Part shown: piece by piece, positions 1 through 64,000 of the stretch
Numbering within the stretch: position 1 is the first letter of the stretch
Layout: each line of letters begins with the position of its first letter
Origin: Minisyncoccota bacterium
GTDB taxonomy: Bacteria; Patescibacteriota; Minisyncoccia; UBA6257; GWB1-50-10
Assembly: GCA_020059585.1 (NCBI GenBank)
Contig: JAGVBU010000002.1
Location: forward strand, 27,566-91,565
Length of the DNA: 64,000 nt
Direction: 5' to 3'
Notes under the pieces: generated by a model
What the model saw: the letters and a program-made list of their open reading frames with translations, nothing else
Database searches by the model: none
What the model was told of the DNA's origin: nothing
Made by a program: the position numbers and the translations under genes

Positions 1-10
1 AAACGGTATT

Positions 11-607
11 ATGGCAAAGCGGATATTCGATATCATTCTTTCAGGAATCGGGCTCGTGGTCTTCTCCCCCGTCATTCTCACTATCGCGATTATTATTAAG
101 CGCACGTCTCCGGGACCCGTCTTTTATCGCGGAGAACGGACGGGACTTCACGGAAAATCGTTCCGCATATTCAAATTCAGAAGCATGGTTGTGGATGCGG
201 AAAAAACCGGCGTCCTCTCAACAACAAAAGAAGACGCGCGCGTCACCCCCATCGGGCGATTCGTACGAAAGACGAAACTCGATGAGATTCCGCAACTTAT
301 CAATGTCTTTATCGGCGATATGAGTTTGGTGGGTCCGCGCCCCGAGGTGAAAAAATTCACCGACATGTATACCGAGGATGAAAAGGTGCTTCTTTCAATC
401 CGCCCCGGCATCACCGATTACGCGTCGATCTGGAATTCTGATGAGGCAACGCTTCTCGCGGGAAGTGCCGATCCCGACAAAGATTATCTTGAGAAGATAC
501 GTCCCGAAAAAATCCGCTTACAGCTCAAATATTTTAAAGAACAATCGCTTATCACCGATATGAAAATCTTATTCCTTACTGTGAAAAAACTTGTTTTCAG
601 AACATAA
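11..607 (+). CDS. Small bacterial sugar transferase (PglC/WbaP C-terminal-type polyprenyl-phosphate hexose-1-phosphate transferase).
   Basis: 198 aa with one N-terminal TM helix. Motifs typical of the bacterial sugar-transferase family: RTSPGPVFY, FRIFKFRSM, DEIPQL, VGPRP. Confidence 0.85.
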   Translation: MAKRIFDIILSGIGLVVFSPVILTIAIIIKRTSPGPVFYRGERTGLHGKSFRIFKFRSMVVDAEKTGVLSTTKEDARVTPIGRFVRKTKLDEIPQLINVFIGDMSLVGPRPEVKKFTDMYTEDEKVLLSIRPGITDYASIWNSDEATLLAGSADPDKDYLEKIRPEKIRLQLKYFKEQSLITDMKILFLTVKKLVFRT

Positions 608-1616
608 TATTTTCACGTATAATACATCTGTGAAACACATCTATTCAAAAAAGACCATACAGAGACTCTATGAGACGATGCTCCGCATCCGCCACGTAGA
701 GGAAAGTTTTGTCGAACCCATCCTTTCCGGCACTATCCGCTGTCCCGTTCACCTCTATGTAGGCGAGGAGGGCGTTGCCGCGGGAACGCTCGCGCACACG
801 AATAAAGACGACATCATCTTCGGTACGCACCGCTCGCACGGACACTATCTCGCAAAAGGCGGTGATATGAGGGCGATGGTCGCGGAAATCTACGGCAAGG
901 AAACCGGATGCGCGAAAGGGCGCGGAGGATCCATGCACGTTGTTGACGCGAAAAAAGGAATGCTCGGCGCGGCACCCATTGTCGCGGGGACAGTTTCACT
1001 CGCGGTCGGCGCGGCACTCTCATTTAAAATAAAGAAACAAAAAAATGTCGCGATTGCGTTTTTCGGAGACGGCGCCGTCGGCGAGGGCGTGCTTCACGAG
1101 GCGCTGAACTTTGCGGCACTCAACAAACTCCCTGTTCTTTTCGTCTGCGAGAATAATTATTATTCCACCCATATGCCCCTCCGCGACACGCGCCCCTATG
1201 ACAACATCTTCGAACTCGGCGCGCCGCACAAAATCGCGTATGCCCGCGCGAGCGGAAATGATGTACTCAAAGTGTATGATGTCGCGGGCGATATGATACA
1301 AAAATGCCGTGTGGGACAGGGCCCCGCGTTCATCGAATTTCTCACCTACCGCTATCGCGGACACGTCGGTCCAAACGATAACATTCAGGGGACGCAGACC
1401 GATATCCGCCCAAAGGCAGAGGTTGCGAAATGGAAGAGAAATGATCCCATCAGAAATCTCGAATCATATATCGCACGGAATAAAATTCTTTCCCGAGGGG
1501 AGCAAGATAAAATTTTAAAACGCGTGGGAAAAGAAATACAAAATGCCCATGCTTTTTCCCAAAAAAGTCGTTTCCCCGATCCAAAAACATTATCCGACTA
1601 TGTCTTCAAAAAATAG
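591..1616 (+). CDS. TPP-dependent 2-oxoacid dehydrogenase E1 component, alpha subunit (pyruvate/acetoin dehydrogenase E1-alpha family).
   Basis: N-terminal RLYETMLRIRHVEE. TPP-binding region GDGAVGEGVLHEALNFAAL...LPVLFVCENNYY. YRYRGH motif. Confidence 0.85.
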   Translation: MFSEHNIFTYNTSVKHIYSKKTIQRLYETMLRIRHVEESFVEPILSGTIRCPVHLYVGEEGVAAGTLAHTNKDDIIFGTHRSHGHYLAKGGDMRAMVAEIYGKETGCAKGRGGSMHVVDAKKGMLGAAPIVAGTVSLAVGAALSFKIKKQKNVAIAFFGDGAVGEGVLHEALNFAALNKLPVLFVCENNYYSTHMPLRDTRPYDNIFELGAPHKIAYARASGNDVLKVYDVAGDMIQKCRVGQGPAFIEFLTYRYRGHVGPNDNIQGTQTDIRPKAEVAKWKRNDPIRNLESYIARNKILSRGEQDKILKRVGKEIQNAHAFSQKSRFPDPKTLSDYVFKK

Positions 1617-2604
1617 ACCCTTAGAATACAGTTTGGCGCTCAATGAGGCGATCCATCAAATGATGGCGGAAGATCCCTCCGTGTTCCTCATCGGACAGGG
1701 AGTGAAAAGCCCGTGGTATGTGGGAAACACCGCGACGGGCCTTCTCGACCGCTTCGGCGAAGCGCGCGTCATCGACACTCCCGTCTCGGAAAACGCGGTG
1801 ACTGGAGCGGCGGTCGGCGCCGCAATCGCGGGAATGAAGCCAATTGTGGAACATCCGCGAATGGATTTTATGATGTACGCGCTTGATCCCATCTTAAACG
1901 AGGCGGCAAATTGGTTGTATATGTCGGGCGGGGCGGTGAATGTCCCTCTCGTCATTTGGGGAATCATCAACCGCGGAGGAGAACAGGCGGCGCAGCATTC
2001 TCAGGCGCTCCACGCGCTCTTCGCGCACATCCCCGGACTCAAAGTTGTGATGCCCTCAACCGCGTATGACGCGAAGGGGCTTATGATCGCGGCGATCAAA
2101 GACAAAAACCCCGTGCTTTATATCGATGACCGGTGGCTCTATCGCGTGAAAGGAAATGTTCCGAAGAAAATTTATTCGGTGCCTATCGGGAAGGGCGCGG
2201 TGAGAAAAAAAGGAAAGGATATCACGGTTGTGGGAATTTCCTACGGCGCGCATCAGGCGACACTCGCGTACGATGAACTCCTGAAGAAGGGTATTTCCGC
2301 GGAGATCATTGATCCCCGTACCGTGAAACCCCTCGACATCCCTCTTATTCTTGAATCGGTTAAGAAAACAAAACGGCTCGCCGTCATTGATACCGGATGG
2401 AAAACGGGAGGAATCGCGGGAGAAATCATCGCGTCAATCACGGAGAAGGGATTTCAATATTTGAAACAGGCACCGCTCCGTATCACCCTCCCCGACATTC
2501 CCGCACCGATGGCGAGGACGCTCGAGGAGGAATATTACCGTCCGCTATCAGTCCAATCAATCGTCGCGACAATTGAAACAATGGTTCGAAAAAATAAAAA
2601 ATAA
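1600..2604 (+). CDS. TPP-dependent dehydrogenase E1 component, beta subunit (transketolase-like).
   Basis: ATG at 1600 (MSSKNRPLEY...) overlaps the alpha-subunit stop by 17 nt. E1-beta signatures: IGQGV, DTPVSENAVTGAAVGAA, PLVIWG, and a C-terminal transketolase domain. Confidence 0.85.
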   Translation: MSSKNRPLEYSLALNEAIHQMMAEDPSVFLIGQGVKSPWYVGNTATGLLDRFGEARVIDTPVSENAVTGAAVGAAIAGMKPIVEHPRMDFMMYALDPILNEAANWLYMSGGAVNVPLVIWGIINRGGEQAAQHSQALHALFAHIPGLKVVMPSTAYDAKGLMIAAIKDKNPVLYIDDRWLYRVKGNVPKKIYSVPIGKGAVRKKGKDITVVGISYGAHQATLAYDELLKKGISAEIIDPRTVKPLDIPLILESVKKTKRLAVIDTGWKTGGIAGEIIASITEKGFQYLKQAPLRITLPDIPAPMARTLEEEYYRPLSVQSIVATIETMVRKNKK

Positions 2605-2608
2605 ATAT

Positions 2609-3730
2609 ATGTATAAAGTTCGATTCGTAAATCCGCAAAAACAGTTCGCGGACCACAAGGAAGAATATATGGGGGCAGTCGAGCAGGTCTTTTCGCAGGG
2701 AAATCTCATTATGCGACAGGATCTTAAGGATTTTGAGGAGTCGATTGCAAAATTTGTCGGCGTGAAGCACGCAATCGGCGTGAATTCGGGAACGTCAGCA
2801 ATCTATCTCTCTCTTAAAGCGGCGGGAATCGGCCCCGGCGACGAGGTCATCACGGTCGCGCACACATTTATCGCAAGCATTTCATGCGTCTATCTTGTAG
2901 GCGCCACTCCAGTCCTTGTCGACGTTGGAGAAGATTTCAACATCAATCCCGACCTTATTGAGGCGGCGATCACGCCCAAAACAAAGGCAATCGAGGTGGT
3001 GCACCTCAACGGGCGCATTTGCGACATGGACCGCGTGCAGGATATCGCGAAAAAGCACAACCTCATCATTATTGAGGACGCGGCGCAGGCAATGGGAGCA
3101 ACCTACACAACGAGAGACGGCTCCGTGAAGAAGGCGGGGTCATTCGGGCTTACGGGATGTTTTAGTTTGTATCCCTTCAAGGCGCTCGGCGCGTTCGGAA
3201 ATTCGGGAATTATCACGACAGACGACGATGCCATCGCAAAAAAGCTTATGCTCCTCCGTTACAACGGGGAGGACAGGGAAACGCGCTTTTTCTCCTATCA
3301 CAGCCATAATATGCTTATGGACAACGTGCAGGCGGCACTTTTGAACGTGAAAATGAAATACTTTCCTAAATGGATAGAGCGCCGACGGGAGATTGCGAAT
3401 CTCTATTATGAGGGATTGAAAGACGTGCCTCAGGTGAAACTCCCCCACTTCGACGACAATCGATATTACGATATTTATACGAACTACGCGGTGCGCGCGG
3501 AACGTCGTGATGAATTGAAAAAATATTTTGACGACAATGAGCTTGTCGAGACCATCATTTCGTGGCCAATTCCGATGTACAAGCAGACCGCAATGCTCCC
3601 GAACGACTATTTTCTTCTGGAAACGGAAAAAATCTGCACGGAAATCATCTCGCTCCCGATGTATCCCGAACTCACGAACGAGGACGCGCAAAACGTCATT
3701 GACGCGATAAAAACGTTCTATACAAAATAG
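2609..3730 (+). CDS. DegT/DnrJ/EryC1/StrS-family PLP-dependent sugar aminotransferase (PglE-like).
   Basis: Family-typical blocks: GVNSGTSAIYLSLKAAGIGPGDEVITVAHTFIAS, IIEDAAQAMGA, SFGLTGCFSLYPFKALGAFGNSG. The start could instead be 2573 or 2669. Confidence 0.85.
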   Translation: MYKVRFVNPQKQFADHKEEYMGAVEQVFSQGNLIMRQDLKDFEESIAKFVGVKHAIGVNSGTSAIYLSLKAAGIGPGDEVITVAHTFIASISCVYLVGATPVLVDVGEDFNINPDLIEAAITPKTKAIEVVHLNGRICDMDRVQDIAKKHNLIIIEDAAQAMGATYTTRDGSVKKAGSFGLTGCFSLYPFKALGAFGNSGIITTDDDAIAKKLMLLRYNGEDRETRFFSYHSHNMLMDNVQAALLNVKMKYFPKWIERRREIANLYYEGLKDVPQVKLPHFDDNRYYDIYTNYAVRAERRDELKKYFDDNELVETIISWPIPMYKQTAMLPNDYFLLETEKICTEIISLPMYPELTNEDAQNVIDAIKTFYTK

Positions 3731-3794
3731 GAACTAAAATCTATCCCCCCCACCATTCCATGGAATGGCGGGGGTTTTTGTAAATTCAAAAAAA

Positions 3795-5663
3795 ATGCGA
3801 TATTCTTGGTTTATGCAGACATTCTTGGGTTTTTTGCGGGAGAAAAAAATAATTATATTCGGCATCGCGGATGCCCTTCTTATAGTCATTGGGCTCTTCC
3901 TTTCCTTTCTCGCCCGATTCGACGGTTCTTTTCCTTCAGAATATATCCCATGGTTCCCTTATTACGCGCTCATCCTCGTCGTTTTGAATATCGCATTTCT
4001 CTGGCGCGCGCGTCTCTATGCCTTCACATGGGGATTTGTGGGATTCTCAGAATTCGTAAAGCTCATAAAAGCGACCACCTACGCGCACGCGCTTTTCGCG
4101 ATCTTTGTCTTTATCTACTGGGATAGGCTCGTCTTTCTTTCGGGATTCCCGCGGTCGGTCATCGTCATCAGTTATCTTTTCGATATTATTTTTCTCGGCA
4201 CGCTCCGAATCTCGAAGCGTTTTATTCTTGAATTCATAAGTTCCCGCGCGGCGATGAAACGCGGAGCAGCCACCATCATTGTGGGAGCGGGAACCGAAGG
4301 AGAGCAGATTCTTCGGTTTATGAAGCGCGACGCCTCGTTTAAAATAGTGGGCATTGTCGACAACGACGCGCGGAAGAAGAAATCGCAGATACACGGCGTC
4401 ACCGTACTCGGCGCGATACGAGATATCCCCGCGATTACGGAAAAGTTTTCCGTGACGCGCGCGATTATCGCTATTCCCGCGGGAGACACAGATCTTATTC
4501 GTGACGCGGTGACCCACTCACGCGACGCGGGCATCACCGACATAAAGATCATTCCCACCGCGCATGAACTGCTCACGGGAAAGGTGACGATTGCCGATAT
4601 CCGTGACGTGCGCATTGAGGATCTTTTGGGACGCGCCCCCGCGAAGATAGATACGCATGAAATATCGGACTTTATACGGGGAAAAACGGTGCTCGTGACC
4701 GGCGCCGCGGGCTCTATCGGATCCGAGATCGTGCGGCAGTGCATTGCGTTCGAGCCGAAGAAACTCTATCTTCTTGATTTCAACGAGAGCGGTCTTTTTG
4801 ATCTTGAACAGGAACTCGCGATCGCGGCTCCGCAATCGAAAAAATTCACTCAATCCGTCATCGCGAACATCACGCATAAGGAGAAGATAGACAAGATATT
4901 TCTCGATATGAGACCAAACGTTGTTTTTCACGCGGCGGCATATAAGCATGTGCCTCTTATGGAGGATCATCCGGAGGAAGCGATTCTCACAAACGTCATC
5001 GGGACCATGAATCTTGGGAATGCATCAATCGCGGCGGGAACGGAGAAGTTCGTCATCATTTCTACGGACAAGGCGATACGCCCTCTATCCGTTATGGGAA
5101 AATCAAAACGCGCAGCCGAACTCGTGGGAAAGGCGCTGAATGAGAAAAACGGAACGAAGTTTGTCGCGGTGAGGTTTGGAAACGTCATTGGATCCCGCGG
5201 AAGCGTCATTCCCCTCTTTCAGGAACAGATACGGAAACGATCCCCTATCACCGTCACGCATCCCGATATGACTCGCTATTTTATGACGATTCCCGAAGCG
5301 GCGCTTCTTGTGATGGAGGCTGGCGCGGTGGGAAACGGAGGCGAGGTGTTTATGCTTGATATGGGACAACCCGTGAAAATACTCGATGTCGCGCGAACGC
5401 TTATACGCCTTGCGGGACTCACGCCTGATGTCGATATCCCGATTGTCTTCACCGGCGTTCGTCCGGGAGAGAAGATTGAGGAGATTGTCTTTAGCGAGGA
5501 GGAAAAGCGCGTTGGCACGACGCAGTGGGACAAAATATTCGTCACCAAAAACGAATCAACGTTCGACGCGGAGCGCGTATTAACGCTCACTGAGGCGCTG
5601 CGACACATTATAGAAAAAAACCACGAGGAAACGCGGAAGGATCTTGATGAATTTATTGCGTAG
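3795..5663 (+). CDS. Membrane-anchored polysaccharide biosynthesis protein CapD/PglF/WbpM-type NDP-sugar 4,6-dehydratase.
   Basis: Four N-terminal TM helices. Rossmann motif TGAAGSIGSEI. SDR-type YKHVP. Strong overall similarity to the CapD family. Start is uncertain (3765, 3795 or 3813); the upstream hairpin terminator overlaps 3765. Confidence 0.85.
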   Translation: MRYSWFMQTFLGFLREKKIIIFGIADALLIVIGLFLSFLARFDGSFPSEYIPWFPYYALILVVLNIAFLWRARLYAFTWGFVGFSEFVKLIKATTYAHALFAIFVFIYWDRLVFLSGFPRSVIVISYLFDIIFLGTLRISKRFILEFISSRAAMKRGAATIIVGAGTEGEQILRFMKRDASFKIVGIVDNDARKKKSQIHGVTVLGAIRDIPAITEKFSVTRAIIAIPAGDTDLIRDAVTHSRDAGITDIKIIPTAHELLTGKVTIADIRDVRIEDLLGRAPAKIDTHEISDFIRGKTVLVTGAAGSIGSEIVRQCIAFEPKKLYLLDFNESGLFDLEQELAIAAPQSKKFTQSVIANITHKEKIDKIFLDMRPNVVFHAAAYKHVPLMEDHPEEAILTNVIGTMNLGNASIAAGTEKFVIISTDKAIRPLSVMGKSKRAAELVGKALNEKNGTKFVAVRFGNVIGSRGSVIPLFQEQIRKRSPITVTHPDMTRYFMTIPEAALLVMEAGAVGNGGEVFMLDMGQPVKILDVARTLIRLAGLTPDVDIPIVFTGVRPGEKIEEIVFSEEEKRVGTTQWDKIFVTKNESTFDAERVLTLTEALRHIIEKNHEETRKDLDEFIA

Positions 5664-5708
5664 AGTTCAGAAGCTAGTAGCTAGGGGTTAGAAACCAGGA
5701 GCTAGTAT

Positions 5709-6344
5709 CTAGAAGCGTTTTCGTATGAACGAAACGAGAAGCCACACTGCAACAATGCCGGCGATACCCACGCCCGTATAGAGTCCCACATTGCCTATCG
5801 TTCCCACATAGTCGGCGTATGCCGCGCCGATATACCATCCGAAAAGCGCCATAGAAAGCGCGCGGAAGAAGCCCCCTATGAGCGTGATCACAAGATATCG
5901 CTTGAATTCATAATGAATGAGTCCGCACCCGATCGATATCGCCATATTAGGGAAAAACGGAATCGCGCGGAGCATAAAGATGACAAATTCATCGGTGCCG
6001 CGCGTTGAAAGCTTTTCCCTGAAGCGTTCCACCGACTGCCATGAAACGCCTATGTAGCGCCCCCATTTCTTTATTGCAAGTTCTCCTCCGTGAAAGGCGA
6101 TGAGGTATCCAAAAAGCGATCCAATGGAGAGCCCGAACGCGCCCGGAATCGCGATTGTGAATATCGCGTCAATCGCAACCACACCAAAAGAAGAGGATGC
6201 GGGGAGCATAAAAAAACCGGCGGCGAGGAAGGGCAGGGAGGATGGAATGGGAATCGCAATTTCTTCGATTATCGAGAGAAAAAAGATGCCGATTGCTCCA
6301 TATTGCTCCACGAATGGTGTTATTGTATGTAATATTTCAGACAC
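5709..6344 (-). CDS. DedA/SNARE-associated (VTT-domain) family membrane protein.
   Basis: 211 aa, multi-pass. DedA-type blocks: GIFFLSIIEEIAIPIPSS, FHGGELAIKKWGRY. Confidence 0.7.
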   Translation of the reverse strand: MSEILHTITPFVEQYGAIGIFFLSIIEEIAIPIPSSLPFLAAGFFMLPASSSFGVVAIDAIFTIAIPGAFGLSIGSLFGYLIAFHGGELAIKKWGRYIGVSWQSVERFREKLSTRGTDEFVIFMLRAIPFFPNMAISIGCGLIHYEFKRYLVITLIGGFFRALSMALFGWYIGAAYADYVGTIGNVGLYTGVGIAGIVAVWLLVSFIRKRF

Positions 6345-6367
6345 GGATTTATACGGATAGAACTGAT

Positions 6368-6751
6368 TTATGCGGACTGTGTAGTATATATAAACCTTTT
6401 GATTTCAAGCTTCTTTTGGGAAAAATTTATAAGAAATCCAAGAGTGTATTTTGATCCTTTTAGATATCCGAAGAACTGTTTTTTATCTTCCCTCGTGATG
6501 TATGGCTTCGATTTAAGCTCAATTAAGATAGAATCGTCTACTACTAAGTCGGGAATATACACGCCAATTTTTTCTTCTTTGTAAAAAATATTTATTCTTT
6601 CTTGTGTTGAAACTTTTAAGTTTCTTAATTCTAATTCTTTCTTGAGTGCATTTTCAATCGTCTTTTCCCGAATGCCTCCGCCTATTTTATTAAATACCTC
6701 AAAACACGCGCCCCTTATTTCATATGACTCTTTTTCGAATAGAAGTGTCAT
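6368..6751 (-). CDS. GxxExxY protein (PD-(D/E)XK nuclease-fold family).
   Basis: 127 aa. Contains SYEIRGACFEV, then DLVVDDSILIELK and the family-typical KSKPYITREDKKQ...YL. Confidence 0.75.
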   Translation of the reverse strand: MTLLFEKESYEIRGACFEVFNKIGGGIREKTIENALKKELELRNLKVSTQERINIFYKEEKIGVYIPDLVVDDSILIELKSKPYITREDKKQFFGYLKGSKYTLGFLINFSQKKLEIKRFIYTTQSA

Positions 6752-6814
6752 GAAGTTATTATATATCTAATAGAATCTGTATTAATCAGTATAATCCGTA
6801 AATATCCGCGAAAC

Positions 6815-6845
6815 AAAAAACCCCCGAAGGGGTTTTTTGTTTTGA
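6815..6845 (-). terminator. Rho-independent terminator downstream of the 1152-aa surface-protein gene.
   Basis: aaaaaacccccgaaggggttttttgtttt: a GC stem with T runs on both strands. Confidence 0.7.
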
Positions 6846-6858
6846 CCCAACCTTACTA

Positions 6859-9800
6859 TTAGTAAGAGAGAGTCGCGCCGTCAACCGGGTATGAATCTGA
6901 AGCAGAGTTGCTTCCGAATTCCGTACCTGTGGTTGCCTGCGTGTAGCGATACACTACGCCACCGGTGTTCCAGTAGTATTCTGGTCCGGTTGAGCCATCG
7001 GTCGAAAGGTATCCTTTCGTGCCGTCAACCTTGAGCGAAAGTGTCGTGTTCGTGGTTCCCGCATTCGAGACCGCAGACTCGATGTTCGAGGTGTCGGCCT
7101 TCACGGTGTAAGTCTTTGAAGAGTTTGCACCGATTTCCTGCGTTACCCACGCGCCTGACGTTGACGCAAAGGTGACAGTCGCCGTTGAGGATGCCGTCAC
7201 ACCGTATCCGTAGATCGTCGTCGCCGCTGACGTTGCAACCAACTGGTCTGCTTCGTCATAGAGGCGGAAGTTCGTTACGGAGCTCGATGAACTCGGGCTA
7301 AGGCTCAAGCTCGCTACGACCGCGAAGGACTCAAGCGTAAGCGTGCGTCCTCCTGCCGGAGCGGAGTTTGCGATTGTGAATTTACCCACTACGTCCGTTG
7401 ACTGTCCGATCTTTCCGGTCGCGTTTGAAAGCGCGTTCGTAATGGTCGGCGCCGCGTCATGGAAGAGGAAGTAGTTCGAGGTTGAGCTCGAAGTTACCGT
7501 GATGCTTCCCTCAGCCAACTGGCCTTGTGAAGAATATACTTCCATATCGTCCGTTGATGAGCTGTTCACCATGACCGCCACTACCGACGTCGGTTCGAGA
7601 ATTCCCGATCCGCTTACGTCAGCCTTGAGGGTCAAGACCTTCTGCTGGCTCTGCGGCAAGGTGACATACTTTGACGAGTCGAGTGCAAAGAGCACTTTTC
7701 CGGTCACCGAGTTCACGCTTGCTGACTGGAGCAACGTTGATCCGTCATAGAGATACACCATCGCAAAGTTCGGCGCGGTTGACGTTGCCGTCTTCCATGT
7801 CGAGCTCGCTGACAAGAGCTGAAGCGTGATTTTTCTCAATTCGAGATCCTCGTTCGATGCTTCAAGACGAATCTTGTTCAATTCAACACCGGTCTGTCCC
7901 GCGAGCACTATCTTTGAGGTCGGCTTCGAAGAGTCGGCCGCAATCGTGAGGCTCGGAGCCTTTACGGTGATTGATTGAAGCGCAAGTGCCGCTGACGGCG
8001 TGGATTCAAGTGACTTCGATGAAGACACTCCGTATCCACTCACGCCCGCTGACGCAACGCTCGCATAGAACGAATCGTTTTCGGTCGCTGAGGAGAGCAC
8101 ATCCGCGTAGAGCGAGAGTACTTTCGACTGCGACTTCGCGATCGTCAGGTTTAACGTGAAGCTGTTCGAGCTCGCCGAAGGCGTGCCGATGGTCGATCCG
8201 AGCTGAGTCGCACCGTCCATAAGCTTCATGTTCTGGATGTATGAGCTTGACGCAACATCAAAGCTGATGGTGTTCACTCTCACATCATCCGCTGACGAGG
8301 CCTGAAGAACGAATTCTCCAATCTTGACGTTCGTCGCGCTCTTTGCACGGTTCGTATTCGCGAACGCGGCATTCTTCGTGACGGTCAAGGTTACATCGCC
8401 AACCGTGATCTGATTTCCCGAATAGACACTGTCCGCGAGATAGGTGAAGTCATTCGTCGAGTAACGCTTCGTGTAGAAACGACCAACCTTTGCGGTATAG
8501 TCGTCCGTTGACGCCGCGCTTGACGAGATGGTTCCCGTTACCTCGATGGTCTTCGTCGCACCCGCTTCAACATTGATGTATGAAGAGAGGTTGTGAAGAT
8601 ACGTGTCCAACGTTGATGTCGTCACTGATGACGTTGCCTGAAGTCCGGTCGTGTCTGCTGAGATTGACAAGTAGGTTTCCCCAGTCGTCGCATCTTTTAC
8701 GTTCACGGTTCCGGTGAGTGCCTTTGCTCCGCTCGTGGTGTCATAGCTGATCTGAAGACCAATTTTGCGGATCTCAAGCTTCTCTCCTGCTGACTTCAAG
8801 TCGAATTTCGCAAGCACCACATTCTGTGAAGAGGGCGCTACGCTTCCGCTCGGGCTTCCTGCCGCCTTTGAGATGGTAAGAAGTCCTGACTTTACCTTGA
8901 AGTAGCCATTCGTGTTCTGCGTGTCCGACTGCGTGAGTTCGTTTCCAGACGAATCTTTCGGCTGGATCGCGCCTCCCGTCGTGACACCCTTCACGACCAC
9001 ATCGTAGTCGTTCTGGATTGACAAACGCGTGTAGTATCCGGATCCATCAACCACGTCCGCCTTGACCGTGAGGGTCTTTGAGAGTCCCTTGTCGATCGTG
9101 TACGGGGTGGTGAGAACGAAGGTCACATAGCGATCCACCGATTTCTCAGTGGTTGCCAACACGTTTCCTTCCGGCGAATACAATTTCCAATTCTTGAAGT
9201 CGGTGTCCCGAATCGTTCCCTCCGCATAGAGAGTGATCTTTTCGAGTCTGATCGCTTCCTTGGAATTGTTCTGGTTCAACTGGACCTTGAATATTTCGCG
9301 GTCAGTCTGGCCAACTTCGATGTTTCCGTCACCAGTCGTCACAGAAAGACCTGAGACGGCCTGGTCATCGATGCGCACATCTCCGAGCGATGCGCTTCCG
9401 TCAACAAGCGTGAACGTGGTGCCTGATACGGGGAAATTTCCCTGTACCGGAACGCTGTTCGACACCGTGACATCCGACGCCGACGCAACGGAGAAGTTCA
9501 CTGTTCCGCTCGTCACCGCCGAGTCAATGTTGATTGCAACATAGACATTCTTTGACTGTCCGGCACCAAGAACGATCGGTGATCCACTAAACGAGATCAA
9601 CGCCTTTCCGTCCGCCGTCAAAGCCGTGATGATGTTCCCATAGCGGGTTCCCGCATCATCCCAGAGGCTCACGCCAGTGATCTTGGTGTTCGCGACATAG
9701 CCGCCACGGGTTACCGTGACGCCCGTCACTGTTGCACCATCCTTCCCTGCCGTAAGTTTGAGCGTCAACACTTTGTTGTAAAGTGATCCGCTCGGGAGAC

Positions 9801-10317
9801 TTGCCGCCGACTGAAGCGCCGCCTCAACTTTGAGGAACGATTCCGTCGGGACAACTACTACACCACCCCCCGTTGAAGTTCCGCCTCCCATGGAAGCGAT
9901 TTTCGCTCGGGTGATGGGTCCAAAGTAACCGGACGCCGGAGAAACTCCGTTTGCCGCCTGCCACTTTGCAAGTGCAGCCTTCGTCGCAGGTCCGAAATAT
10001 GATGACTCATTTCCCGGTGATCCCGCGCCCGACGCGCTGACCTGAGCGCCATTTGCATTCAAGAACTGCTGGAGGGCCTTCACTTCCGCACCTGTTGACC
10101 CAAGAGTGAGGTTCTGGGTAAACGCGTACGAAGTACTCACACTGCCGGTTCCTCCCTGCTGTGCCTGAAGCTGCGCTACTAATGCCGTTAATTGGGCAAT
10201 CTGCGCTAACAAAGCATTGATATCAACGCTCTGCGCTTGTGTGTTCGGAACAGCCATCGTCACAGCAACAACTGCTGCGAGTCCAACTGTTACGATTTTT
10301 TTCATTAATCTACTCAT
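6859..10317 (-). CDS. Large (1152 aa) secreted cell-surface protein. Signal peptide, coiled-coil linker, peptidoglycan-binding domain (PG_binding_1-like), then a long Ser/Thr-rich beta-rich region.
   Basis: N-terminal MSRLMKKIVTVGLAAVVAVTMAVPNTQAQS. Peptidoglycan-binding repeat block LTLGSTGAEVKALQQFL...YFGPATKAALAKWQAANGV...GYFGPITRAKI. A strong hairpin terminator at 6815-6845 follows the stop. Confidence 0.8.
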   Translation of the reverse strand: MSRLMKKIVTVGLAAVVAVTMAVPNTQAQSVDINALLAQIAQLTALVAQLQAQQGGTGSVSTSYAFTQNLTLGSTGAEVKALQQFLNANGAQVSASGAGSPGNESSYFGPATKAALAKWQAANGVSPASGYFGPITRAKIASMGGGTSTGGGVVVVPTESFLKVEAALQSAASLPSGSLYNKVLTLKLTAGKDGATVTGVTVTRGGYVANTKITGVSLWDDAGTRYGNIITALTADGKALISFSGSPIVLGAGQSKNVYVAINIDSAVTSGTVNFSVASASDVTVSNSVPVQGNFPVSGTTFTLVDGSASLGDVRIDDQAVSGLSVTTGDGNIEVGQTDREIFKVQLNQNNSKEAIRLEKITLYAEGTIRDTDFKNWKLYSPEGNVLATTEKSVDRYVTFVLTTPYTIDKGLSKTLTVKADVVDGSGYYTRLSIQNDYDVVVKGVTTGGAIQPKDSSGNELTQSDTQNTNGYFKVKSGLLTISKAAGSPSGSVAPSSQNVVLAKFDLKSAGEKLEIRKIGLQISYDTTSGAKALTGTVNVKDATTGETYLSISADTTGLQATSSVTTSTLDTYLHNLSSYINVEAGATKTIEVTGTISSSAASTDDYTAKVGRFYTKRYSTNDFTYLADSVYSGNQITVGDVTLTVTKNAAFANTNRAKSATNVKIGEFVLQASSADDVRVNTISFDVASSSYIQNMKLMDGATQLGSTIGTPSASSNSFTLNLTIAKSQSKVLSLYADVLSSATENDSFYASVASAGVSGYGVSSSKSLESTPSAALALQSITVKAPSLTIAADSSKPTSKIVLAGQTGVELNKIRLEASNEDLELRKITLQLLSASSTWKTATSTAPNFAMVYLYDGSTLLQSASVNSVTGKVLFALDSSKYVTLPQSQQKVLTLKADVSGSGILEPTSVVAVMVNSSSTDDMEVYSSQGQLAEGSITVTSSSTSNYFLFHDAAPTITNALSNATGKIGQSTDVVGKFTIANSAPAGGRTLTLESFAVVASLSLSPSSSSSVTNFRLYDEADQLVATSAATTIYGYGVTASSTATVTFASTSGAWVTQEIGANSSKTYTVKADTSNIESAVSNAGTTNTTLSLKVDGTKGYLSTDGSTGPEYYWNTGGVVYRYTQATTGTEFGSNSASDSYPVDGATLSY

Positions 10318-10895
10318 TTTTATTCGATTCTTTATCGTTTTTTTAATTTTTTCGACAGATTTTATCGATTCATCCCCTCACACATGAAGCGTATTAATAC
10401 CCTTCACGGAGATGATAAACCGTCGACCTTTTCTCTGCGCGAGGCAGAATGATTCCGGACACTACATGCCCTCTTTTCGACCCCCGCCGAATTTTTATCG
10501 TACGAGGAAAAAGAACATAAAGTGGTTGATATTGATTGGAAATAACAAAAAACTCGCTTATGGAGCGAGCGCGAGCAATATACCCAAAACACCCTGACGA
10601 AAGCGAAGCCCTTTGGGCCTGGCCTTTTCCGGTATACGAGTAGATTGCCTCACGTTTGGCCTCACTCCAAACCTTCGGCGAAGATAATGCAAAGGTCCAC
10701 ACAAACCCATGCCTCACCTTCTTCATGGAGTATTATACCATACTCCAACTTTTTTACAATGTGCTCGAAAAACCGATTCTTATCTCAAACCGACCTTTCG
10801 GGCCTCATATATATAACGAAATAAAGGGTTTCCTGTTACGGCACATTACGACATATCACAACGGATACATTACAACGCGTGAAACGCATTTCCCC

Positions 10896-10939
10896 AATTA
10901 TTACATTTTCCCCGCGATCGCGGGGAAAATGTAATAATT
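10896..10939. repeat. 44-nt perfect palindrome, aattattacattttcccc-gcgatcgc-ggggaaaatgtaataatt, ending 1 nt before the stop codon of the 10941-11699 gene.
   Basis: Read directly: both arms are exact reverse complements around the GCGATCGC centre. Confidence 0.8.
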
Positions 10940-10940
10940 C

Positions 10941-11699
10941 TTAAATAGTCCACTGAGACAGCGAAAAAACGAGGAGGGTCCCCAGCAAAAAGATCGAGAT
11001 TTCCCTTAAAAACATCTTTTTTGAGGATATTCCCAAGATGTGCATTATTACAAGGTTTTTCAGCGTAAGCGCGAAAAGGGAGGCAAAAATCGCCATGTGG
11101 ATAACTCCTATCGGAAGAAAGCTTCCTATAATGAAGAGTTCCACAAAAAAGAGGCCAAATACGACCGAAAAAGAGGTGGTTCTGCGCGGAAAGTGCACCT
11201 TTGTAAATCTCAAAAACTCGCCCATAAGGAGCGCGGAGGCGGCAAAAAGAGGCGCGTACCAGAACCACGACGTAGTGAGCGCAAGACCCCCGAATACAAG
11301 CGCGCTTATGAAAATGACCGCGGTGTGAAGCACCCCGTATATCCCCTTTCTATCCTCAAAAAGAAAGTTTCCCGTGCCGACCACGAGAAAAAAAACGGCA
11401 AGAAACGAGCTTATGATTGCTGTCCATACGATGCCCGGAGACACAAACGAAAGAAAGCGGTCTGTATAGGATATTCCCACCATATACGCGAAAATGACCG
11501 TCCAAAAAGACCATCGCACCGCTCTGCGGTCCGGCATTTTCGAATAAATAAAAAGGCAGGCGCATAGCGCGCATAGAGCCAAAAGCGCAGGCGCGACACC
11601 TGCGGCATATATTCCTATTAAACCCGACACAACGATCGCGCTAACGTACGATCTCAATGCGATCGGGTTTCCGAAGTATGATCTTAATCTTTGCACCAT
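10941..11699 (-). CDS. Hypothetical multi-pass integral membrane protein.
   Basis: 252 aa with about 8 hydrophobic segments and no recognisable catalytic motif. Confidence 0.5.
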
Positions 11700-14307
11700 C
11701 GTGTATTCCTTCTCTGATTATAACGTCCGCGAGCGCATCCACAATACGCTTCTGAATAAGGCGCTTCAGAGGACGCGCGCCGTATTCCCTGTCGAATCCG
11801 TGATCTCCAAGATATTTTTTCACGTCTTCCGAAATTGTGATGCGCATTCCCCGCGATTCAACGCGCCGCACCACGTCCTTAAGCTGAATGTCCACGATAT
11901 TCCGTATATCCTGTCGCGTCAACGCGTTGAAGATGATGATTTCGTCGAGACGATTCAAAAATTCCGGCTTGAAAGTATCTCTCAGCGCCCCCATCACTTT
12001 TCCGTGGAAGGTGTCTTCCGTTCTTTTCATTTCGTTCACCTCATCCGACGTTTCGAATCCTATTGAGGACATCTGGCTAAAGTATCCGCTTCCCACGTTC
12101 GACGTGAGAATGATGACGGTATTCTTAAAATTGACGGTCTTTCCCCTTCCATCCGTGAGGCGTCCGTTGTCGAGGATCTGGAGGAGAATATTAAATACCT
12201 CGGGATGCGCCTTCTCTATTTCATCAAAAAGAATGAGGCTGTAGGGCCGATGACGCACAATCTCCGTGAGCTGTCCTCCATCCTCGTGTCCCACATATCC
12301 CGGAGGAGAACCGATAAGACGCGCCGTCGCGTGGCGTTCCATATATTCAGACATATCAATGCGCACAAGCGCTTTTTCATCATTAAACATAAATTCCGCG
12401 ACCGCTTTTGCGAGTTCGGTTTTTCCGACACCCGTCGGGCCGAGAAATATAAATGAACCCGCGGGACGGTTCTCGTCCGCGAGCCCCGCGCGCGAACGAC
12501 GGAGAGCACGGGCAATCGATTCGATTGCCGCGCGCTGTCCCACCACGCGCTCCTCGAGCGCCTCCTCGAGACGCATCAGTTTTCCCGCCTCTGATTCGAG
12601 CATCTTCATTACGGGAATTCCCGTCCATCGCGACACCACTCCCGCGATATCTTCCTCATCAACCACCTCTTTCACAAATCTTTTTTCAGGAGATTTTTTT
12701 CCATTTTTTCCCGTACCCGATTTTTTCGAAGTTTTTCCTCCCTTTTCTATATTTTTATACTCTTTCTCCGCAAGCGGCAGTTCTCCATACATAATCTTCG
12801 CGACGCGCTCGAAATTTCCCTCGCGTTCGGCGACCTCCGCCTCGTGTCGAAGGGTCTCAATACGCGTGCGGAGCGTGTGAAGCTCCTCTACGCCCTTCTT
12901 TTCCCCATCCCACTGCGTTGAGAGCGTCTTATTTCTCTCCTTCAGCTGTTTCAGTTCCTTTTCTATTTCTTTTACGCGGGCGGGCTTCTTTTTCCCTCCT
13001 CCCTGCTTCAGCGCCGATCGCTCAATCTCAAGACGGGAAATCTCTTTCCGTATTTCTTCAAGCTCGCGAGGCATACTGTCCGATTCAAGGCGGATTGCCG
13101 CGGCCGCCTCATCGATAAGATCCACCGCTTTATCAGGAAGAAATCTGTCCGTGATATATCGCGCGCCGAGATTCACTGCCGCGATAATCGCGTCATCGGA
13201 AATCTTCAGTCCATGATGTGATTCATATTTTTCCTTGAGTCCCCTGAGAATCGCGATTGAATCCTCAATCGTCGGCTCTTCCACGAGCACGGGCTGGAAA
13301 CGGCGTTCGAGCGCCGCGTCTTTTTCTATGTGTTTTTGATATTCCTTGAGTGTCGTCGCCCCAATCGCGTGAAGCTCTCCACGCGCGAGCGCGGGTTTCA
13401 GCATATTGGAGGCATCAATCGCTCCTTCGGCCGCGCCGGCTCCCACAATCATATGTATCTCATCGATAAAAAGAATAAATTTTCCTTCCGCGCGTCCGAT
13501 CTCCTTCAAAAACGCCTTCAGGCGATCCTCAAACTCTCCGCGAAATTTCGTTCCCGCGACAAGCGAGCCGAGGTCGAGAGAAAGCACCTCCTTTCCCTTG
13601 AGCGATTCGGGAACGTCTCCCGCGACAATCTTCTGCGCAAGCCCCTCGACAACCGCCGTTTTCCCCACGCCCGGCTCTCCAATAAGCACGGGATTGTTTT
13701 TTGTCCGGCGGGAGAGTATCTGCATAACGCGACGCAACTCCTCTTCCCTTCCTATCACCGGATCAAGCTGTCCCGCAAGCGCCTTCTTCGTGAGATTTAT
13801 GGCGTATTTTTCAAGCACCCTGAATTTTGTTTCCGGCGTCTCGTCTGTTACTTTCACGGACCCGCGAAGCGCCTCAAAACTTTTTCGGAGCGTCTCTTTC
13901 GTCGCGCCCGCTTGTATGAGCATCTCCTGCGCGCGCGAAGGAATTTCGGAAAGTCCTATGAGAATATGTTCGCATGATACAAAATCATCTCCCCCTTCGT
14001 GCGCGACGCGTCCCGCGCGATCAAGAATGCGCATCAGCTCCTGCGAGAGATAAAACTGTCCCAGCGATCCCTGCGCCATCTGGATCTTCGGAAGAATTTC
14101 CACTTCGCGGATCGTCGCCTGAAGAAATTGCGGAACCGCGACACCGCTTTCCTCAAGCATCGCCTGCGAAAGAGTCTGCTCATCACTTGCGATCGCGTGA
14201 AGCACATGTACCGCTTTCAGCTCACCCTGATTGAACCGCGCGGCAAGCTCTTGCGCGTTTTGAAGCGCTTCCTGCGCTTTTATAGTAAATTTTTGAAAGT
14301 TAGGCAT
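11641..14307 (-). CDS. clpB: ATP-dependent chaperone ClpB (AAA+ disaggregase).
   Basis: 888 aa. N-domain, two AAA modules ([15 protein letters not shown] and [13 protein letters not shown]), a long coiled-coil middle domain, and the IDMSEY and GARPLKR motifs. Confidence 0.95.
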
Positions 14308-14462
14308 AGTAATTACTCTGTAATAAACAACTCACAATAACCACTGTTCATAAAACTGCGTTGTACGATATTTTCACGAAGGCTAAGACTTGGGCGTCGC
14401 CCCGGAGACAGCCTGAGTAAAAATATCAGACAACATTACATTGTGCTATCAGTATAGCAAAA

Positions 14463-14497
14463 TGTAAAAAATTGGCAAACTCAATGTCTGAGTGCTA
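14463..14497 (-). terminator. Hairpin plus U-run terminator for htrA.
   Basis: Minus strand reads gcactcagacattgagtttgc (an imperfect stem) followed by caattttttacatttt. Confidence 0.5.
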
Positions 14498-14508
14498 ATA
14501 TACGCGCG

Positions 14509-15807
14509 CTATTCTTCAGGACGTTCCGCGAGCGTCGCGTAAAGCGTGAGCGTTTCATCTCCCCTCCGAACGGAGAGTGAGATCTTTTCACCCACGCGAT
14601 ATTTCTGGAGCACCGTTCCCAGAACCTTACCTTCCTCAAGAGACTCTCCATTCACCGCAATGATAATATCTTCCGCCCGGAGTCCCGCGTTTTCCGCGGG
14701 AGATCCCGGAATTACCGCGGGACCCTCCTCCGTGCCGCGAATAAGCGCTCCATATGAAACCGGAAGCTTCTGTGATTCCTTAAGCGTTTCAGTGATCGCG
14801 ATATATCGAACTCCGAGATAGGTCGATTTTATCGTACCTGTTTCCTTTACCGAATTGATCGCTCGGCGCGCCTGATTTACCGGAATCGCAAATCCGATGT
14901 TCTGCGCCCCCGACACAATCGCCGTATTAATTCCAATAACCTCTCCCTTGAGATTTAGGAGGGGTCCTCCCGAATTTCCCTGATTGATTGCCGCGTCTGT
15001 TTGTATCACTCCCTCTATCTTCTCCGAAAATCCCTGCGTGTTTCCCGCGGTAATACTCCGCGAAAGTCCGGAAATGACGCCCACAGACACCGTATTTCTG
15101 AATTCGCCAAGCGCGTTTCCTATCGCGATCGCGGTCTGCCCGAGTTTTATAGAATCCGAGTCTCCTATTGTCGCGACGGGGAGATTCGACGCGGAAATCC
15201 TCAGCACCGCGAGATCGTTTACCGGATCCTGCGCGAGAACTTTTGCGTCGTATTTTTTCCCATCGTTTGTGAACACGGTGTATTCCGCGTTTTTATCCAT
15301 CACCACGTGTTTGTTCGTGACGATAAGCCCATCAGGAGACACGATAAATCCCGAACCGCCTCCCACTTCCTGTTTTTTTGTTCCCGTCTGACACTCGCTA
15401 TAAAATCCGAACCCTCCACCGAAAAAATCCCTGAACTCCGGCGGAAGATCGCTCCAAGGATTTGAGGGACAGCGTTCAATGACAGGCACATCCTTCGATA
15501 TAATGATCGACACTACGCTCTTTGACGCGGCATCAACCGCGCGCACCACCGCCTCCTCATATTCATAGACGGGCTTGTAAAGCGGTATTGGTGACGTTTC
15601 GGATTCTTCTGACATCTTCGAAACGGGAGGGTTCTTTTCCGCGGACTCGTCCGCGGGGGTTCCGGAAAAACCTTCCTTAATAAAATTCCACGCATCGCTG
15701 AAAAGACCTGCCTCTGACACGCGCGGAGATATTCCTATTCCAGCAAAGAAGATAACAACCGCGCACGCGGCCGTAGCCGCGATTTTGATTTTTTTATCTT
15801 TATTCAT
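14509..15807 (-). CDS. htrA: HtrA/DegP-family periplasmic serine protease with a C-terminal PDZ domain.
   Basis: N-terminal TM anchor. Catalytic blocks VTNKHVV, DLAVLRI, GNSGGPLLN. PDZ-like C-terminus. Confidence 0.9.
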   Translation of the reverse strand: MNKDKKIKIAATAACAVVIFFAGIGISPRVSEAGLFSDAWNFIKEGFSGTPADESAEKNPPVSKMSEESETSPIPLYKPVYEYEEAVVRAVDAASKSVVSIIISKDVPVIERCPSNPWSDLPPEFRDFFGGGFGFYSECQTGTKKQEVGGGSGFIVSPDGLIVTNKHVVMDKNAEYTVFTNDGKKYDAKVLAQDPVNDLAVLRISASNLPVATIGDSDSIKLGQTAIAIGNALGEFRNTVSVGVISGLSRSITAGNTQGFSEKIEGVIQTDAAINQGNSGGPLLNLKGEVIGINTAIVSGAQNIGFAIPVNQARRAINSVKETGTIKSTYLGVRYIAITETLKESQKLPVSYGALIRGTEEGPAVIPGSPAENAGLRAEDIIIAVNGESLEEGKVLGTVLQKYRVGEKISLSVRRGDETLTLYATLAERPEE

Positions 15808-15901
15808 AATGTTCTAAAAAAATATGCGACCCTTTCGTATGTATCATACAACAGAGCCGCACTTTTTTTCTATGTTCCTATTGTTACTACGCGACGCGCG
15901 A

Positions 15902-16692
15902 TTATTTTATTTCATATCGGAGATTCACCGTCACCGTCACCTCCTCTGATCCCGCTTCTATCGCCGGAGCAGCTACCATATCCGCGCCTCCCATTCCGTA
16001 TCCGAGCGTTTCATTCATTACCTTCGCGTTGCGATACTGAGGCGAAGGATAATATCCTCCTTCATCGATCGAAATGAGCTTTCCAACGGAGAATCCTCCC
16101 GCCTCCGCAATCTGCGCCGCCTTTTCTTTGGCTTTTTCTATCGCCTGACTCCTTGCGTCCGCAAGCACTTTTGTCGGATCATCGATTGTAAAATCGAGCT
16201 GGGAAACCGAATTTGCGCCCTCATCCACCACGCCGGAGATCATATCGCCCGCCTTATCAAAATCGCGCACCTTCACCAAGACCGACTGGCGCACGGTGTA
16301 TCCCACAATCTGCGGAGGAGGACACACGGTGCCTCCATAGACGCCACAGTTCGAATACTGATAGCGCGGCTCTACGCTGTATTGCTGGGTCTGAATATCC
16401 TTATCAGCAACACCATTCTCTTTCACGAACGCAATCGCCTTATTCACTTTTTCGACATTCTGTTCCTGCAAATCACCAAGATTTTTTCCTCCTTCGGTGA
16501 TTACGCTGAATGTGAATGTGGCTACATCAGGCACCGTGATGACTTTTCCGTCACCCGACACCGAAAACGTGCGCATTGACGCCGGATCAACTTGCTTCGC
16601 AAACGATCCCGCATACATCCACGCCGACGCTGACACGACTACAAGAGCGAATATGGTCGCCCACCCCACATAATTTTTTATTTTTTGTTCCA
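15902..16692 (-). CDS. SIMPL-domain protein (DUF541; periplasmic oxidative-stress/immunogenic protein family).
   Basis: Start taken at MEQKIKNY (16692); the longer ORF would overlap the cysteine desulfurase gene. TM anchor. SIMPL blocks: VTFSVITEG, IQTQQYSVEPRY, LRYEIK. Confidence 0.8.
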
Positions 16693-16761
16693 TAGTAGTC
16701 CAATAATAGCGTATCTGCTTTTCTTTTTCAAATTCTCGCATTTTCTTATACGATTTCTCTT

Positions 16762-18003
16762 TTACGATGAGTATCGTCCCAATATTTCCCTCAAAATTCT
16801 TCCCAACGCGCGAACATCCGCAAAAGTAGTGCCACGCCCGAAACTTATACGAACGCTTTCTTTCGCTCGCGCGTCTCCGTGCATCGCCGCCACGGTGCGT
16901 GAAGGGCGCGGCGCGCGCGCGTGGCACGCGGATCCCCCCGATACGGCAATTCCCTCCTGATCCAATTGAATAAGAAGGAGTTCACTTGGAATCCCCGGAA
17001 GCCATACATTCATTATGTGAGGACTCCCCTCGTCTTTTCTTCCTCCGTTTAATTCCGCGCGGGGATACGCGTCTCTTATGAGATCGAATGTCTTTTTTTT
17101 GAGCACGCACATTTTTTCCGCGTTTTTTTCTCTCATCGCCACGGCGGATGTCGCCGCTTCCGAAAATCCCACGATCCCCGGCACGTTCTGCGTGCCGCTT
17201 CGCATCCCAAATTCCTGACCTCCTCCCGTGATTATCGGAATGATATCTTTTTGTCGTTCGCTATCGGTTATTCCCTCTTTATTCCTTATATACAACACGC
17301 CCACCCCCTTCGGTCCGTATATTTTATGCGCCGAAAGTGTAAGAAAATCGACGCCGAGCGCGTTCACGTCGCAATCAAAATATTGAAACGCCTGAACGGC
17401 ATCACAATGGAAAAGAGGATATTTTGTTCCATAATTTTGAGTTTGCTTGTTATTTGGTTTTTGTAGTTTTGAATTCCTGAAACCTTTGATTAATTCGGAA
17501 ATTTTCACAATGGGTTGTACCGATCCGGTTTCATTATTTACATACATCACCGACACAAGAATCGTCCGATCGTCGAGCACCTTCTCTATTTTTTTTATAT
17601 CCACCGTCCCATGCTCATCCACTGGAATGATGACGCATTCGACTGCTCCGCTCTTTTCGAGCGCGCGCGCGGTCTCATACACGGATTCGTGTTCGATCGC
17701 GGAAATAATTATTTTAGGAAGCGCGTCACGGCGCGTTCCGTCCGCGTTTTCGCGGACCGCACCTACTATACCGCGAAGCACCGCGTTATTCGCCTCGGTC
17801 GCGGATCCCGTAAATATCACCTCGCGGGATTCGGCCCCCAAAAGTCCGGCCACAGCCGTGCGTGCGGCATCAAGCGTCCTCTGCGCCTCCTGTCCGAATG
17901 CATGAAGCGAGTTGGGATTTCCGAAAGACGTCGCATTCATCACCCTTCTCACCCGCGCATCAAGCGGGGAGGTCGCCGCGTAATCGAGATATATCTTCCG
18001 CAT
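16762..18003 (-). CDS. Cysteine desulfurase (NifS/IscS, class V aminotransferase).
   Basis: YLDYAATSPLD. PLP-lysine region LSAHKIYGPKGVGVLY. Active-site loop SGGSACHA. Confidence 0.9.
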   Translation of the reverse strand: MRKIYLDYAATSPLDARVRRVMNATSFGNPNSLHAFGQEAQRTLDAARTAVAGLLGAESREVIFTGSATEANNAVLRGIVGAVRENADGTRRDALPKIIISAIEHESVYETARALEKSGAVECVIIPVDEHGTVDIKKIEKVLDDRTILVSVMYVNNETGSVQPIVKISELIKGFRNSKLQKPNNKQTQNYGTKYPLFHCDAVQAFQYFDCDVNALGVDFLTLSAHKIYGPKGVGVLYIRNKEGITDSERQKDIIPIITGGGQEFGMRSGTQNVPGIVGFSEAATSAVAMREKNAEKMCVLKKKTFDLIRDAYPRAELNGGRKDEGSPHIMNVWLPGIPSELLLIQLDQEGIAVSGGSACHARAPRPSRTVAAMHGDARAKESVRISFGRGTTFADVRALGRILREILGRYSS

Positions 18004-18095
18004 AATTTCAGTATACGGATAATGGCATATTTTGGGGATATTGACAATTTATCTTTATATATGTTATAATTAACACAGATTATAGGAGGTGTACC

Positions 18096-18563
18096 TTGAA
18101 AAACCAAACAACTGATCAGTATCCAATTCTCGCGGTGTATTGTTTCGTCCCCGTACTCGACGATGACGGAAAAACAAAAATTCTTCTCGTTCACGACGTG
18201 GACAAAACAACCCCCCCGCTTCTTTATAAATTCCCCGGCGGACGCGTTGAGAAAGGTGAAAATCATCTCGAATGCGCACAACGGGAGGTTCACGAAGAGT
18301 GCGGAGGATCGCGAATTCCATTTGAAGCGCTTTCGGAGATAAAAAAAGTGAATGTCGAAGCGCGCGGAAACCGCATTTCTCACTCGGTGCTTTTTCTGAA
18401 AAGCAAGACTTTATTCAGAAAAGACGAACTGAAACAAGGATCCGAAGTGGTATTGAAACTCGTTGACCGCAAAACCGCGGAGATGATGCTCGCGTACGGC
18501 GAACTTGTAAAAAACCACGGCGACGTCCTGAAAGAATTTGTGCTTTCGGAGATGGAATACTGA
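18096..18563 (+). CDS. NUDIX hydrolase.
   Basis: Nudix box GGRVEKGENHLECAQREVHEECGG. Confidence 0.8.
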   Translation: MKNQTTDQYPILAVYCFVPVLDDDGKTKILLVHDVDKTTPPLLYKFPGGRVEKGENHLECAQREVHEECGGSRIPFEALSEIKKVNVEARGNRISHSVLFLKSKTLFRKDELKQGSEVVLKLVDRKTAEMMLAYGELVKNHGDVLKEFVLSEMEY

Positions 18564-18575
18564 AAAAACTTATAT

Positions 18576-18612
18576 ATGCCCCTGCGTGTCGGGGGCATTA
18601 TTTTTGTCTTTT
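18576..18612 (+). terminator. Bidirectional hairpin terminator between the convergent NUDIX and adenosyltransferase genes.
   Basis: atgcccctgcgtgtcgggggcat followed by a T-run; the reverse complement is also followed by T's. Confidence 0.65.
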
Positions 18613-19176
18613 TTATTTATACGAGGGATGCGTTTCTGAAATCCCCCGCGTATGGTTTGCATAGCGCGCGAGGGCAAAAAGAATGCTTGAAATCCTGTTA
18701 AGAAACATCATTATCTCCGCAGATACGGCGCACTGTTTCCGCATTATGACCGCATCTCGCTCCACTCTGCGGGATACGGCGCGCGCGATATCGATGCGCG
18801 CGGAAAGCTCACATCCTCCGGAAATAATAAATTGCGTTATGGGAGGAATATACGCATCGATTTCCCTTATCACCTCCTCAAGATACGCGACGTGTTCCGA
18901 TGATATCTTTTTGGAAGAAGGATAGTCGAAAAGAGCTCCCGCGATTTCCGCCTGCATTATAAAAAGTATTTCCTGCATCCGCCGGAGCACGGTGTGACAT
19001 GAAATCTTCTCATCAGAAATGCCGGCCTCGGCAGCGACACCGCACCATCCAAGTATGGAGTTTAATTCATCAAGTGATCCGAGAAATCCCAAAACGGGAT
19101 GATCTTTTTCAACTTTCTTTTTTCCTACGACACTCTCTCCTCCGTCTCCGTTTCCCGTAAAAAAAACCGTATTCAT
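18613..19176 (-). CDS. PduO-type ATP:cob(I)alamin adenosyltransferase (MMAB family).
   Basis: N-terminal FTGNGDGGES...GKKKVEKDHPVLGFLGSLDELNSILG matches the PduO-type N-terminal signature. 187 aa. Confidence 0.65.
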   Translation of the reverse strand: MNTVFFTGNGDGGESVVGKKKVEKDHPVLGFLGSLDELNSILGWCGVAAEAGISDEKISCHTVLRRMQEILFIMQAEIAGALFDYPSSKKISSEHVAYLEEVIREIDAYIPPITQFIISGGCELSARIDIARAVSRRVERDAVIMRKQCAVSAEIMMFLNRISSILFALARYANHTRGISETHPSYK

Positions 19177-19212
19177 ATCATAATTATTGTATCACTGTGC
19201 ACTCCCCGCATA

Positions 19213-19247
19213 AAAACCCCACCTTTCCATGGAAAGGTGGGGTTTTA
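19213..19247 (-). terminator. Rho-independent terminator after the 19260-19568 gene.
   Basis: aaaaaccccacctttccatggaaaggtggggtttt: a perfect GC stem flanked by A/T runs. Confidence 0.75.
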
Positions 19248-19259
19248 CAGGATGAAATC

Positions 19260-19568
19260 CTATAAGTTGTTCAAATCTTGGTCGATCTGTTCAAACTCTT
19301 TTTCGAGATCTCCCGTATCAATGCTCTCCAATTCCTGTTGGATGACAGGGGTTGTGTCCTCGAGCGTCCCTTCGGGAACCTCAGGAGACACATTGGTCGG
19401 CACTTCCGCGTTCTCAAGATCCGTCATCGCGGGCTCCTCGCCACCTCCCATCTGCCACCATGCAATCGCAAGCACAAGAATAATCACCACCGCAATGATA
19501 ATCAACGTTGTCTTTGATTTCTTTTGTGGCATATCGACGGGAACCTGTCCGTTATTCATTTGGTCCAT
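19260..19568 (-). CDS. Hypothetical small acidic protein with a single TM anchor.
   Basis: 102 aa. TM segment TTLIIIAVVIILVLAIAWW, then a Glu/Asp-rich tail. Confidence 0.45.
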   Translation of the reverse strand: MDQMNNGQVPVDMPQKKSKTTLIIIAVVIILVLAIAWWQMGGGEEPAMTDLENAEVPTNVSPEVPEGTLEDTTPVIQQELESIDTGDLEKEFEQIDQDLNNL

Positions 19569-19580
19569 ATGACTCGTGTG

Positions 19581-20750
19581 TTATTGGTTTTGTTCCGACT
19601 GTATGTTTTGTGACGTCGGTACCGATGACGTCTCGAATTCATATCCATTGACGTTAGGGATCTGCGCAAGCGTGGTTGCCGCAGTGTGTACCGCCGTGCG
19701 CGCCGCCTCCATTACGGTCCGTACCGCCTGAAGATCGTTCTTCAACGCGTCGCGTGCGATTCCAACATCTGACTTCAACGCATCTTCCGTAGTAACGGTA
19801 AACGTATATACCTTGGGCATCTGCGCTTCAATGGCGCGCCGCGCGGTATCGATCGCGTTCTTCGCCCCGTCGATTGCGCTGCGCACCGTGCTCACGTCGC
19901 GTCCTCCCGCTTCCGCCTTATCTGCCCTTGTCGCAATATTCACGAGAATGCTCTCGAGCTTCTCGAGTGTTTTCGAGAAGGTGCCCAACATCCGCACATT
20001 CAATTCATTCATGTTCTCATTCACTCTCGAAAGAATCTCCTGTTTTTTCTCATCTCGCACCTTTTGCAATTGCGTTTCAAATTGCGCGCGTTTTTCCTGA
20101 AACTTTTCCGCAATCAACGTCTTCTGTTCTTCGAGACGTGCGGTGAACTGTTCGCGCTCCATGGCGATCTTTTTCAGAAATTCATCACGGTGATTTTGAA
20201 CCGCAGCAAATGCGTCTTCGCGCAATGCCTCGACTTTCATTTTCGATTCCTCATGAATTTTCTTTGCTTCTTCGAGTGCTGCCGTGCGCGCTTTCAAAAA
20301 GAATTCCGCGCCCTCTTTCTTTGCTTCATTCATCTCCTTCACTTCATTTCTCACTTCTTCGCGTACGCGAAGCATATCTTCCTTGCCCTCGTTCCGAATT
20401 TCATTTCGAACCTCAACCGCATTTCGCTGAATCATCCCTTTCGCGTCGAGATACTCGTTTTTCAGCATATCCGCGCCCTCGCGATATTCCTTGCGCATTT
20501 CGAGAAATTCATTCTGCGCCGCTGAATTCCCTTTTATGTCGTCTCTCGGTCCTGCCGCGGGTGCCGGAACGAATCCCGGTCGTGCGACCGGTGCGGGCAT
20601 CGGCCTCACAATATCTATCGGAGGAACCTGCCCCACGTTTGTTCCCGTCGCGGGAAGCGGAGTGTCCACCACAGGCGCATCCTGCGCAAACGCCCCCGGA
20701 ACCGCAACCATACAAACTGCAATAAAAATATATATAAATGTTTTGTGCAT
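19581..20750 (-). CDS. Secreted coiled-coil protein (hypothetical).
   Basis: Start at MHKTF (20750) with signal peptide FIYIFIAVCMVAVPGAFAQD. Pro-rich linker, then extended heptad-like repeats (VRNEIRNEGKEDMLRVREEVRNEVKEM...). Confidence 0.6.
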   Translation of the reverse strand: MHKTFIYIFIAVCMVAVPGAFAQDAPVVDTPLPATGTNVGQVPPIDIVRPMPAPVARPGFVPAPAAGPRDDIKGNSAAQNEFLEMRKEYREGADMLKNEYLDAKGMIQRNAVEVRNEIRNEGKEDMLRVREEVRNEVKEMNEAKKEGAEFFLKARTAALEEAKKIHEESKMKVEALREDAFAAVQNHRDEFLKKIAMEREQFTARLEEQKTLIAEKFQEKRAQFETQLQKVRDEKKQEILSRVNENMNELNVRMLGTFSKTLEKLESILVNIATRADKAEAGGRDVSTVRSAIDGAKNAIDTARRAIEAQMPKVYTFTVTTEDALKSDVGIARDALKNDLQAVRTVMEAARTAVHTAATTLAQIPNVNGYEFETSSVPTSQNIQSEQNQ

Positions 20751-20953
20751 ACGTGTTTTTTTCTTCGCTACACGACCTTTCCCAACATACGCGCTGGGTA
20801 TGTATTTATTATACACCATATTCTTCCCGCCGTGATAAAAAATGAACCTCGATTTCTCGAGGTAAAAATATAGAGGCGCGCGGCATCATATGCCGTCTCT
20901 CCGCTGGCCCAGCCAAAGTACCAGCCGATTACACGGTGTGCCGCGCAACCAAA

Positions 20954-21280
20954 TCAATATACGTGGTATGTGCCGAAATATTGTCGCGCTTTGAGCGCGG
21001 TAACAATGGATTGCACGCGTTCCTCAGTAAGTGCCGAGGATTCTTCCGAAGGAAATTCCATTTCTATGACAGCATTCAGAATCCTCCCTATTTCATCTGC
21101 GGCCGCATCCACACTTTCGAATTGCGCGTCTTCTTTGCGAACGAGATATCTGAAATTTTTTCCCGGACCGCGAGATATCATAAAACCAAAGGTCTTTTTC
21201 TTGAGATCCTCCAAGATTCCGAAACTCAGATCATCGGGATTTGAAAATATTTCCAGTGCTACATCTTGAGCAATATCCAT
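20954..21280 (-). CDS. Hypothetical protein.
   Basis: ORF only. Likely start is MDIAQDV. No recognisable motif. Confidence 0.4.
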   Translation of the reverse strand: MDIAQDVALEIFSNPDDLSFGILEDLKKKTFGFMISRGPGKNFRYLVRKEDAQFESVDAAADEIGRILNAVIEMEFPSEESSALTEERVQSIVTALKARQYFGTYHVY

Positions 21281-21344
21281 CTTCCAGCCTCCGTAAATAA
21301 TGCTAGTTAGGATACTACGCATAAAATACCGCCGTGTCAAAAAA

Positions 21345-21375
21345 AAATCCCCGCGTTCAAGCCGCGGGGAATAAT
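21345..21375 (-). terminator. Rho-independent terminator after the 21388-21732 gene.
   Basis: aaaaaaaaatccccgcgttcaagccgcggggaataat. Confidence 0.65.
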
Positions 21376-21387
21376 ATAAAGAATGCC

Positions 21388-21732
21388 TTACATTTTTTTC
21401 ACGTATTTACGGACTGCCCACACTTTTTTTCCGTTATAAGAGAATGTGATCCCGTCCTCGGGTGATTCGTATTTCAGAAGCTTCTTTGGCGTCCTTCCGT
21501 CGAATACGGGAGATTTTATCACGCACTTTTTCAGGATTCTTGGTCCTCCAGTGAACACGATGTCCATTGTGGAGCCGGGAAGAACGCTGAAGGGAATCTC
21601 AGGAAACTTGTCCGTATCAAAATATTCTTTCTCTTCCTGCGGAAGTTTTCCTTCCGAGACGAGTACGGTCACTACATTATGCTCTTTCTGTTCAACGCCG
21701 ATGAAACTATAGAAAAACTTGTTCGATTTCAT
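21388..21732 (-). CDS. Hypothetical protein.
   Basis: ORF only, 114 aa. Confidence 0.45.
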   Translation of the reverse strand: MKSNKFFYSFIGVEQKEHNVVTVLVSEGKLPQEEKEYFDTDKFPEIPFSVLPGSTMDIVFTGGPRILKKCVIKSPVFDGRTPKKLLKYESPEDGITFSYNGKKVWAVRKYVKKM

Positions 21733-21851
21733 TTCACCCCTCCGTTTTCAATATGCGTCTGATAAATATAATATCATACCGGATGTGATAAGAAAGCTTT
21801 TTAAGACAAACAGATTCTCTTTTTATATAAAAATCCGAACGTAAGTTCGGA

Positions 21852-22580
21852 TTAATTTTCTGTTGCCTCACTCGAAACTTCTCCCACCTCGATAATTTTT
21901 ACTTCTTTTCGATCAATAACGATAAATGTGCTCGGAATATCGGTCCAGCATCCCGTATTGTAATACATCACGGAACCGAACTCCTTCCGCATCGCCTGAT
22001 GGGTATGTCCACAAAATACGGCATGAATCCCATTTTTTCTCGCATATTCAGCGGCAAGTTTTGATACTTTCTCGGAAAGTCTGAGCCACGATTTACTCAT
22101 GCGCTTTATAAGACGGCTCAATCGCTGTTTCCGGTCAAGTTTTTGAATCACAAGATAAATCCAACTCGCAATATCTCCTAGTACCTTGTTTTTCACAAGA
22201 AAACTGTCGAACTGATGGCCGTGTATCGCGAGATACCGCACTCCCTCGTGTTCCCATATGTATTCTTCAAATACATTGATACCAAGAAGATGTGACGTCA
22301 CTTCCGCAAGAAGCGTATCGTGATTTCCCACGATCCAGACAATCTCAATGCCCCGTTTCTCCGACGAAAGTTTCCGGATATAAGAGAGAAACGCCCAGTG
22401 CTGTTTCCGAAGTCGGTGAAAGTTCATATCGTCAAACACGTCCCCAAGAAGAATAAGTCTTTTGAAGCGATACCCCTCAAGCGTCCGTACGAGCGCTTTT
22501 GCGCGACTCACTTCCGAACCAAGATGAATATCCGAAACAATGACTGTATCGACATACCGAATATCCAATTTTTCTTCCAC
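21852..22580 (-). CDS. Calcineurin-like metallophosphoesterase (LpxH/YfcE-like architecture).
   Basis: Metal-ligand motifs in canonical order: SDIHLG, LGDVFDD, GNHD, GHQFD, GHTHQ. Confidence 0.8.
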   Translation of the reverse strand: MEEKLDIRYVDTVIVSDIHLGSEVSRAKALVRTLEGYRFKRLILLGDVFDDMNFHRLRKQHWAFLSYIRKLSSEKRGIEIVWIVGNHDTLLAEVTSHLLGINVFEEYIWEHEGVRYLAIHGHQFDSFLVKNKVLGDIASWIYLVIQKLDRKQRLSRLIKRMSKSWLRLSEKVSKLAAEYARKNGIHAVFCGHTHQAMRKEFGSVMYYNTGCWTDIPSTFIVIDRKEVKIIEVGEVSSEATEN

Positions 22581-22707
22581 GTATACTCTCCAGTTATTTT
22601 TATATTCTGACTTGAACGTACCACTTCGGTCGTGTATGCGTCAAATATTTGTAAAAAAATGCCGCTCGAAGAATTCGAACGGTATTAATAAATTTTGAAG
22701 GGAGAAA

Positions 22708-23040
22708 TTAAATCCCCTTCTGCAGCGGAACGGACTGATAAAATCCCGCCTCGTTTTTTTTATCAACGGTAACCGAAGAAAAAGTCCCGCCGAATGTGTC
22801 GACAAGAACATCCCAGGAAAATTTCTCGATGAGATATGAATCTTCCGGCTCTTTTTCCATGAGGCCCTTCGCTTTCTCCTCGTCCGAGAAAATCAATAAT
22901 GCCCCGCTACCCGTAAGAACTCCTTCGTGTTCCTTACTCTTGATAATCCAGCATGGATCCGGATGAGGAAAAGAAACAGTTATTTTCTTACCCACCATAA
23001 CTCCGGGAGCGATTTCCTTGAATTTGCTTTTCATAAGCAT
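22708..23040 (-). CDS. Hypothetical protein.
   Basis: ORF only, 110 aa. Confidence 0.45.
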   Translation of the reverse strand: MLMKSKFKEIAPGVMVGKKITVSFPHPDPCWIIKSKEHEGVLTGSGALLIFSDEEKAKGLMEKEPEDSYLIEKFSWDVLVDTFGGTFSSVTVDKKNEAGFYQSVPLQKGI

Positions 23041-23117
23041 CTCCTTTTTTGTGAATATGTAATTCAGATACTGCGGTTAAAATACAATGAAAATTGATTT
23101 GTGTCAAAATACGAAAG

Positions 23118-23147
23118 AAATAAAAAAACCCCGCGAGCGGGGTTCTA
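23118..23147 (-). terminator. Rho-independent terminator after the isochorismatase-family gene.
   Basis: Minus strand: ccccgctcgcgggg followed by tttttttatttc. Confidence 0.7.
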
Positions 23148-23152
23148 CAAAA

Positions 23153-23656
23153 TTAGCAATGATTCTGGAAAGATAGTTTCTTTGCGCTCATATTTACGTG
23201 ATGACGATACCAACTCTCCGCTTTGCTTCTACATTCAGAGCAGCAGTATCCTCCGATAAGCGCGCTGTTTGTAATCACCTCATATCCCTCTCGTACCGTA
23301 CTCTTCGCGGTTTTCAATACACACGCGCACGCATTCACTCCCATAACGATAACTTTCTTTCTTTCTATCTTTTTTAGAATTCCGCTTATGGGCGTGCTCT
23401 CGAATGCATCATCGGTCGTCTTTCTTATTTTCTGGTGATTGGGAATTTTTTGTATCTCATCATTTAAATCCGCGATCGTATTTCCTTCTCCGGAATATTC
23501 GAAAATAATAACGGGAATGTCAAAATTTTTGCATTCTTTGAGAATAGAAATCTGTCCGGGAATCAATGATCTTTTTTCCTCATTTAGGAATCCGTACTGC
23601 ATATCGATGAGAAAAACGACGCATTCGTCGGCCATCAACTTCAATTCCGTCTCCAC
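23153..23656 (-). CDS. Isochorismatase-family cysteine hydrolase (nicotinamidase/YcaC-like).
   Basis: 167 aa. Motif order D..K..C. The block KKVIVMGVNACACVLKTA matches the family catalytic-Cys region. Confidence 0.8.
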   Translation of the reverse strand: METELKLMADECVVFLIDMQYGFLNEEKRSLIPGQISILKECKNFDIPVIIFEYSGEGNTIADLNDEIQKIPNHQKIRKTTDDAFESTPISGILKKIERKKVIVMGVNACACVLKTAKSTVREGYEVITNSALIGGYCCSECRSKAESWYRHHVNMSAKKLSFQNHC

Positions 23657-23822
23657 TATCTACCTCCCTAATAAATTTTTTAAATGCGTATTGAATTGCT
23701 GTTATAATAATATAACATTTTATGCATTCTGTCAATATATTGTATGCCCGATGGGGATCGCCAAACGCATTGCTTCAGGGCACCCGAAACAAAAAAACGC
23801 CTGCAGCGTTTTTCGTTTTAAC

Positions 23823-23895
23823 GGGTGCCTAACGGGAATTGAACCCGTGTCATCCGCTCCACAGGCGGATGCTCTACCATTGAGCTATAGGCACC
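23823..23895 (-). tRNA. tRNA-His (anticodon GUG).
   Basis: Hand-folded cloverleaf. Anticodon loop CTGTGGA. Encoded extra 5' G(-1) pairing with discriminator C73, the tRNA-His identity element. T-arm ACGGG-TTCAATT-CCCGT. No encoded CCA. Confidence 0.85.
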
Positions 23896-23898
23896 ATA

Positions 23899-24384
23899 TT
23901 ACAAATCCTCTCCAAAATGATGGACGAGGATATGGCAATTATGGCATAGCCATACAAGATTCTCAACCTTATTATTTTTTCGATTATTATCTTTATGATG
24001 AACGGCTAAAATCCTCTTATCAGACACTTTACACAGCACGCATACCATTGGAATATTGTGCCTCTTTATTACATTTCTATAGGCATATTCTCCCGTCTTC
24101 CAGTTTGAATGTTTCTTTCCAACAAATTCCCCATTCCTCCACCTCGTTTGACATGATTTACTGCAAAAATATTTTTTACTTTTCGAATGTTGTAGCGCTC
24201 GTTGAGTTTTATATATTTCTTTCTTACAAACAGAACACTTCACAAAATTTCCATTTTTCTGTGCTTCGTGCTGGCATTTTCTAGAACAATATTTCCCAAA
24301 ACCTCTTTTCAACCAAAACGGTTTTGCATAAAATTCTTTTTTACAAATTCTACATAAAACGTCCGGCATATGTTCATAATACAA
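23899..24384 (-). CDS. HNH endonuclease with N-terminal zinc ribbons (homing-endonuclease-like).
   Basis: Three CxxC..C pairs, then the HNH core HHKDNNRKNNKVENLVWLCHNCH. The gene is AT-rich. Its stop codon lies 3 nt upstream of tRNA-His. Confidence 0.8.
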   Translation of the reverse strand: MYYEHMPDVLCRICKKEFYAKPFWLKRGFGKYCSRKCQHEAQKNGNFVKCSVCKKEIYKTQRALQHSKSKKYFCSKSCQTRWRNGEFVGKKHSNWKTGEYAYRNVIKRHNIPMVCVLCKVSDKRILAVHHKDNNRKNNKVENLVWLCHNCHILVHHFGEDL

Positions 24385-24500
24385 AAAAATACCCCATAGT
24401 AAAATGGGTTGTCTGTGGATGAAATGCTTTATACGATTAAACCTTTTCCAATTTTCAAATAAAATCGAGAATTCGAAACATACAAAGAATACCCCGATTG

Positions 24501-24911
24501 CTATTCTTCTTCAATATCAGAGGATTTTCCTTCCCTTCTGGATTTCTTCTTCTGATAACGGAGATGGTTGTGTCTCACTTCCCGCTCCTTCACGCTGTTC
24601 CGCTTTCTTGTCGGAATGCGTGGCGGATCTTTATGGAGCGCTTCCTTGATAAGCTCATTCAATTTTTCAATCACACGCTCCTTATTCCGCTCTTGAAACC
24701 GCTCCTCCTCGCTCTCCACAAGAAGCTCGTCATCCTGATCAATGCGGTTCGAAAGTTTTTCCCGTATTCTTTTCTTCTCTTCTTCCGAAAACGGCAACGC
24801 CTCTATTTTCACCTGCGCCTGCACTTTCGTCGCTCGTTTATTGACCCTCTGACCTCCCGGACCGCTTGATCGCGCCGTTTTAAAGCGAATATATTTCTCA
24901 TCAATCGCCAT
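24501..24911 (-). CDS. arfB: Alternative ribosome-rescue factor ArfB (peptidyl-tRNA hydrolase, class-I release-factor GGQ domain).
   Basis: 136 aa. GGQ motif SSGPGGQRVNK, then a basic C-terminal tail. Confidence 0.85.
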   Translation of the reverse strand: MAIDEKYIRFKTARSSGPGGQRVNKRATKVQAQVKIEALPFSEEEKKRIREKLSNRIDQDDELLVESEEERFQERNKERVIEKLNELIKEALHKDPPRIPTRKRNSVKEREVRHNHLRYQKKKSRREGKSSDIEEE

Positions 24912-24952
24912 ATTTCTTGTTTCTCACGAAAATTATACGGTATAATGAAGCA

Positions 24953-25612
24953 ATGGACAATTTGCTGGAGCATGTGGGAAATTGGATCCTCCAAAACCCC
25001 TCATGGACCGACCTGATCCTCGCCGCGGGTATCATTATTCAAGGAGAACTCACCATTCTCCTTTCTGTCTACCTCGCCATAAATGACAATATCGGATGGG
25101 ATCAGTTTGTTATTGTGACTCTTGGCACGCTCGTCATCGGCGAGACATTCGTCTACATTGTGGGAAGAACACTTCGCAATACGAGATTCGGGTGGAAACT
25201 CTATAAGAAAAACAAATCAAACAGAAAAATACAGGCATATACGCACTATCTCAAGAAAAACACGGGGAAACTTCTGATACTCGCCAAATTCCTCCCCGCC
25301 ACGAATCTCATCATTCTTATCCTTATCGGTTGGTCCCGAACGAAATTTATGACATTTTTCAAGACGTATCTCCCCGCGGTGCTTCTCTGGTTTTCTAGCA
25401 TGACGGTCGTCGCGTATTTTCTCATGTCGGGTCTTCATTACCTCCGATCGACAAAGGTATTCCGGCAGGTGGAAATAGGCATTGTCGTGATATTCGTGCT
25501 TATATTCCTTGGAGAACATATTCTGCGACGGGCTATAGGGAAACGAACACCACTTACGGAACGAGACGATGAGGAAGAGGAAGAATGTGAAAATAAAAAC
25601 CCCTCCGCATAG
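24953..25612 (+). CDS. DedA-family-like membrane protein.
   Basis: Multi-pass. KFLPATN-type motif. The start is uncertain (24917 or 24953). Confidence 0.5.
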   Translation: MDNLLEHVGNWILQNPSWTDLILAAGIIIQGELTILLSVYLAINDNIGWDQFVIVTLGTLVIGETFVYIVGRTLRNTRFGWKLYKKNKSNRKIQAYTHYLKKNTGKLLILAKFLPATNLIILILIGWSRTKFMTFFKTYLPAVLLWFSSMTVVAYFLMSGLHYLRSTKVFRQVEIGIVVIFVLIFLGEHILRRAIGKRTPLTERDDEEEEECENKNPSA

Positions 25613-25617
25613 GGGGG

Positions 25618-26409
25618 TTATTTTTTTGAAATCTCCTTCGCGTATTTCAAAACATTTTTCGCATACGTTCTGCTGTTATTATATTTCATAAGCGACGCTA
25701 TCGGATCTTTTTGATTCCATCCCGTAGTGTGAAGATAATGCGCGATGCTCCATACCGTATCAGTGAAATTCCGAAGAATATCTGCATTCCCGTCTCCATC
25801 GCCATCGATTGCAAAAGAGAATGAGGAAGGCATGAACTGAGGAAGTCCCACCGCACCCGCCCATGAGGTCGGAATAGAAAACGGATCGAGCATTCGGGCT
25901 TCGCACACTATACATATTTTCTTGAATTCACTCGCAAGATATCGTTTTCTCTTTTCGCTTTTCGCAACGGAAAAGAGGGTGAAATACGTATTCGGAGCCT
26001 TATGTGTTCCGAGAAAAAGACCAAGATCGGATTCGACTCGAAATACCGCAACGATAACATCCGCGGGAATCCCAAATTTCTTTGACGCGTCTTGTACGGG
26101 AATATAAGATTTGAGAAAACTCCTTCCGCGTGCCACAGACTCTTCCGTAAAAAGAAAACTATAATCCGGCTTTGTCCTGCGCTTCAGAATTCCAAGAATC
26201 GAGGAGTCGATTCCAAATCGCGGATCATTTGTGATGGAATGCACGGCAGAATCCGACACTCCCGCGCGGGAGAGAAATTTCCCGAACGAAACCTTCTTGT
26301 CGTTCGCCTGTCCGCATATACACACGGAAAAGAACATAAGAAAAATCAATACGACCGCGTATCGCATACTCGGCTCCTTTGTGGTTAATTTTCTGTTTTC
26401 AGCGTACAC
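25618..26409 (-). CDS. Lytic murein transglycosylase (MltB-like).
   Basis: Signal/TM N-terminus. MltB-like blocks: FRVESDLGLF, AGAVGLPQFMPSSF, DGDGDGNADI. Confidence 0.75.
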   Translation of the reverse strand: MYAENRKLTTKEPSMRYAVVLIFLMFFSVCICGQANDKKVSFGKFLSRAGVSDSAVHSITNDPRFGIDSSILGILKRRTKPDYSFLFTEESVARGRSFLKSYIPVQDASKKFGIPADVIVAVFRVESDLGLFLGTHKAPNTYFTLFSVAKSEKRKRYLASEFKKICIVCEARMLDPFSIPTSWAGAVGLPQFMPSSFSFAIDGDGDGNADILRNFTDTVWSIAHYLHTTGWNQKDPIASLMKYNNSRTYAKNVLKYAKEISKK

Positions 26410-26434
26410 CGAAAAACACTCCCCTGTAAAATCC

Positions 26435-26767
26435 TCAACTCTTCATCGCGTTTATCTTCGCCGCCATAATAAAATCATTTTCCGAGAGTCCTCCAATCGC
26501 ATGGGTTGAGAGCTCTATAATCACGTTTTTGTACGAGACAAGATGAATATCGGGGTGGTGTCCCTCTTCTTCCGCAATTTTCCCCACGGCGTTTACAAAC
26601 GAGAGTGCCGCGGCAAAATCAGAATTTTCAAATGTATGTATTATCTTCTTTCCGTCATCACTCATCTCCCACCCAAGCACTCCCGCGAGATATTTCTGCG
26701 ATTCCTCTTTCGTCATGGGCTTTGCTCCCCCCTCACATGGCACGCATTTTTTATTTAATAGATCCAT
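26435..26767 (-). CDS. Pterin-4a-carbinolamine dehydratase (PCD/DCoH).
   Basis: Start at MDLLNKK. Active-site block EEGHHPDI. About 110 aa. Confidence 0.85.
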   Translation of the reverse strand: MDLLNKKCVPCEGGAKPMTKEESQKYLAGVLGWEMSDDGKKIIHTFENSDFAAALSFVNAVGKIAEEEGHHPDIHLVSYKNVIIELSTHAIGGLSENDFIMAAKINAMKS

Positions 26768-26856
26768 GGGGTAAGTATACGGTAGTAAGTAGTAAGTAGT
26801 AAGGGTTCGATTCACCCTCGTCCCGATTTTCATCGGGACTCCTCTGCGGAAATAAG

Positions 26857-26888
26857 AATCCCGCCAGTCTATAGACTGGCGGGATGAT
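26857..26888 (-). terminator. Hairpin terminator copy downstream of a degenerate tRNA-Phe 3' fragment. It is the same 24-nt stem-loop as the tRNA-Arg terminator at 28587-28610.
   Basis: cccgccagtctatagactggcggg is a perfect palindrome, followed on the minus strand by a U-rich tract. Confidence 0.6.
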
Positions 26889-27066
26889 GGTGCCGCGGGG
26901 GTGAGATCGCCCTCGACTCAAAAGAGTGCCGTCGCACTCTTTTGGTCTGGGCACCGGCTCGCGGTGCATTCTGCTGAATGCACATCGCTCCGCCGTTCGA
27001 TTCACCACGCAACGCACGCAGGTGCGTTGCTCCCGCATAAAAACCCCTGAAGGGGTTTTTATTTTG
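26889..27066 (-). repeat. Palindrome-rich element of about 175 bp. It begins with a 15-nt copy of the tRNA-Phe 3' end and is related to the repeats downstream of tRNA-Arg.
   Basis: gtgccgcgggggtga is present at 26890 and at 27066. Shares the ctgggcaccgSctcgcgKtgcat motif and the gcattctgctgaatgca palindrome with the 28069-28618 units. Confidence 0.65.
27039..27065 (-). terminator. Rho-independent terminator immediately downstream of tRNA-Phe.
   Basis: aaaaacccctgaaggggtttttatttt. Confidence 0.7.
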
Positions 27067-27138
27067 TGCCGCGGGGGTGAATCGAACACCCGACACGACG
27101 CTCTTCAGGCGACTGCTCTACCACTGAGCTACCGCGGC
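27067..27138 (-). tRNA. tRNA-Phe (anticodon GAA).
   Basis: Hand-folded cloverleaf. Acceptor GCCGCGG/CCGCGGC. D-arm GCTC-AGTGGTA-GAGC. Anticodon loop CTGAAGA, with one U·U mismatch in the anticodon stem. T-arm GGGTG-TTCGATT-CACCC. Discriminator A. No encoded CCA. Confidence 0.8.
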
Positions 27139-27291
27139 GAATGGTGAGGAAAAGAATATATGTAATATATTGTTTTCGAACCGTGATGCCGAGGAATATT
27201 GCGTAAAACGCGCACCCCGCGACATCTCTGTCATAACGAAGAATATCACACGAAAAATACTTTTTCAATTTGGGTCGACACATTTATTTGC

Positions 27292-28068
27292 ATGGAATAC
27301 AATAATACCAACACAAAAAATATACCTATGCTCATCAACATTCTCACCGCAAGCATCATTGGAAGTGTCCTCGCTCTCGCGGGAGGGCTTCTTCTCCTCT
27401 GGAAAGAAAAATATATCCGAAACGCATCGCTTCTTCTTGTAAGTTTTGCCGCGGGAAGCCTTCTCGGCGCGGCGTTTTTTGATCTGCTTCCTGAAGCAAT
27501 TCACGAAGGAGGCGATCCCGCGGGAATATTCTCATTCGTACTCGGGGGAATTCTCGTGCTTTTTCTCTTTGAAAAACTCCTTAAATGGTATCATTGTCAC
27601 AATAAAGGCGTCTGCGAATACCACACCTTTTCAAGCGCGGTGCTTTTCGGTGATACCGTACACAATTTCATCGATGGAATCATCATCGCCCTCAGTTTCG
27701 GGCTTGGTGTGGAAATAGGCATCGCAACCACTATCGCGGTATTTCTCCATGAAATTCCTCAGGAGATAGGAGACTTTGGAGTGCTCCTCCACGCGGGATG
27801 GGAAAAGAAAAAAATCATTCTCGTGAATCTCGGCACCGCACTCGCCACCATCCTTGGAGGAATCCTCGGATATATCGCGCTTCCCTACGTATCTTCATTT
27901 CTTCCTCACCTCATAGGATTCGCCGCGGGAACATTTATCTATATCGCCGTGTCCGATCTTATGCCGGAACTCCGCCACGAGTCGAAACCGAAAGAGTTCG
28001 CTCATTTTTTCACCATTCTTCTCGGAATTCTCACTATTGTCGCCATCGGATCTTTCTTTGATCATTAA
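27292..28068 (+). CDS. zupT: ZIP-family zinc transporter (ZupT-like).
   Basis: 8 TM segments. ZIP signature HNFIDG...HEIPQEIGDF. His-rich loop WYHCHNKGVCEYH. The start could instead be 27328. Confidence 0.85.
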   Translation: MEYNNTNTKNIPMLINILTASIIGSVLALAGGLLLLWKEKYIRNASLLLVSFAAGSLLGAAFFDLLPEAIHEGGDPAGIFSFVLGGILVLFLFEKLLKWYHCHNKGVCEYHTFSSAVLFGDTVHNFIDGIIIALSFGLGVEIGIATTIAVFLHEIPQEIGDFGVLLHAGWEKKKIILVNLGTALATILGGILGYIALPYVSSFLPHLIGFAAGTFIYIAVSDLMPELRHESKPKEFAHFFTILLGILTIVAIGSFFDH

Positions 28069-28618
28069 GGCCCTTGCGCGCAAAACAATTTTTTGCCCTC
28101 GCCTCTCAGTCGCGCCGACGCGCTCTTTCGGGCTGGGCACCGCCTCGCGTGCATGTCTTCTGACACGCACTGGCTCCGGCGTACAAAATAGAACGCGAGA
28201 CAAATAATTGTCTCGCTTATGCGGCTTACGCCGCATTCTATTTTGTACCCCCGGCAGGAAAAAGGAATCGCCTACAAGTTCCTCCTCGTCGTCACTCGTC
28301 GGACTCGCAGGCCGCCGCTCGCCATGCATTCTGCTGAATGCATATGGCTGCGCGCTTCGATTCCTGCCCGCAAAACAATTGTTTTGCTTGGGGATACGAT
28401 AAAACACACAAAATTGTGTGTTTTATTTTCGTACCCCCGGCAGGAATCGGCTCCGACTAAAATTTTCACCGTCGTGAAAATTTTGTCTAGCCGCCGCCTC
28501 GCTCCCACGCCTACTGGCGTGGGTCCCGCTCCGGCGTTCGATTCCGCACGCAAGCAAATACTTTTGCTTGCTCGGGGGAAACAAATCCCGCCAGTCTATA
28601 GACTGGCGGGATGATTTG
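28069..28618. repeat. Tandem array of three roughly 186-bp palindrome-rich units. The second and third units each begin (in tRNA sense) with a 15-19 nt copy of the tRNA-Arg 3' end.
   Basis: gtacccccggcagga occurs at 28245, 28431 and 28618, with a period of 186-187 bp. Each unit holds 3-4 perfect hairpins. Confidence 0.75.
28578..28612 (-). terminator. Rho-independent terminator of tRNA-Arg.
   Basis: Minus strand, directly after the tRNA 3' end: cccgccagtc-tata-gactggcggg followed by atttgttt. Confidence 0.7.
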
Positions 28619-28690
28619 TACCCCCGGCAGGAATCGAACCCGCATCAAGGCCTTAGAAGAGCCCTGCACTATCCATTGTGCTACGGGGGC
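28619..28690 (-). tRNA. tRNA-Arg (anticodon UCU).
   Basis: Hand-folded cloverleaf. Acceptor GCCCCCG/CGGGGGU (G1·U72). D-arm GCAC-AATGGATA-GTGC. Anticodon stem GGGCT/GGCCT (two G·U pairs) with loop CTTCTAA. T-arm GCGGG-TTCGATT-CCTGC. Confidence 0.75.
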
Positions 28691-28733
28691 GTATTTCCAC
28701 GCTAAAGAAACTCGCGTGGAAAGTCAAAAAACA

Positions 28734-29897
28734 TTATCTCAAATCCGCGTGAAACTGAGAGGCGGTTTCTTTATAGAGTTTGTCTTGAAGAACATCAACC
28801 TCATCAGACACGAGCGTGCGATCATTCGATCGATACACTACGCGAAACGTATAACTCACCTTTTCCGGACCGAATTTCTTCTCATCCTCATACGTATCGA
28901 GAAGCTGCACCTCCTCAACAAGATCCCCGCCGATATCACGGATAAGATCATAATACTGGTTCACGAAAAATCCCTTCTTCACCACAAATGAAATATCTCT
29001 CGTGATGGGAGGATATTTACTTACCTCCTTGAATTTATTTCCCAGCACAAGCTGTTTTATAACTCTCGGATCTTCCGAACGGAGAAGGCGGATATCGGGA
29101 AGCTCCATACTTATAATCGCAAGGCGCTCCGCGCCAAATCCGAACGCCCATCCGGTATATTGTTTCGGATCAACGCCGAGTTTTTCCAACACCGATTGTC
29201 TCACCATCCCTCCGCCCAAAACCTCAAGCCATTGTCCGTTTACCTCAACCTCCATCTCAACACTCGGATCTGTGTAGGGAAACGCATCCTCATTGAAACG
29301 GAATTTTATATTTTCTCCGAAAATCGATTTCGCGATCTTCCCAAGAATATTCTTCAATTCCTCGAATGGCACCTCCCTATCGCTTGTGGGATGCAAATAC
29401 CATCCGTCGATCTGATGAAACACATTCAGGTGAAAGCGATCTATTTCGTCCTTCCTGTACACCTTTCCATACGCAAGCGACCCAAGGGGAAGATTTTTTC
29501 GTATCCGTTCCTGCATCTCCTCGGACTTCACGTAGTAATACCACATTATGGTAGTATGCGTTCTCAGAATATGTTCCCCATCCACAAAATACGTATCGGA
29601 CGCGCTTCGCGCGGGATGATTCGGGGGAAAATTAAAAAGATCAAAACTCTGGTCGGCGCGGACGATTTCCGGAACCTGGATATGGTCAAAATTCTTAAAA
29701 TCAGGGATTGCAAATATTCGCGATGCCAGTTCGTGTATCGGATGACCTTTCGTGCGCGTTAAATCGGCAAGCGCGAGAAATTTCGTGAGACGCTTGCTGT
29801 CCGCGTCGTCCTTTTCCGCGCACTTCTTCCGCAAACGCGCTTCATCCGGAGAGGAAACGGATAACCGAAGCCCCGGAAGATTTTTATAGAATTCCAT
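28734..29897 (-). CDS. pheS: Phenylalanine--tRNA ligase alpha subunit.
   Basis: Class II aaRS motifs (FRVVYRSNDRTLV; GWAFGFGAERLAIIS) and the PheS signature HPARSASDTYF. Confidence 0.9.
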   Translation of the reverse strand: MEFYKNLPGLRLSVSSPDEARLRKKCAEKDDADSKRLTKFLALADLTRTKGHPIHELASRIFAIPDFKNFDHIQVPEIVRADQSFDLFNFPPNHPARSASDTYFVDGEHILRTHTTIMWYYYVKSEEMQERIRKNLPLGSLAYGKVYRKDEIDRFHLNVFHQIDGWYLHPTSDREVPFEELKNILGKIAKSIFGENIKFRFNEDAFPYTDPSVEMEVEVNGQWLEVLGGGMVRQSVLEKLGVDPKQYTGWAFGFGAERLAIISMELPDIRLLRSEDPRVIKQLVLGNKFKEVSKYPPITRDISFVVKKGFFVNQYYDLIRDIGGDLVEEVQLLDTYEDEKKFGPEKVSYTFRVVYRSNDRTLVSDEVDVLQDKLYKETASQFHADLR

Positions 29898-30060
29898 ATT
29901 AAAACAAAAACCCTTCTTTCTGAGGGGTTCAACGAGACAAACTATGACGAAAAACCCCCGATTGATCAGGTAAAGAAAAATCTAAAGAATTTTTTTGCGA
30001 CTTTTTTCATTACCCAATTAGTGTACTCTATCGCATTAAAACTTCAAGAAGCGTTTTACC

Positions 30061-30090
30061 TTGCACGAAACCGCTCTTTTCTGGTAGTAT
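30061..30090 (+). promoter_or_regulatory. Sigma70-like promoter for the tRNA-Met gene.
   Basis: TTGCAC-N18-TAGTAT, ending 5 nt upstream of the mature tRNA 5' end. Confidence 0.5.
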
Positions 30091-30095
30091 GGTTC

Positions 30096-30169
30096 CGCGG
30101 GGTAGAGCAGTCCGGTAGCTCGCAAGGCTCATAACCTTGAGGTCGTTGGTTCGAATCCAACCCCCGCAA
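30096..30169 (+). tRNA. tRNA-Met (anticodon CAU); initiator-like C1·A72 acceptor mismatch.
   Basis: Acceptor CGCGGGG/CCCCGCA. D-arm GAGC-AGTCCGGTA-GCTC. Anticodon stem CAAGG/CCTTG with loop CTCATAA. T-arm GTTGG-TTCGAAT-CCAAC. A hairpin terminator follows at 30176-30210. Confidence 0.8.
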
Positions 30170-30256
30170 CAATAATCACACGCCTCTCAAGAAATTGAGA
30201 GGCGTGTGTTGTATAATTGACGCAAAACAGCGATTCGCATACCATAGAAAATATAT

Positions 30257-30330
30257 GCCAGGGTAGCTCAATCGGTTAGAGCACAGCACTCATAAAGCTG
30301 AGGTTGCGAGTTCGATTCTCGCCCCTGGTA
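30257..30330 (+). tRNA. Second CAU-anticodon tRNA (elongator Met or lysidine-modified tRNA-Ile2).
   Basis: Acceptor GCCAGGG/CCCTGGT (G·U). D-arm GCTC-AATCGGTTA-GAGC. Anticodon loop CTCATAA. T-arm GCGAG-TTCGATT-CTCGC. Confidence 0.75.
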
Positions 30331-30378
30331 CAAAAAGAACCTCTGTTTTGGTATAATATAGCCACAGGGCTGTTTTTT

Positions 30379-31059
30379 ATGGCAAAAACAAAAGAAAAAA
30401 ATGTAGCCACTTCCCTAAGAAGAAAAGGGATGAGTATAAAGGATATTTCGAAGACTCTTCATGTTTCAAGGAGTTCGGTGAGTGTGTGGTGTTCCAACAT
30501 ATTACTCACAAAGAAGCAAGAGGAATCTTTAAGAGAAAAGATGATATCAGCAGGACACAAGGGAAGATTATTGGGGGCAGAAAAGCAAAAAAAGAAGAGG
30601 GAAGAAATTATACAAAAATATAAAGAAGAGGGGTTAAAAAATATACAAGATATAGATTCTAGAGATCTTTTAATGATTGGGATAGGACTCTATCTTGGTG
30701 AGGGAAATAAAACGGGAAATAAGTTTCAATTCACTAATTCAAATCCTGATATAATTTGTATCATGCTTTTATGGCTTACGAAAATATTTAAAATAAAGAA
30801 AAGCCACATTGTGCTCAACGTCCTTATTAATGGAATCCACGTAAAGAGAGAGCTACGCGTTCGTCGTTTTTGGTCACAAATCACGAATATACCAGAAAAA
30901 CAATTCAATAAAACAATTTTTATAAAATCCAAGAACAAAAAAATGTATGAAAATTTTTCAAATCATTTCGGCACTCTCGTGATCAGGGTGAGAAAAAGTT
31001 CTCTCCTCCAATATAAGATTTTAGGACTTTGTCATGCATCAATAAAAAATACGATATGA
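30379..31059 (+). CDS. AT-rich ORF with an N-terminal helix-turn-helix and a LAGLIDADG-like motif; a possible homing-endonuclease-type selfish gene.
   Basis: HTH-like MSIKDISKTLHVSRSSVSVW. The motif LLMIGIGLYLGEGNKTG resembles the LAGLIDADG (L-x-G-L-Y-L-G-D-G) class. Strongly AT- and Lys-rich relative to its flanks. Confidence 0.5.
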   Translation: MAKTKEKNVATSLRRKGMSIKDISKTLHVSRSSVSVWCSNILLTKKQEESLREKMISAGHKGRLLGAEKQKKKREEIIQKYKEEGLKNIQDIDSRDLLMIGIGLYLGEGNKTGNKFQFTNSNPDIICIMLLWLTKIFKIKKSHIVLNVLINGIHVKRELRVRRFWSQITNIPEKQFNKTIFIKSKNKKMYENFSNHFGTLVIRVRKSSLLQYKILGLCHASIKNTI

Positions 31060-31110
31060 AATCGTATTGCAAAACAGAATAAGCGTTGATACACTAAATT
31101 CGCTATGTTT

Positions 31111-31184
31111 GCGGGCGTAGCTCAGCTGGTTAGAGCGATTGCCTGTCACGCAATAGGTCGCCGGTTCGAGTCCGGTCGCCCGCG
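31111..31184 (+). tRNA. tRNA-Asp (anticodon GUC).
   Basis: Acceptor GCGGGCG/CGCCCGC. D-arm GCTC-AGCTGGTTA-GAGC. Anticodon stem ATTGC/GCAAT with loop CTGTCAC. T-arm GCCGG-TTCGAGT-CCGGT. Discriminator G. Confidence 0.85.
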
Positions 31185-31188
31185 CAAG

Positions 31189-31219
31189 AAAAACATCCAT
31201 AATACGGATGTTTTTTGTT
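31189..31219 (+). terminator. Rho-independent terminator of tRNA-Asp.
   Basis: aaaaacatccataatacggatgttttttgtt. Confidence 0.7.
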
Positions 31220-31312
31220 ACCGGACTTGAACGGGAAAGGGCGGTGGGAAAACGGGAGTTTTCCCAAGGCGGATAACATAAACCGATGGGTTTGTGAGAG
31301 TTTTGAAAAAAC

Positions 31313-31372
31313 GACGTTCGATTCCGTCGCCCGCGCAAAAAAAAACATCCATTATGTGGATGTTTTTTGTTA
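31313..31372 (+). repeat. Direct duplicate of the last 23 nt of tRNA-Asp (T-loop plus acceptor 3' strand), followed by a second copy of its terminator.
   Basis: cgttcgattccgtcgcccgcgca, then aaaaacatccattatgtggatgttttttgttacc. Compare 31162-31222. Confidence 0.7.
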
Positions 31373-31562
31373 CCGTATTTGAACGAGGAGTGAATTCTTG
31401 TTTGAAAAAAGCAGAAAATCGAGTAAAGTCATAGATATGAATCCCGTTAGAAACCGCGATCGCGGGGACATATAAGCACTCTATTAAACGAACGTATATG
31501 TCAGTCGAAACAAAAACAAATCACATAATGGATCGTTTGATTGCGGTCTGTTTCTAAATGGG

Positions 31563-32261
31563 ATGAAAGCAGTCATTCTTGCTGCGGGAGAAGGAGTACG
31601 AATGCGTCCGCTCACGCTTACGCGTCCAAAACCGCTCGTGCTTCTCGACGAAAAACCTCTTCTTCATTATCTCGTTTCCTCTTTTCCGAAAGAGATTTCC
31701 GAGCTTATCATCGTTACCGGATATCTTGGAAACCAAATACGCGATTATTGCGGTGATTCCTTCCTCGGGAGACGGGTCACTTATGTTGAACAAAGAGAAA
31801 AAACAGGAACATTCGACGCGTTGAAACTCTGCGAACCTTATCTCAATGACAAAGAGCCGTTCGCCGTGTTTTATGCAGACGATCTTATTGACCGTGACAC
31901 GATAACACGCCTTATTGCATATCCCCTTTCTCTTGTGGTCGCCGAGGTTCCCGATCCTTGGCGCTTCGGGGTCGCGACGCTCCGCGATGATGGAAAACTC
32001 AAAAGTATAGAGGAAAAGCCTGAAAATCCCAATTCAAATCTCATCGTGACGTGCGCATATGTACTCTCAAAAGAAATACTCACTTATTCCCCCGTTCGGC
32101 ATCCGAACGGAGAATACTATCTTTCGTCCGTGATAAGTGAATTTGCAAAAGATCACGATATCGACGTAGTACATTCTTCGTTTTGGTTCCCCGTGGGAAC
32201 ACCCGGAGACCTTGCGCGGGCAGAAGAAATAATAAAAGAGCGTCCGGAACTCCTTTCATGA
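31563..32261 (+). CDS. Sugar-1-phosphate nucleotidyltransferase (NTP_transferase family).
   Basis: N-terminal MKAVILAAGEGVRMRPLTLTRPKPL, matching the G-x-G-t-R-l-x-P-l-T pyrophosphorylase signature. 232 aa. Confidence 0.8.
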   Translation: MKAVILAAGEGVRMRPLTLTRPKPLVLLDEKPLLHYLVSSFPKEISELIIVTGYLGNQIRDYCGDSFLGRRVTYVEQREKTGTFDALKLCEPYLNDKEPFAVFYADDLIDRDTITRLIAYPLSLVVAEVPDPWRFGVATLRDDGKLKSIEEKPENPNSNLIVTCAYVLSKEILTYSPVRHPNGEYYLSSVISEFAKDHDIDVVHSSFWFPVGTPGDLARAEEIIKERPELLS

Positions 32262-34690
32262 AAATTCCGAAATTTTTCTCTTCAGAAATATTCTTATTCG
32301 GCATAGTGCTCGCCGTTATGTTTTTTCATTTTCACGGAATTTTCCAAATCACCGATCTTCCCGGATGGGATACCGATTCTCATTTTGTAGCTCTGTCAAA
32401 AATGGCGAATGAGTTCCTCCCCAGCGGAACCATACAGGGATATATGCCGGAATGGTTCGGAGGTATCCCCCTCTTCCAATTCTATGCACCGCTCTACTTC
32501 ATTCTTGTTGCGGGACTTTGGATATTTTCCGGAAAGATTATTCCGCTTATTTTTCTTTTTCGTATTTCATTATTCGTTTCAGTCTTTCTTATAAGTATCT
32601 CCCTCTGGTTTTTCACAAAGACCGCGTTTGGAAAAAACGCGGGGAAATGGAGTATTTTGCTCAGTCTTTTTGCAATCTTTTATCCCTTAAGCGGGGGACA
32701 GAACGGAATCGGGGTCGGAGGCGTCATCTCCTCAGGACTTATCACGGGATCTATAGGATTCAGCCTTCTCCTTGTGCAGTTCGCGCTTCTTCTTAAAATA
32801 TCGAGAGATCCTTCATCAAAAAAATATTTTGCGCTTCATACGGCTATAGTCGCCGTCATCGCGCTCACCCATACGCTCAGCTTCATAGGAAGTATTATCG
32901 GGATTGTTTTCTTTCTTCTTTATTTTCACAAAAATAATACCTTCCTTCTTTTATGTGGAGCAAGCGCCGTAATCGGCGTGGGGATTGCCTCATTTTGGAC
33001 GATCCCCTTTTTCTCACACATTGATCTTTCATCATCGTCCGTCGTTCTCATGCAGGGAGATCCTCTCATCACGATGTTTCCCTTTAATCCGAAACTCCTC
33101 TTCAGCATTGAAACGATTCCTTACTTCAATTTTTGGGCACTCGGACTTTTTTTCACAACCATATATGGACTTTATATTCTCCTTTTCAAAAAAAATGAAA
33201 GAATTATTCCCTTCCTTTTTCTTTTCTTTTTTATTTTCATAGTGAGAAACCTCATTTCTACGGTCTTTCCCTCAATGACCGTTCATTTCTATAGATTTTC
33301 TCCCGTGCTTTTTCTTCTCGTTCTTTCCTTATCCTCTTTTGCTTTGGATTTTTTCCAAAAAACATATATAAAAAATAAAAAACACCTCGGCATCTTTCTC
33401 TTATTGTGCGTGAGTCTTGTTACGCATGGACAGATGACATTCCCGCGTGAAGCGAATAATCTCGATCCATTAAATACTGATCCTTACTATTCGAAGATAC
33501 TCATTAATTGGAGTTTTAACGACACTCCCTACTACCTTGAGGGTAAGGAGATGCTTTCCCGACTAGCGAAAAAAACTGATATGAACAAGCTCCTTGTTGT
33601 TGTACCAGCAGAAACACTTTCTGGATATTTTGGATCTCCCCATTATTTTGATTCCATGCTTGTGTTAAAAAACAAACAAAACAGCATTTCGGGACTTTAC
33701 GCTGAGTCATCCCCACTCACCCCCTTCATCATGCCTACAATCCGGGCGTTGGGAGAAAATAAGGTGCTCGCATGGGGAGAAAGCCAGCTTTCTCTTCTCT
33801 CCGACTTCATAAATCAGCCATACACGATACACCTTAAACGGATATTTGATGTGGGGGTTAATTATATTGTTTCTTCGGATCTTTCGATAACATCAAAACT
33901 CCTTATGAGCCAGATGGTCACCCTTGAGGAACATACCGAGCATTTCTTTGTATTCAAGGCGCGCGAATATTCACCAAATCTTTTTACTCCCTATACGCTT
34001 CCGTTTGCTTACATACAGGGGAAGGAGGGTATCGAGTTCAGAGAGATTGCGAAAGCGGTATATGCGGGAAAAACAACATATAATCTTCCCATACTTAATC
34101 TAAAGGATATATCTCTCGACATATTTTCCCACGAAACAGACAAAACATTATTTTCTGGACTTATATTCAGTGAAAAAAATATAAAAGACGAAACACTCGT
34201 ATCCCTTGAGAAAATTTCCATACCCGTGATCATTGTTTCGAATGACATAGACGACGATGATATTACCGCTCATCCCTCGCTCCGATTCATTACCAATTTC
34301 GAATCGATCGAAGAAAACTTTTCCCATATCCGCAATAACCCTATATATGGATGGCACGCGCTCCAACAGAATCTCGAAACACTTTCTATAAAAAATAGCA
34401 CAAGTACTCCGGCACTTGCCTCATTTTCATCAAAAAAAATAACCATTGAGACAAACGGACCATTATCTATATTGAATATCGGCTATTCTCCGTATTGGAA
34501 AATAAAAAACTGCGACACGTGCCGCATATTCGAAGTGTCTCCGGCGCGTATCGCAATACAAGGGAGCGGAATTATAGAACTCGCGTACGATACGTCCGAT
34601 ACCGCGACACGCACCGGAAATTATCTTTCTATTCTTTCGCTTATCGCGCTTTTCGGAATTGGAATTTTTTGGAAAAAAATAAAGAAATAA
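32258..34690 (+). CDS. Large (810 aa) polytopic membrane protein with a large extracytoplasmic C-terminal domain. Possibly a GT-C-type (ArnT/PMT/YfhO-like) glycosyltransferase.
   Basis: About 13 TM helices in the first ~450 aa, then a ~350-aa soluble domain. Its ATG overlaps the upstream nucleotidyltransferase stop (ATGA). The function call rests on architecture only. Confidence 0.5.
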   Translation: MKIPKFFSSEIFLFGIVLAVMFFHFHGIFQITDLPGWDTDSHFVALSKMANEFLPSGTIQGYMPEWFGGIPLFQFYAPLYFILVAGLWIFSGKIIPLIFLFRISLFVSVFLISISLWFFTKTAFGKNAGKWSILLSLFAIFYPLSGGQNGIGVGGVISSGLITGSIGFSLLLVQFALLLKISRDPSSKKYFALHTAIVAVIALTHTLSFIGSIIGIVFFLLYFHKNNTFLLLCGASAVIGVGIASFWTIPFFSHIDLSSSSVVLMQGDPLITMFPFNPKLLFSIETIPYFNFWALGLFFTTIYGLYILLFKKNERIIPFLFLFFFIFIVRNLISTVFPSMTVHFYRFSPVLFLLVLSLSSFALDFFQKTYIKNKKHLGIFLLLCVSLVTHGQMTFPREANNLDPLNTDPYYSKILINWSFNDTPYYLEGKEMLSRLAKKTDMNKLLVVVPAETLSGYFGSPHYFDSMLVLKNKQNSISGLYAESSPLTPFIMPTIRALGENKVLAWGESQLSLLSDFINQPYTIHLKRIFDVGVNYIVSSDLSITSKLLMSQMVTLEEHTEHFFVFKAREYSPNLFTPYTLPFAYIQGKEGIEFREIAKAVYAGKTTYNLPILNLKDISLDIFSHETDKTLFSGLIFSEKNIKDETLVSLEKISIPVIIVSNDIDDDDITAHPSLRFITNFESIEENFSHIRNNPIYGWHALQQNLETLSIKNSTSTPALASFSSKKITIETNGPLSILNIGYSPYWKIKNCDTCRIFEVSPARIAIQGSGIIELAYDTSDTATRTGNYLSILSLIALFGIGIFWKKIKK

Positions 34691-34694
34691 AGTT

Positions 34695-36152
34695 TTATTT
34701 TTTCCCCTCCGTTTCACGTTCGTACCACATTCCGAGATTCATAATATCTTTTTCGTGGAAGGGCTTCCCGATTATTTGAAACCCCACCGGAAGTTCTCCG
34801 CCGAGGGGATATTTTTTCACCGGAAGCGATACCGCGGGAAGACCCGCAAAATTAGCGGGAATAGTGAATATATCAGAGAGATACATCGCGATAGGATCCG
34901 AAATCTTCTCTCCCACCTTGAACGCTTTTGTGGGAACAACCGGAGCAAGAATCGCATCAACACCTCCTCCGTTCTCACTAAAGGCATTCTCAAAATCGTC
35001 CGCGATGAGTTTTCTAACTTTTTGTGCCTTAAGATAATACGCGTCATAGTATCCCGAAGAAAGCACGAATGTTCCGAGGAGCACTCTCCGTTTTACCTCG
35101 TCGCCGAATCCCCTCCCCCTTGTTTCCTTATAAATGTCCCAAAGCGTGTTTTTCTCCGAATTTCTTCCGTATCGCACCCCATCGAAACGCGCGAGATTTG
35201 AACTCGCTTCCGCGGTCATAATGACATAATAAACGGATACGGCGTATTTCGTATGAGGAAGGGATATCTCTTTAATGGAAAAGCCCTTCTTCCGAAATAC
35301 GTCTATCGCCCCCTCAACCTCACGTGCCACATCCTTATCCATTTTTTCCTCAAAATATTCTTTCGGAATTCCGAGCGTGCGGGTTTTCACGCGGTCCTCG
35401 TCATATAAAGACGCGGGGGCATATTCTCCTCTTTTGCTCGTTGCGTCGTGCGCATCGTGCCCTTTTATCGCGTCAAAGATAATGGCTGCGTCTTCCACCG
35501 TCTTTCCGAATGGTCCAATCTGATCAAGACTCGATGCAAGAGCAATAAGACCAAATCGCGACACCGAACCATAGGTTGGCTTCAATCCCACCACACCGCA
35601 GAATGAGGCGGGTTCGCGGATTGATCCTCCCGTATCCGATCCAAGAGATCCAAGCGCAAAATTCCCCGCAACAGCAGCCGCGGATCCGCCCGATGAGCCA
35701 CCGGGGACGCGCGTCGGGTCGTGCGGATTTTTCGTGGAAAAAAACGCGGAGTTCTCGTTTGAGGAGCCCATCGCGAATTCATCAAGATTCGTTTTCCCGA
35801 GGATAATCCCATGAGCTTCTTTTATCTTCTTTACGACCGTCGCGTCATAGCTCCCCACATATGAATCGAGTATTTTCGATCCGGCGGTCGTCCGCACTCC
35901 CTCAATGAGAATATTGTCTTTTATAGCAAGTGGAACTCCCGCAAGCGGATGGATATCCGCGCCCTTATTCACATATTCATCGACACGCCGCGCCTCCTCG
36001 CGCGCGGACGCGTCACACAAGGTAATAAAGGGGCGTGTCACCTCATCTTCGCGCGCGTTCTTTATATATACATCGACAACTTCTTCCGCGGAAAATTTTT
36101 TATTCTTCAGAGATTTGCCGAATTCTTTTATCGTGAGTGTACGTATATCCAT
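34695..36152 (-). CDS. gatA: Glutamyl-tRNA(Gln) amidotransferase subunit A.
   Basis: Amidase signature GGSSGGSAAAVA. Ser-cisSer-Lys triad context. Start at MDIRTL (36152). Confidence 0.9.
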   Translation of the reverse strand: MDIRTLTIKEFGKSLKNKKFSAEEVVDVYIKNAREDEVTRPFITLCDASAREEARRVDEYVNKGADIHPLAGVPLAIKDNILIEGVRTTAGSKILDSYVGSYDATVVKKIKEAHGIILGKTNLDEFAMGSSNENSAFFSTKNPHDPTRVPGGSSGGSAAAVAGNFALGSLGSDTGGSIREPASFCGVVGLKPTYGSVSRFGLIALASSLDQIGPFGKTVEDAAIIFDAIKGHDAHDATSKRGEYAPASLYDEDRVKTRTLGIPKEYFEEKMDKDVAREVEGAIDVFRKKGFSIKEISLPHTKYAVSVYYVIMTAEASSNLARFDGVRYGRNSEKNTLWDIYKETRGRGFGDEVKRRVLLGTFVLSSGYYDAYYLKAQKVRKLIADDFENAFSENGGGVDAILAPVVPTKAFKVGEKISDPIAMYLSDIFTIPANFAGLPAVSLPVKKYPLGGELPVGFQIIGKPFHEKDIMNLGMWYERETEGKK

Positions 36153-36156
36153 AATA

Positions 36157-36459
36157 TTATTCTCCGTTCCCGAATACGGGCGGCATACACAAAAGGTCAC
36201 CGTGAGATTCAGGAAACTGCCCCACGGTATGCGCGTCCGAAAACTCTTTCTTTTCAGAATCATCGCGAAACACGTTTGTATTAAACGAACCCCCCGCCGC
36301 GGGCGTGACGGTTTCCGTACGAACTTCTTTGAGTTCTTCGAAATAATCTATCACCTTTTCGAGATCGCGAAGCATTTTTTCTTCCTGTCCCTCAGGAAAA
36401 TGCACCTTCGCAAGTTCTTTGAGATGTGCGAGTTTTTCTCGCGTTATAATATCTTCCAT
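36157..36459 (-). CDS. gatC: Glutamyl-tRNA(Gln) amidotransferase subunit C.
   Basis: About 100 aa, directly upstream of gatA, starting MEDIITREKLAHLKELAKV. Confidence 0.8.
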   Translation of the reverse strand: MEDIITREKLAHLKELAKVHFPEGQEEKMLRDLEKVIDYFEELKEVRTETVTPAAGGSFNTNVFRDDSEKKEFSDAHTVGQFPESHGDLLCMPPVFGNGE

Positions 36460-36491
36460 AAATTCTACCTTATCACTTTCACCCCGAGCAT

Positions 36492-38546
36492 TCAATTTTT
36501 TCCTATCATACGCAAAAAATCAATTTCCGAAATGACGGGCACTCCTAATTTTTCCGCCTTTTCTTTTTTTGATCCGGGGTTTTTCCCGGCAATAACATAA
36601 TCGGTCTTTTTTGAAACACTTTCCGAAACTTCTCCTCCGTATGCGCGAATTTTTTCCTTTATTTCATTCCGCTCAAATTGATCAAGCGTTCCCGTGACCA
36701 CAAACGTCTTTCCCGCAAGAATGATATTCTCCTTCTTTTCCGACGCAAGAGAAACGCCCGCGTCATCAAATGCCAAGAGAATTTTCTTATGATCATCCTT
36801 ATGGAACCATTCGAAGAGGCTTTTTCCTACTTTCGGCCCCACATCATCAAGTTTCTGAAAATCTTCAAGGGTAAATTTTGAAAACACGTTCCATATATCA
36901 CTTGGCTTTGAGGGGGACTTTTTCCGCGCGAGAACAGCTCTCGAAAGCATGCGTGCTGTTTCCTCTCCCACGTGAAAAATTCCGAGCGAAAAGATAAAAC
37001 GATCAATGCGAATCCTTTTTTTCTCTTCAATCTCGCGAATTATATTTTCTGCCGATTTTTCTCCGAAGCGCTCCAAAATCGCGATATCTCCCTTTTTGAT
37101 GGAAAAAATATCTGCGGCATCCGAGATCAGACCCTCATCGAGAAATCGATCTATGATCTTTGTTCCAAGTCCCCGAATATCAAACGCACCACGAGATACA
37201 AGATGGTAGAGCGCCTCTTTGTGACGCGCGCCACATTTTGGATTACTGCATCGGGAAAGAGCACCATCGCGGATAATTTCCGATCCGTCGACCGGACACC
37301 GTTTCGGCATTATAAATCGCTTCTCCTTTCCTGTCCTTAATTCGGGAAGCACGCGGGTCACTTTTGGAATAACATCGCCGGCTCTGCGTATCACTACCGT
37401 ATCTCCCACCCTTAATTCGAGCCGCGCAATCTCATCTTCGTTATGGAGGGTTGCGTGGGATACGACTACGCCCCCTATAGCGGTCGGTTCCAATTCAGCA
37501 ACGGGAGTAAGCACACCCGTTCTTCCTACTTGTACTTTTATGGCACGAACGATAGTGGTCGCCTCACGCGGAGAAAATTTGTACGCAACTGCCGCCCGCG
37601 GCGCTTTTCCCACCACTCCCGCGTCGTCGAAAAGATCGCATTCATTTACAATAACGACTATCCCATCTATTTCATACGCGAGACGCTCCCTGTTTTTCTC
37701 CCACGCGTCACGGAACGCGTATACCTCGCCAAGCGTATCCAATTTTCTGTTTTTCGGATTGATCGTAAAGCCCCACGATGAAAGCGCGTGATGTTTCTCT
37801 TCGTGCGTATCGAATGTGATCTCGGGGGCAACGGCAATATCATACTGGAAAGAGCGTAGTTTCCGCGACGCGGTAATCGCGGGATCAAGTTGACGCACGG
37901 ATCCCGCGGCAAGATTTCTTGTATTCGCATAGGGTTTTTCACCATTTTTTTCCTGTACTTTATTTATCCGCTCTAATTCGTCTTTTGTGATGAATATCTC
38001 TCCGCGAACCACAAGGTGGTCAGGAATTTTCCATCGCCCTCTCCGGCGGATCTTTTGCGGGATGTCCGAAATCGTCATGAGATTCTGCGTTACGTCCTCT
38101 CCCACCCGTCCGTCTCCGCGCGTTGACCCTCTCACCAAAATCCCCCTCTCATACGTGAGTTCAATCGCAAGACCATCTATCTTCAATTCGCAATAAAACG
38201 AATGCTTCCGAGATATTCCTCCCGCGGAGGAAAAATGCTTTTCAATGCGATCTTCCCACTCCTCCATTTCCTTTTCTGAAAACGCGTCATTCAAGGAGAG
38301 CATGGGCGTTTCATGGGCTACTTTTTCAAACTTTTCGAGAGGACTCCCTCCCACTTTTTTTGTGGGGGAATCTTCAAGAGAAAATTCGGGATATTTACGC
38401 TCAAGCGCCTCAAGTTCGTTTTTGAGGGTGTCGAACGTTTCGTCGGATATTTCAGGGGCATCAAACGTGTGATATCGCGTGCGGTGATATTCGATAAGCG
38501 TTCTTAGTTTTTCTATCCTTCTTCGTATCTCTTCCTTATGTTCCAT
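36492..38546 (-). CDS. ligA: NAD-dependent DNA ligase.
   Basis: Adenylation motif KIDGLA. OB fold. Zn finger CPVDGSEI...C..C. HhH region and a C-terminal BRCT domain. Confidence 0.9.
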   Translation of the reverse strand: MEHKEEIRRRIEKLRTLIEYHRTRYHTFDAPEISDETFDTLKNELEALERKYPEFSLEDSPTKKVGGSPLEKFEKVAHETPMLSLNDAFSEKEMEEWEDRIEKHFSSAGGISRKHSFYCELKIDGLAIELTYERGILVRGSTRGDGRVGEDVTQNLMTISDIPQKIRRRGRWKIPDHLVVRGEIFITKDELERINKVQEKNGEKPYANTRNLAAGSVRQLDPAITASRKLRSFQYDIAVAPEITFDTHEEKHHALSSWGFTINPKNRKLDTLGEVYAFRDAWEKNRERLAYEIDGIVVIVNECDLFDDAGVVGKAPRAAVAYKFSPREATTIVRAIKVQVGRTGVLTPVAELEPTAIGGVVVSHATLHNEDEIARLELRVGDTVVIRRAGDVIPKVTRVLPELRTGKEKRFIMPKRCPVDGSEIIRDGALSRCSNPKCGARHKEALYHLVSRGAFDIRGLGTKIIDRFLDEGLISDAADIFSIKKGDIAILERFGEKSAENIIREIEEKKRIRIDRFIFSLGIFHVGEETARMLSRAVLARKKSPSKPSDIWNVFSKFTLEDFQKLDDVGPKVGKSLFEWFHKDDHKKILLAFDDAGVSLASEKKENIILAGKTFVVTGTLDQFERNEIKEKIRAYGGEVSESVSKKTDYVIAGKNPGSKKEKAEKLGVPVISEIDFLRMIGKN

Positions 38547-38547
38547 A

Positions 38548-39027
38548 TTAATAACGCACCTGATAGAACGTCTCAAGAAGCCGCTCCGTCCGGTCGGCAG
38601 TACCGAACGAACGCACTCGCAATCCATACACAAGGTCATTCTCGGTGCAATCGACTGACGAGATTCTGTCGGCGCCTACGCACCACAATTTTGCTTTATA
38701 TGAGGCTGAATTTCCCACGGAGCCGTTTAGCGTCAATACTCCATCCTCGAAAATACCGCAATTTCCGGAAGGCGCTCCCGATATCCTGAATACGTTCTCA
38801 TTAAGATAATAGCATCCAAGCGCCTCTTCGAGACCCGCATCAGTCGCGAAAACCGCCATCCCCGAGGTGATCGCGTCATTCGATTGCCGCAATTCCATAT
38901 GCATAAGAAACCCCGCGATTACGGTTGCGGAAAGCACAATGAAGCCGGTGATGATGGTAATAAGTATCATCGCCTGACCATCTCGCGCGTGAAATGTGAT
39001 ATTTTTTCTCGTCATATTTCTTTGCAT
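38548..39027 (-). CDS. Pilus-associated protein with an N-terminal TM helix (PilX-like minor pilin candidate).
   Basis: Hydrophobic segment AMILITIITGFIVLSATVIAGF without the +5 Glu. Position is distal in the pilin gene string. Confidence 0.45.
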   Translation of the reverse strand: MQRNMTRKNITFHARDGQAMILITIITGFIVLSATVIAGFLMHMELRQSNDAITSGMAVFATDAGLEEALGCYYLNENVFRISGAPSGNCGIFEDGVLTLNGSVGNSASYKAKLWCVGADRISSVDCTENDLVYGLRVRSFGTADRTERLLETFYQVRY

Positions 39028-39626
39028 CGATGAGGATCGGCACCGCTTGCGTTCTGTATCTCCCTCGGCAAAATTCGCGAACTCACCGTGGTGCTTATGA
39101 ACGATGATGGCGCCCCCAGAGGATTCTCAAGATTGAGGTTTTTTGATTTTATCTCAAGGCTAATAACAAATCTTGGCGGATAGCATACCGGATTCTGAGA
39201 ATCTCCCGAATAAAACGAATAAAAGCAAAGATTCTTCACCTCAACATTCGAGGCGGTTAAAGGACCGCTTCCTCCTCCTGACGAGGATCTCGTGATCGCG
39301 CCGCCGCTTAACGCATACGTGATCACTACCGGATTTCCTGACATATCTATCTCCTGTCCGCTTGTAAATGTGATTGACTGCGCGCAATCCGAAAGAGACG
39401 CAGCCTGCCCCTCTCCGAAATATCCTGTGCGCAATTCGCGCGCCATCTGCTCAAGTACAAGTCCCGCATTGTTATTCATCGAAATGCGCTCGCTGAGGAA
39501 CCTTTGATTTTTTGTCGCGCCGAAAAATACTCCTATCGCGCCCACAAAAAATACAACAAACACGGTCATCGCGACAAGAAGCTCAACTACCGTGAAACCC
39601 TCGTTATGTGCTTTGTGGTGTTTCAT
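39012..39626 (-). CDS. Type IV prepilin-like minor pilin/pseudopilin.
   Basis: Class III signal peptide G|FTVVELLVAMTVFVV. Confidence 0.65.
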   Translation of the reverse strand: MKHHKAHNEGFTVVELLVAMTVFVVFFVGAIGVFFGATKNQRFLSERISMNNNAGLVLEQMARELRTGYFGEGQAASLSDCAQSITFTSGQEIDMSGNPVVITYALSGGAITRSSSGGGSGPLTASNVEVKNLCFYSFYSGDSQNPVCYPPRFVISLEIKSKNLNLENPLGAPSSFISTTVSSRILPREIQNASGADPHRCKEI

Positions 39627-40180
39627 TATTGCGGATTATACTGGGGAGTTGAACGCTCTCTCCAGTTTTGAAATACATCGGAAAGATGCACTGTATATTT
39701 TCTTCCATCCGCCGTCCATTCCACGAAGGAATCGACAGTGATCACATCGCCGCTCGCGCCCACCTTCACCGTGCGATAGTAGGGAGTTGTGAGCGATCCA
39801 TCATATGAATATCTCCCCGTCGTTTTATTGAGGCGAAGAGGCGTGGTGGAAGTAGAGGCAAGCGAGGAAGGAAGCGTGTCAAGCTTCGTGTCGTATTCAA
39901 TCTCGAACCACCCCGAAAGTCCCTCATTCCACGTCGCTGAATCCGTCCGATATGTTCTTTCCACGTTTGTATCGATTATATTTTTAATCACCTCTATTCC
40001 TTCCGCCGCAAGATAAGTCGCCACAACGCGATTCTCAACATCCTTATTCATATGCGTCGATCGCGTCACAAGATTGAATATCCCCACAAGCCCCACAACA
40101 ACAAGGCTGATCGCGATCATTGATTCGATCATCATGCTTCCCTTCCTCTGACTGTTTTTTTTGAATTGATGATTCAGCAT
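39626..40180 (-). CDS. Type IV prepilin-like minor pilin.
   Basis: KG|SMMIESMIAISLVVV prepilin cleavage/methylation motif. Confidence 0.6.
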   Translation of the reverse strand: MLNHQFKKNSQRKGSMMIESMIAISLVVVGLVGIFNLVTRSTHMNKDVENRVVATYLAAEGIEVIKNIIDTNVERTYRTDSATWNEGLSGWFEIEYDTKLDTLPSSLASTSTTPLRLNKTTGRYSYDGSLTTPYYRTVKVGASGDVITVDSFVEWTADGRKYTVHLSDVFQNWRERSTPQYNPQ

Positions 40181-40188
40181 ATCGAATA

Positions 40189-40707
40189 TTATTTTATTGA
40201 AATAGAGCCTCCCGCGCTCACTTCGATTATTTTTTCATATGGGAGCCCCGCGATTTTCATTCGTATCTCGCCTGAATTTTCCGTTTCAAGATACGGCGCG
40301 ACAAACGCAACCCATCCCTGATTTGGAATCATCGAGAATGACACACCCGAATCAAGCTGATACGAATTCACTGTTTCGCGCGCGCCGGCATTTCCTACGG
40401 GACACGTGAAATCTTCAACGTCCTTCGTGACGCGAAATATCGAATACGCGCCGCCCATCGTGAAAGAGACTCCGTACGCGCACACCCGCACGTCAATATT
40501 CACATCGTCCTTCTTGAGACGCTGGAGCGTGAGGGACTTCGCTTCCTCCAACACGCCCATCACCTTCATCTCCTCCGTATAAAGCAGGAGATTCTTCCCG
40601 CTCGTACGGTTAAACCCTATAAAAAGCGATGAGAGAATCAGCATAATCGCGGTTACCACGATTATTTCAACAATAGAAAATCCTTCTTTTTTCTTCCTAT
40701 TCTCCAT
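40189..40707 (-). CDS. Type IV prepilin-like minor pilin.
   Basis: EG|FSIVEIIVVTAIMLIL. Confidence 0.65.
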   Translation of the reverse strand: MENRKKKEGFSIVEIIVVTAIMLILSSLFIGFNRTSGKNLLLYTEEMKVMGVLEEAKSLTLQRLKKDDVNIDVRVCAYGVSFTMGGAYSIFRVTKDVEDFTCPVGNAGARETVNSYQLDSGVSFSMIPNQGWVAFVAPYLETENSGEIRMKIAGLPYEKIIEVSAGGSISIK

Positions 40708-40755
40708 ATGTATATACCCTAATGATACCACGCGGAGATGGTCTTTTCGAGGAAA

Positions 40756-41664
40756 TTAGAAGGAAAAAAGCGCTGAAAAATACCACTCTATGATCGCGTG
40801 GCCGAAGAACACCGCCGCCACGAATCCAAGCACGAGAAACGGCGCGAATGGAACCCTGTCTTTCATTTTTTTTATCCTCAGAAAAAAGGCCGTTGCCGCC
40901 CATATGCCCCCAAAAAGAAAGGAAAAAAATATCGCAACGCCAACATCAGGCCATCCAAGAAGGATCCCCGAGGAAAACGCGAGTTTCACATCCCCCATTC
41001 CCATTCCTCTCCCTTTGCTCGCGGCAAAAAGCGCCGAGAAAAATGTTCCCGCGATGAGTGACCCCGCGATCCTCCCTCCCACAATTCCCACGAAAGGAGA
41101 GAATATAAGAGTGTAGTTTTTAACAAACGATTCACGAAACGGGATGAGCGTATCTCCATAAAACACGAGAATCGCCGCGATTGCCGCTCCGGACAGCGCG
41201 AAAAAAATATGGAACTCATCGGGAATTATATAGTGCTTTATATCAATAAGAAGCATTACGAGCCACGCGAGAAAAACCGCCGTCCAAAGACTAAGAAGCG
41301 CGTACTGCCACCACGGAGCCGAAAAAGAGAAAAGAGACTCTACTGATATTCCGTAGAATCGCGCGAGAAAGATTGGCACCCCCGCGACGATAAACCCGCT
41401 TATGATTTCGACAAGCGGATATTGAAAAGAGATTTTTTCCTTGCATCTCGCGCACTTCCCCCTCAAAAAAAGAAAACTGAAAATAGGAACGAGAGACGAC
41501 GCGGAAATTGTCTTTCCGCACTTCATGCAATGAGATCTCCCTGTAAAGTGGGGAGTGAAAAAAAGCGGCCGCGCGGGATCATAACGCGCAACGAACACAT
41601 TATTCAGAAAACTCCCCAGCGCCGCGCCAAGAAGGAAAAGCGCGCACGCGAAAAATATTATCAT
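40756..41664 (-). CDS. pilD: Prepilin peptidase (A24 family, PilD).
   Basis: N-terminal Zn-binding CMKCG...CARC. Polytopic, with conserved Asp-containing loops. Confidence 0.85.
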   Translation of the reverse strand: MIIFFACALFLLGAALGSFLNNVFVARYDPARPLFFTPHFTGRSHCMKCGKTISASSLVPIFSFLFLRGKCARCKEKISFQYPLVEIISGFIVAGVPIFLARFYGISVESLFSFSAPWWQYALLSLWTAVFLAWLVMLLIDIKHYIIPDEFHIFFALSGAAIAAILVFYGDTLIPFRESFVKNYTLIFSPFVGIVGGRIAGSLIAGTFFSALFAASKGRGMGMGDVKLAFSSGILLGWPDVGVAIFFSFLFGGIWAATAFFLRIKKMKDRVPFAPFLVLGFVAAVFFGHAIIEWYFSALFSF

Positions 41665-41729
41665 TGTCTATTCATTATAAAAAAAGAGAGGCGCAATTGC
41701 ACCTCCCCTTCCAGTAACACGCTCTATGA

Positions 41730-42143
41730 TTACGGACACAACGCCCCGCTCGGCGCGGTTGTCGTTATCTTTGCGGTACCCGTGCTGTCAACGCAGTAAT
41801 ACTGCGTTGCGCCTGTTCCTGTTTTCGTGAGAAGTGGCGAAGACACCCTATAGTCCGTTCCGGAAACGCTTACAGCAAGCACCCCTCCTTGGCTCGTCAC
41901 TTCTGTCACAAGTCTTACCACAGACGTCTGACCCGTAGTGAAATCAGCATACGGCGTCGCGCTTGCGGGATTATAAAGCGTTTCCGCGATTGCGCGGGCC
42001 TGCTGTATCGCGCTTGTGATTCTTGCGTCTTTTGCCTTATCTCTTGAAGGACCGAGCGCAACCAACACCGCCGCGGAAAGAATACCTATAATAGCGACTA
42101 CCACCAACATTTCAATCAATGTAAAACCCTTATTTGATTTCAT
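41730..42143 (-). CDS. pilA: Type IVa major pilin.
   Basis: MKSNKG|FTLIEMLVVVAIIGIL. 137 aa. C-terminal Cys pair (CVDS...CP) for the D-region disulfide. Confidence 0.8.
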   Translation of the reverse strand: MKSNKGFTLIEMLVVVAIIGILSAAVLVALGPSRDKAKDARITSAIQQARAIAETLYNPASATPYADFTTGQTSVVRLVTEVTSQGGVLAVSVSGTDYRVSSPLLTKTGTGATQYYCVDSTGTAKITTTAPSGALCP

Positions 42144-42209
42144 ATTTACGAAAATTCTTATGCCTCGACCTTGAAAATTGATATGTCTCATTATATCACA
42201 TCTTTTTCC

Positions 42210-43415
42210 TCAAAACGATTGCGTCAAACTGTAGAGCGGAAGGAGAATCGCGGCAAAGAGAAGCGCGATCATTCCCCCGATAATCACCATAAGAAGAGGC
42301 TGGATGAGCGTCACAAGATTATTCACCATATCCTCAACCTCTCTCGTATAAAAATCATTTACCTTTTTCAGAAGTTCCTCGAGTCGCCCCGTTGATTCTC
42401 CTATTGAGACAAGTTGCGACACAAGAGGGGGGAATTCCTCAATTTCCTCAAGAATTTTCGAAAGAAGCTTTCCTTTGCGTATCTGCTCGGACGCTCCCTG
42501 CAAAAGGTCCTCGTATATTTTATTTCCTACCGTTCTCGAGGAAATTTCTATCGCCTGCGGGATAGTGAGTCCGCCACGGATGAGCACGCGCGTTGATTCC
42601 GCGAAACGCGCGATATACATCTTTCTCAAAAGTTTTCCCACTACCGGCGTATGGAGACTCACCTCATCAAGCACGAGACGCCCTTCCTTCGTCTGTAAAT
42701 AATCGATAAGGATAAAAATGAATATCGCGAATAGAAGCATCATCGCCCACCACCACTCCCCTATGAATATTCCCGACTTTAATATAAGCGTCGTATAGAA
42801 AGGAACCGCGACATTTGCCTCTTCAAACACCGGCATAATCTGCGGAAACACAAATGTCACCATGATAAGAATCACGACGAAAAAGAGTATGACAACGAAG
42901 ACAGGATACGCGAGCGCATTCTGAACTTTCGATTTCAAAAGAGCCTGCTTCTCGAGATAGTCCGCGAGGAAGTCCATCACCTCCGAAAGACGCCCGGTGA
43001 CCTCCGCGGAGCGCACCATATTGATGTAAAAATCGGAAAAAATTCCCGGATGTTTTTCAAATGCCTGCGACAAGGAGAATCCGGCGTCAACGTCGTTCGA
43101 TATCTCATAGATCGCTTCCTTGAGAATCGGGTTTGTTGTCTGTTTGAAAAGATTTATAAGACTGTCTGAAATGGAAACCTGTGACGCGAGAAGTGTCGCG
43201 AATTGCCGCGTGAAAATCATCACGTCGTTCACCTTCACCCGCTTCAAAAATCCAAGGATGCGCTCGTACCACACGTCGTTCTTTTCCTCCTCGATACTCA
43301 GCACAAAAAGCCCGTGTCCAAAAAGTATATTGAGCGCGGTTTCTCTGTTTGACGCCTCCACGTCTCCCACCTGCAACTCGCCCTCCTTTGTTCTCGCTTT
43401 GTATTGAAACTTCAT
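42210..43415 (-). CDS. pilC: Type IV pilus inner-membrane platform protein (GspF/PilC family).
   Basis: 401 aa. Two repeated GspF domains. Family-typical topology and sequence. Confidence 0.9.
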   Translation of the reverse strand: MKFQYKARTKEGELQVGDVEASNRETALNILFGHGLFVLSIEEEKNDVWYERILGFLKRVKVNDVMIFTRQFATLLASQVSISDSLINLFKQTTNPILKEAIYEISNDVDAGFSLSQAFEKHPGIFSDFYINMVRSAEVTGRLSEVMDFLADYLEKQALLKSKVQNALAYPVFVVILFFVVILIMVTFVFPQIMPVFEEANVAVPFYTTLILKSGIFIGEWWWAMMLLFAIFIFILIDYLQTKEGRLVLDEVSLHTPVVGKLLRKMYIARFAESTRVLIRGGLTIPQAIEISSRTVGNKIYEDLLQGASEQIRKGKLLSKILEEIEEFPPLVSQLVSIGESTGRLEELLKKVNDFYTREVEDMVNNLVTLIQPLLMVIIGGMIALLFAAILLPLYSLTQSF

Positions 43416-43426
43416 TTTTTTATATA

Positions 43427-44497
43427 CTATGAACGCTCAAGCAATATTCTCAATTCCGAAGGATTCAGCGAATAGGCCTCTGCCTGCTCCACAGAAATTT
43501 CTTTTCGCTTTATCAGGTTTACAAGCGATCGGTTCAGAGACATCATTCCGTCCTGAACGCTTGTTTCTATCACAAGATCAATCTGATATATCTTCTTCTC
43601 GCGAATAAGATTTCTGATCGCGGGATTTACAAGCATGATTTCCGCCGCGGGCACGCGTCCCCCTCCAACACGTGGAACAAGACGCTGGGATACCGTCGCG
43701 ACAAGCGTTGACGCGAGCTGCGAAATCACCTGTCCCTGCTGATTTGGGGGAAAGCTGTCGATAATGCGATCTATTGTCTGGGACGCCGAGTTAGTATGAA
43801 GCGTGGAAAATACGAGATGTCCGGTTTCCGCCGCGGTCATCGCGGTCGCGATTGTTTCCGGATCGCGCATTTCCCCAACCATAAGCACATCAGGATCCTG
43901 ACGGAGAATCGCACGGAGCGCATCCTGAAACGAATGCGTATCGTCCCCGACTTCACGCTGTGAAATTATCGAACGATCCTGCGAAAAAATATATTCAATG
44001 GGATCTTCCACGGTGACAATATGATCGTTTCTCGTGTGGTTTACCTCATCGAGCATCGCCGCAAGCGTCGTGGACTTTCCATGTCCCGCGGGACCCACAA
44101 TAAGAATAAATCCTTGATTCATCCGCGCGAAATCATGCAATATCGGCGGAAGACTCAATTCCTCTATCGTGCGTATCTGAGCGGGAATAAGACGGAGCGC
44201 CGCGGCAACAAATCCCCTCTGAAAATAGACGTTTACGCGAAACCTCGCCTTATCTTCGAAATTGTATGAAAAGTCTATCTGCCTGCGGTCGAGAAGCTCT
44301 TTCATCTGCTCCTCTGTGAGCATCGCGGAAATAAGTCCCTCCGCATCCTCTTTTGTGATGATAGATTCTTTCGCAAGCGGAATGAGCACGCTATCAATGC
44401 GTATCGTGGGGCGCCGTCCCACAGCGATATGAATATCCGACGCGTTTTGCTTCGCGGTCACAAGAAGAAGTTCGTTGAGTTTTTGCTTATAATCCAT
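43427..44497 (-). CDS. pilT: Type IV pilus retraction ATPase PilT.
   Basis: 356 aa. Walker A GPAGHGKSTT. Asp box. Walker B LVGEMRD. His box. No N-terminal extension, which fits PilT rather than PilB. Confidence 0.85.
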   Translation of the reverse strand: MDYKQKLNELLLVTAKQNASDIHIAVGRRPTIRIDSVLIPLAKESIITKEDAEGLISAMLTEEQMKELLDRRQIDFSYNFEDKARFRVNVYFQRGFVAAALRLIPAQIRTIEELSLPPILHDFARMNQGFILIVGPAGHGKSTTLAAMLDEVNHTRNDHIVTVEDPIEYIFSQDRSIISQREVGDDTHSFQDALRAILRQDPDVLMVGEMRDPETIATAMTAAETGHLVFSTLHTNSASQTIDRIIDSFPPNQQGQVISQLASTLVATVSQRLVPRVGGGRVPAAEIMLVNPAIRNLIREKKIYQIDLVIETSVQDGMMSLNRSLVNLIKRKEISVEQAEAYSLNPSELRILLERS

Positions 44498-44538
44498 TCT
44501 TTTATCTTATCATACTTTTTCTCCGTATTCCTTGAGGA

Positions 44539-46287
44539 TTATTCCTCCTCCTCGGTCTCACGGAGCACTTCTTCTATAAGCACCTTCCCCTCGAGTGCCT
44601 TCATAACGCCATCCTGCCGAAGCGTGATCATTTCCTGCCTCCGCGCCTCTTCCCACAAATCAGCCTCCGTGAAGCTCTTGTTTATTATTTTTCCCACCTC
44701 TCTCGTCATCTGAAATACCTCAAGAAGTGCTACCCTTCCTTTTATTCCCTTTCCTTTACACATAGGACATGATGCGTCACCCCCCGCGCGGTACGTATGA
44801 TATGGACCATTTCCGAATTTCGAAACAATTTCCTTGCGGACTTTTTCAGGAAGCTCTTTTATCGCTTTTTCAATTGACTCCTTTATCTCTCCTTCCGCAA
44901 TCTCCTCTTTTCTGCATTTTTGACACACCTTTCCGACAAGTCGCTGCGCAAGCATGATATTCAACGCCGAGGAAAGAAGAAACGGGGGTACGCCGAGGTC
45001 AATAAAACGCGGAATAACGCCGATTGAATTGTTCGTGTGGATTGTGGAAAGCATCACATGACCGGTAAGTGCCGCGTTCACCGCAAGAGACGCGGTTTCC
45101 GTGTCGCGGATTTCACCAACCATTACCACATCGGGATCCTGGCGGAGAATCTGACGGAGTCCTGACGCGAACGTATATCCTATTTCCGGCTTTACCTGAG
45201 ACTGGTTGATCCCCGTCATAAAATATTCAACAGGATCTTCGAGACTCACTATGTTCACCGCGTCCGAATTCAATTTCTGCATCATCGCGTACAGCGTGGT
45301 GCTCTTTCCAGATCCGGTGGGTCCCGATATGAGAATCATGCCGAAAGGCGCGTTCAACGCGTTTTCAATAATCTCATAGTCCTGATTGTTGAGTCCCACG
45401 TCCTTAAGATCCTTGAGTCCTCCGATTGCGTCGAGCACGCGGATCGCCACCTTTTCTCCCGAAGGAGTGGGAAATGTCGCGATACGAAAATCTATCTCGC
45501 GTCCGGAAATGAGCGTTCGGAAGCGTCCATCTTGAGGCATGCGCGTTTCATCGAGCCGTAATTTCGCCAACACCTTCACACGGGAAATGACGGGCTGAGA
45601 TAATACGCCAGGAAGCGACGCGACTTCATGTAATTCTCCATCGATGCGGAAACGGACACGCAAATAGTTCCTTTGCGGTTCTATATGAATATCGGATGCG
45701 GCGCTCTCCACCGCGTGCCGCAGAGTTGAGGCAACTATCTTTATAATCGGCGCGTCATCAGGAGTGCGCGCACCCTCTTCAAGCGCGACCACTCTGTCCG
45801 ATTCGCTCTGCTTGAGATTCATCTCTTTTATCGCTGATTCTATCTCGTCTTTATATGGAAGGTAACGTCGCCACACTTCCGCGAGATCCGACGGAGTGAC
45901 GAGATATACGCCGAGACTTACCCGTTCGCGCTTCGCGATAAAACGCAATGCTTCTTGCGCGCGGAGATCGTCAGGGTGCAACATACCCACGACAAACATA
46001 TCTCCCGTTTTCTCTATGGGGATCACGCGATAATTCTGGGATGTGTCTTTCGGAATCAGCTTAAAAAGCTCCTCGGGAATAAGCGCGGGATTTATTTTTT
46101 TATATGGCGCTCCAAGGAGCGCGCTTTTTACCTTCGCGATCGCGCTTTCATCCACATGCGCGCGATCATACAAAAGCTCCTCCGCGGAAGTATTCGAAAG
46201 TTCCGCTTCGTGCAAAATCTTTTCCGCGAGCGCGGAATCGATTATGTTCTTTTTTACCAACTCGTCAAATAATTGCTCGTTCTTCAT
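44539..46287 (-). CDS. pilB: Type IV pilus assembly ATPase PilB (GspE family).
   Basis: 582 aa. N-terminal GSPII domain. Walker A GPTGSGKSTT. Tetracysteine Zn motif CQKC...CPMC. Confidence 0.9.
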   Translation of the reverse strand: MKNEQLFDELVKKNIIDSALAEKILHEAELSNTSAEELLYDRAHVDESAIAKVKSALLGAPYKKINPALIPEELFKLIPKDTSQNYRVIPIEKTGDMFVVGMLHPDDLRAQEALRFIAKRERVSLGVYLVTPSDLAEVWRRYLPYKDEIESAIKEMNLKQSESDRVVALEEGARTPDDAPIIKIVASTLRHAVESAASDIHIEPQRNYLRVRFRIDGELHEVASLPGVLSQPVISRVKVLAKLRLDETRMPQDGRFRTLISGREIDFRIATFPTPSGEKVAIRVLDAIGGLKDLKDVGLNNQDYEIIENALNAPFGMILISGPTGSGKSTTLYAMMQKLNSDAVNIVSLEDPVEYFMTGINQSQVKPEIGYTFASGLRQILRQDPDVVMVGEIRDTETASLAVNAALTGHVMLSTIHTNNSIGVIPRFIDLGVPPFLLSSALNIMLAQRLVGKVCQKCRKEEIAEGEIKESIEKAIKELPEKVRKEIVSKFGNGPYHTYRAGGDASCPMCKGKGIKGRVALLEVFQMTREVGKIINKSFTEADLWEEARRQEMITLRQDGVMKALEGKVLIEEVLRETEEEE

Positions 46288-46340
46288 AGATAACGTTGTT
46301 CGAATCGGAGACCCTTTCTCTCGAATATCCGCGTTCCCAC

Positions 46341-46637
46341 TTATTGCAGAGGCTGAAACGGGTTGTCGCGTCCGGGAATCTGTACCTTCGAAATATTCGA
46401 GGCATATTGCCGGAGCGATTTGAATACAGGAGAATCTATCACGCTCGCCGGATCAAACGTAAGTTCAGATATGCGATCTATTTCCTGAAGTTGGCGCGGG
46501 GCAACTACTTCTATGAGTTCTGGTTTTTTGAAAAAAAGCACATAACTTCCAAAACCCACAATACCTAAAATAATAAACACAATGACCATTGCGAACCAAT
46601 TCACGGGTTTTTTTTCTTCTTCAATAATAATCGCCAT
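46341..46637 (-). CDS. Small single-TM protein inside the pilus operon.
   Basis: 98 aa with one TM segment. Function unknown. Confidence 0.45.
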   Translation of the reverse strand: MAIIIEEEKKPVNWFAMVIVFIILGIVGFGSYVLFFKKPELIEVVAPRQLQEIDRISELTFDPASVIDSPVFKSLRQYASNISKVQIPGRDNPFQPLQ

Positions 46638-46642
46638 AATAG

Positions 46643-47230
46643 TTATTCTTGGAAATACATTTCGACGTTCACGACAAGCGTATAGATATTCGATATAGGC
46701 GCGCCTCCCTGCAGGGCCGGAGATTGGAGCGGCGCAATCGTCGCGTCGCCAACATTTGCCACTCTGATATTTGTTTCGAGACCCTCAAGAAACGCCTTCA
46801 GATTTTGATATTCTCCTCTCACTCCTATCGTCACCGCGAGCGACCCAAGGCGTTTTACGATGAGCTGATCTGAGGACGCGGAAACAAACGGCTGCATTTC
46901 CGTCGAAAAATCAGTGAGATCTACCTGATTGCTTTTTGCAATCGCGTACACCTGATGGAGCGCGTCCGTCACCGACGCGCCGCGAGGAATCGCAAGCGAT
47001 ACCTTATCGCTGAAACTTCCCGAGTTCTGAAGCTGATCAATAATGCTCTTTACCTCAGTCACCGCCTGCGTCTTGCTTGAAAAGAGAACTTCCTTTGAAA
47101 CGATCTCTCCCCGCCTGATTCCTATCGTTTCCATCGTGGGTTTTATAAAATTCCCATATACCACAAGCGCCCCCACAAGAAAGAGTCCTGAAAACGCGAT
47201 ACTTAATATTCTTTTTGTTGATGCTTTCAT
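46643..47230 (-). CDS. PilO-like bitopic pilus alignment protein.
   Basis: N-terminal TM segment plus a periplasmic domain. Positioned after pilM and a PilN-like gene. Confidence 0.5.
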   Translation of the reverse strand: MKASTKRILSIAFSGLFLVGALVVYGNFIKPTMETIGIRRGEIVSKEVLFSSKTQAVTEVKSIIDQLQNSGSFSDKVSLAIPRGASVTDALHQVYAIAKSNQVDLTDFSTEMQPFVSASSDQLIVKRLGSLAVTIGVRGEYQNLKAFLEGLETNIRVANVGDATIAPLQSPALQGGAPISNIYTLVVNVEMYFQE

Positions 47231-47248
47231 TGTATAGAATATACCGCC

Positions 47249-47800
47249 TTATAATTTTTTCAGCGCGTCGGCGCTCATATGAAGTATGATGGAAAATCCG
47301 ACCTCCTGATTTGAGAATTGAACATTTTCCACGATCGCCTTTTCATCGAATTCAGGAGCCGCGTCAAACACCGCAAGCTGTTCTATAAAATCATCCATCG
47401 ATTTAGCTCCCCCCGAAAGCTCAATAACGCGGTCGACTCCCATAATCTTTGCGCCCGAATAATACACCGTGGGGAGCGTATATTTATCGAGAAAATCGAA
47501 TGATTTGACGATAAACTGGTGCTTTTCAAGCACTGTTCGAAGATTAACAAGCTGGGAATAAAATGAGATGAGATTTTGTTGATCTTCCTGACTTATCTGA
47601 CTCGCGAGTTCCTGTATCTTCTGATCGAGCGTTTCGGAGCGAGAATCAAGATACGACTCATACCCGAACCGGAATCCAAAATATATAAAAAGAGAGAGGC
47701 CGAACACTATTCCCGAAAAAAGAAGTATCCTCCACGGAAGACCCGCAGTATCAATCCCGCGAAATACATCTCCTCCGTTTTGTTGTGTGGGTGATGCCAT
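47249..47800 (-). CDS. PilN-like bitopic pilus alignment protein.
   Basis: N-terminal TM segment, coiled-coil, then a periplasmic domain. Immediately downstream of pilM. Confidence 0.5.
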   Translation of the reverse strand: MASPTQQNGGDVFRGIDTAGLPWRILLFSGIVFGLSLFIYFGFRFGYESYLDSRSETLDQKIQELASQISQEDQQNLISFYSQLVNLRTVLEKHQFIVKSFDFLDKYTLPTVYYSGAKIMGVDRVIELSGGAKSMDDFIEQLAVFDAAPEFDEKAIVENVQFSNQEVGFSIILHMSADALKKL

Positions 47801-47806
47801 AATAAT

Positions 47807-48907
47807 TTATGAAAAATATCTCCGCGCGAGCCCAAGCGCAAGAGCAAATTCGTTCTCAAGCGATTTCACTGCCGGCTCAAGCCTTTCCGGATATCGCATT
47901 CCCATAAACGCGGAATGATGTGATGCTGTGAGCCCCGTCTGTGCCGCGAAATGCTTTTCGATTCCCGTAAGATTCGCTCCTCCGCCGACGAGCATGAATT
48001 TTTCTATCTTCTTTCCGTACCGCCGCTCATATACATCCTTCGCATGCCTCGTTTCCTGTATTATAACATCTAAAAACGGAAGAAGTAATGTTGATAACTC
48101 CGAATCGGCGCCGAGAGAGGAAAGCCCTCTGCGACACTTTAACTCCTCCGCCCGTATCATGCTTATATCAAGGCTCCGCGCAAGCGCCTGCGTGAGATAA
48201 ATACCGCTATAATCCGTCTGTTCTATCTGCCGGATTGTTCCTTTTTCCACCACCGCAATGTCCGTTGACTGCGCACCTATGTCCACAAGAAGCGTAGGCG
48301 CTTCGGAAAAAAACTTTCCAAGCGCGCGAAGAAGCGCAAATTGTTCTATTTCCATTCCCACGATTTTCAATCCAGCGTCTTTGTATATTTTCTTATATCG
48401 CGCGATTACATCATTTGGAATTCCCACAAGAAATACTCTCTGAAATTTCTGCCCCTGTCCCCCGTCATATTGTTCCATAGGGAACCACTCCACGGAGACC
48501 TCCTTTATCGGCATCGGAATATACTGTTGCGCTTGGAATATGATGCTCCGCGCCATTTCGTCGGGAGAAAGAAGGGGCATATCAAGCACCGTGGTAAAAC
48601 TTGTGAACGCGGGGATCGAACACACCACGAGATTTGTTTTCGGCCTCATTTCTTTCATTAATACGCGAAGAATTTCCGAGGTTTCTTTTTCTGAAATTTT
48701 CAGCGAACTCGTCTGTATCGCTTGATTGGGAAAATAGAGATATTTTTTCGTTCCCAGTATCCCGTAATTCGCGAGTGAAAATACCTCGCCGTCGCGCGTA
48801 ATCTCGACCGCCTTTATGGACACGGTGCCTATGTCAACGCCGAGTACGGTACCTCCTTTGAAAAAATTCCCCACATCTCGGAAAAACTCAAGAAAATTCA
48901 GCTTCAT
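47807..48907 (-). CDS. pilM: Type IV pilus assembly protein PilM (actin-like ATPase fold).
   Basis: VLGVDIGTVSIKAVEI phosphate-1 motif, later DIGAQSTD. Confidence 0.8.
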   Translation of the reverse strand: MKLNFLEFFRDVGNFFKGGTVLGVDIGTVSIKAVEITRDGEVFSLANYGILGTKKYLYFPNQAIQTSSLKISEKETSEILRVLMKEMRPKTNLVVCSIPAFTSFTTVLDMPLLSPDEMARSIIFQAQQYIPMPIKEVSVEWFPMEQYDGGQGQKFQRVFLVGIPNDVIARYKKIYKDAGLKIVGMEIEQFALLRALGKFFSEAPTLLVDIGAQSTDIAVVEKGTIRQIEQTDYSGIYLTQALARSLDISMIRAEELKCRRGLSSLGADSELSTLLLPFLDVIIQETRHAKDVYERRYGKKIEKFMLVGGGANLTGIEKHFAAQTGLTASHHSAFMGMRYPERLEPAVKSLENEFALALGLARRYFS

Positions 48908-48964
48908 TTCCTTTCATTATACCCTACTGACGCAAAAAATTCACCGCTCGTATACAATAAGTGT

Positions 48965-49678
48965 ATGCATCGGTTCCTCTCATATCTCATTGATATGATT
49001 ATCCCCCCTCAATGCGCGATATGCCACGCGCCTGTCTCTACGAACTTTTTTCCCGCGTGCGATGCGTGTATTTCATCTTTCGTAGCGCACGACTTCTTGT
49101 TCTGTCCTCAATGCGGAAATAGGATTATCACTCTATCGTCTCCCTGCCATAAAAATGCCGGCTATATCCTTGGCGCGGCTACCTTGTTTTCGTTTCCCGC
49201 GGCACAGACCCTTATTCACGCGCTCAAATATAAACATGAAGAGTACGCGTCCGCGGTAATAGGAAAGATCCTTGCGGAATATTTTCTCCGTACATGCCCC
49301 GAATTCATATCCGATTCGTGCATTATTGTTCCTGTTCCCACGTCAAAAACACATCTGAGAAAACGCGGATACAATCAGGCGGAACGTATCGCGCGCGCGT
49401 TCGCGCGCAACGCGGGACTCCACCAATCTGCCGTGCGCGATCACCTCATTAAAAAAATTCGAACCACGCGATCGCAGACCGAATGCGCTACCGTGCGCGA
49501 GCGCGCGGAAAATATCAAGGATAGTTTTGCGATAAATCCGAACGAAGAAATCCGCGGAAAAGATATCATTATTATTGACGATGTGCATACCACCGGCGCC
49601 ACAATGCGGGAATTGGCGCGCATTCTGAATACGCACAGCGCGAGGAAAATCCTCGCGCTTGTATTTGCAAAAACCTAA
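48965..49678 (+). CDS. comF: ComF-family competence protein (phosphoribosyltransferase domain).
   Basis: N-terminal Cys cluster CAIC...CDAC...CPQCG. PRTase motif IIIIDDVHTTGAT. Confidence 0.8.
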   Translation: MHRFLSYLIDMIIPPQCAICHAPVSTNFFPACDACISSFVAHDFLFCPQCGNRIITLSSPCHKNAGYILGAATLFSFPAAQTLIHALKYKHEEYASAVIGKILAEYFLRTCPEFISDSCIIVPVPTSKTHLRKRGYNQAERIARAFARNAGLHQSAVRDHLIKKIRTTRSQTECATVRERAENIKDSFAINPNEEIRGKDIIIIDDVHTTGATMRELARILNTHSARKILALVFAKT

Positions 49679-49693
49679 TTTTCTCGGAAAACT

Positions 49694-52600
49694 CTATCGT
49701 TCCTGATATATCTGTCCTCCTCGTCCCACGTCGCGGCAATCTGAGTTCACCTTACATTGCTGTTCGGATTCTTCTATCTCGGGAACATTTCCTATGATAC
49801 GCGAAGAACGATATCCCGGAATCTCGTAATCGCAATAACTGTTTCTTGTACACACAGGATGATTTTCAAGGGGCGCGCCGCTTATATCACGGAGCGTTTT
49901 TGTCGCGCCGACAAGATCCCAATCGGTTTTGTCTAATTCACTGTATACAAGACGCACGCGATACACATATACGGTATCTGGTTCAAGATTTATATTATCT
50001 TTGAAAGAAGGAATGGATACCGTGCTGCTTGTCATCGAGAAATATCCGTCGAGATTACTCGGCTGGCTCTGCACTCCGTGCGCCACCTCGGTCTGTTCCG
50101 CGATTATTTCCTCCGCTCTCTTCTCCGCGTATTCCACAACTTTCTCAACGCGTCCCGTGAGTTCGGCTATTTGCGCTTTCATAAATGAATAGAATCCGCT
50201 GATACTCTCCGTGATATTCGCGAACATTCCCCGACGGTCATTTTCTTCAACATTCCCCTCCGCCGCACCGACGCGAAGCGCGCGATAGAGCGTTCCCGAA
50301 ACATCCGCAAGAAACGTTCCCACCTTTTCTCGCGCGTTCCGGACAATTAAAGGAATCTGCTTCACGTCATATACCGCGCTTCCATCACCATCTCCGCCGG
50401 TAAACGAGGCGGTGATACTCTTATTCGCATTCATAACGAAAGCGCACGTTGATGTTCCCGTACACGCGCCGGACCATCCTGTAAACGAGGATCCTCCCCG
50501 TGGCGCGGCAGCGAAGGAAGCGTTTGTGCCCTCCATAATCCACGCGGAACATACCTCTCCGGAAAGATGCTGGTCCGAGCAATTAATTCCACCCGTTCCC
50601 GTCACCGTCCCCAATCCGGAAATGCTCACCGTGACCTGAAACTCCACCGGTTCGAAGTTCGCCTGCGCGGGATCTGCATTTCCCGTGAACGCGCACACGG
50701 GCAAATCGTTTCCTCCGTTACAGGAAACTCCTGACCAATTCAAGAAAGAATAATGGAAATTTTCCGCGGCATTCAAAGTGACGAGTGTCCCGTGGGGAAA
50801 TTCCGCGGTGCATGTTCCCGGACATGATATCGCGCCCGTGCTATCGGATACCGATCCTCCTTCAGAGGGATTTCTTGCCGCCCTCACCACAAAATACGTA
50901 TATCCGCTTCCATTTAATTTCGAAGAATATACCATCTGCCCGTTGTAGGGACCCCCATCATCTATCGTTCGGTACGATTTTACCTCGTATGTATACTGCA
51001 CTCCCGGAGAAAGTGCATCGAGACTCGTTCCGAAACCGGTATCCGTGTAGGTTACCGTTCCTCCCGTCCCCTCGCTTCTCGGCACGCTCGTTGTCGCGAC
51101 GCCATCGGGTCCTCCCGTGCGCTTGATCTCAAAACCATGTTCCCGCGCGGAATTATCAGTCCACGAAATTCTTATTTGAGATCGCGAAAGGGGCGTCACT
51201 ACGATATTCGTGGGCGCGATGGGACGCGTGGTCGTGCTCACAAGCGTTGATTCATCAATGCGCGAATAGGTGTATTTACTGCACGCGATCGGCGGTTTTT
51301 CTGTTCCCCCTCGTTCGAGTTCACTTATCGCGACATATGCCTTTGAAAGATCCACCGTTGAACAGGAGCGGATGCGATAGAAATATGTCGTCGCTTCCAC
51401 TACGGAAGAATCGTTAAACGCAAAATATTTATTCGTATTCGGAGGAAGAGGCGTGATGTCGTTGTGTCCGTATACGTCTATTGTCGTTGATGAGGTGTCA
51501 GACGAGGTAAATTGCGCGCTCGTACTCGTCGTCCGTTCCAATTCGTGATAATAGGGAGTTGATGTGGTGTTATTTTTCCATTCGAGACGTATTACGCTCG
51601 CTGAGGTTGATGTCGCGCTGAACTGCGTGCTTGTCGCGGGCGTCACCTTTATTCGCTGAACTTCAAATGTGTATGGAGATGTGGATGTCGCGTTATCTTT
51701 CCAGTTTACGTAGATAAGATTTGGGGAAACAGCAAACGCTTTCGTTCGCGAAGGAACATCAGAAATATACTTTCCCGCGAATGTACGGCACGGGCCGTAT
51801 ATCCCCGTCGTAGTTGCGAAACCGTTTCCATATGTTGTTTTCAACTGATAGTAATAATCCGTACTTGTCGAAAGCGATGTCTGAAGATAGTCGCCACTTC
51901 CCGTTCCCGTCGTATCTCCAAGCACTCCCGTAAGCGGGCTCGCAGGAACGGGATTGTTCTGCGGCACCGCCGCGAAATAAAGCGTTCTCGTGTGGGGCGC
52001 GTACGAGGGATAGAGCTGAGGTGTCCAATTTCCGTATCGCTCTCTCCATGCAATTCCCATGCTCGTCGCCTCATTCGAGGTGCATTGCAGAATGTCGTAT
52101 GGCGCGCCTACATTCACGCGCGCTGACGCGCGGGCAACGGAACTCGATGCAAAAATGAAATACGATCCCGATGTTCTGTCTGCAGAATAGGTCGCGGGGG
52201 TGCCGACAACGCTTGTCACGTCGGGCGCGATCGTTCCCCACGCCGCGGAACCGCCGCGGACCGCATTATCGCCCAATTCATTCGTGCCCACATACCACGT
52301 CGCGGGGGCGGTTGCGGTAAAATCTACTTTTTCAAAAATCGCGGTGTTTATCGATCCCGAGGGAGCGATGAGTATTCCTCCAGGGGTAAGCGTCCCCGTC
52401 GTAAACGCGAACCATCCCGTTCCCGAAATTCCTCCCCACATAAGTCCTGAGAGATCTTTGTTCACCACGCTTCCGTCACCCGCGCAGTCGACACCCGTCA
52501 TAACCTCCATCGTGCCGAATATTCCATTATCGACGGGCGCAACCGACGTGCTTCCCCCGAAGCAGACGCCGTACCCGTTTCCGCGCAGACTCACCCAGCC

Positions 52601-54253
52601 GTATTCTCCATCCGCGTCGGTGAATTTCGCCCATCCGGAAATCTTCCCTGTCGCCTTATCAAGGCGCGCCTCGCATGCTCCATATCCAGCAGGACATCCC
52701 GAAAGCCCCGATTGCGTGAACGAAAGCCATCCGTATTTATACTTCCCATCAACTCCCGTAGTCGCGCCCCACGCCCTTCCCCAAAGAAGTCCCGAGGGAT
52801 CGCTCACTACCCTGATTCCATCACCCGAAGACGGATTGAAACTCACCCATCCAGTTCCCCCAATATTTCCCGTTGCGGAATCCCTGTGCGCTCCCCACGC
52901 GTATCCGGAAAATTCAAACTCCGCGGTCACGTAACGAAGGTCGACAGACGCCTCGGATGAATAGCTTGAATATGAATATGGCGCGGTTCCTCCGGCGCGC
53001 ACGCGCACCCTGTACTCATAGAGTTTATTCGGAGCGAGAGAAAGCGTATATTCCATCGCGGGAGGATTTCCCGACACAAGATAGGTTGGGGTGCTTGGAA
53101 ACGCGGCACCGTCAATCGCTTCGAAAATTTCTATCGCGCGAGGATTCACGGAGGTATTGTCCTGCCACGAAAGCTTCACAGAAATATTTCCCTGTCCGGT
53201 AATCATCGGATCGAACGAATATGAAGCCGAAAAGGGATTCGGCGCGTTCAATCCGACAGACACCATTGATTTAGCATAATAGGAGATTCCAGTGATTCCA
53301 TTCTGCGTCCGCACCGATCGCACTCTCCAATAGAGCGTCTGGTTTTGTGAAATAATTTCGCTGTATGACGTTCCGTTCACCACGCGGGTGGTGGGAGACG
53401 AGAACGACTGATCTGTCGCGTATTGCAATTCATAACTTCCCGCTTCCGCGGCGGCGTTCCATGAAAAGTCTATCCTCCACGAGGTTCCTTCGGGTGTCGC
53501 TCCCGACTGCAAATTTCCCGGCGTTGCCGGAACGATAATCACTCCCGAGAAAGGAGAGAATTTTGCAATATTTCCATCACTCGACTTCGTAATATCCCCT
53601 ATAAAACATCCCATGTCCGTTTGGAACGATTTCAGCGAAAAATAATGAGGAGTCGAGGTGCTGAAAAAATCCTCATAATAATTCCACACATCCCCCGCAA
53701 GCAGGCTCACGCCATTCGAGTTGGTGGGCGTTCCCGTATCCGAATAATAAACGCGATATCCTCCGTTCCTGAGCGTCAACTGATTCCAATTGATAGTAAG
53801 TTTCGTCCCGTCGCTGTTCCAGCTGTTCCCTCCGATATTCGGCGTGGGAGGCGTCATGACCGCGGGAGTCGTTGCTGATTTTTCCTGATTGCTCCACGGA
53901 GAGTCGGGGCCGATGAGACGCCGCGATTTGACGCGATACGTATAAAGCGTTTCGGGACGCACCACGCTCGAATCCTCGTGCGTGTACGTGACTGAGGAAC
54001 AGTTGGAACTGCACCCGAATCCAAGTCCCCAATCTCCGGAATACGAACCTCCATTTATCTTCCAGCTGATAATGAACTCATCAACGGGTCCTTGCGGTTG
54101 TGTCCACTGAAGTTCGGTCTGACACGCGGACGGCGCGTCGACTCTGTTGAGATTCGGCGCTTGTGGCGTTTGCGCGTGCAGAAAGCGCACCGTAACAAAC
54201 CCGAGACCAAGCGCGAAAAGGAGCGCGAACAAACCTGTAAGAATCTTTCTCAT
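49694..54253 (-). CDS. Giant (1519 aa) secreted protein with multiple fibronectin-type-III-like repeats.
   Basis: Signal peptide MRKILTGLFALLFALGLGFVTVRFLHAQ. Repeated W..P...Y.Y.V FN3-like segments (e.g. ETLYTYRVKS, YEYRVRV, YTYEVKS). Confidence 0.8.
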   Translation of the reverse strand: MRKILTGLFALLFALGLGFVTVRFLHAQTPQAPNLNRVDAPSACQTELQWTQPQGPVDEFIISWKINGGSYSGDWGLGFGCSSNCSSVTYTHEDSSVVRPETLYTYRVKSRRLIGPDSPWSNQEKSATTPAVMTPPTPNIGGNSWNSDGTKLTINWNQLTLRNGGYRVYYSDTGTPTNSNGVSLLAGDVWNYYEDFFSTSTPHYFSLKSFQTDMGCFIGDITKSSDGNIAKFSPFSGVIIVPATPGNLQSGATPEGTSWRIDFSWNAAAEAGSYELQYATDQSFSSPTTRVVNGTSYSEIISQNQTLYWRVRSVRTQNGITGISYYAKSMVSVGLNAPNPFSASYSFDPMITGQGNISVKLSWQDNTSVNPRAIEIFEAIDGAAFPSTPTYLVSGNPPAMEYTLSLAPNKLYEYRVRVRAGGTAPYSYSSYSSEASVDLRYVTAEFEFSGYAWGAHRDSATGNIGGTGWVSFNPSSGDGIRVVSDPSGLLWGRAWGATTGVDGKYKYGWLSFTQSGLSGCPAGYGACEARLDKATGKISGWAKFTDADGEYGWVSLRGNGYGVCFGGSTSVAPVDNGIFGTMEVMTGVDCAGDGSVVNKDLSGLMWGGISGTGWFAFTTGTLTPGGILIAPSGSINTAIFEKVDFTATAPATWYVGTNELGDNAVRGGSAAWGTIAPDVTSVVGTPATYSADRTSGSYFIFASSSVARASARVNVGAPYDILQCTSNEATSMGIAWRERYGNWTPQLYPSYAPHTRTLYFAAVPQNNPVPASPLTGVLGDTTGTGSGDYLQTSLSTSTDYYYQLKTTYGNGFATTTGIYGPCRTFAGKYISDVPSRTKAFAVSPNLIYVNWKDNATSTSPYTFEVQRIKVTPATSTQFSATSTSASVIRLEWKNNTTSTPYYHELERTTSTSAQFTSSDTSSTTIDVYGHNDITPLPPNTNKYFAFNDSSVVEATTYFYRIRSCSTVDLSKAYVAISELERGGTEKPPIACSKYTYSRIDESTLVSTTTRPIAPTNIVVTPLSRSQIRISWTDNSAREHGFEIKRTGGPDGVATTSVPRSEGTGGTVTYTDTGFGTSLDALSPGVQYTYEVKSYRTIDDGGPYNGQMVYSSKLNGSGYTYFVVRAARNPSEGGSVSDSTGAISCPGTCTAEFPHGTLVTLNAAENFHYSFLNWSGVSCNGGNDLPVCAFTGNADPAQANFEPVEFQVTVSISGLGTVTGTGGINCSDQHLSGEVCSAWIMEGTNASFAAAPRGGSSFTGWSGACTGTSTCAFVMNANKSITASFTGGDGDGSAVYDVKQIPLIVRNAREKVGTFLADVSGTLYRALRVGAAEGNVEENDRRGMFANITESISGFYSFMKAQIAELTGRVEKVVEYAEKRAEEIIAEQTEVAHGVQSQPSNLDGYFSMTSSTVSIPSFKDNINLEPDTVYVYRVRLVYSELDKTDWDLVGATKTLRDISGAPLENHPVCTRNSYCDYEIPGYRSSRIIGNVPEIEESEQQCKVNSDCRDVGRGGQIYQER

Positions 54254-54370
54254 TGAGTTTATTATAGCAAACTAAGAGACAAGATAAACAAAAAACTCCA
54301 CGAGAAAAATTTTTTACTCGGGAGTATGTCTTGTGGTGAGCTTTAAAGACGCTATGCGTTTTCAGAGGAG

Positions 54371-55702
54371 TTAAAACTGGACGGGAATGTACTTAATCGA
54401 AATCGAATCGATAAACTGTTTCTGTCCCGGCCATGGAGGAATAAATATTTTAATATTGCTTATACCGACAGTCACATCATTGTTCCTGCTGAAAAATGTA
54501 TACCAATCACCCGACATAAAACCTCCCGCCCCTCCACCAAGGTCAGAAGACATTTCAGTACTATCTAGAATCTTAAACGATGTCGCTTCATTAGGACCGC
54601 CCCCCGTGTTTACTGTAAATGAGGTGACGATTCCCTTCACCCCAAGATCATGTATTCCTATGCCAAGATTTGAGCGCGATACTGTTTTTGATTCACCATA
54701 TTCAAGATCGGCGACTTTCACCTTTGCCGACGTAATGGTCCCCCCTACCGATATATTCCCTACGCTAAGTGTAGCGGTATCCGTCGGACTCCCGACGTTC
54801 CGCGTCTCGTACACGTAGTTCATTGATCTGTACGTAGGAAATCCCGTGTGCTGCAACAACTCTTCGTGGTAATACCTGCACTCCGCGTTTGTACCGAATA
54901 CATAGAGTTCACCAGAAAGACCGTTCCAAGAGGGACAGTCCGCAAATTCATCGATTCCAGTCATTCCAGCGGTCGGTGCCGATCCGTCCTTGAGCCCGCC
55001 GCCGTAGAACGCACCCGTTCCCTGAGGACATTGCTTATAAAACCTGTTCGTGTCGCATGCAAGAACTTCTCCAATCACATCGGCCTGAGCGGTTCGCACC
55101 AACGCAAATGTATTTTTATGATTTGCCCCAATAGTTCCCGTGTTCCAAAATCCGGTCTGAGTCCCCTGAGTCACATTTGTGATTTTCACATTTCCACCTC
55201 CATATGTGAGAGTTCCGGACTGCATACTCCAATATGAATCTCCCCCTCCGCTTCCCGTCCCCACGTCCTTCCATGCCGTTCCATCATTGAACTGGACTTT
55301 TTTTCCTCCTACGTTATAACGAAGCAGTCCCTCTGTCTCTGAAGATGCGCCCGTTGAACCAACTGGCAAAGAAAGACCCGCGCCATATATTTTAACAATA
55401 TCTTTACTTGAACCGACACCAAATATAATCCGTGAGGTATTATCGACGTTTCCGATCCATGAGTTATTTCCAACTAAAACCGTGTCTCTATATTCAGACG
55501 GAAAACTAATCCTTCCTTCTTTCGATTGATTGGAACTCCCCGTATCAATCGGGATCCCTGTATTCGCATTCGGGAATGAATCGGTCGGAGGCGCCCACTG
55601 GTACTGCTGCGCTCCCACTACCTGAATGAGAGCTCCCAGAATCATGAGTCCGAAGACGGATCCGGCGACGAAGATGAGTTTGTTTTTGAGCTCTTGCTTC
55701 AT
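54371..55702 (-). CDS. Secreted or membrane-anchored hypothetical protein (443 aa).
   Basis: N-terminal hydrophobic segment. Gly/Thr/Ser-rich. No catalytic motif. Confidence 0.6.
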   Translation of the reverse strand: MKQELKNKLIFVAGSVFGLMILGALIQVVGAQQYQWAPPTDSFPNANTGIPIDTGSSNQSKEGRISFPSEYRDTVLVGNNSWIGNVDNTSRIIFGVGSSKDIVKIYGAGLSLPVGSTGASSETEGLLRYNVGGKKVQFNDGTAWKDVGTGSGGGDSYWSMQSGTLTYGGGNVKITNVTQGTQTGFWNTGTIGANHKNTFALVRTAQADVIGEVLACDTNRFYKQCPQGTGAFYGGGLKDGSAPTAGMTGIDEFADCPSWNGLSGELYVFGTNAECRYYHEELLQHTGFPTYRSMNYVYETRNVGSPTDTATLSVGNISVGGTITSAKVKVADLEYGESKTVSRSNLGIGIHDLGVKGIVTSFTVNTGGGPNEATSFKILDSTEMSSDLGGGAGGFMSGDWYTFFSRNNDVTVGISNIKIFIPPWPGQKQFIDSISIKYIPVQF

Positions 55703-55762
55703 ATGAATATTATAGCAGAATACGCATATAAAAAGTCCCGAATTTCTTCGGGACTTTTGAAT

Positions 55763-56659
55763 TTATTTCTGCAGGATCATTTTCTTCGTCTCGGTGTACT
55801 GTCCTGCGGTGAGACGATAAAGATAAATTCCACTCGAGAGACCTGACGCGTCAAATGTGACGGTGTAGGTTCCCGGATACTTTTCTTCGTTTACAAGTGT
55901 TGCAACCTCTCTTCCGAGCATGTCGTATACAGTAATCTGTACATACGCACTACTCAATACTGTATACCTGATACTCGTTGTGGGGTTGAACGGATTGGGA
56001 TAGTTCTGGAAGAGGGAGAACGATTCAGGGAGATTAAACTCATCCTCAATACCGACAATCGTGGTATCTTCGAAAGAATCGATGAGGAAATAGGTTCCAA
56101 ATTCATCGTTCTTGATACCACGAAGAAAATCAAAACCAATTTCCATAAGTCTTATCGGTGTTCCTAATTGATATCGAGGAAAAATCCGCACACGCATGCG
56201 ATCTACCGAATCAGGAAGAGTTCCCTGAAAATAACCCCCTGTTTCCACAATTGTAGGAGCACCTCCCCCCTGAATTCCTGCTGTCGATAAAGAAACAAAA
56301 CCATCGCTGTTTCCCATTGAGAATATATAAGATCCAAACGTATTTGTTCCGTTCGGGATTATAGTCACCTGACCGAAATACCATATAAGTCCCTTTGGCG
56401 TTTCTATCTTCGGAATCATCTTTTCAAACTCGACATATGAGGGTTTTCCGGAATCATACACCTTCAAGCGAAACACCTGATAGTTGTCGCCGTTTGTATC
56501 CTGCGGAACTCCACCCGACGTGATGATTCTCGACGACGCCTCCCATACATTGAGGGTGTCAGCAACATACCATCCGTTTACCGTCCCGTTCTGGATCTGC
56601 CCAAAACTCAAACTTGTGACGAAGAGAAATGCTACGAATGTTAAGAATGCTCTTTTCAT
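55763..56659 (-). CDS. Secreted protein ending in a canonical type IX secretion system C-terminal sorting domain (Por_Secre_tail).
   Basis: Signal peptide MKRAFLTFVAFLFVTSLSFGQ. The last ~80 aa read NYPNPFNPTTSIRYTV...ITVYDMLGREVATLVNEEKYPGTYTVTFDASGLSSGIYLYRL...TKKMILQK, a near-consensus T9SS CTD. Confidence 0.75.
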   Translation of the reverse strand: MKRAFLTFVAFLFVTSLSFGQIQNGTVNGWYVADTLNVWEASSRIITSGGVPQDTNGDNYQVFRLKVYDSGKPSYVEFEKMIPKIETPKGLIWYFGQVTIIPNGTNTFGSYIFSMGNSDGFVSLSTAGIQGGGAPTIVETGGYFQGTLPDSVDRMRVRIFPRYQLGTPIRLMEIGFDFLRGIKNDEFGTYFLIDSFEDTTIVGIEDEFNLPESFSLFQNYPNPFNPTTSIRYTVLSSAYVQITVYDMLGREVATLVNEEKYPGTYTVTFDASGLSSGIYLYRLTAGQYTETKKMILQK

Positions 56660-56778
56660 GGCATTCCTCCTTTCATTTATTTATTGATTGTAATTAGTTC
56701 CTTATGCTGCTTTTATTATAGCACACAATGACAAAAAACGCAAGATTATGCGTTTTTTGTCAAGTGCTGCCGCCCTTT

Positions 56779-57645
56779 TCACGCGCGGGAGACCATTCTC
56801 TTTATCGCCACGCATATCCCCGACTCCGTTCCTCGCATATAGTAACAAGCTTTCTTTTTCGTGAAATATTTTATGTCGCGTATTCGTCTCCGCGCGATTT
56901 CCGGCGTGTCTGCCGACATTATAGGAACTGCTCCTGAAAATATTCTGCGCGACACACCCCGTATTTTTCTTGAAGACTCCTCGTAAAGATGCCACTCGAA
57001 TTTTTCTTCATCCCAGCGCTCAATGAATGTCTTTTTTGCCGATTCTTCAACGAACGGGTGTACGAAAAAAGAGATTGGAACCTTTCGTTTTTTTGAAAAC
57101 GCCGCGGGCATTCCGGATATTCCTCTTTTTTTATAAAACTGTTTTTCAAGATACGCGCTTCGCACTCCTCCCGTCGCGATTCCTTTTTTAAAATCAACGA
57201 GAGTTTTTTCATCGGAATATATTTCGCCTTCCCGAATCTCGCCGCATCGGAGCGCGAGACGCGTTTTTCCCATTCCCGTCGCGCCTCCGAAAAAGATAAC
57301 TGCTTTTCCGTCGATTACCGCGGACGAGGAGTGGATGCAATATATACCGCGTTCTTCGCGTGCTCTTTCGAGTATGAATTCAATAATCGAAATGATATCT
57401 TTTTCGTCGTAGGATGGCGCGCGATATTCAGAATACGGAAATCCGCCGGAAAAAGACGCCGCGCCTTTTTTCAGGAGAAGCGTCGCTATGACGGGAATAT
57501 TTTTATCCTCTGAGACACTCGGATCCGGAATATATTCCGCGAGAAATTTCGACGCACGTATTTTTTGCGCCCATGCCGCACTCCATGAGCGGACACGAAC
57601 AGCAACACCCCCCGATTTAACGACGAATGATTTCTTTTCTTTCAT
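56779..57645 (-). CDS. P-loop protein resembling the HPr kinase/phosphorylase C-terminal domain.
   Basis: AVIFFGGATGMGKTRLALRCGEI. Start uncertain; the chosen start overlaps the upstream GT4 gene by 29 nt. Confidence 0.45.
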   Translation of the reverse strand: MKEKKSFVVKSGGVAVRVRSWSAAWAQKIRASKFLAEYIPDPSVSEDKNIPVIATLLLKKGAASFSGGFPYSEYRAPSYDEKDIISIIEFILERAREERGIYCIHSSSAVIDGKAVIFFGGATGMGKTRLALRCGEIREGEIYSDEKTLVDFKKGIATGGVRSAYLEKQFYKKRGISGMPAAFSKKRKVPISFFVHPFVEESAKKTFIERWDEEKFEWHLYEESSRKIRGVSRRIFSGAVPIMSADTPEIARRRIRDIKYFTKKKACYYMRGTESGICVAIKRMVSRA

Positions 57646-58750
57646 ATATTTTTTCGAGCGCGGCGATTTTCTTTTCCCATGCCCATTTTTCCCGCGCGTT
57701 TTTTTCGGCGTTCTTTCCAAGACGTTCCGCCTCATCCTTGTTTTTTAAGAGACGGAGAATCGATTTCGAAATTTCCCGCGCGTTTTCCGGAGAAACCATA
57801 AGGCCATTTTTTTTATGTTTTAGAAATTCCTTCATGCTTCCCGACGTCGTTGTGATTGTAGGCACTCCGTATGTCGCCGCCTCAAGCATCGTGGTAAGTA
57901 CTCCCTCTTTTCCCACTGACGGGGCAACAAGCATTGAGGATCCCCCGAAAAGAGAATCCTTCGTTTTCTCGGACACCCTTCCGAAAAATCGTATATGTTT
58001 TGAAACCCCAAGTTTCCCCGCGAGATTTTCAAGTTCTTTCTTTTGCGGACCATCGCCCGCGATTGCCACTCTCACCTCGGGATAGATTTTTTTTACCTCG
58101 CGGATCGCACGAATGAGATAGGAGACCCCTTTTACGGGAATGAGCCTCCCGATATATAACACATCAAACTTTTCCGCGGGAAGCGTTGATGATGTGTCGG
58201 CAATCGAAGGATCAATCCCGTTTTCCACCACGCGCATTTTTGTTCCCGGAACCATGCGCTCCCATTCTTCTCGAATCTTTTTCGAAACCGCAATAATCTC
58301 GTCAGCTCCGGAAAAAAGCGCGCGGTGCATCGGTTCTGCTTCTCTGGGATATCCATGCAAATGAAGTGCGCTTCTCTGTTTGAGGGGAACGCCAATCATA
58401 TCGTACGCGTTATGAACGGCGACAATATCAAATGCATTTTTTGAAAAGTAAGATAACGCGCGCTGTCCTACATACACGCTTTCCATAATCCAACGGTTCC
58501 ATTCGATTCCGGGTTGCTCCTTATATATCACCGCGTATTCTTTCGGAAGATCAATATACGACACGCGAACTTTTTTGTTTTTTCGGATAAACTCCTTGAA
58601 AAAGTCGGACTGTATTATGTAGGGAGCGCGAACCGTGACTATCGTGACCGTATGTCCGCGCATAGAAAAAAGGCGCGCATGTTCCAGCGGAATAACCTCA
58701 CCTCCGCCAAGATAATAACTCACGCGGGGCTGATATATTGCGATGTTCAT
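57617..58750 (-). CDS. GT4-family (GT-B) glycosyltransferase.
   Basis: C-terminal E-x7-E region GGSSMLVAPSVGKEGVLTTMLEAATYGVPTI and the group-1 architecture. Confidence 0.85.
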   Translation of the reverse strand: MNIAIYQPRVSYYLGGGEVIPLEHARLFSMRGHTVTIVTVRAPYIIQSDFFKEFIRKNKKVRVSYIDLPKEYAVIYKEQPGIEWNRWIMESVYVGQRALSYFSKNAFDIVAVHNAYDMIGVPLKQRSALHLHGYPREAEPMHRALFSGADEIIAVSKKIREEWERMVPGTKMRVVENGIDPSIADTSSTLPAEKFDVLYIGRLIPVKGVSYLIRAIREVKKIYPEVRVAIAGDGPQKKELENLAGKLGVSKHIRFFGRVSEKTKDSLFGGSSMLVAPSVGKEGVLTTMLEAATYGVPTITTTSGSMKEFLKHKKNGLMVSPENAREISKSILRLLKNKDEAERLGKNAEKNAREKWAWEKKIAALEKIYERKEIIRR

Positions 58751-59235
58751 CGAATCAGTTTCTTCAATGATTCCGTCTGCGCGGCGGCAACCGGAGACGA
58801 TATCCACGGGATGTATTCAGAGAGAGAGTCGATAGAAACAAATTTCCGTTCGGATGTCTCGAACTCTCCGTTAAATTCGTCGATTTTCGAAGGGCGGCAG
58901 AAAAACCTGAGTTGCGCGTATTCCTTCCCCTCAACCGAATCATTGTCTGGATCGGATGCATGTACATACCCGACAAGAATAGAATCCTTTATCTCAACCG
59001 ACGCCTCTTCCGCAAGTTCCCTTCGGAGCGTTTCTTCGGGTGTCTCTCCTAATTCAGGATGTCCGCCGGGGAATCCCCATCCGCGATCATTTTTAATGAT
59101 GAGAATCCCGTTATTTTCATCAACGCAAAGTCCCGTCACTTGGGATATTTTTATTGACTCGGGAATTTCACTTGTTTCCACCCATTCGAGATCGATATTT
59201 CTCCCGTCAAACGAAATAGTTTCTTTTATATTCAT
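58747..59235 (-). CDS. NUDIX hydrolase.
   Basis: Nudix box GGHPELGETPEETLRRELAEEASV. Start and stop both sit in ATGA overlaps with the flanking genes. Confidence 0.8.
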   Translation of the reverse strand: MNIKETISFDGRNIDLEWVETSEIPESIKISQVTGLCVDENNGILIIKNDRGWGFPGGHPELGETPEETLRRELAEEASVEIKDSILVGYVHASDPDNDSVEGKEYAQLRFFCRPSKIDEFNGEFETSERKFVSIDSLSEYIPWISSPVAAAQTESLKKLIR

Positions 59236-59849
59236 ATGTGAGTATTATCTTCCGGTTTGTTTTCCTCGTCAAAAATTTCCCACAATTCAGAGGGAAGTGT
59301 TCCCCTTGCCTTCAGTTCGTCAAACTTTCTTCCGAGGATGAGCTTTAGGCTTTCAAGCGCCTCTTCCGCATTGTCCGCGGTGTGCATCACGTTCTTTTGG
59401 GTAAGAAGTACGGATACCTCGTCTTGATTCGGATGCTCTCCTTTTTCCCAGAGCGATATATCGTCTTCGGATATTCGGGGGTGTTTTTGAAACTTTTCCC
59501 TGATAATCCCGTCCTTCTCTCCGTCTTTTTTCAAACGAGAAAGGACTTTTTGCGCCTCCATCTCCTTACCGCCCACAAGAAGTGCAATCGCATCGTGCGT
59601 GGTTAAATACTTTTTCATCGCATCAAAAAAGTGCTCCTTTTTCGATTCTTTGTATATATGATCCACCGCATCTCCGCTCAAACGCACCATCGCCCTGTAT
59701 ATGACCTCAAGTCCATGTGTTTCCAATATTTTTTCTATCTCAGGAAGGTCCTCTATAAAATCCGGCTTAATGAATGCAAACGCAATTTCGTTTTTCGGCA
59801 TAGATTCCCTCACCTCGGCTGATGGATCTGGTTTTTTTTCGAAATTCAT
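59232..59849 (-). CDS. Nucleoside-diphosphate-kinase-like protein with an internal insertion.
   Basis: NDK fold markers FAFIKPD, HFFDAMKKYLTTHDAIALLVGG, NVMHTADNAEEA (His-active-site region), plus a ~40-aa insert. Confidence 0.5.
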   Translation of the reverse strand: MNFEKKPDPSAEVRESMPKNEIAFAFIKPDFIEDLPEIEKILETHGLEVIYRAMVRLSGDAVDHIYKESKKEHFFDAMKKYLTTHDAIALLVGGKEMEAQKVLSRLKKDGEKDGIIREKFQKHPRISEDDISLWEKGEHPNQDEVSVLLTQKNVMHTADNAEEALESLKLILGRKFDELKARGTLPSELWEIFDEENKPEDNTHI

Positions 59850-60613
59850 ATATGTGTAAACTCGTTTATGAGAAAAATAATTCCTCTTGCGCCCCGATAC
59901 GGAGCGTGAAGCGCGCATTTCTTTGCATACTGCTCCGTTGCGTTTTTGACGGACGCGAACGCGATTGCGCTTTTTCCGATTGCTACCACGTCTTCGCAGT
60001 CACTCACCATGAGTACATCATATGAGCTGAGATGTCTTTTCGCAACATATTCGAGCGTCGATATCCTGTTTTGCGTCGCGTTTCCCGCAATGAGCTTCCC
60101 TTTTCCGCAGCGTTTCACGTACGCGCTCGCTCCTTCGTGTTTCAAAAAATCGCTGATTTTCCGTCTCACCCGCGCAATATCATAATCGCTCTCTTGCGAG
60201 TGTCTCCTTATGTAGATGCTTGAGGTAAATTTCCTGTGCGGCGTGACAATAATCGTTGGATCTTTCGCGGCACGGATGATTCTCTTGTCTTTCGCGATTT
60301 TCAAAACGTATGATCCTATCCCTCCGTTACGCAAAAGGAAACGTATCACCATCTCATTGATCGGAAGCACGTCAGGCATCGTGATTTTCCGAGTTCCTAT
60401 CGCGGCGCGATATTCGGCTCCATCTTCCGCGATAATGGGACCGTTCAAATTAAGTTCCTTGTGAATTTTTTCCGCTTCGGAAAACGGCCTGCTCGTGTTG
60501 ATCCCGAACACCACTCCTTTTTTCATTGCGCCTGCCACATGTTTTCTGATCGTATCAAGCGATCGGAGGGGGAGCGTCCCATCTATATCGAAAAATATCG
60601 ATTTTTTATTCAT
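59846..60613 (-). CDS. HAD-IIB-type phosphatase (sugar-phosphate or glycosyl-3-phosphoglycerate phosphatase-like).
   Basis: Motif I FFDIDGTLP. C-terminal motif SDCEDVVAIGKSAIAFA. Start taken at MNKKSIFF. Confidence 0.7.
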   Translation of the reverse strand: MNKKSIFFDIDGTLPLRSLDTIRKHVAGAMKKGVVFGINTSRPFSEAEKIHKELNLNGPIIAEDGAEYRAAIGTRKITMPDVLPINEMVIRFLLRNGGIGSYVLKIAKDKRIIRAAKDPTIIVTPHRKFTSSIYIRRHSQESDYDIARVRRKISDFLKHEGASAYVKRCGKGKLIAGNATQNRISTLEYVAKRHLSSYDVLMVSDCEDVVAIGKSAIAFASVKNATEQYAKKCALHAPYRGARGIIFLINEFTHI

Positions 60614-61623
60614 GAATGTTTCCTTTTTGTTGATATGGTCGCCTTCCATTGATCGCTCGGACGAAACCACGGAAGTCGCGCGCACAAAAGTTCCACTTTC
60701 ACAACCCACGAAAGAGTGGCACGCATTACAAGAAACAGAAGCCATAGCATTTTTTCTTTTCCGGGAGCGGCACGCCATTTTTTCCAATCGGTTTTCCTTT
60801 TTTTATGGAGATTCAGATATCGATATTCGGGGAACCACTGCCTGATCTTTTCAACCTCAATCCCCGTCCTTCTGTGCACGTTCCACCAGTCAAAAAGAGA
60901 GCCCACTGGAAACGAGAAGCATTCCGCGTCATCAACCTGACATATTGCGTTGGATCCATACGTGTGGAGAATGTAGTTTGACATAAACACATCATCCGCG
61001 TAGAGAAGCGTCGTGCCTTTTGTATATTTAAGAAGATGCGCGCCTGTTGCGTTTTTTCTCGCGCGTGCCGCAATCTCTTCATATTTCGGTATGTACCAGT
61101 CCCGCGTCGCAAAGAGCCTTCCGTGAAAATATTTTCTCTGGTGAAGCATTCTCTGCTCATCGTATAAATGACCCATCCTTCCGAATATAGAGATGCGATT
61201 TCCTCGCGTTATAGGCACCGTTCTCGCGTATGCGACAACCGTGTTCTTGTCGCGGGCGAACGCGGATAAAATGTTTTTTATGGAGTGCGCCCCTATTATA
61301 TTGTCTCCGTCGGGGAAAATGTGTATTTCCGCGGGATAAAGTTCCACTATTTTTCTTTGCGCGTTCACTAACCCTTCCTCGCTCTGTATGATTTCCACGC
61401 GGATATCGCTAAATTTCTTTTGAAAATCTCTTACTAATTTTTCGGTATTATCGGAACATCCGTTGATACACACCACAAGCGGCGTATCTTTCACGATATC
61501 CGCCTCGTACATTGCGGCACGTATCGAAGAGAGACACTCGGAAATTGATTTTTCCTCGTTTCTTACCGGAAGCCCTATTGTGATTGTGGGTTTTTCCCGC
61601 ATGACGGTTCTTGTACTAGTCAA
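60610..61623 (-). CDS. GT2-family (GT-A) glycosyltransferase.
   Basis: TITIGLPVRNEEKSISECLSSI...CINGCSDNT and a DxD-type region FPDGDNI. Confidence 0.8.
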   Translation of the reverse strand: MTSTRTVMREKPTITIGLPVRNEEKSISECLSSIRAAMYEADIVKDTPLVVCINGCSDNTEKLVRDFQKKFSDIRVEIIQSEEGLVNAQRKIVELYPAEIHIFPDGDNIIGAHSIKNILSAFARDKNTVVAYARTVPITRGNRISIFGRMGHLYDEQRMLHQRKYFHGRLFATRDWYIPKYEEIAARARKNATGAHLLKYTKGTTLLYADDVFMSNYILHTYGSNAICQVDDAECFSFPVGSLFDWWNVHRRTGIEVEKIRQWFPEYRYLNLHKKRKTDWKKWRAAPGKEKMLWLLFLVMRATLSWVVKVELLCARLPWFRPSDQWKATISTKRKHS

Positions 61624-61699
61624 AAAAGGTATGTGTTTACAATATAATAATTATATAAAAAAGTCAATATCCTTTACTCACTCGCGAATTGTGGTAGGG

Positions 61700-63217
61700 C
61701 TACATTTTTTCCGAGGGTTTCACGGGAGTGAACGAGACGTCTGAAAGAATATAGCGTGATATTCCCAATGTGTGAAACTGCTGAAGCGCCGTCTTCTCGA
61801 ACCACGGGAAGCATCGATCGTAGAAAAGAATCTCAAACGGAGCGCGACACCCCACTCCCCGACAATCGCCGGAAACTTCCATGCGGGCGATTTTGTTTTC
61901 CGCAAGAAGAGGCGCCGACCATGACGTTTTGTCATCCATGGAAATGATTGTGCCTCGTACCCTCATTCCCGAATCAGGAAAAAGGGGGCACATATCAGAA
62001 ATCGATCGTACGGAAGGAAAAGCATAGGAGAGATTTCTTTTTTTCACAAACGAGAAGTGTGTTTCATCCTCTTCCGCAACGGATTCATAAATTCCGACTC
62101 CAGAAAAATCATATATTTTTTTATCATCTCCTCCCTTCTCTGAAACGAATCGAACCACGTCTCCTTTTTCTATATGTTTCAGAAAATATCGCGGATTCTT
62201 CTGTGTATAAGAACAGGAAAAGGAATTATACATGACAGAGAGAAGGATAGTAACACAAAAAAAGAACCACGCCGCGCGTTTCATGCGCGCCGCGTACCAT
62301 GCACCGAAAAGCGCCGCGATAAACACAAACGATTGGAAAAACGGGATCGTCACCGTATCCACCGTGTAGGAAAATCCGTATATCGCCATGAGTATTCCTC
62401 CCCCGACGAAAAAATACGCGGCAATAGCGATGCCCGCGTTTTTTGCGTGACGCCAAAACGAATGAGCCGGCGATGAGAGAAGAAGCGTCGCCATGACAGG
62501 CAAAAACAATATTGTTTCGTGGGAAAACGCGCCCCCATCCGGTATGTTCTTTAAAACGCTGAATGAGGCGATGAGGAGAAGTATGAAATACATCCAATGT
62601 TCACGCTCATGATGCTCGCGGTATTCCCTCGTTTTTTGCACCACGGATACGAGTACAAGAAACACCGACACAGCAAAAAGAAGAGGAAAGATGAACGCAA
62701 TTTCCGGAGGCATTATATCCGCATATGCCTCGCCTCCCTCATACGCGGTACCGAACACATCGCGCAACAATCCGTTATATAAGGATATCCCTACTTTAGG
62801 AATATGATTATGATAGAACGCGCTCGCCGAAAGATCGGAACGATCTGACACAAATAGAGTATCGCGGAACGGAATATCTCCCTGCGCGTAGAACGCTGCG
62901 GAATAAAGCGTGCCGAAGATAAACGCGACGGACACGAATACTACCGCGGCCCTCGCGAATACGCGCGCGCGCGAAACAATTTGTTTTTTCCATCTTTCTA
63001 AGAGAAGTAACGCAATCCCCGCAAAAAATCCATAAGAAAAGAAGAGGAGGACGCGAATTGATGAGGATCCGTATGAGAAAAAATTGATGAAAAATTTAAA
63101 TACAATATGGAGAAGAAACGGAAAAGCAATTGCCGCTCCAAAGAGTGTGGCGCAAATCAGAGAAAAAAACGCATACCCACGCTTTTCCGTAAATGCTTTC
63201 ATTAAAAAAGCTACCAT
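61700..63217 (-). CDS. Hypothetical polytopic membrane protein (about 505 aa).
   Basis: About 9 TM helices plus a C-terminal soluble domain. No recognisable motif. Confidence 0.55.
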   Translation of the reverse strand: MVAFLMKAFTEKRGYAFFSLICATLFGAAIAFPFLLHIVFKFFINFFSYGSSSIRVLLFFSYGFFAGIALLLLERWKKQIVSRARVFARAAVVFVSVAFIFGTLYSAAFYAQGDIPFRDTLFVSDRSDLSASAFYHNHIPKVGISLYNGLLRDVFGTAYEGGEAYADIMPPEIAFIFPLLFAVSVFLVLVSVVQKTREYREHHEREHWMYFILLLIASFSVLKNIPDGGAFSHETILFLPVMATLLLSSPAHSFWRHAKNAGIAIAAYFFVGGGILMAIYGFSYTVDTVTIPFFQSFVFIAALFGAWYAARMKRAAWFFFCVTILLSVMYNSFSCSYTQKNPRYFLKHIEKGDVVRFVSEKGGDDKKIYDFSGVGIYESVAEEDETHFSFVKKRNLSYAFPSVRSISDMCPLFPDSGMRVRGTIISMDDKTSWSAPLLAENKIARMEVSGDCRGVGCRAPFEILFYDRCFPWFEKTALQQFHTLGISRYILSDVSFTPVKPSEKM

Positions 63218-63717
63218 GGATTTTTTTTCATTTTGAGCGTGTAGCCCAAAAAAGAAATAAGGGGATGAAACGTGAGTGCAAGCGCGATTCCGAAGATAGC
63301 GTGGCGCAATGGCATATCCGCAAAAAGAAAAAGAAGGATCGCGGCGCACGCCGTTGCATCAATCCTGTCGAGAAGGGGGAATTTATACCCCGAAGGAAGA
63401 CCAAGACGCCTTTTTACAAAACTTCCCAAAAGCGTGTGCCCCAAAAATGCCCCTCCAGCACCAAAAATGGATACCGAAAAATCTCCAACCACGAGATATC
63501 CCGCGGCTATTCCGATGATAAGCCCCACACACGCAACGCCCACGTTCCGGTTGTCTCCTAGGAGTCTTCTTCCATCAAAAAAATTTTTAGAAAAATCTAT
63601 AGGAACATCGGGAACGCGCAACGCGGATGCGAGCGCCCCCACGATCACAAAAAGCATGTTCGTAATCCACGCGGGAAAAAAGAAAAAAAATGTCTCGAAT
63701 ACGAATGCTTCCACCAT
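63211..63717 (-). CDS. CdsA/CarS-like CTP-transferase family membrane protein (DUF46-type).
   Basis: GSFVKRRLGLPSGYKFPLLDRIDA resembles the S/K-RR-x-G...DR-x-D cytidylyltransferase signature. Confidence 0.45.
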   Translation of the reverse strand: MVEAFVFETFFFFFPAWITNMLFVIVGALASALRVPDVPIDFSKNFFDGRRLLGDNRNVGVACVGLIIGIAAGYLVVGDFSVSIFGAGGAFLGHTLLGSFVKRRLGLPSGYKFPLLDRIDATACAAILLFLFADMPLRHAIFGIALALTFHPLISFLGYTLKMKKNPW

Positions 63718-63756
63718 AATCGTCTATTTATTATATATGATTCCGAGAGAAATAGA

Positions 63757-63790
63757 TCGAAAAACGCCCGACATAATCGGGCGCTTTCTT
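63757..63790 (-). terminator. Hairpin terminator for the partial minus-strand gene at the window edge.
   Basis: Minus strand: gcgcccgattatgtcgggcg followed by tttttcg. Confidence 0.55.
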
Positions 63791-63813
63791 CAATTGAGAA
63801 TTGAAATCAAAAA

Positions 63814-64000
63814 TTATAGCTTTGAGCACTGAATCACCGCGTTAAGGTCAGAATCTCCATCTCTCCCAAACCTGAAACCAGACATAAAGTATCCATTAGG
63901 ACATACTACCCAACTTTCCACATAATCATCCATGCCTAGTTTCTTTGTTCCTGTCATTGCTACACTCTGAGATCTACTCCATTTCGGGTCATCAAGCGTG
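63814..64000 (-). CDS. C-terminal fragment of an unknown protein. The ORF runs off the window edge.
   Basis: The open frame reads ...LGMDDYVESWVVCPNGYFMSGFRFGRDGDSDLNAVIQCSKL* and is followed by a terminator. Confidence 0.3.
   Translation of the reverse strand, partial: TLDDPKWSRSQSVAMTGTKKLGMDDYVESWVVCPNGYFMSGFRFGRDGDSDLNAVIQCSKL

Follow-up and report, generated by a model that had tools for sequence, protein, structure and literature searches.

What is encoded by the unusually AT-rich ORF that lies between two tRNA genes in the genome of a Minisyncoccota bacterium, and how did it come to occupy this site? The window analyzed here is the whole 64,000-nucleotide stretch of DNA, and all coordinates refer to it. 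A sequence-only reading had proposed that the ORF was a homing endonuclease gene at a tRNA landing site and had also allowed for a divergent transcription factor. The interpretation we favor, with a probability of about 0.55, is that the gene product is a free-standing homing endonuclease of the LAGLIDADG type, belonging to a sub-family without annotation. Below we report the identity of its domains, the retention of catalytic residues, its linkage to tRNA genes, its presence and absence at the same spacer and the purifying selection on it, and we consider how dimerization, DNA cleavage, target recognition and homing would operate in such an enzyme.

An AT-rich gene within a tRNA cluster

The ORF and the elements around it were located as follows.

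30096..30170, + strand: initiator tRNA-fMet (CAU), intron-free (ARAGORN, Rfam), mismatched at C1xA72 and with GG/CC in the anticodon stem
30177..30208, unstranded: 14-bp hairpin without mismatches, lying between the CAU tRNA genes (inverted repeat I4, 100% complementary), terminator-like
30257..30331, + strand: non-initiator tRNA-CAU, elongator tRNA-Met-like (ARAGORN, Rfam), acceptor stem fully paired
30349..30357, + strand: extended -10-like element TGgTATAAT, 21 nt upstream of the ATG (direct sequence reading)
30358..30378, + strand: small hairpin and T-run directly before the start codon (terminator-like site 30358-30373, then TTTTT)
30379..31059, + strand: gene for the 226-aa helix-turn-helix (HTH) and LAGLIDADG-fold protein, stop codon included
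31048..31068, + strand: perfect hairpin with an 8-bp stem, AATACGAT-atgaa-ATCGTATT, which includes the ORF stop codon and reaches the -35 of the tRNA-Asp promoter
31067..31095, + strand: tRNA-Asp promoter-like element TTGCAA-17-TACACT (direct sequence reading)
31111..31185, + strand: tRNA-Asp (GTC) (ARAGORN, Rfam)

The placement of the ORF between a CAU tRNA and tRNA-Asp was confirmed, as both tRNAs were detected by ARAGORN and Rfam, and the ORF was found to occupy the 779-bp gap between them. A longer TTG start, at 30304, would overlap the tRNA-CAU gene; the methionine of the MAK... start was used in all 42 aligned homologues. The AT-rich and Lys-rich character of the ORF was likewise borne out: its GC content was 0.327 (GC3 0.323) compared to 0.485 (GC3 0.521) for the other 32 long ORFs, the lowest of all 33 long ORFs in the window, and the protein was 14.6% Lys with a basic net charge. 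The ORF is not a chance reading frame, because it has 43 close homologues and a dN/dS of 0.10 when compared to a 74%-identical orthologue. No paralogues of the protein were found within the window.

Of the two CAU tRNA genes, the one at 30257-30331 had as its best Escherichia coli match an annotated tRNA-Met (80% identity over positions 7-65), and this non-initiator tRNA-CAU is the tRNA type that accompanies the gene family of the ORF. The tRNA-fMet gene differed at 2 positions from the sequence obtained by in silico splicing of the fMet gene of L001, which is split by an intron, L001 being the locus with the closest relative of the window ORF. An Rfam search of the window detected six tRNAs only, and a conserved element after tRNA-Asp was without a match in this search.

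The TGgTATAAT element was kept as TG(G/A)TATAAT in the alignment with L001 and a second ORF-bearing locus, L004, and is probably the promoter of the ORF; it was not flagged by a consensus promoter scan because it has no -35 element. A palindrome was also present in L001 at the place of the hairpin before the start codon. The hairpin that spans the stop codon was not conserved in the L001 alignment. The TTGCAA-17-TACACT columns were invariant in an alignment of the window, L001, L004 and the ORF-less locus L096. This promoter-like element lies downstream of the ORF cassette, and thus the inserted segment is bounded by the 3' end of tRNA-Met and the tRNA-Asp promoter.

Other nuclease-like genes were observed near these loci. 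Within the window, an ORF at 23899-24384 (- strand) contains an HNH-like motif, and its end lies 5 bp short of tRNA-His (23823-23894). It had been described as a second homing-type nuclease gene next to a tRNA; the motif and the position were found as described, and the Pfam HNH_3 model scored below its cutoff (20.7 vs 24.8 bits). In L001, a GIY-YIG gene adjoins PheS, with no counterpart in the window.

The protein combines an N-terminal HTH with a single LAGLIDADG fold

The 226-aa protein was modeled by AF2 (pLDDT 90.9) and compared to structure and profile libraries, which placed its parts as follows.

30388..30489, + strand: N-terminal three-helix HTH domain, residues 4-37
30511..30642, + strand: long connecting helix, residues 45-88 (AF2, pLDDT 84-94)
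30646..31056, + strand: C-terminal LAGLIDADG-fold domain, residues 90-226
30676..30711, + strand: LAGLIDADG-type motif IGIGLYLGEGNK, residues 100-111 (profile alignment to I-DmoI GLYVAEGDK)
30700-30702, + strand: putative catalytic E108, aligned to I-DmoI E117
30709-30711, + strand: putative catalytic K111, aligned to I-DmoI K120

The N-terminal HTH suspected from the sequence was recovered as a three-helix domain at residues 4-37, and the predicted structure revealed a LAGLIDADG-fold domain, as had been anticipated. The fold of this C-terminal domain matched those of I-DmoI, E-DreI, I-Tsp061I, I-CeuI and I-Vdi141I; none of the Foldseek matches was significant. By phmmer, the single sequence matched I-DmoI in the PDB with an E-value of only ~0.1, and significance was reached with the family profile, which matched the second LAGLIDADG motif of I-DmoI at E=1.6e-4. 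Alignment of the family by hhalign to the Pfam-positive HTH+LAGLIDADG_3 gene of L156, a further relative, gave E=0.003 and was collinear from the HTH through the motif. The LAGLIDADG-like motif noticed by the sequence-only reading is thus confirmed by its conservation, the profile match to I-DmoI and the fold. By contrast, the Pfam search that had been suggested as a check did not detect the protein: LAGLIDADG_1/2/3 gave no match even at E<=10, and these models were missing among the 25 most-matched Pfam families listed for 42 family members. Scans of Pfam, NCBIfam, PHROGs and PADLOC returned weak HTH matches only, and no nuclease, defence or regulator family. Natural fusions were found in the family with the arrangements HTH-LD-LD (P0177) and (HTH-LD)x2 (P0136, P0141 and P0158); the single-sequence AF2 model of P0177 had a pLDDT of 37.

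Residues at the putative active site were examined in 162 diverse relatives. Position 108 was acidic in 161 (E in 157, D in 4), G109 was kept in 160, and position 111 was basic in 158 (K in 150, R in 8). The roles of E117 and K120 of I-DmoI have been described (PMC3384342), and by correspondence E108 would be a metal ligand and K111 the neighboring catalytic lysine. The family motif LY(L/W)GEGxK aligns to the second I-DmoI motif, LYVAEGDK, including both of these catalytic positions, and with one motif per chain the family resembles the homodimeric I-CreI/I-CeuI type. It differs from LAGLIDADG homing endonucleases in its N-terminal HTH and 45-residue connector helix, in an extra helix within the core (residues 152-169, with conserved N151/H154/R157/W165), in being free-standing outside introns and inteins, and in being negative for Pfam LAGLIDADG_1/2/3.

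A large family linked to tRNA-Met genes

At E<=1e-30 the family comprised 843 clusters, and it is found almost exclusively where tRNA genes cluster, in Patescibacteria (CPR) and on large IMG/VR viral contigs. Among 80 species-level loci, a same-strand non-initiator tRNA-CAU started within 100 bp of the ORF stop codon in 67, with a median spacing of -10 nt (overlap). An initiator tRNA was found just upstream in 53 of the 80, either intact (27 loci) or split by a group I intron (26 loci). Distant relatives on IMG/VR contigs were inside tRNA arrays in all 15 cases and adjoined tRNAs of many identities; no match was obtained by tblastn of a viral relative against GenBank phages. The ORF was more AT-rich than its neighbors in 84 of 90 loci, by a mean of 7.4 GC points and by 10 points at GC3. 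Source annotations of the family read regulator or hypothetical protein, in one case 'predicted transcriptional regulator', and L001 has a second paralogue of the ORF. The gene is a member of a very large Patescibacteria family with conserved tRNA-Met linkage and not a sporadic newcomer.

The Met-Asp spacer is variably occupied

The presence/absence polymorphism expected of a mobile gene was observed among close relatives. The window and L001 have the ORF. Three related loci (L095, L096 and L097), with PheS 83-85% identical to that of the window and 93.5-95% to each other, have no ORF homologue. In L096 the Met-Asp spacer is empty (64 bp), and in L097 the spacer is taken by a canonical two-motif LAGLIDADG gene that is recognized by Pfam and split by a stop codon. 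In L156, a canonical HTH+LAGLIDADG_3 gene directly follows tRNA-Met. The proposal that this spacer serves as a landing site is given independent support by L096, L097 and L156. Similarly, the ORF is present in L004, a different gene is found in the same slot of L153 (PheS 79% identical to L004), and that of L119 (PheS 81.5% identical to L004) holds none. The canonical genes of L097 and L156 share with the window gene the slot (following the non-initiator tRNA-CAU or preceding tRNA-Asp) and the order of HTH and LAGLIDADG; they differ in having two motifs with Asp and a Pfam score of 47 bits, whereas members of the window family, which are Pfam-negative, carry a single motif with Glu.

Evidence for long residence was also obtained. 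Identities of ORF and PheS to the window were 74/83, 58/60, 56/58 and 43/50, such that ORF divergence roughly tracks that of PheS, and ORF GC correlated with host GC (r=0.85). The order fMet, Met, ORF, Asp was common to the window and relatives down to 52-58% identity. The sole hint of incongruence was that L004 and L009 ranked oppositely by ORF and by PheS identity; flanking-protein and target-ORF identities in 637 locus pairs were correlated at r=0.32, a noisy relationship. The ORF in the window looks like an old resident copy under purifying selection that is ancestral to a sub-clade. The conserved position in deep Patescibacteria lineages, the tracking of PheS and of host GC, and the dN/dS fit a vertically inherited host gene equally well. 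A conserved position and composition together with a regulator family and no nuclease fold had been named as the outcome that would speak against a nuclease; position was indeed conserved in many relatives, no regulator family was matched, and a nuclease fold is present.

Alternative functions

The family could instead be a domesticated WhiA-like regulator, with an HTH that binds an operator near the tRNA promoters and a LAGLIDADG domain used for dimerization or protein contacts, controlling the fMet/Met/Asp cluster or its own gene. In WhiA (DUF199), the HTH lies at the C-terminus behind two degenerate LAGLIDADG domains, from which both the acidic and the basic catalytic residues are gone (PMC3384342). 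The family is built of the same two blocks, and its position in 67 of 80 species loci, the strong purifying selection (dN/dS 0.10), the correlation with host GC (r=0.85), the divergence roughly parallel to PheS and the 'predicted transcriptional regulator' label of one source are all consistent with such a role. The architecture differs, however, as there is a single LAGLIDADG domain and the HTH is N-terminal; WhiA Pfam models did not match the protein; and E/D108 and K111, both lost in WhiA, are retained in the family (~98-99%; acidic in 161 and basic in 158 of 162). In addition, the gene is missing or replaced at the same spacer in the closest relatives, its viral-contig relatives lie in tRNA arrays beside many tRNA identities, and the ORF is systematically richer in AT than the host. 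We consider a regulatory function to be a lesser possibility than cleavage, if one that deserves attention.

LAGLIDADG proteins are classical partners of group I introns. The ORF product might act in trans on introns in the neighboring tRNA genes, either as a splicing maturase or as a collaborative-homing endonuclease that cuts intron-less tRNA-fMet or tRNA-Asp alleles at the insertion site. A group I intron was found within 400 bp upstream of the ORF in 26 of 80 species loci, L001 among them, and on the opposite strand in 25 of the 26; in silico splicing restored an initiator tRNA in 22 intron hits, with the intron at 33/34, and in some loci intron-like matches were detected where tRNA-Asp would be expected. 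In the ORF-less loci examined, the fMet genes were intron-less (Fisher p=0.017, samples not independent), and such Patescibacteria introns are mostly without an endonuclease gene of their own (PMC13011429). Against this, the tRNAs that flank the ORF in the window are intron-free, the ORF is linked more tightly to the non-initiator tRNA-CAU than to fMet, viral relatives have no such intron nearby, and no protein is needed for in vitro self-splicing of the published introns (PMC13011429). Moreover, the anticodon arm of the intron-less fMet gene of the window is that of the spliced L001 gene; an enzyme targeting the insertion site would cut its own chromosome. An intron partner is quite unlikely on this balance. 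That the ORF is itself intron-encoded was considered and dropped, as nhmmer with the fMet-intron model gave no match in the window and Rfam detected the six tRNAs only.

Very improbable, in our estimation, is a transposase of a small insertion element with an N-terminal HTH resembling those of IS630/IS30/IS3 transposases. The first ~85 residues weakly match N-terminal regions of IS630, IS21 and IS3 (NCBIfam 21.7 bits, cutoff 100) and the HTH structures of Tc3, IS and resolvase proteins, and a 14-nt imperfect inverted repeat (I9) flanks the ORF. The protein, however, has no DDE or other transposase catalytic domain, its C-terminal domain being a LAGLIDADG fold, and the gene occupies one specific genomic niche and is not scattered. 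An insertion element bounded by I9 was rejected, as this short repeat coincides in part with promoter elements and has no conserved counterpart in L001.

A possible mode of action and its analogues

As a homing endonuclease, the protein would use its HTH (residues 4-37), a ~45-residue helix and one LAGLIDADG-fold domain (residues 90-226), which would have to pair with a second copy to form a two-metal active site; the natural fusions with two LAGLIDADG domains would be in keeping with such pairing. The closest analogue for its probable mode of action is T4 SegB, a free-standing GIY-YIG homing endonuclease of a tRNA cluster that recognizes the T-psi-C motif; cleavage by SegB, its 27-bp site including GGTTCRANTCC, and its homing have been established experimentally (PMC2330249). 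In both cases a free-standing nuclease gene is wedged among tRNA genes, relatives lack it at the homologous region, and the tRNA genes are a conserved target on offer. The two differ in catalytic family (GIY-YIG vs LAGLIDADG) and in location, SegB being a phage gene and the window gene a Patescibacteria chromosomal gene with relatives on viral contigs. By analogy with SegB, the enzyme may cut a long site in or next to conserved tRNA genes on chromosomes that do not carry the gene, and recombinational repair from a gene-bearing copy would transfer the gene with flanking tRNA DNA. The resident copy in the window would be expressed from its own extended -10 promoter.

LAGLIDADG endonucleases have also been reported inside insertion sequences or introns of CPR rRNA genes (PMC11270868, cited in PMC13011429). 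By that description alone, they resemble the window gene in phylum, superfamily and association with structural-RNA genes; as described, they lie inside rRNA genes, whereas the window gene lies between tRNA genes.

A broader proposal, which we regard as speculative and rather unlikely as a whole, is that the family consists of dedicated tRNA-gene-targeting endonucleases common to Patescibacteria and large IMG/VR viral contigs, and that it also provides the trans-acting homing enzyme for endonuclease-less group I introns of tRNA-fMet (33/34) and tRNA-Asp. By such collaborative homing, the family would make these introns mobile and help to shuffle tRNA genes within and between arrays. The proposal extends to expression: the majority of family ORFs terminate within the tRNA gene that follows, and processing of that tRNA by RNase P could cut away the stop codon and so hold the amount of nuclease below toxic levels.

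Implications

In Pfam, NCBIfam, PHROGs and PADLOC, all of them curated, just an HTH is recognized in a large family that retains LAGLIDADG catalytic residues and has a highly specific niche in the spacers of tRNA clusters. If its members are active homing endonucleases, the family would be the LAGLIDADG counterpart of T4 SegB, and the variability of the fMet/Met/Asp cluster among close Patescibacteria would be explained. How tRNA group I introns with no endonuclease of their own spread would then have a testable explanation; a recent survey judged introns of this kind to be largely immobile (PMC13011429). On large viral contigs, active members may also help to turn over tRNA arrays. They would further extend the range of LAGLIDADG scaffolds by compact ones that have a single motif, are assisted by an HTH and bring new specificities. 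If the proteins are regulators instead, the LAGLIDADG fold would have been domesticated a second time, independently of WhiA.

An AT-rich gene between tRNA-CAU and tRNA-Asp

The ORF under study was found to lie among three tRNA genes, arranged in the window as follows:
30096-30170, initiator tRNA-CAU (fMet), with a C1xA72 mismatch
30257-30331, non-initiator tRNA-CAU (Met) beside the ORF; its best E. coli match is elongator tRNA-Met
30349-30357, extended -10 element of the ORF cassette (TGgTATAAT), conserved in the related loci L001 and L004
30379-31059 (+), ORF of 226 aa
31111-31185, tRNA-Asp(GTC)

The sequence-only reading had described an AT- and lysine-rich ORF between a CAU tRNA and tRNA-Asp, and this description held. 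The second tRNA-CAU and tRNA-Asp are 779 bp apart, and the ORF occupies most of this interval, with the cassette located upstream of a retained tRNA-Asp promoter. Its GC content of 0.327 (GC3 0.323) is the lowest among the 33 long ORFs of the window, compared to 0.485 (GC3 0.521) in the others, and lysine accounts for 14.6% of the protein. A longer alternative reading from a TTG overlaps the tRNA; the start was set at 30379 because the MAK... methionine is the first residue of every homologue. Given 43 close homologues that match it in length and a dN/dS of 0.10 against a 74%-identical orthologue, which reveals purifying selection, the ORF is a real gene.

Domain architecture and catalytic residues

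Curated libraries detected the helix-turn-helix (HTH) alone, sub-threshold for the window protein but consistently across the family, and no model for the nuclease domain was found in Pfam, NCBIfam, PHROGs or PADLOC. When a 42-member family profile was compared to the PDB, it matched the second LAGLIDADG motif of I-DmoI (E=1.6e-4), with GLYLGEGNK of the family aligned to GLYVAEGDK. Thus, E108 and K111 correspond to I-DmoI E117, which is required for catalysis, and K120, a basic residue thought to stabilize the transition state; WhiA has lost both (PMC3384342). Conservation was scored over 162 diverse members of the family. Position 108 was acidic in 161 (157 E, 4 D), G109 was kept in 160, position 111 was basic in 158 (150 K, 8 R), and N120 and W165 were nearly invariant. 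A confident AlphaFold2 model built from the family alignment (pLDDT 90.9) displayed:
residues 4-37, three-helix HTH
residues 45-88, long helix
residues 94-225, mixed alpha/beta domain

The HTH and LAGLIDADG-like motif proposed earlier were thereby confirmed; Foldseek with the whole model as query returned no significant match. Each chain carries a single motif, and the protein should therefore act as a homodimer. Natural fusions of the forms HTH-LD-LD and (HTH-LD)x2 (LD, LAGLIDADG domain) were also found.

Linkage of the family to tRNA genes

A profile search over 1.8 billion cluster representatives gave 843 matches with E<=1e-30, a number that rose to 4085 when the threshold was E<=1e-10. Species-representative genomes contained at least 511 relatives, nearly all labelled Patescibacteria/CPR, the few others being labelled Gammaproteobacteria, Bdellovibrionales and Bathyarchaeia. 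A non-initiator tRNA-CAU on the ORF strand started at most 100 bp from the family stop codon at 67 of the 80 species loci; the median spacing was -10 nt, and the reading frame therefore terminates within the tRNA gene. Such an ending was usual at the species loci (L014-L093, n=80) and viral loci (L175-L189), and the C-termini of several family proteins are translated tRNA sequence (e.g., ...GFEP...). The next gene after tRNA-CAU was usually tRNA-Asp, and an initiator tRNA stood just upstream of the ORF in 53/80 loci, intact in 27 and then mostly on the ORF strand. From these conserved positions, the canonical layout is fMet, ORF, Met, Asp. The ORF is one spacer further along in the window and in L001 (74% identity), L004 (58%) and L009 (52%), with the order fMet, Met, ORF, Asp in the first three and ProRS intervening after fMet, Met, ORF in L009. 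ORF GC was below that of its neighbours in 84/90 loci.

IMG/VR viral contigs, 25-497 kb in length, carry fifteen distant relatives (23-32% identity). These relatives share the architecture of the ORF, with a GEG or GDG motif; all 15 reside within tRNA arrays beside tRNAs of many identities, and at its 3' end each touches or runs into a tRNA gene. No viral-type relative was found in GenBank phages.

Group I introns were found to split the upstream initiator tRNA in 26 of the 80 species loci, on the strand opposite the ORF in 25 of these (Rfam RF00028, 55-76 bits):
L081 2672-2922 (-), intron-split fMet
L001 2654-2846 (-), intron-split fMet
24 further species loci, likewise

These introns, whose split tRNAs ARAGORN misses, are 181-306 nt long and inserted at 33/34, and in-silico splicing at this position restored the initiator tRNA in 22 intron hits. 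Intron status was linked to orientation, as intron-less fMet genes are mostly on the ORF strand and intron-split ones mostly opposite. Weaker intron-like hits (L059 3943-4124, L070 3893-4057 and L072 3891-4015, all +) lie downstream of ORF and tRNA-Met, where the expected tRNA-Asp goes undetected; the L070 flanks resemble tRNA-Asp exons, and the hits are probably the intron-split tRNA-Asp genes of PMC13011429.

Signs of turnover and of long residence at the slot

Close relatives were located by anchoring on the neighbouring PheS gene, and presence/absence polymorphism was seen among them. In loci L095, L096 and L097 (PheS 93.5-95% mutually identical, 83-85% to the window), the order of fMet and Met is kept, with tRNA-Asp in L096 and L097, and no homologue of the ORF is present. 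The L096 Met-Asp spacer is an empty site of 64 bp, with the tRNA-Asp promoter conserved on its right side. The L097 spacer spans 1.5 kb. It contains an ORF for a small membrane protein together with a different, canonical two-motif LAGLIDADG gene (1402-2200, -), which scores above the cutoffs of both Pfam models, LAGLIDADG_3 and LAGLIDADG_1. A stop codon splits this gene into ORFs of 88 and 168 aa, and its 3' end reaches into the 5' end of tRNA-Asp. A second polymorphic case comprises L004, which has the ORF, L153 (PheS 79% to L004), where another gene occupies that slot, and L119 (81.5%), with no gene of this kind. The gene directly after tRNA-Met at L156 is of the canonical HTH+LAGLIDADG_3 type (47 bits) and collinear with the family profile in alignment; it adjoins an opposite-strand group I intron hit for which the spliced tRNA could not be reconstructed.

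ORF identity roughly follows that of PheS (ORF/PheS identities to the window 74/83, 58/60, 56/58 and 43/50), and ORF GC correlates with host GC (r=0.85). Because the outgroup L009 has the ORF in the same slot, the ORF looks ancestral to this sub-clade, with loss or replacement in L095-L097.

The cluster varies in other respects. An acidic ORF of 150-165 aa without a Pfam family lies between fMet and Met at L095 339-836, L096 3218-3673 and L097 3038-3496 (all -) and is absent from the window, where this spacer is 86 bp; it is a second presence/absence polymorphism within the same tRNA cluster. L097 2810-2953 holds a GC-rich insert of ~125 bp between 17-bp direct repeats of the tRNA-Met 3' end (ATTCCCACCTCCGCTAC). 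L001 carries a second family paralogue (1811-2452, -; 213 aa, 43% identity) just downstream of its intron-split fMet gene on the same strand, and a GIY-YIG-domain gene (68-454, -) beside PheS; the window has a counterpart of neither.

Other elements beside the window tRNA genes

At 31175-31385, the tRNA-Asp 3' end, its terminator hairpin and ~20 nt beyond recur 151-152 bp further downstream as a copy of ~60 nt with roughly 90% identity, and the ~90 nt separating the copies fold moderately well (z -2.4). This ~190-bp element is conserved whole behind tRNA-Asp in L001 and L096, had no match in Rfam, and could represent an unknown small RNA or a footprint left by integration into the 3' end of the tRNA. 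A GC-rich stretch of ~550 bp (0.52-0.53; 28070-28618) that separates tRNA-Arg from a ZIP-type transporter gene, partly conserved in L096, yielded neither a convincing ORF nor an Rfam hit. A homing-type HNH gene had also been proposed at tRNA-His:
23899-24384 (-), Cys-rich ORF of 161 aa with an HNH-like motif (HHKDNNRKNN...CHNCH)
This ORF ends 5 bp before tRNA-His (23823-23894, -) on the same strand; the motif and the abutment stand, but the match to Pfam HNH_3 (20.7 bits) is under the 24.8 cutoff, leaving it a putative second nuclease gene abutting a tRNA.

A probable homing endonuclease of tRNA clusters

The best-supported reading, at a probability of about 0.55, is that the ORF encodes a free-standing LAGLIDADG homing endonuclease residing in tRNA clusters. 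On chromosomes without the ORF, a long site within or next to a conserved tRNA gene would be bound through the HTH and the LAGLIDADG saddle and cut by the dimer; repair would then copy the ORF together with adjoining tRNA DNA. T4 SegB is the nearest working parallel: it is a GIY-YIG rather than LAGLIDADG enzyme, its gene lies in the tRNA cluster of T4, and its 27-bp site contains the T-psi-C motif GGTTCRANTCC (PMC2330249). Observed directly are the domain identity, the kept catalytic residues, the tRNA linkage, the polymorphic site and the purifying selection; dimerisation, cleavage, the target and homing are inferred. The homing interpretation of the sequence-only reading is supported, but not as a recent sporadic insertion, the lineage being old, widespread and tRNA-Met-linked.

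A domesticated, WhiA-like regulator would agree with the positional conservation and purifying selection, yet we consider it rather unlikely, as the family keeps its catalytic residues in an architecture unlike that of WhiA, is patchy among close relatives and has members in viral-contig tRNA arrays. Less likely still is a partner of tRNA group I introns, acting as maturase or in collaborative homing. The 26/80 intron-adjacent loci are in its favour, as is a report that most tRNA introns of Patescibacteria carry no endonuclease gene (PMC13011429). Against it, the window has the ORF although its fMet gene contains no intron and is identical in the anticodon arm to the spliced L001 gene; were that insertion site the target, the enzyme would be self-destructive in the window. 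A transposase was rejected, as the protein has no catalytic domain of this type and the locus no conserved terminal repeats.

No published description of the family was found in the literature searched. Its single-motif LAGLIDADG domain with Glu and N-terminal HTH are distinctive, as are its escape from Pfam LAGLIDADG models and its specialization on the tRNA clusters of Patescibacteria and large viral contigs. If ORF and tRNA are co-transcribed, the stop codon would be removed with tRNA 5' processing.

Follow-up and report, generated by a model that had tools for sequence, protein, structure and literature searches.

Integrons stack small cassettes in tandem at one fixed entry site. Their attC sites are conserved in structure and variable in sequence, and are closed by paired inverted core sites with the consensus GTTRRRY and RYYYAAC. 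REP/BIME elements and REPINs carry hairpins in alternating orientation with conserved linkers; they occupy gene 3' flanks, overlap terminators and vary in copy number between strains. MITEs are small, non-coding, hairpin-rich and strain-polymorphic. Integration within tRNA genes is said to follow sublocation rules, which Williams reportedly set out in 2002. tRNA gene fragments of integrase-mediated integration are common; such integration is associated with a direct repeat from the T-loop to the tRNA 3' end, an intact tRNA, tandem arrays with the newest member next to the tRNA, and downstream fragments (PMC9897764). Casposons and CRISPR arrays share addition next to a fixed leader with duplication of a repeat of ~20 nt, and casposons target tRNA 3' ends, where they form tandem arrays (PMC4779613). 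tRNA-like processing signals are also known (PMC1920247).

Here, we describe hairpin-rich units behind tRNA genes in a 64-kb stretch of DNA (the window) and in related contigs. The units share one architecture, are restricted to tRNA flanks, carry arms that match the resident tRNA, covary in structure, are present in some strains and absent from others, and have scaffolds in common across tRNAs and genomes. They resemble each system above in the features just named, with a tentative near match to the integron core consensus, the tRNA in the place of the leader and apparent addition next to it; their predicted acceptor/T-stem mimic downstream of a gene could be cut by RNase P/Z, as with t-elements and mascRNA (PMC1920247). 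Each of these nearest systems nevertheless fails at least one defining feature. Unlike integrase elements, the units are 150-190 nt long and gene-less, no integrase was found, an inverted tail copy is present in each, one scaffold serves several tRNAs, and some junctions are imprecise. Unlike in integrons, no IntI, attI or Pc was seen, there are no cassette ORFs, the arrays start at a tRNA gene, and the paired arms reach ~20 bp into the tRNA tail. REPs, which have an associated RAYT transposase, share one sequence dispersed genome-wide, whereas here the arm is the tail of the upstream tRNA and units occur nowhere but in tRNA flanks of the sampled loci. In contrast to MITEs, the units are not scattered, a tRNA tail of 12-24 nt always serves as the 'target duplication', and the inverted arms vary with the host tRNA instead of being constant in a family. 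Unlike casposon or CRISPR spacers, the 'spacers' are a few conserved structured families. Compared with t-elements and mascRNA, the T-loop is replaced by a long insertion and terminators isolate each unit. A literature search returned no earlier description; hairpin-rich units behind tRNA genes are a class not previously described in the searchable literature.

The window holds six tRNAs, as an earlier note on this DNA had counted. All were called by ARAGORN and 6/6 were confirmed by Rfam: His, Phe and Arg(TCT) on the minus strand, two Met and Asp on the plus strand. The monomeric PheRS of the window has its best matches in Patescibacteria/Paceibacterota MAGs, and the genes around the arrays are housekeeping genes. 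Exact-protein look-ups with two window proteins and one further protein returned no match. Relatives were defined as contigs syntenic around PheRS (L121-L126, L127-L206, L224-L229, L231 and L232; ~1 Mb in total), and the sample thus consists of loci syntenic with one PheRS gene.

The earlier note had reported that the tRNA-Asp 3' end and its terminator recur downstream. The repeat is real. Gapped alignment of 31155-31240 with 31307-31392 gave 69/88 identities and a local score of 94, far above 500 shuffles (mean 15.9, maximum 32). Its extent and its tRNA-derived share had been misjudged. The repeat search returned 31186-31233 versus 31338-31385 (48 nt, 88% identity, spacing 152) and 31175-31193 versus 31326-31344 (19 nt, 95% identity). 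The supposed 23-nt tRNA copy includes an exact tRNA copy of only 13 nt, gtcgcccgcgcaa (31175-31187 = 31326-31338), and its T-loop-like part, cgacgttcgattcc (31312-31325), is a conserved scaffold 3' end that is also found behind tRNA-Met of L185. The repeat had been taken to end at 31372; it reaches 31385, through the terminator and an inverted T-arm copy of 12 nt. More than a plain duplication, the repeat bounds a 152-nt non-coding cassette, which comprises, in order, a terminator, an inverted T-arm copy, a multi-hairpin scaffold of type II and the 13-nt exact tail copy. The features of the locus are as follows.

31111-31185, plus strand: tRNA-Asp(GTC) gene (ARAGORN; Rfam tRNA, 71.9 bits), with 31175-31187 as the left copy of the boundary repeat
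31186-31216, plus strand: terminator 1, read from the sequence as an A-run, the hairpin catcc/ggatg (31194-31198 / 31206-31210) and a T-run
31221-31232, plus strand: arm B1, ccggacttgaac, inverted tRNA-Asp T-loop/T-stem, the reverse complement of gttcgagtccgg with 1 mismatch
31233-31325, plus strand: type II scaffold (homologs by nhmmer; consensus fold and alignment)
31326-31338, plus strand: tail copy gtcgcccgcgcaa, identical to tRNA-Asp 31175-31187, the right boundary repeat
31339-31368, plus strand: terminator 2, catcca/tggatg and a T-run, directly behind tRNA-Asp in the cassette-free strain L232
31373-31384, plus strand: arm B2, ccgtatttgaac, a terminal partial unit whose position and flank are the same in L232 and L122

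In the scaffold, the conserved strand gggaaagggcggtg is followed by hairpin a (31246-31265), then by ggcgga and the 8-bp hairpin b with loop gatg (31277-31296); the 3' end, cgacgttcgattcc, is T-arm-like and pairs with arm B1. The Asp unit has arm B and no arm A.

Strain L232 is 97.8% identical to the window in PheRS DNA and 99.5% identical in the Asp flank, and it is without exactly the 152-nt Asp block; its tRNA is joined straight to terminator 2 and B2. Judged from this alignment, terminator 1 is part of the cassette and is absent from L232. Terminator 1/B1 and terminator 2/B2 are only ~88% alike; therefore, the window state is not a fresh local duplication. The arrangement is best explained as a cassette that sits between the tRNA-Asp gene and its older terminator. 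The array stops right behind the ...GAAC of B2 (31384), and the Asp flank of L122 holds nothing more. In the window, a genuine MITE with 4-bp target duplications lies 60 nt downstream, at 31442-31562.

Chance similarity or an assembly artefact would be the least probable account of this locus and is very unlikely. Short-read contigs do break within arrays (L231), and one close strain (L232) is without the Asp cassette. Against it stand the alignment score, which lies far beyond the shuffles, the enrichment of the pattern across tRNAs described below, and the cassette sequence itself, which is unique and has homologs in assemblies of other samples. The artefact that the earlier note had allowed for is unlikely because homologous units are present behind tRNAs in the independent assemblies L124/L128, L185, L226 and L122. 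The arrays do have practical consequences: they break short-read assemblies, as in L231, and are mis-called as genes (a 147-aa 'ORF' in L121-L123).

The downstream 3' copies that had been reported behind tRNA-Phe and tRNA-Arg are present, with periods of 176 nt (Phe) and 186/187 nt (Arg); the Arg tail copies lie at 28449-28431 and 28259-28245. When the DNA between the copies was compared, the Asp locus had the same architecture as the Phe and Arg loci but a different scaffold sequence (type II versus type I). The arrays on the minus strand are laid out as follows.

26803-27065, minus strand: tRNA-Phe array, consisting of terminator Ta, a type I unit, terminator T1 and a terminal partial unit
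27036-27032, minus strand: arm A of the Phe type I unit
27030-27009, minus strand: hairpin HP1 of this unit
27008-26995, minus strand: arm B of this unit
26994-26910, minus strand: scaffold of this unit, followed by the tail copy at 26909-26890
26888-26857, minus strand: terminator T1 of the Phe array
26849-26803, minus strand: terminal partial unit of the Phe array, A-HP1-B
28075-28617, minus strand: tRNA-Arg array of three type I units, found as covariance-model matches
28430-28578, minus strand: Arg1 (134 bits)
28251-28394, minus strand: Arg2 (115 bits)
28075-28223, minus strand: Arg3 (91 bits)
23779-23822, minus strand: terminator behind tRNA-His, then gggtgcc (23785-23779), the inverted acceptor strand

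The Phe unit matches the covariance model at 26889-27037 with 149 bits and folds at -75.7 kcal/mol (z = -6.1). With HP1 taken out, its arms again match the reverse-complemented tRNA-Phe tail at 17/17 positions. Folds in the Arg array have z = -5.1 to -7.0, and Arg2 has an imprecise junction, cgattcc-tttt-tcctgcc. Terminator T1 of the Arg array (28584-28615) is 32/32 identical to 26857-26888 of the Phe array, and this hairpin has just two copies in the 64-kb window, both inside arrays. By its sequence, the gggtgcc behind tRNA-His is what is left of a His-type unit, of which L122 has the intact form (10301-10454; covariance-model match 10307-10454, 137 bits).

In every case, the order on the tRNA strand is tRNA, terminator, inverted tail copy, scaffold, direct tail copy and next terminator. 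The unit terminator is bidirectional and consists of an A-run, a G+C hairpin and a T-run. The tail copy spans the 3' half of the T-loop to the discriminator, or to CCA; an encoded CCA is kept in some copies, for example those of tRNA-Arg in L124 and L129. In type I units (Phe, Arg), the inverted copy is split into arm A, HP1 and arm B. Arm A reverse-complements the 3' strand of the acceptor (Arg cccccg, Phe gcggg), and arm B the T-stem 3' strand together with the T-loop (..ggaatcgaac). Scaffolds are family-specific, have two to three hairpins and end in a T-loop-like CGATTC. The tandem arrays can be parsed into successive [tail, terminator, (A-HP1-)B, scaffold] blocks, and a partial terminal unit that ends just past arm B (...GAAC) is common, as at 26803 (Phe) and 31384 (Asp) of the window. 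In MFE and consensus folds, the tail pairs with arms A and B to give an acceptor/T-stem-like helix that uses the tRNA 3' strand. The branch point of HP1 falls exactly on the acceptor/T junction, from which the body of a tRNA departs. An inverted tRNA pseudogene was considered as the source of the scaffold and rejected, with no sequence similarity and no tRNA model match on either strand.

The direct repeats begin at T-loop positions ~56-60 and finish 0-4 nt beyond the tRNA end. Direct repeats from the T-loop to the tRNA 3' end are also seen in integrase-mediated integration, of which tRNA gene fragments are a common product (PMC9897764), and the repeats might accordingly be attL/attR scars of a decayed integrase prophage or island in the tRNA T-loop. 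Such scars are very unlikely here. Only 118-213 nt separate the repeats, several tRNAs have in common the conserved, structured and non-coding scaffold that fills this interval, and each unit contains an inverted tail copy. No integrase or transposase was detected by Pfam scan among the 29 window ORFs, and a jackhmmer search with an approximate XerD query returned no XerD-like recombinase in ~1 Mb of related loci. Viral contigs searched with three unit motifs gave just tRNA-like or chance matches, with the type I model at ≤11.5 bits, and are without copies of the units.

The T-loop GTTCGAT and the arm B motif ATCGAAC each match 6/7 positions of the attC core consensus given above, and the two pair, a possible likeness to integrons in sequence. 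A bolder reading is a cassette-capture system, in which the T-loop of the tRNA gene would act as an integron attI or a CRISPR leader. A single-stranded cassette would fold so that its arms rebuild the duplex of the tRNA acceptor/T region, a putative trans-acting recombinase would insert it at the T-loop, and the cassette's own tail and terminator would restore the tRNA. We consider such a system unlikely; if real, it would establish a class of site-specific mobile element that is new and has so far been seen only in Patescibacteria, and an enzyme inserting units would represent a new tRNA-directed recombination system. With the same approximate XerD query, no tyrosine recombinase or IntI was found beside the arrays in any sampled locus, and Cas1 was absent from the Pfam-scanned window ORFs. 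Group II introns, retrons, T-boxes, IS200/IS605 omega-RNAs and bridge RNAs were dropped as candidates, with no associated protein or Rfam signal.

A scan for tail recurrence was run on 76 non-redundant tRNAs of the related contigs, each with at least 250 nt of downstream sequence. Copies of a tRNA's own tail were enriched downstream. The own 13-nt tail (≤2 mismatches) recurred at up to 450 nt downstream of 16/76 tRNAs; one of these (L204) was the next tRNA, which left 15, compared with 1/74 upstream and 7/380 with the tails of other tRNAs. The offsets were 118-213 nt. The inverted own T-arm (positions 53-65, ≤2 mismatches) lay within 200 nt downstream of 14/76 tRNAs, compared with 0/74 upstream and 13/380 with other tRNAs. 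Among the tRNAs with such copies are Arg, Phe, His, Asp, Met and Leu; PheRS identity between their contigs and the window is 60-99%. All 18 distinct matches (14 of type I and 4 of type II) in ~1 Mb lie behind tRNAs. Complementarity to the acceptor 3' strand behind terminators is not a general trait of tRNA terminators (10.8% versus 9.5% with other tails). The pattern CGGAGC...GCGAGSCGGYG, searched across genome contigs, is G+C-rich and gave 120 chance matches in high-GC genomes. The units are best explained as a class confined to tRNA 3' flanks in this Patescibacteria lineage, among the PheRS-syntenic loci sampled. The earlier note had suggested a systematic process, either a small element family or integrase activity. 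An element family is borne out by the enrichment of tails and inverted arms and by the scaffold families; integrase activity is not, with no recombinase in or near the arrays. Patescibacteria are ultra-small bacteria with tiny genomes that leave little room for repeats, yet about one fifth of the sampled tRNA genes carry strain-variable arrays.

Within one scaffold type, the arms vary with the tRNA in front (Arg ccccg, Phe gcggg, His gggtgtcctaa). Three cases show that they follow the resident tRNA. tRNA-Arg of L226 has an unusual T-loop, TCCGATT, and its arm B, gaaggaatcggac, is a reverse complement without mismatch (13/13); the TCCGATT loop is no longer present in the 3' arm of the unit itself, and arm B fits the tRNA rather than the strand opposite it in the unit. 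For Asp in L122, arm ccggatttgaac is a perfect reverse complement of the T-arm of the same genome, gttcaaatccgg. Arm A shifts from cccccg in the window to ccccga in L124, in step with the acceptor pair of tRNA-Arg. Derivation of arm A from the 5' acceptor strand of the tRNA was also considered and set aside; the His ggg fits the reverse-complemented tail past the discriminator, a weak distinction of one nucleotide.

Comparison of closely related arrays revealed turnover. Between L232 and the window, the Arg array differs by a 290-nt indel whose ends lie within a ~17-nt direct repeat, and in the Phe array the terminal unit is replaced; the L232 Phe array carries an exact tandem duplicate. At the species level, L124 has a clean extra of 171 nt relative to L129, made up of a tail, a new terminator and a type I unit, and the indel is bounded by GATTCCT(A/G)CTCGGGGTACCAAAA, a tail repeat of 23-24 nt. 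An A specific to L124 is present in the tRNA and in the proximal copy; the distal copy keeps G. Therefore, the proximal unit appears to be the younger, its tail mirroring the present tRNA. Deletion between direct repeats is an alternative account of every such presence/absence comparison. The Arg unit of L122 is chimeric, with the 5' half of window Arg1 and the 3' half of Arg3 joined at the gcgaggcgg motif, which shows recombination between units.

We favor, with about even confidence, the interpretation that the units are DNA-level cassettes, selfish or neutral, which are gained and lost at the repeat from the tRNA T-loop to the 3' end. A cassette would be gained beside the tRNA, bringing its own terminator and displacing the previous tail and terminator downstream, so that the proximal unit would be the youngest. 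Recombination of one tail copy with another, or at conserved internal motifs, would remove or reshuffle units. Arms would be re-templated on the resident tRNA by gene conversion or by template switching during replication, which would also keep hairpins perfectly paired. Because of such gain, loss and re-templating, action at the level of DNA is preferred. The confinement to tRNA flanks, the portable scaffolds whose arms track the resident tRNA and the recent turnover count in its favor. We infer the direction of the events (insertion or deletion), the templating step, the action on DNA and not on RNA, and any trans-acting enzyme. Against DNA-level cassettes, no recombinase or transposase that would insert them was found in the searched loci.

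The scaffolds fall into families. RNAalifold analysis of eight aligned type I units (Phe, Arg, His) gave a common structure with HP1, the closing helix B/B' and two hairpins at a three-way junction, in which 34/45 pairs show compensatory change. The covariance model built from these eight units found 14 distinct units in ~1 Mb, all behind tRNAs and none elsewhere. In the alignment of the 14 units, 92.1% of cells were paired, compared with 66.7% in shuffles and 32-44% with the partners slid; both sides had changed at 39/45 pairs, and 0/500 shuffles reached any of these measures. Type I folds are very stable (z = -5.1 to -7.0), with invariant loop and junction motifs (GACG loop, CGGAGCG...GCGAG). 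Wobble pairs make up 2% of pairs, with 13 GU versus 7 AC (p = 0.26), i.e., no strand bias. Whole hairpin tips are swapped yet perfectly paired, and the T1 loop shows a palindromic double change, CTATAG versus CCATGG.

The Asp unit had no match to the type I model. Its type II homologs lie behind L124 tRNA-Asp (nhmmer E = 1e-31), L185 tRNA-Met (2e-28) and L226 tRNA-Arg (5e-11), and L128 tRNA-Asp is followed by a type II unit as in L124. Type II units have two conserved hairpins, a closing helix in which arm B pairs with the T-arm-like 3' end, and the near-invariant strands gggaaaggggtcg, ggcgga and aaccgctgggtt; these single strands are near-invariant although PheRS is only ~60% identical between the genomes (L185). 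Type I occurs behind Arg, Phe, His and Asp, and type II behind Asp, Met and Arg. The architecture recurs with other scaffold types behind Asp (L145/L150), Met (L198, L129), Leu (L196/L199) and Arg (L129).

The covariation and invariant motifs of type I and the invariant strands of type II look like functional constraint, which speaks against purely DNA-level cassettes. Such conservation fits a functional RNA or a protein-bound site. As modelled, the closing helix would mimic the tRNA acceptor/T-stem stack with a branch at the junction, which a purely selfish DNA model leaves unexplained. The main rival, possible but rather doubtful in our judgment, is a small structured RNA or RNA processing module whose predicted acceptor/T-stem mimic would be seen by RNase P, RNase Z or the CCA-adding enzyme. 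By analogy with plant mitochondrial t-elements and mascRNA, the 3' strand of the closing helix would be the tRNA tail, and the scaffold hairpins would carry the function. The stability of type I folds (z = -5 to -7), the strong covariation with conserved loops and junctions, the precise branching of HP1 at the acceptor/T-stem junction, the encoded CCA retained in the L124 and L129 Arg copies and the terminator behind every unit are consistent with such an RNA. Other findings argue against it. A strong terminator stands between the tRNA and each unit, and no consistent promoter-like site was found between terminator and unit, with strong terminators on both sides. Strains that are ~98% identical differ in whether a unit is present, and orthologous sites hold units of different types. 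Partial units, or units that have no tail (L122 Arg), close many arrays, and arm B of L226 fits the T-loop of its tRNA and not the in-unit partner. The Asp unit folds only weakly to modestly (z = -2.2). In Rfam, only tRNAs reached the gathering score, and at E ≤ 10 over 26600-31600 only noise was returned. The covariation itself may reflect a DNA process rather than selection on RNA, given that wobble pairs are scarce and without strand bias and that entire hairpin tips are replaced. Should the units be RNAs, they would add a new, tRNA-mimicking class of small RNA to organisms whose non-coding RNAs are almost uncharted.

Template switching during replication, or gene conversion, is suggested by three features: hairpin tips swapped whole with pairing kept, palindromic double changes and arms that are quickly re-tailored. 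Template switching creates and maintains perfect hairpins and mimics compensatory change (PMC8794818), and fold-back switching gives direct-inverted-direct arrangements (PMC10766183). It is conceivable, though improbable, that the units are of purely local origin: template switching at the terminator hairpin and back (fold-back/ODIRA-like), followed by slippage expansion, would yield a direct-inverted-direct triplication of the tRNA tail with no mobility between loci. The order of tail, terminator, inverted tail and tail is the signature of an inverted triplication (PMC10766183), and the double change CTATAG/CCATGG, the tips replaced with pairing kept perfect and the exact tandem duplicate in the L232 Phe array agree with such an origin. 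It leaves unexplained the homologous scaffolds behind different tRNAs in different genomes, and by sequence the scaffolds are not reverse complements of the tRNA body. A further difficulty is the core of window Arg2, which differs from unit 1 behind L122 tRNA-Phe by one 4-nt loop indel and 3 substitutions over ~125 nt. Of this core, 90 nt are identical (~97% overall), with the differences in arms A and B, whereas the PheRS DNA of the window and L122 is only 80% identical. This likeness suggests a scaffold phylogeny incongruent with the phylogenies of host and locus, and, like the identical T1 of the Arg and Phe arrays, it speaks for movement between tRNA contexts.

For cassettes acting at the DNA level, a scaffold could reach a new tRNA by three routes. 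It might recombine at the T-loop sequence that tRNAs have in common, or be carried by a trans-acting recombinase. Alternatively, arrays might be exchanged through homologous neighboring units after DNA uptake; type IV pilus and ComF-like genes are present in the window.

Gene callers predict a 147-aa protein across the array of hairpin-rich cassettes behind tRNA-Arg in three related Patescibacteria contigs (L121, L122, and L123), and a comparable mechanical ORF is found in the window:

L121 6527-6970, L122 4880-5323, and L123 7195-7638: predicted 147-aa protein across the tRNA-Arg unit array
Window 28219-28614: mechanical ORF, 131 aa

No Pfam match was obtained for the 147-aa protein of L121-L123. 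Both ORFs lie over the G+C-rich repeats of the Arg array and are almost certainly spurious. Assemblies also appear to be broken by the arrays: the 1432-nt short-read contig L231, from a 99% relative, stops approximately 150 nt past PheRS, within the tRNA-Arg array. PheRS of the window is monomeric and of mitochondrial-type architecture, with thousands of homologs in Patescibacteria:

Window 28734-29897, minus strand: PheRS, 387 aa, class II core plus FDX-ACB anticodon-binding domain

A terminator palindrome of 32 nt is 100% identical in two copies, and no third copy was found within the 64-kb window:

Window 26857-26888: inside the Phe array
Window 28584-28615: behind tRNA-Arg

The ortholog of this terminator in L122 (89% relative) carries a symmetric double loop change, CTATAG to CCATGG. 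The tRNA-His flank of the window appears to hold what remains of a His-specific unit of type I, the scaffold family found behind tRNA-Phe and tRNA-Arg; an intact His-specific type I unit is present at L122 10301-10454.

Window 23779-23822, minus strand: inverted acceptor strand (gggtgcc) 3' of the tRNA-His terminator, then a decayed stretch

A cluster and an accompanying gene bear on DNA uptake as a possible route of cassette exchange:

Window 39012-48907, minus strand: type IV pilus/competence-like cluster (pilins with N_methyl, prepilin peptidase, T2SSF, T2SSE, and PilM)
Window 48965-49678: ComF-like gene

A free-standing ORF is flanked by tRNA-Met and tRNA-Asp:

Window 30381-31059, plus strand: LAGLIDADG-type homing-endonuclease-like ORF, motif LYLGEGNK, N-terminal HTH_23

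It is present in L232, the contig of a strain ~98% identical to the window (weak Pfam match, LAGLIDADG_3), and absent from L122, where the gap from tRNA-Met to tRNA-Asp is 80 nt. Differing small ORFs lie between the two tRNA-Met genes in other relatives.

L232 lacks a MITE that, in the window, sits exactly at the start codon of an NTP-transferase gene (ATG at 31563), with a 4-bp target duplication (TGAA). Relatives of this MITE were found in four contigs:

Window 31442-31562: MITE, 121 nt, terminal inverted repeats TCCCGTTAGAAAC / TCCCATTTAGAAAC
L127 6487-6604: relative with the duplication TGGA, likewise at a start codon
L134 3937-4019: relative
L185 2356-2429: relative
L129: relative

The MITE inverted repeat is identical over its first 10-12 nt to tRNA-His positions ~59-68.

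Follow-up and report, generated by a model that had tools for sequence, protein, structure and literature searches.

The window analysed here is a single stretch of DNA of 64,000 nt. On its minus strand, positions 56779-61602 carry six genes packed without spacers, with four exact ATGA start/stop overlaps. The genes, their overlaps and the features at their borders are listed below in the order of transcription.

61639..61667, (-): promoter-like site, TTGACT, 17 nt, TATTGT, with the GT2 start 37 nt downstream (consensus scan alone)
60610..61602, (-): GT2 glycosyltransferase, GT-A fold, inverting type, 330 aa (Pfam PF00535, 2.5e-11)
60610..60613, (-): ATGA overlap, GT2 stop and HAD start (sequence read directly)
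59846..60613, (-): HAD-IIB (Cof-like) phosphatase, 255 aa (Pfam Hydrolase_3, 2.1e-8)
59846..59849, (-): ATGA overlap, HAD stop and NDK-like start (sequence read directly)
59232..59849, (-): NDK-like protein, 205 aa, whose insertion and C-terminal extension are both conserved (Pfam NDK, 1.3e-11)
59232..59235, (-): ATGA overlap, NDK-like stop and Nudix start (sequence read directly)
58747..59235, (-): Nudix hydrolase, 162 aa (Pfam NUDIX, 5e-16)
58747..58750, (-): ATGA overlap, Nudix stop and GT4 start (sequence read directly)
57617..58750, (-): GT4 glycosyltransferase, GT-B fold, retaining type, 377 aa (Pfam Glycos_transf_1, 9.4e-40)
57617..57645, (-): out-of-frame overlap of 29 nt, GT4 3' end and kinase start
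56779..57645, (-): P-loop kinase of 288 aa with a miniature PEPCK/HprK-type fold, from a family confined to Patescibacteria
56729..56762, (-): hairpin of 14 perfectly paired bp, its 3' arm rich in U, beginning 16 nt past the kinase stop codon (RNA fold)

The GT2 start (ATG at 61602) matches that of a 100%-identical database protein of 330 aa (P0207), and the kinase start (ATG at 57645) is the same as in a 100%-identical protein of 288 aa (P0036) and is shared by 24 of the 26 homologues aligned. The four ATGA junctions lie exactly where the original prediction had placed them, and at each the downstream gene's ATG has TG+A in common with the upstream gene's TGA. The predicted 29-nt overlap between GT4 and the P-loop reading frame is also borne out, the GT4 stop codon (TAA, 57617-57619) being located 29 nt within a frame that starts at 57645. 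Among the overlaps seen in compact prokaryotic operons, the 4-nt ATGA type is the most frequent. Out of the 11 NTGA overlaps in the window for which both reading frames are open over at least 100 codons, 4 belong to the operon and about 2-4 of the rest are at real gene junctions; four in a row are therefore not random (rough estimate below 1%). In 10 orthologous operons these junctions vary between -56 and +125 nt, which makes the all-ATGA chain a compaction specific to this lineage, in contrast to the GT4/kinase overlap, which is conserved at 26-29 nt (26 nt in 10/10 orthologous Parcubacteria-type operons). Strict coupling and fixed stoichiometry, as had been proposed, is thus an over-reading, although the ATGA overlaps together with the conserved GT4/kinase overlap point to translational coupling of genes carried on one transcript. 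Upstream, the promoter-like site is a weak candidate for the operon promoter, matches to this consensus showing no enrichment over shuffled sequences. The 3' hairpin (56723-56767 and 11 nt past the kinase stop codon when counted with its outer 4-bp stem) folds at -23.8 kcal/mol (z = -4.4), with equally good folding in 0/200 shuffles, and is a probable terminator.

Pfam agrees with the domains originally called (GT2, HAD-IIB, NDK-like, NUDIX and GT4), and the HAD, NDK-like, Nudix, GT2 and kinase proteins all retain their catalytic residues. The catalytic domain of GT2 is cellulose/hyaluronan-synthase-like, and the C-terminal part of the protein contains a single hydrophobic helix (residues about 281-307). 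In its fold, GT2 comes closest to HAS, BcsA and the membrane-bound archaeal mannosyltransferase PcManGT, and a profile search of the PDB returned chondroitin synthase, heparosan synthase, TagF and DPMS. All HAD catalytic motifs are preserved in the alignment (invariant D9-x-D11-x-T13, T40, K173 and S204-D205-x-E207). The closest solved relatives of GT4, which reached no NCBIfam equivalog model, are PimA (2.4e-15), sucrose-phosphate synthase (3e-14), BshA (1.5e-12) and MshA, and the acceptors of these relatives are small and phosphorylated or anionic (PI, fructose-6-P, malate and inositol-1-P).

The NDK-like protein, labelled by NCBI as a plain nucleoside-diphosphate kinase, scores 45 bits against Pfam NDK (cut-off 27) and 41 bits against the NCBIfam equivalog models, which is below the 155 needed. 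The insert of about 40 aa that had been noticed in it is real but smaller, with 34 aa (residues 118-151) replacing 8 canonical ones, which lengthens the protein by about 26 aa net. Residues W134, H139, P140 and Q142 are invariant within it, as are the catalytic N153-x-x-H156, K28, Y66 and R117 outside. The protein is fast-evolving, yet it keeps the catalytic His; it extends beyond canonical NDK at both termini, and its counterparts in other lineages have inserts which are larger still. In the Nudix protein, whose best family matches are of the MutT/YtkD type, the Nudix box is intact and a conserved Asp-Pro is found 15-16 residues C-terminal of it (alignment A5); an X-loop proline motif of Nudix proteins has been described (PMC5389931). 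Each module has one to three Nudix paralogues. As for the P-loop protein, the original HprK-like assignment holds insofar as it belongs to the HprK/PEPCK kinase fold: 229-233 of its 288 residues align with two-lobed PEPCKs, versus 117 with HprK (C-terminal domain), and the N-terminal lobe aligns with the former and not with the latter. Its catalytic layout consists of a His, a P-loop GxxGxGK(T/S) and an acidic pair about 17 residues further on. It scores under the Pfam and NCBIfam thresholds of both families, and it is a small kinase of a kind not described before. PEPCKs are small-molecule kinases, while HprK is a protein kinase.

The surroundings of the kinase gene were surveyed in 39 non-redundant Patescibacteria loci. 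GT4 immediately precedes the kinase in every testable case (34/34), and a Nudix and a GT-A gene are each near it in 20/20, an NDK-like gene in 17/20, a methyltransferase in 10/20 and a HAD in 13/20, the last being an undercount since fused HADs carry the GT2 label. The constant core consists of Nudix, GT4 and the small PEPCK/HprK-fold kinase, always with a GT-A glycosyltransferase; a phosphatase and the divergent NDK-like phosphotransferase are the usual further members, with a SAM methyltransferase in about half of the loci. The identical six genes are found in identical order in unrelated flanking contexts, while the Microgenomates and WWE3 lineages have the same components in another order, and the components are co-localised in every relative examined. 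Several are fused: GT2 to HAD in at least four contigs (L009, L017, L028 and L050), HAD-IIB to Nudix (L056), GT2 to Nudix (L014), and BpsA_C, of methyltransferase fold, to the kinase (L029). Variant loci have extra nucleotide enzymes (a dTMP-kinase-like protein, a CYTH protein, an adenosine deaminase, or a HAD-IA resembling pyrimidine 5'-nucleotidases), and non-orthologous proteins fill the GT-A and phosphatase slots across lineages. Among the sequences compared, the module is confined to Patescibacteria (CPR), and no published description of it was found in the literature. Since the whole group has preserved the set, with its order changed and some members even joined into one protein, the six genes very likely form one undescribed pathway. 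This upholds the view of them as a co-transcribed, functionally linked set, and the GT2-HAD fusions likewise back the suggestion that the GT-A enzyme and the phosphatase act in succession.

The best reading, which we put forward tentatively, is a cytoplasmic, nucleotide-coupled pathway that would build a small glycoside via a phosphorylated intermediate. The kinase would put a phosphate handle onto the acceptor or the first glycosylated intermediate, the retaining GT4 and the inverting GT2 would each transfer one sugar from nucleotide-sugar donors, and the HAD phosphatase would afterwards take the phosphate off. Nudix would split a nucleotide-diphosphate-linked substrate, intermediate or by-product, feeding the phosphatase (its fusion partner in one lineage), and the NDK-like protein, or the dTMP-kinase-like protein in one variant, would re-phosphorylate the freed nucleotide and thereby conserve nucleotides. 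De novo nucleotide synthesis is mostly absent from CPR genomes. Because of the amount of nucleotide-handling machinery, the leading acceptor candidates are an aglycone derived from a nucleoside or nucleotide and a small anionic metabolite. Nudix may serve to supply substrate, cleave an intermediate, remove a by-product or control the donor pool, and the fusions do not single out one of these roles. The glycoside pathway is favoured by the spacer-free operon with a promoter-like site before it and a strong hairpin after it, the constancy of the gene set and its fusions, the preserved catalytic residues, the likeness of the kinase to PEPCK, the acceptors of the GT4 relatives, the lack of transmembrane segments and of export or polymerisation neighbours, and the recruitment of nucleotide enzymes in variants. 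Fused TPS/TPP from Thermoproteus tenax provides a precedent for glycosyltransferase-phosphatase fusion in two-step sugar-phosphate routes (PMC3634074). Counting against it, the family assignments of all six proteins end at superfamily level and the module has no nucleotide-sugar-making enzyme. The non-orthologous GT-A and phosphatase slots imply that the product may differ by lineage.

The likeness of GT2 to membrane-embedded processive synthases and its hydrophobic helix would be easier to reconcile with an acceptor that is a polymer or lies at the membrane interface than with a soluble acceptor. A PimA-like GT4 and a cellulose-synthase-like GT2 could then decorate a lipid or start a cell-envelope glycan, which we consider unlikely; so is the fuller version, in which the lipid is a scavenged phospholipid, diacylglycerol or polyprenyl phosphate, the kinase and phosphatase act on its head group and the nucleotide enzymes recycle the donor by-product. 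PimA is indeed the best solved relative of GT4, the GT2, HAD, GT4 and kinase proteins are very basic (pI 9.6-9.9), and the genes just upstream in this window encode a multi-pass membrane protein of 549 aa and a lipid enzyme resembling CarS. These membrane-protein neighbours are however not kept in other loci, and no flippase, polymerase or polyprenyl-phosphate transferase adjoins the module, nor is a ligase or initiating transferase present, in any surveyed locus. A clear transmembrane segment was found in none of the six proteins, which also have no channel-forming helices, and the GT2 helix is unlikely to cross the membrane, since HAD directly follows it in the fusions and stand-alone HADs have no signal peptide. 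Moreover, typical substrates of Cof-type HAD-IIB enzymes are soluble sugar phosphates.

The basic pI of the four proteins would also suit nucleic-acid binding, and by analogy with the glucosylation of hydroxymethyl-cytosine in phage T4, the product could be a modified nucleotide or nucleic acid. Nudix and a nucleotidase would shape the pool, the kinase and NDK-like protein would carry a modified nucleoside from its monophosphate to its triphosphate form, and the glycosyltransferases and methyltransferase would modify the nucleoside, RNA or DNA. The Nudix paralogues, the catalytic His of the NDK-like protein, the extra nucleotide enzymes of variant loci and the frequent methyltransferases speak for this scheme, which we nevertheless judge rather improbable: no base-modifying enzyme (hydroxymethylase, TET/JBP-type or radical SAM) or nucleic-acid-binding domain was found, the kinase has the PEPCK and not the nucleoside-monophosphate-kinase fold, and the module is set among housekeeping genes. 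Relatives of its proteins were absent from phage genomes and viral contigs, and defence-system models gave one generic Nudix hit.

HprK-type kinases phosphorylate the peptide in some lasso-peptide clusters, and a Ser kinase of this kind could act on a protein or peptide, with glycosylation following and HAD reversing the phosphorylation. P0063, a remote homologue, matches Hpr_kinase_C, the kinase fusion protein P0142 (L029) weakly matches 'HprK-related kinase A', and the sequence of GT2 weakly matches that of SunS, a peptide S-glycosyltransferase. The whole-protein fold of the kinase is nonetheless nearer to two-lobed PEPCK, no precursor gene or conserved small ORF was found (none in the window, and inconsistent upstream small ORFs elsewhere), peptidase, cyclase and exporter are absent and the nucleotide enzymes are unaccounted for, which makes this very unlikely.

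The pathway named in the original prediction, in which a glucosyl- or mannosyl-3-phosphoglycerate synthase/phosphatase pair makes a glycerate-type compatible solute that the second glycosyltransferase extends, can hardly be maintained, as HMM and fold tests both fail. The adjacency and fusion of GT-A and HAD-IIB do resemble MpgS/MpgP-type and TPS/TPP-type pairs, and HAD matches MPGP models weakly, but at 22-24 bits against cut-offs of 164-244; GT2 reaches 15.6 bits with GpgS (cut-off 262), has no MpgS-family match in Pfam, and its PDB profile search gave neither GpgS nor MpgS. The HAD profile search (YidA 3e-9, YhaX 7e-9, MPGP 1e-4) places this protein nearer to generic Cof-type sugar phosphatases than to MPGP, and the invariant kinase is unexplained because 3-phosphoglycerate needs no dedicated one. 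That no common pathway exists, a housekeeping NDK and a MutT-type Nudix merely sharing a compact transcript with unrelated glycosyltransferases, is already disfavoured and scarcely credible: small CPR genomes do pack unrelated genes tightly, and the NCBI label and MutT/YtkD-type matches would agree, but the association outlasts gene-order reshuffling across Parcubacteria, Microgenomates and WWE3, Nudix is fused to HAD and to GT2, and the NDK-like protein contains conserved inserts peculiar to its family and changes at a rate far above that expected of a housekeeping NDK.

Among known systems, HPr kinase/phosphorylase and PEP carboxykinase have the same fold and catalytic layout as the module kinase, which differs in being about half the size of PEPCK and in being always encoded directly after GT4; to our knowledge, the organisms carrying it have no PTS. 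Canonical NDK shares with the NDK-like protein the K, Y, R, N and catalytic His and a score above the Pfam threshold, but not the longer segment after the Kpn-loop Arg, the conserved C-terminal extension or the scores far under the equivalog cut-offs. Nudix genes also occur among GT2 and GT4 genes in polysaccharide clusters, as with the GDP-mannose mannosyl hydrolase WcaH/Gmm, a Nudix sugar-nucleotide hydrolase of the colanic acid cluster; in the module, Nudix occurs without exception, frequently as two or three paralogues and with fusions to a phosphatase or GT2, and polymerisation and export genes are absent. Phage T4 employs a dCTPase, a dNMP kinase and NDK, then DNA glucosyltransferases. 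The module likewise combines a nucleotide pyrophosphohydrolase, a kinase and an NDK-type enzyme with glycosyltransferases, but in a chromosomal, housekeeping context, without a base-modifying enzyme or viral relatives. The two-step glycoside-phosphate pathways (TPS/TPP for trehalose, SPS/SPP for sucrose, MpgS/MpgP and GpgS/GpgP for glycosyl-glycerates) resemble it in the glycosyltransferase adjoining HAD-IIB, in the absence of export machinery and, for the T. tenax TPSP-GT operon (PMC3634074), in a second glycosyltransferase within the operon. Unlike in these pathways, the HAD-fused transferase of the module is a cellulose-synthase-like GT2 and not a GT20, GT4, GT55 or GT81 enzyme, its HAD is outside the MPGP, SPP and TPP subfamilies, and it has an invariant kinase, a Nudix and an NDK-like protein, all three of which they lack.

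Six open reading frames, with zero intergenic DNA between them, occupy the minus strand of the window from 61602 to 56779:

60610-61602, minus strand: GT2 glycosyltransferase (330 aa)
59846-60613, minus strand: HAD phosphatase
59232-59849, minus strand: NDK-like protein
58747-59235, minus strand: Nudix protein
57617-58750, minus strand: GT4 glycosyltransferase
56779-57645, minus strand: P-loop protein, putative kinase (288 aa)

The start codons of the first and last genes are supported by database proteins of the same length that are 100% identical to GT2 and to the P-loop protein, and the HAD, NDK-like, Nudix and GT4 proteins line up with their homologues at the N-terminus. Weak evidence for a promoter comes from a sigma-70-like hexamer pair 37 nt 5' of the GT2 gene, and the kinase stop codon is followed by a perfect 14-bp hairpin (-23.8 kcal/mol, z = -4.4). 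From its sequence, the set looks like one transcript. The G+C content of the operon (46.3%) matches that of the window (47.5%), and therefore gives no hint of recent import.

The four junctions from GT2 to GT4 are ATGA overlaps, exactly where the original prediction had placed them, and this run is non-random, since NTGA overlaps occur at no more than about 2-4 further real gene junctions in the window. Translational coupling across the operon can reasonably be inferred from it. The fixed stoichiometry also claimed for the chain was an over-reading, since the equivalent junctions in ten orthologous operons (Patescibacteria loci L001, L003, L004, L009-L012 and L016-L018) vary between overlapping by 56 nt and standing 125 nt apart; the all-ATGA chain is extreme compaction in the window lineage, not a conserved property. 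The sole constant junction is that between GT4 and the kinase, where the kinase ATG at 57645 lies 29 nt ahead of the GT4 stop codon (overlap 57617-57645) and where the out-of-frame overlap is exactly 26 nt in all ten of these Parcubacteria-type operons, which suggests that these two genes share a conserved mode of coupling or re-initiation.

The operon is a conserved, functionally linked module. Its six genes stand in identical order in three contigs whose flanks are entirely different, and in other lineages of the candidate phyla radiation (CPR, Patescibacteria) the parts remain co-localised, though reshuffled, so that the co-occurrence expected from the window is borne out. Homologues of the NDK-like protein, the kinase and GT2 were found only in Patescibacteria or metagenomic contigs, and the catalytic residues are intact throughout the module proteins. 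The module consists of two sub-units, GT4 with the kinase and a GT-A enzyme with phosphatase and Nudix, accompanied in most loci by a nucleotide phosphotransferase.

Table. Composition of loci carrying relatives of the module. Open reading frames were called mechanically (longest ORF, greedy) and labelled by profiles that had the window proteins as seeds, and loci with kinases more than 90% identical were removed, which left 39 non-redundant loci from scans with two peptide patterns, in which divergent members are under-sampled and each locus is viewed over ±10 kb. Taxon names are those given in the sequence records.
GT4 immediately upstream of the kinase: 34 of 34
Nudix at most 7 genes away: 20 of 20
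GT-A at most 7 genes away: 20 of 20
NDK-like at most 7 genes away: 17 of 20
HAD at most 7 genes away: 13 of 20
Methyltransferase at most 7 genes away: 10 of 20
GT2-HAD fusion: L009, L017, L028, L050
HAD-IIB-Nudix fusion: L056
GT2-Nudix fusion: L014
Fusion of a BpsA_C (methyltransferase-fold) domain with the kinase: L029

Shapirobacteria and Collierbacteria have the order methyltransferase-Nudix-GT4-kinase-NDK-Nudix-GT2'-HAD'-Nudix, whereas WWE3 and Amesbacteria have Nudix-GT2'-GT4-kinase, with Nudix, NDK-like and HAD' genes nearby. GT2' is a separate GT2 subfamily of 520-540 aa, whose N-terminal 240 aa gave no significant match, while HAD' is a HAD-IA protein weakly similar to pyrimidine 5'-nucleotidases. 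One locus that departs from the GT4-kinase order is L029 (kinase-Nudix-GT4-GT2). There the kinase is fused to a BpsA_C (branched-chain polyamine synthase-like) domain, and after it come Nudix, GT4, GT2 and, instead of the NDK-like protein, a divergent dTMP-kinase-like one (L029:1094-6278). The methyltransferase adjacent to many of the modules is unrelated to this BpsA_C domain, and the reading of the Nudix-fused N-terminal domain in L059 as a histidine phosphatase was unsupported, with no significant match. In one lineage, two paralogous kinases flank the HAD gene (GT4-kinase-HAD-kinase-Nudix; L060:415-2817 and L061). A membrane histidine kinase (7TM-HisKA-HATPase) recurs beside the module in four loci (L009:7575-9245, L017:3422-5050, L014 and L026), which could be coincidence or a regulatory link.

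The genes flanking the module in the loci are housekeeping genes. A mobile, viral or defence origin was rejected because nothing specific was obtained from any of the searches made for it: anti-phage defence models gave a generic Nudix match only, matches in PHROGs were confined to generic GT and Nudix families, and neither a tblastn search of 50,697 phage genomes with the kinase and the NDK-like protein as queries nor a scan of IMG/VR gave any match.

Other features of the window were recorded as follows:

23824-31184, both strands: six tRNA genes across 7 kb (Rfam)
44539-49678: type IV pilus genes (T2SSE ATPase, PilM and small genes lacking annotation), together with a ComF-like phosphoribosyltransferase
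49694-54253, minus strand: 1519-aa surface-type protein with fibronectin-III and InlB B-repeat-like domains
54371-55702, minus strand: 443-aa secreted-looking protein, no family match
55763-56659, minus strand: 298-aa secreted-looking protein with a C-terminal Por_Secre_tail (PF18962, 9.3e-13)
61700-63349, minus strand: 549-aa protein directly 5' of the operon, at least 7 hydrophobic segments, no Pfam match
63211-63717, minus strand: CarS-like (CDP-archaeol synthase family) membrane protein, adjoining the 549-aa protein

The last two are not conserved beside the module in other loci. The pilus set with its ComF-like gene is a typical CPR competence/pilus locus. Por_Secre_tail is a C-terminal sorting signal of type IX secretion, normally of the Bacteroidota type, and is found here in a genome that is otherwise Patescibacteria-like. 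From about 10 kb onward the plus-strand GC skew stays negative right up to the window end, and most genes in this part lie on the minus strand; both are consistent with a single replichore.

Pfam confirmed the assignments of GT2, HAD (Hydrolase_3), NDK, NUDIX and GT4, and none of these five proteins reached an NCBIfam equivalog model. A profile search of the PDB with GT2 led to chondroitin and heparosan synthases, the N-terminal domain of TagF and DPMS; 264-266 residues align with HAS and BcsA over the GT-A catalytic domain, with conserved D98-x-D100 (DxD) and the catalytic Asp in D203-D204. The HAD protein carries motifs I-IV (DxDxT, S/T, K and the acidic pair) as D9, D11, T13, T40, K173 and S204-D205-x-E207, with conservation judged over 12 sequences. 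Its profile favours Cof-type sugar phosphatases over mannosyl-3-phosphoglycerate phosphatase (MPGP) or phosphomannomutase, and in the PDB the Cof-type YidA, YhaX and SupH (3e-9 to 1e-7) outrank MPGP (1e-4). Of the two assignments considered at the outset, MPGP/GpgP and Cof, the protein is closer to the latter.

The P-loop protein has no significant Pfam or NCBIfam match. Its AF2 model is confident (pLDDT 92.8) and has both the fold of the HprK C-terminal P-loop kinase domain and the two-lobed PEP carboxykinase (PEPCK) fold with its P-loop lobe, and the order His105, P-loop G120-T128, S144-D145-E146-K147 is the catalytic layout of this fold. Against Pfam Hpr_kinase_C it gave no match at E<0.1 (31.7 bits against a cut-off of 33.3 for the remote homologue P0063), and it scored 12.2 bits against 26.5 for PEPCK_ATP and 13.2 against 590 for pckA. 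As to an HPr/PTS partner, no ptsH-like gene was noticed in the window or the loci. It is best described as a putative miniature PEPCK/HprK-fold kinase. A HMMER scan of 1.84 billion representative proteins gave 139 representatives of the family (50% identity) at E ≤ 1e-30, almost all of 270-300 aa.

The NDK-like protein scores 45 bits against Pfam NDK (cut-off 27) and 41.1 bits against 155 for the NCBIfam equivalog of bacterial Ndk. The catalytic set is retained (K28, Y66, R117, N153, H156, with N153 and H156 of NxxH invariant), and its NVIHTAD aligns with NVIHASD of 3vvt. A conserved 34-residue segment, with W134, H139, P140 and Q142 invariant, replaces 8 residues of canonical NDKs, and the C-terminal extension is conserved as well. 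Divergent relatives of 230-516 aa keep (I/V)KP, GIRG and NxxH, with insertions much larger than that of the window protein:

L023:7164-7856: divergent NDK-like protein
L024:13021-14571, minus strand: divergent NDK-like protein
L025:6290-6982: divergent NDK-like protein
L026:11095-11985: divergent NDK-like protein
L027:2731-3621, minus strand: divergent NDK-like protein

As judged from these sequences, this branch of the NDK superfamily evolves unusually fast.

The Nudix box GX5EX7REUXEEXGU is intact (GGHPELGETPEETLRRELAEEASV), the sole change being the last G to S, and G57, G58, R72, E73 and E77 are invariant. Most GT4-adjacent orthologues have Asp-Pro at +15/+16 past the box (absent in L007 and L020). 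An X-loop proline about 16 residues past the box correlates with ADP-ribose diphosphatases, as a correlate only (PMC5389931), and membership in an ADP-ribose/ADP-sugar diphosphatase subgroup is a lead only. GT4 matches Glycos_transf_1 (136 bits) and Glyco_transf_4 (50 bits), with an E-x7-E motif in which E282 and E290 are invariant; among proteins of solved structure, its nearest relatives are PimA, sucrose-phosphate synthase, BshA and MshA. The Pfam 'GT4-conflict' match is irrelevant, generic GT4 models scoring much higher.

The operon had been predicted to encode a self-contained pathway, and this holds insofar as the operon behaves as a pathway and the coupling of transferase and phosphatase is real, as the GT2-HAD fusions indicate; the argument from the ATGA chain was over-read, and the named pathway does not hold. 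Our preferred reading, which is tentative and falls short of even odds, is a nucleotide-coupled route to a glycoside via a phosphorylated intermediate. Fusions of transferase and phosphatase are the hallmark of routes in which the product of the former, a phosphorylated glycoside, loses its phosphate to the latter, and the module would work in this way. Such a fusion has a precedent in the TPS/TPP of T. tenax, whose operon also has a second GT (PMC3634074). The invariant kinase would supply or install the phosphate, and its PEPCK-like two-lobed architecture, with the acceptor types of the GT4 relatives, favours a small, anionic acceptor. The Nudix-phosphatase fusion would correspond to pyrophosphate cleavage, followed by dephosphorylation, on a nucleotide-linked compound, and the NDK-like or dTMP-kinase-like enzymes would re-phosphorylate the freed NMP or NDP and so refill the triphosphate pool. 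Such recycling makes sense in CPR organisms, which as a rule are regarded as incapable of making nucleotides de novo.

The weakest points of this glycoside route are the acceptor and the GT2 fold, which resembles membrane-associated and processive synthases. A membrane-interface glycolipid or envelope glycan pathway, which that fold would suit, is unlikely; GT2 carries one hydrophobic helix at its C-terminus but lacks a multi-pass region, and the surroundings of the module in the loci showed no flippase, polymerase or lipid-carrier transferase. Modified-nucleotide synthesis or nucleic-acid glycosylation, beside which the accessory nucleotide enzymes of variant loci may be set (a dTMP-kinase-like protein, a CYTH protein and an adenosine deaminase), is rather improbable. 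Protein or peptide phospho-glycosylation, which would involve an HprK-like kinase, has a slim chance; a lasso-peptide/RiPP reading was ranked low because a conserved precursor ORF is absent. The glucosyl- or mannosyl-3-phosphoglycerate route first named for the GT-phosphatase pair is very improbable, the membership tests having failed: GT2 gave 15.6 bits against a cut-off of 262 for GpgS (NCBIfam NF010496) and no match to the Pfam MpgS family, GpgS and MpgS are absent from its profile matches in the PDB, GpgS, MpgS and MGS (GT81; GT55/GT78) are not its closest structural neighbours, and the HAD protein gave 24.1 bits against 164.75 and 22 against 244.35 for the MPGP models TIGR01486 and TIGR02461. 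A functionally unlinked transcript is equally hard to credit beside an association that survives changes of gene order.

CPR bacteria, with their very small genomes, account for much of bacterial diversity, and most of them have not been cultured. The module combines known enzyme kinds in a new way, is restricted to CPR and has an uncharacterised kinase family at its core; no description of this gene combination was found in the open-access full-text literature, an absence that is not proof. A module of six to eight genes persists in Parcubacteria, Microgenomates and WWE3 alike, and its retention in such small genomes argues for chemistry important to the CPR lifestyle. The kinase family is new, structurally confident and about 290 aa long, with members that are miniature versions of PEPCK; the module also defines a specialised NDK branch, and its dense web of gene fusions indicates which enzymes pass substrates to one another. 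Though unlikely, a CPR-specific pathway may be envisaged for a glycosylated, sometimes methylated nucleoside- or nucleotide-derived metabolite, served by a new small-molecule PEPCK-fold kinase family and an NDK specialised for a non-canonical diphosphate; such a metabolite is possibly a modified nucleotide bound for RNA or DNA, or else a signal or an antagonist of nucleoside type. Since the six proteins are small and apparently soluble, the pathway can be tested by heterologous expression, without cultivation.

Compared with known systems, the kinase shares its fold with PEPCK and HprK while reaching the threshold of neither family, and its 288 aa contrast with the about 530-600 aa of full-length PEPCK. 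The NDK-like protein belongs to the NDK superfamily, yet the NCBIfam cut-offs place it outside the Ndk orthologues, and it lacks the compact Kpn-loop region of canonical NDKs. GT2 has the GT-A catalytic domain in common with cellulose and hyaluronan synthases, but has neither their transmembrane channel nor QxxRW, at whose position W239...Y-R-R-R-N is conserved. The module as a whole follows a logic similar to that of the two-step compatible-solute pathways, although its enzymes fall outside all of their families.
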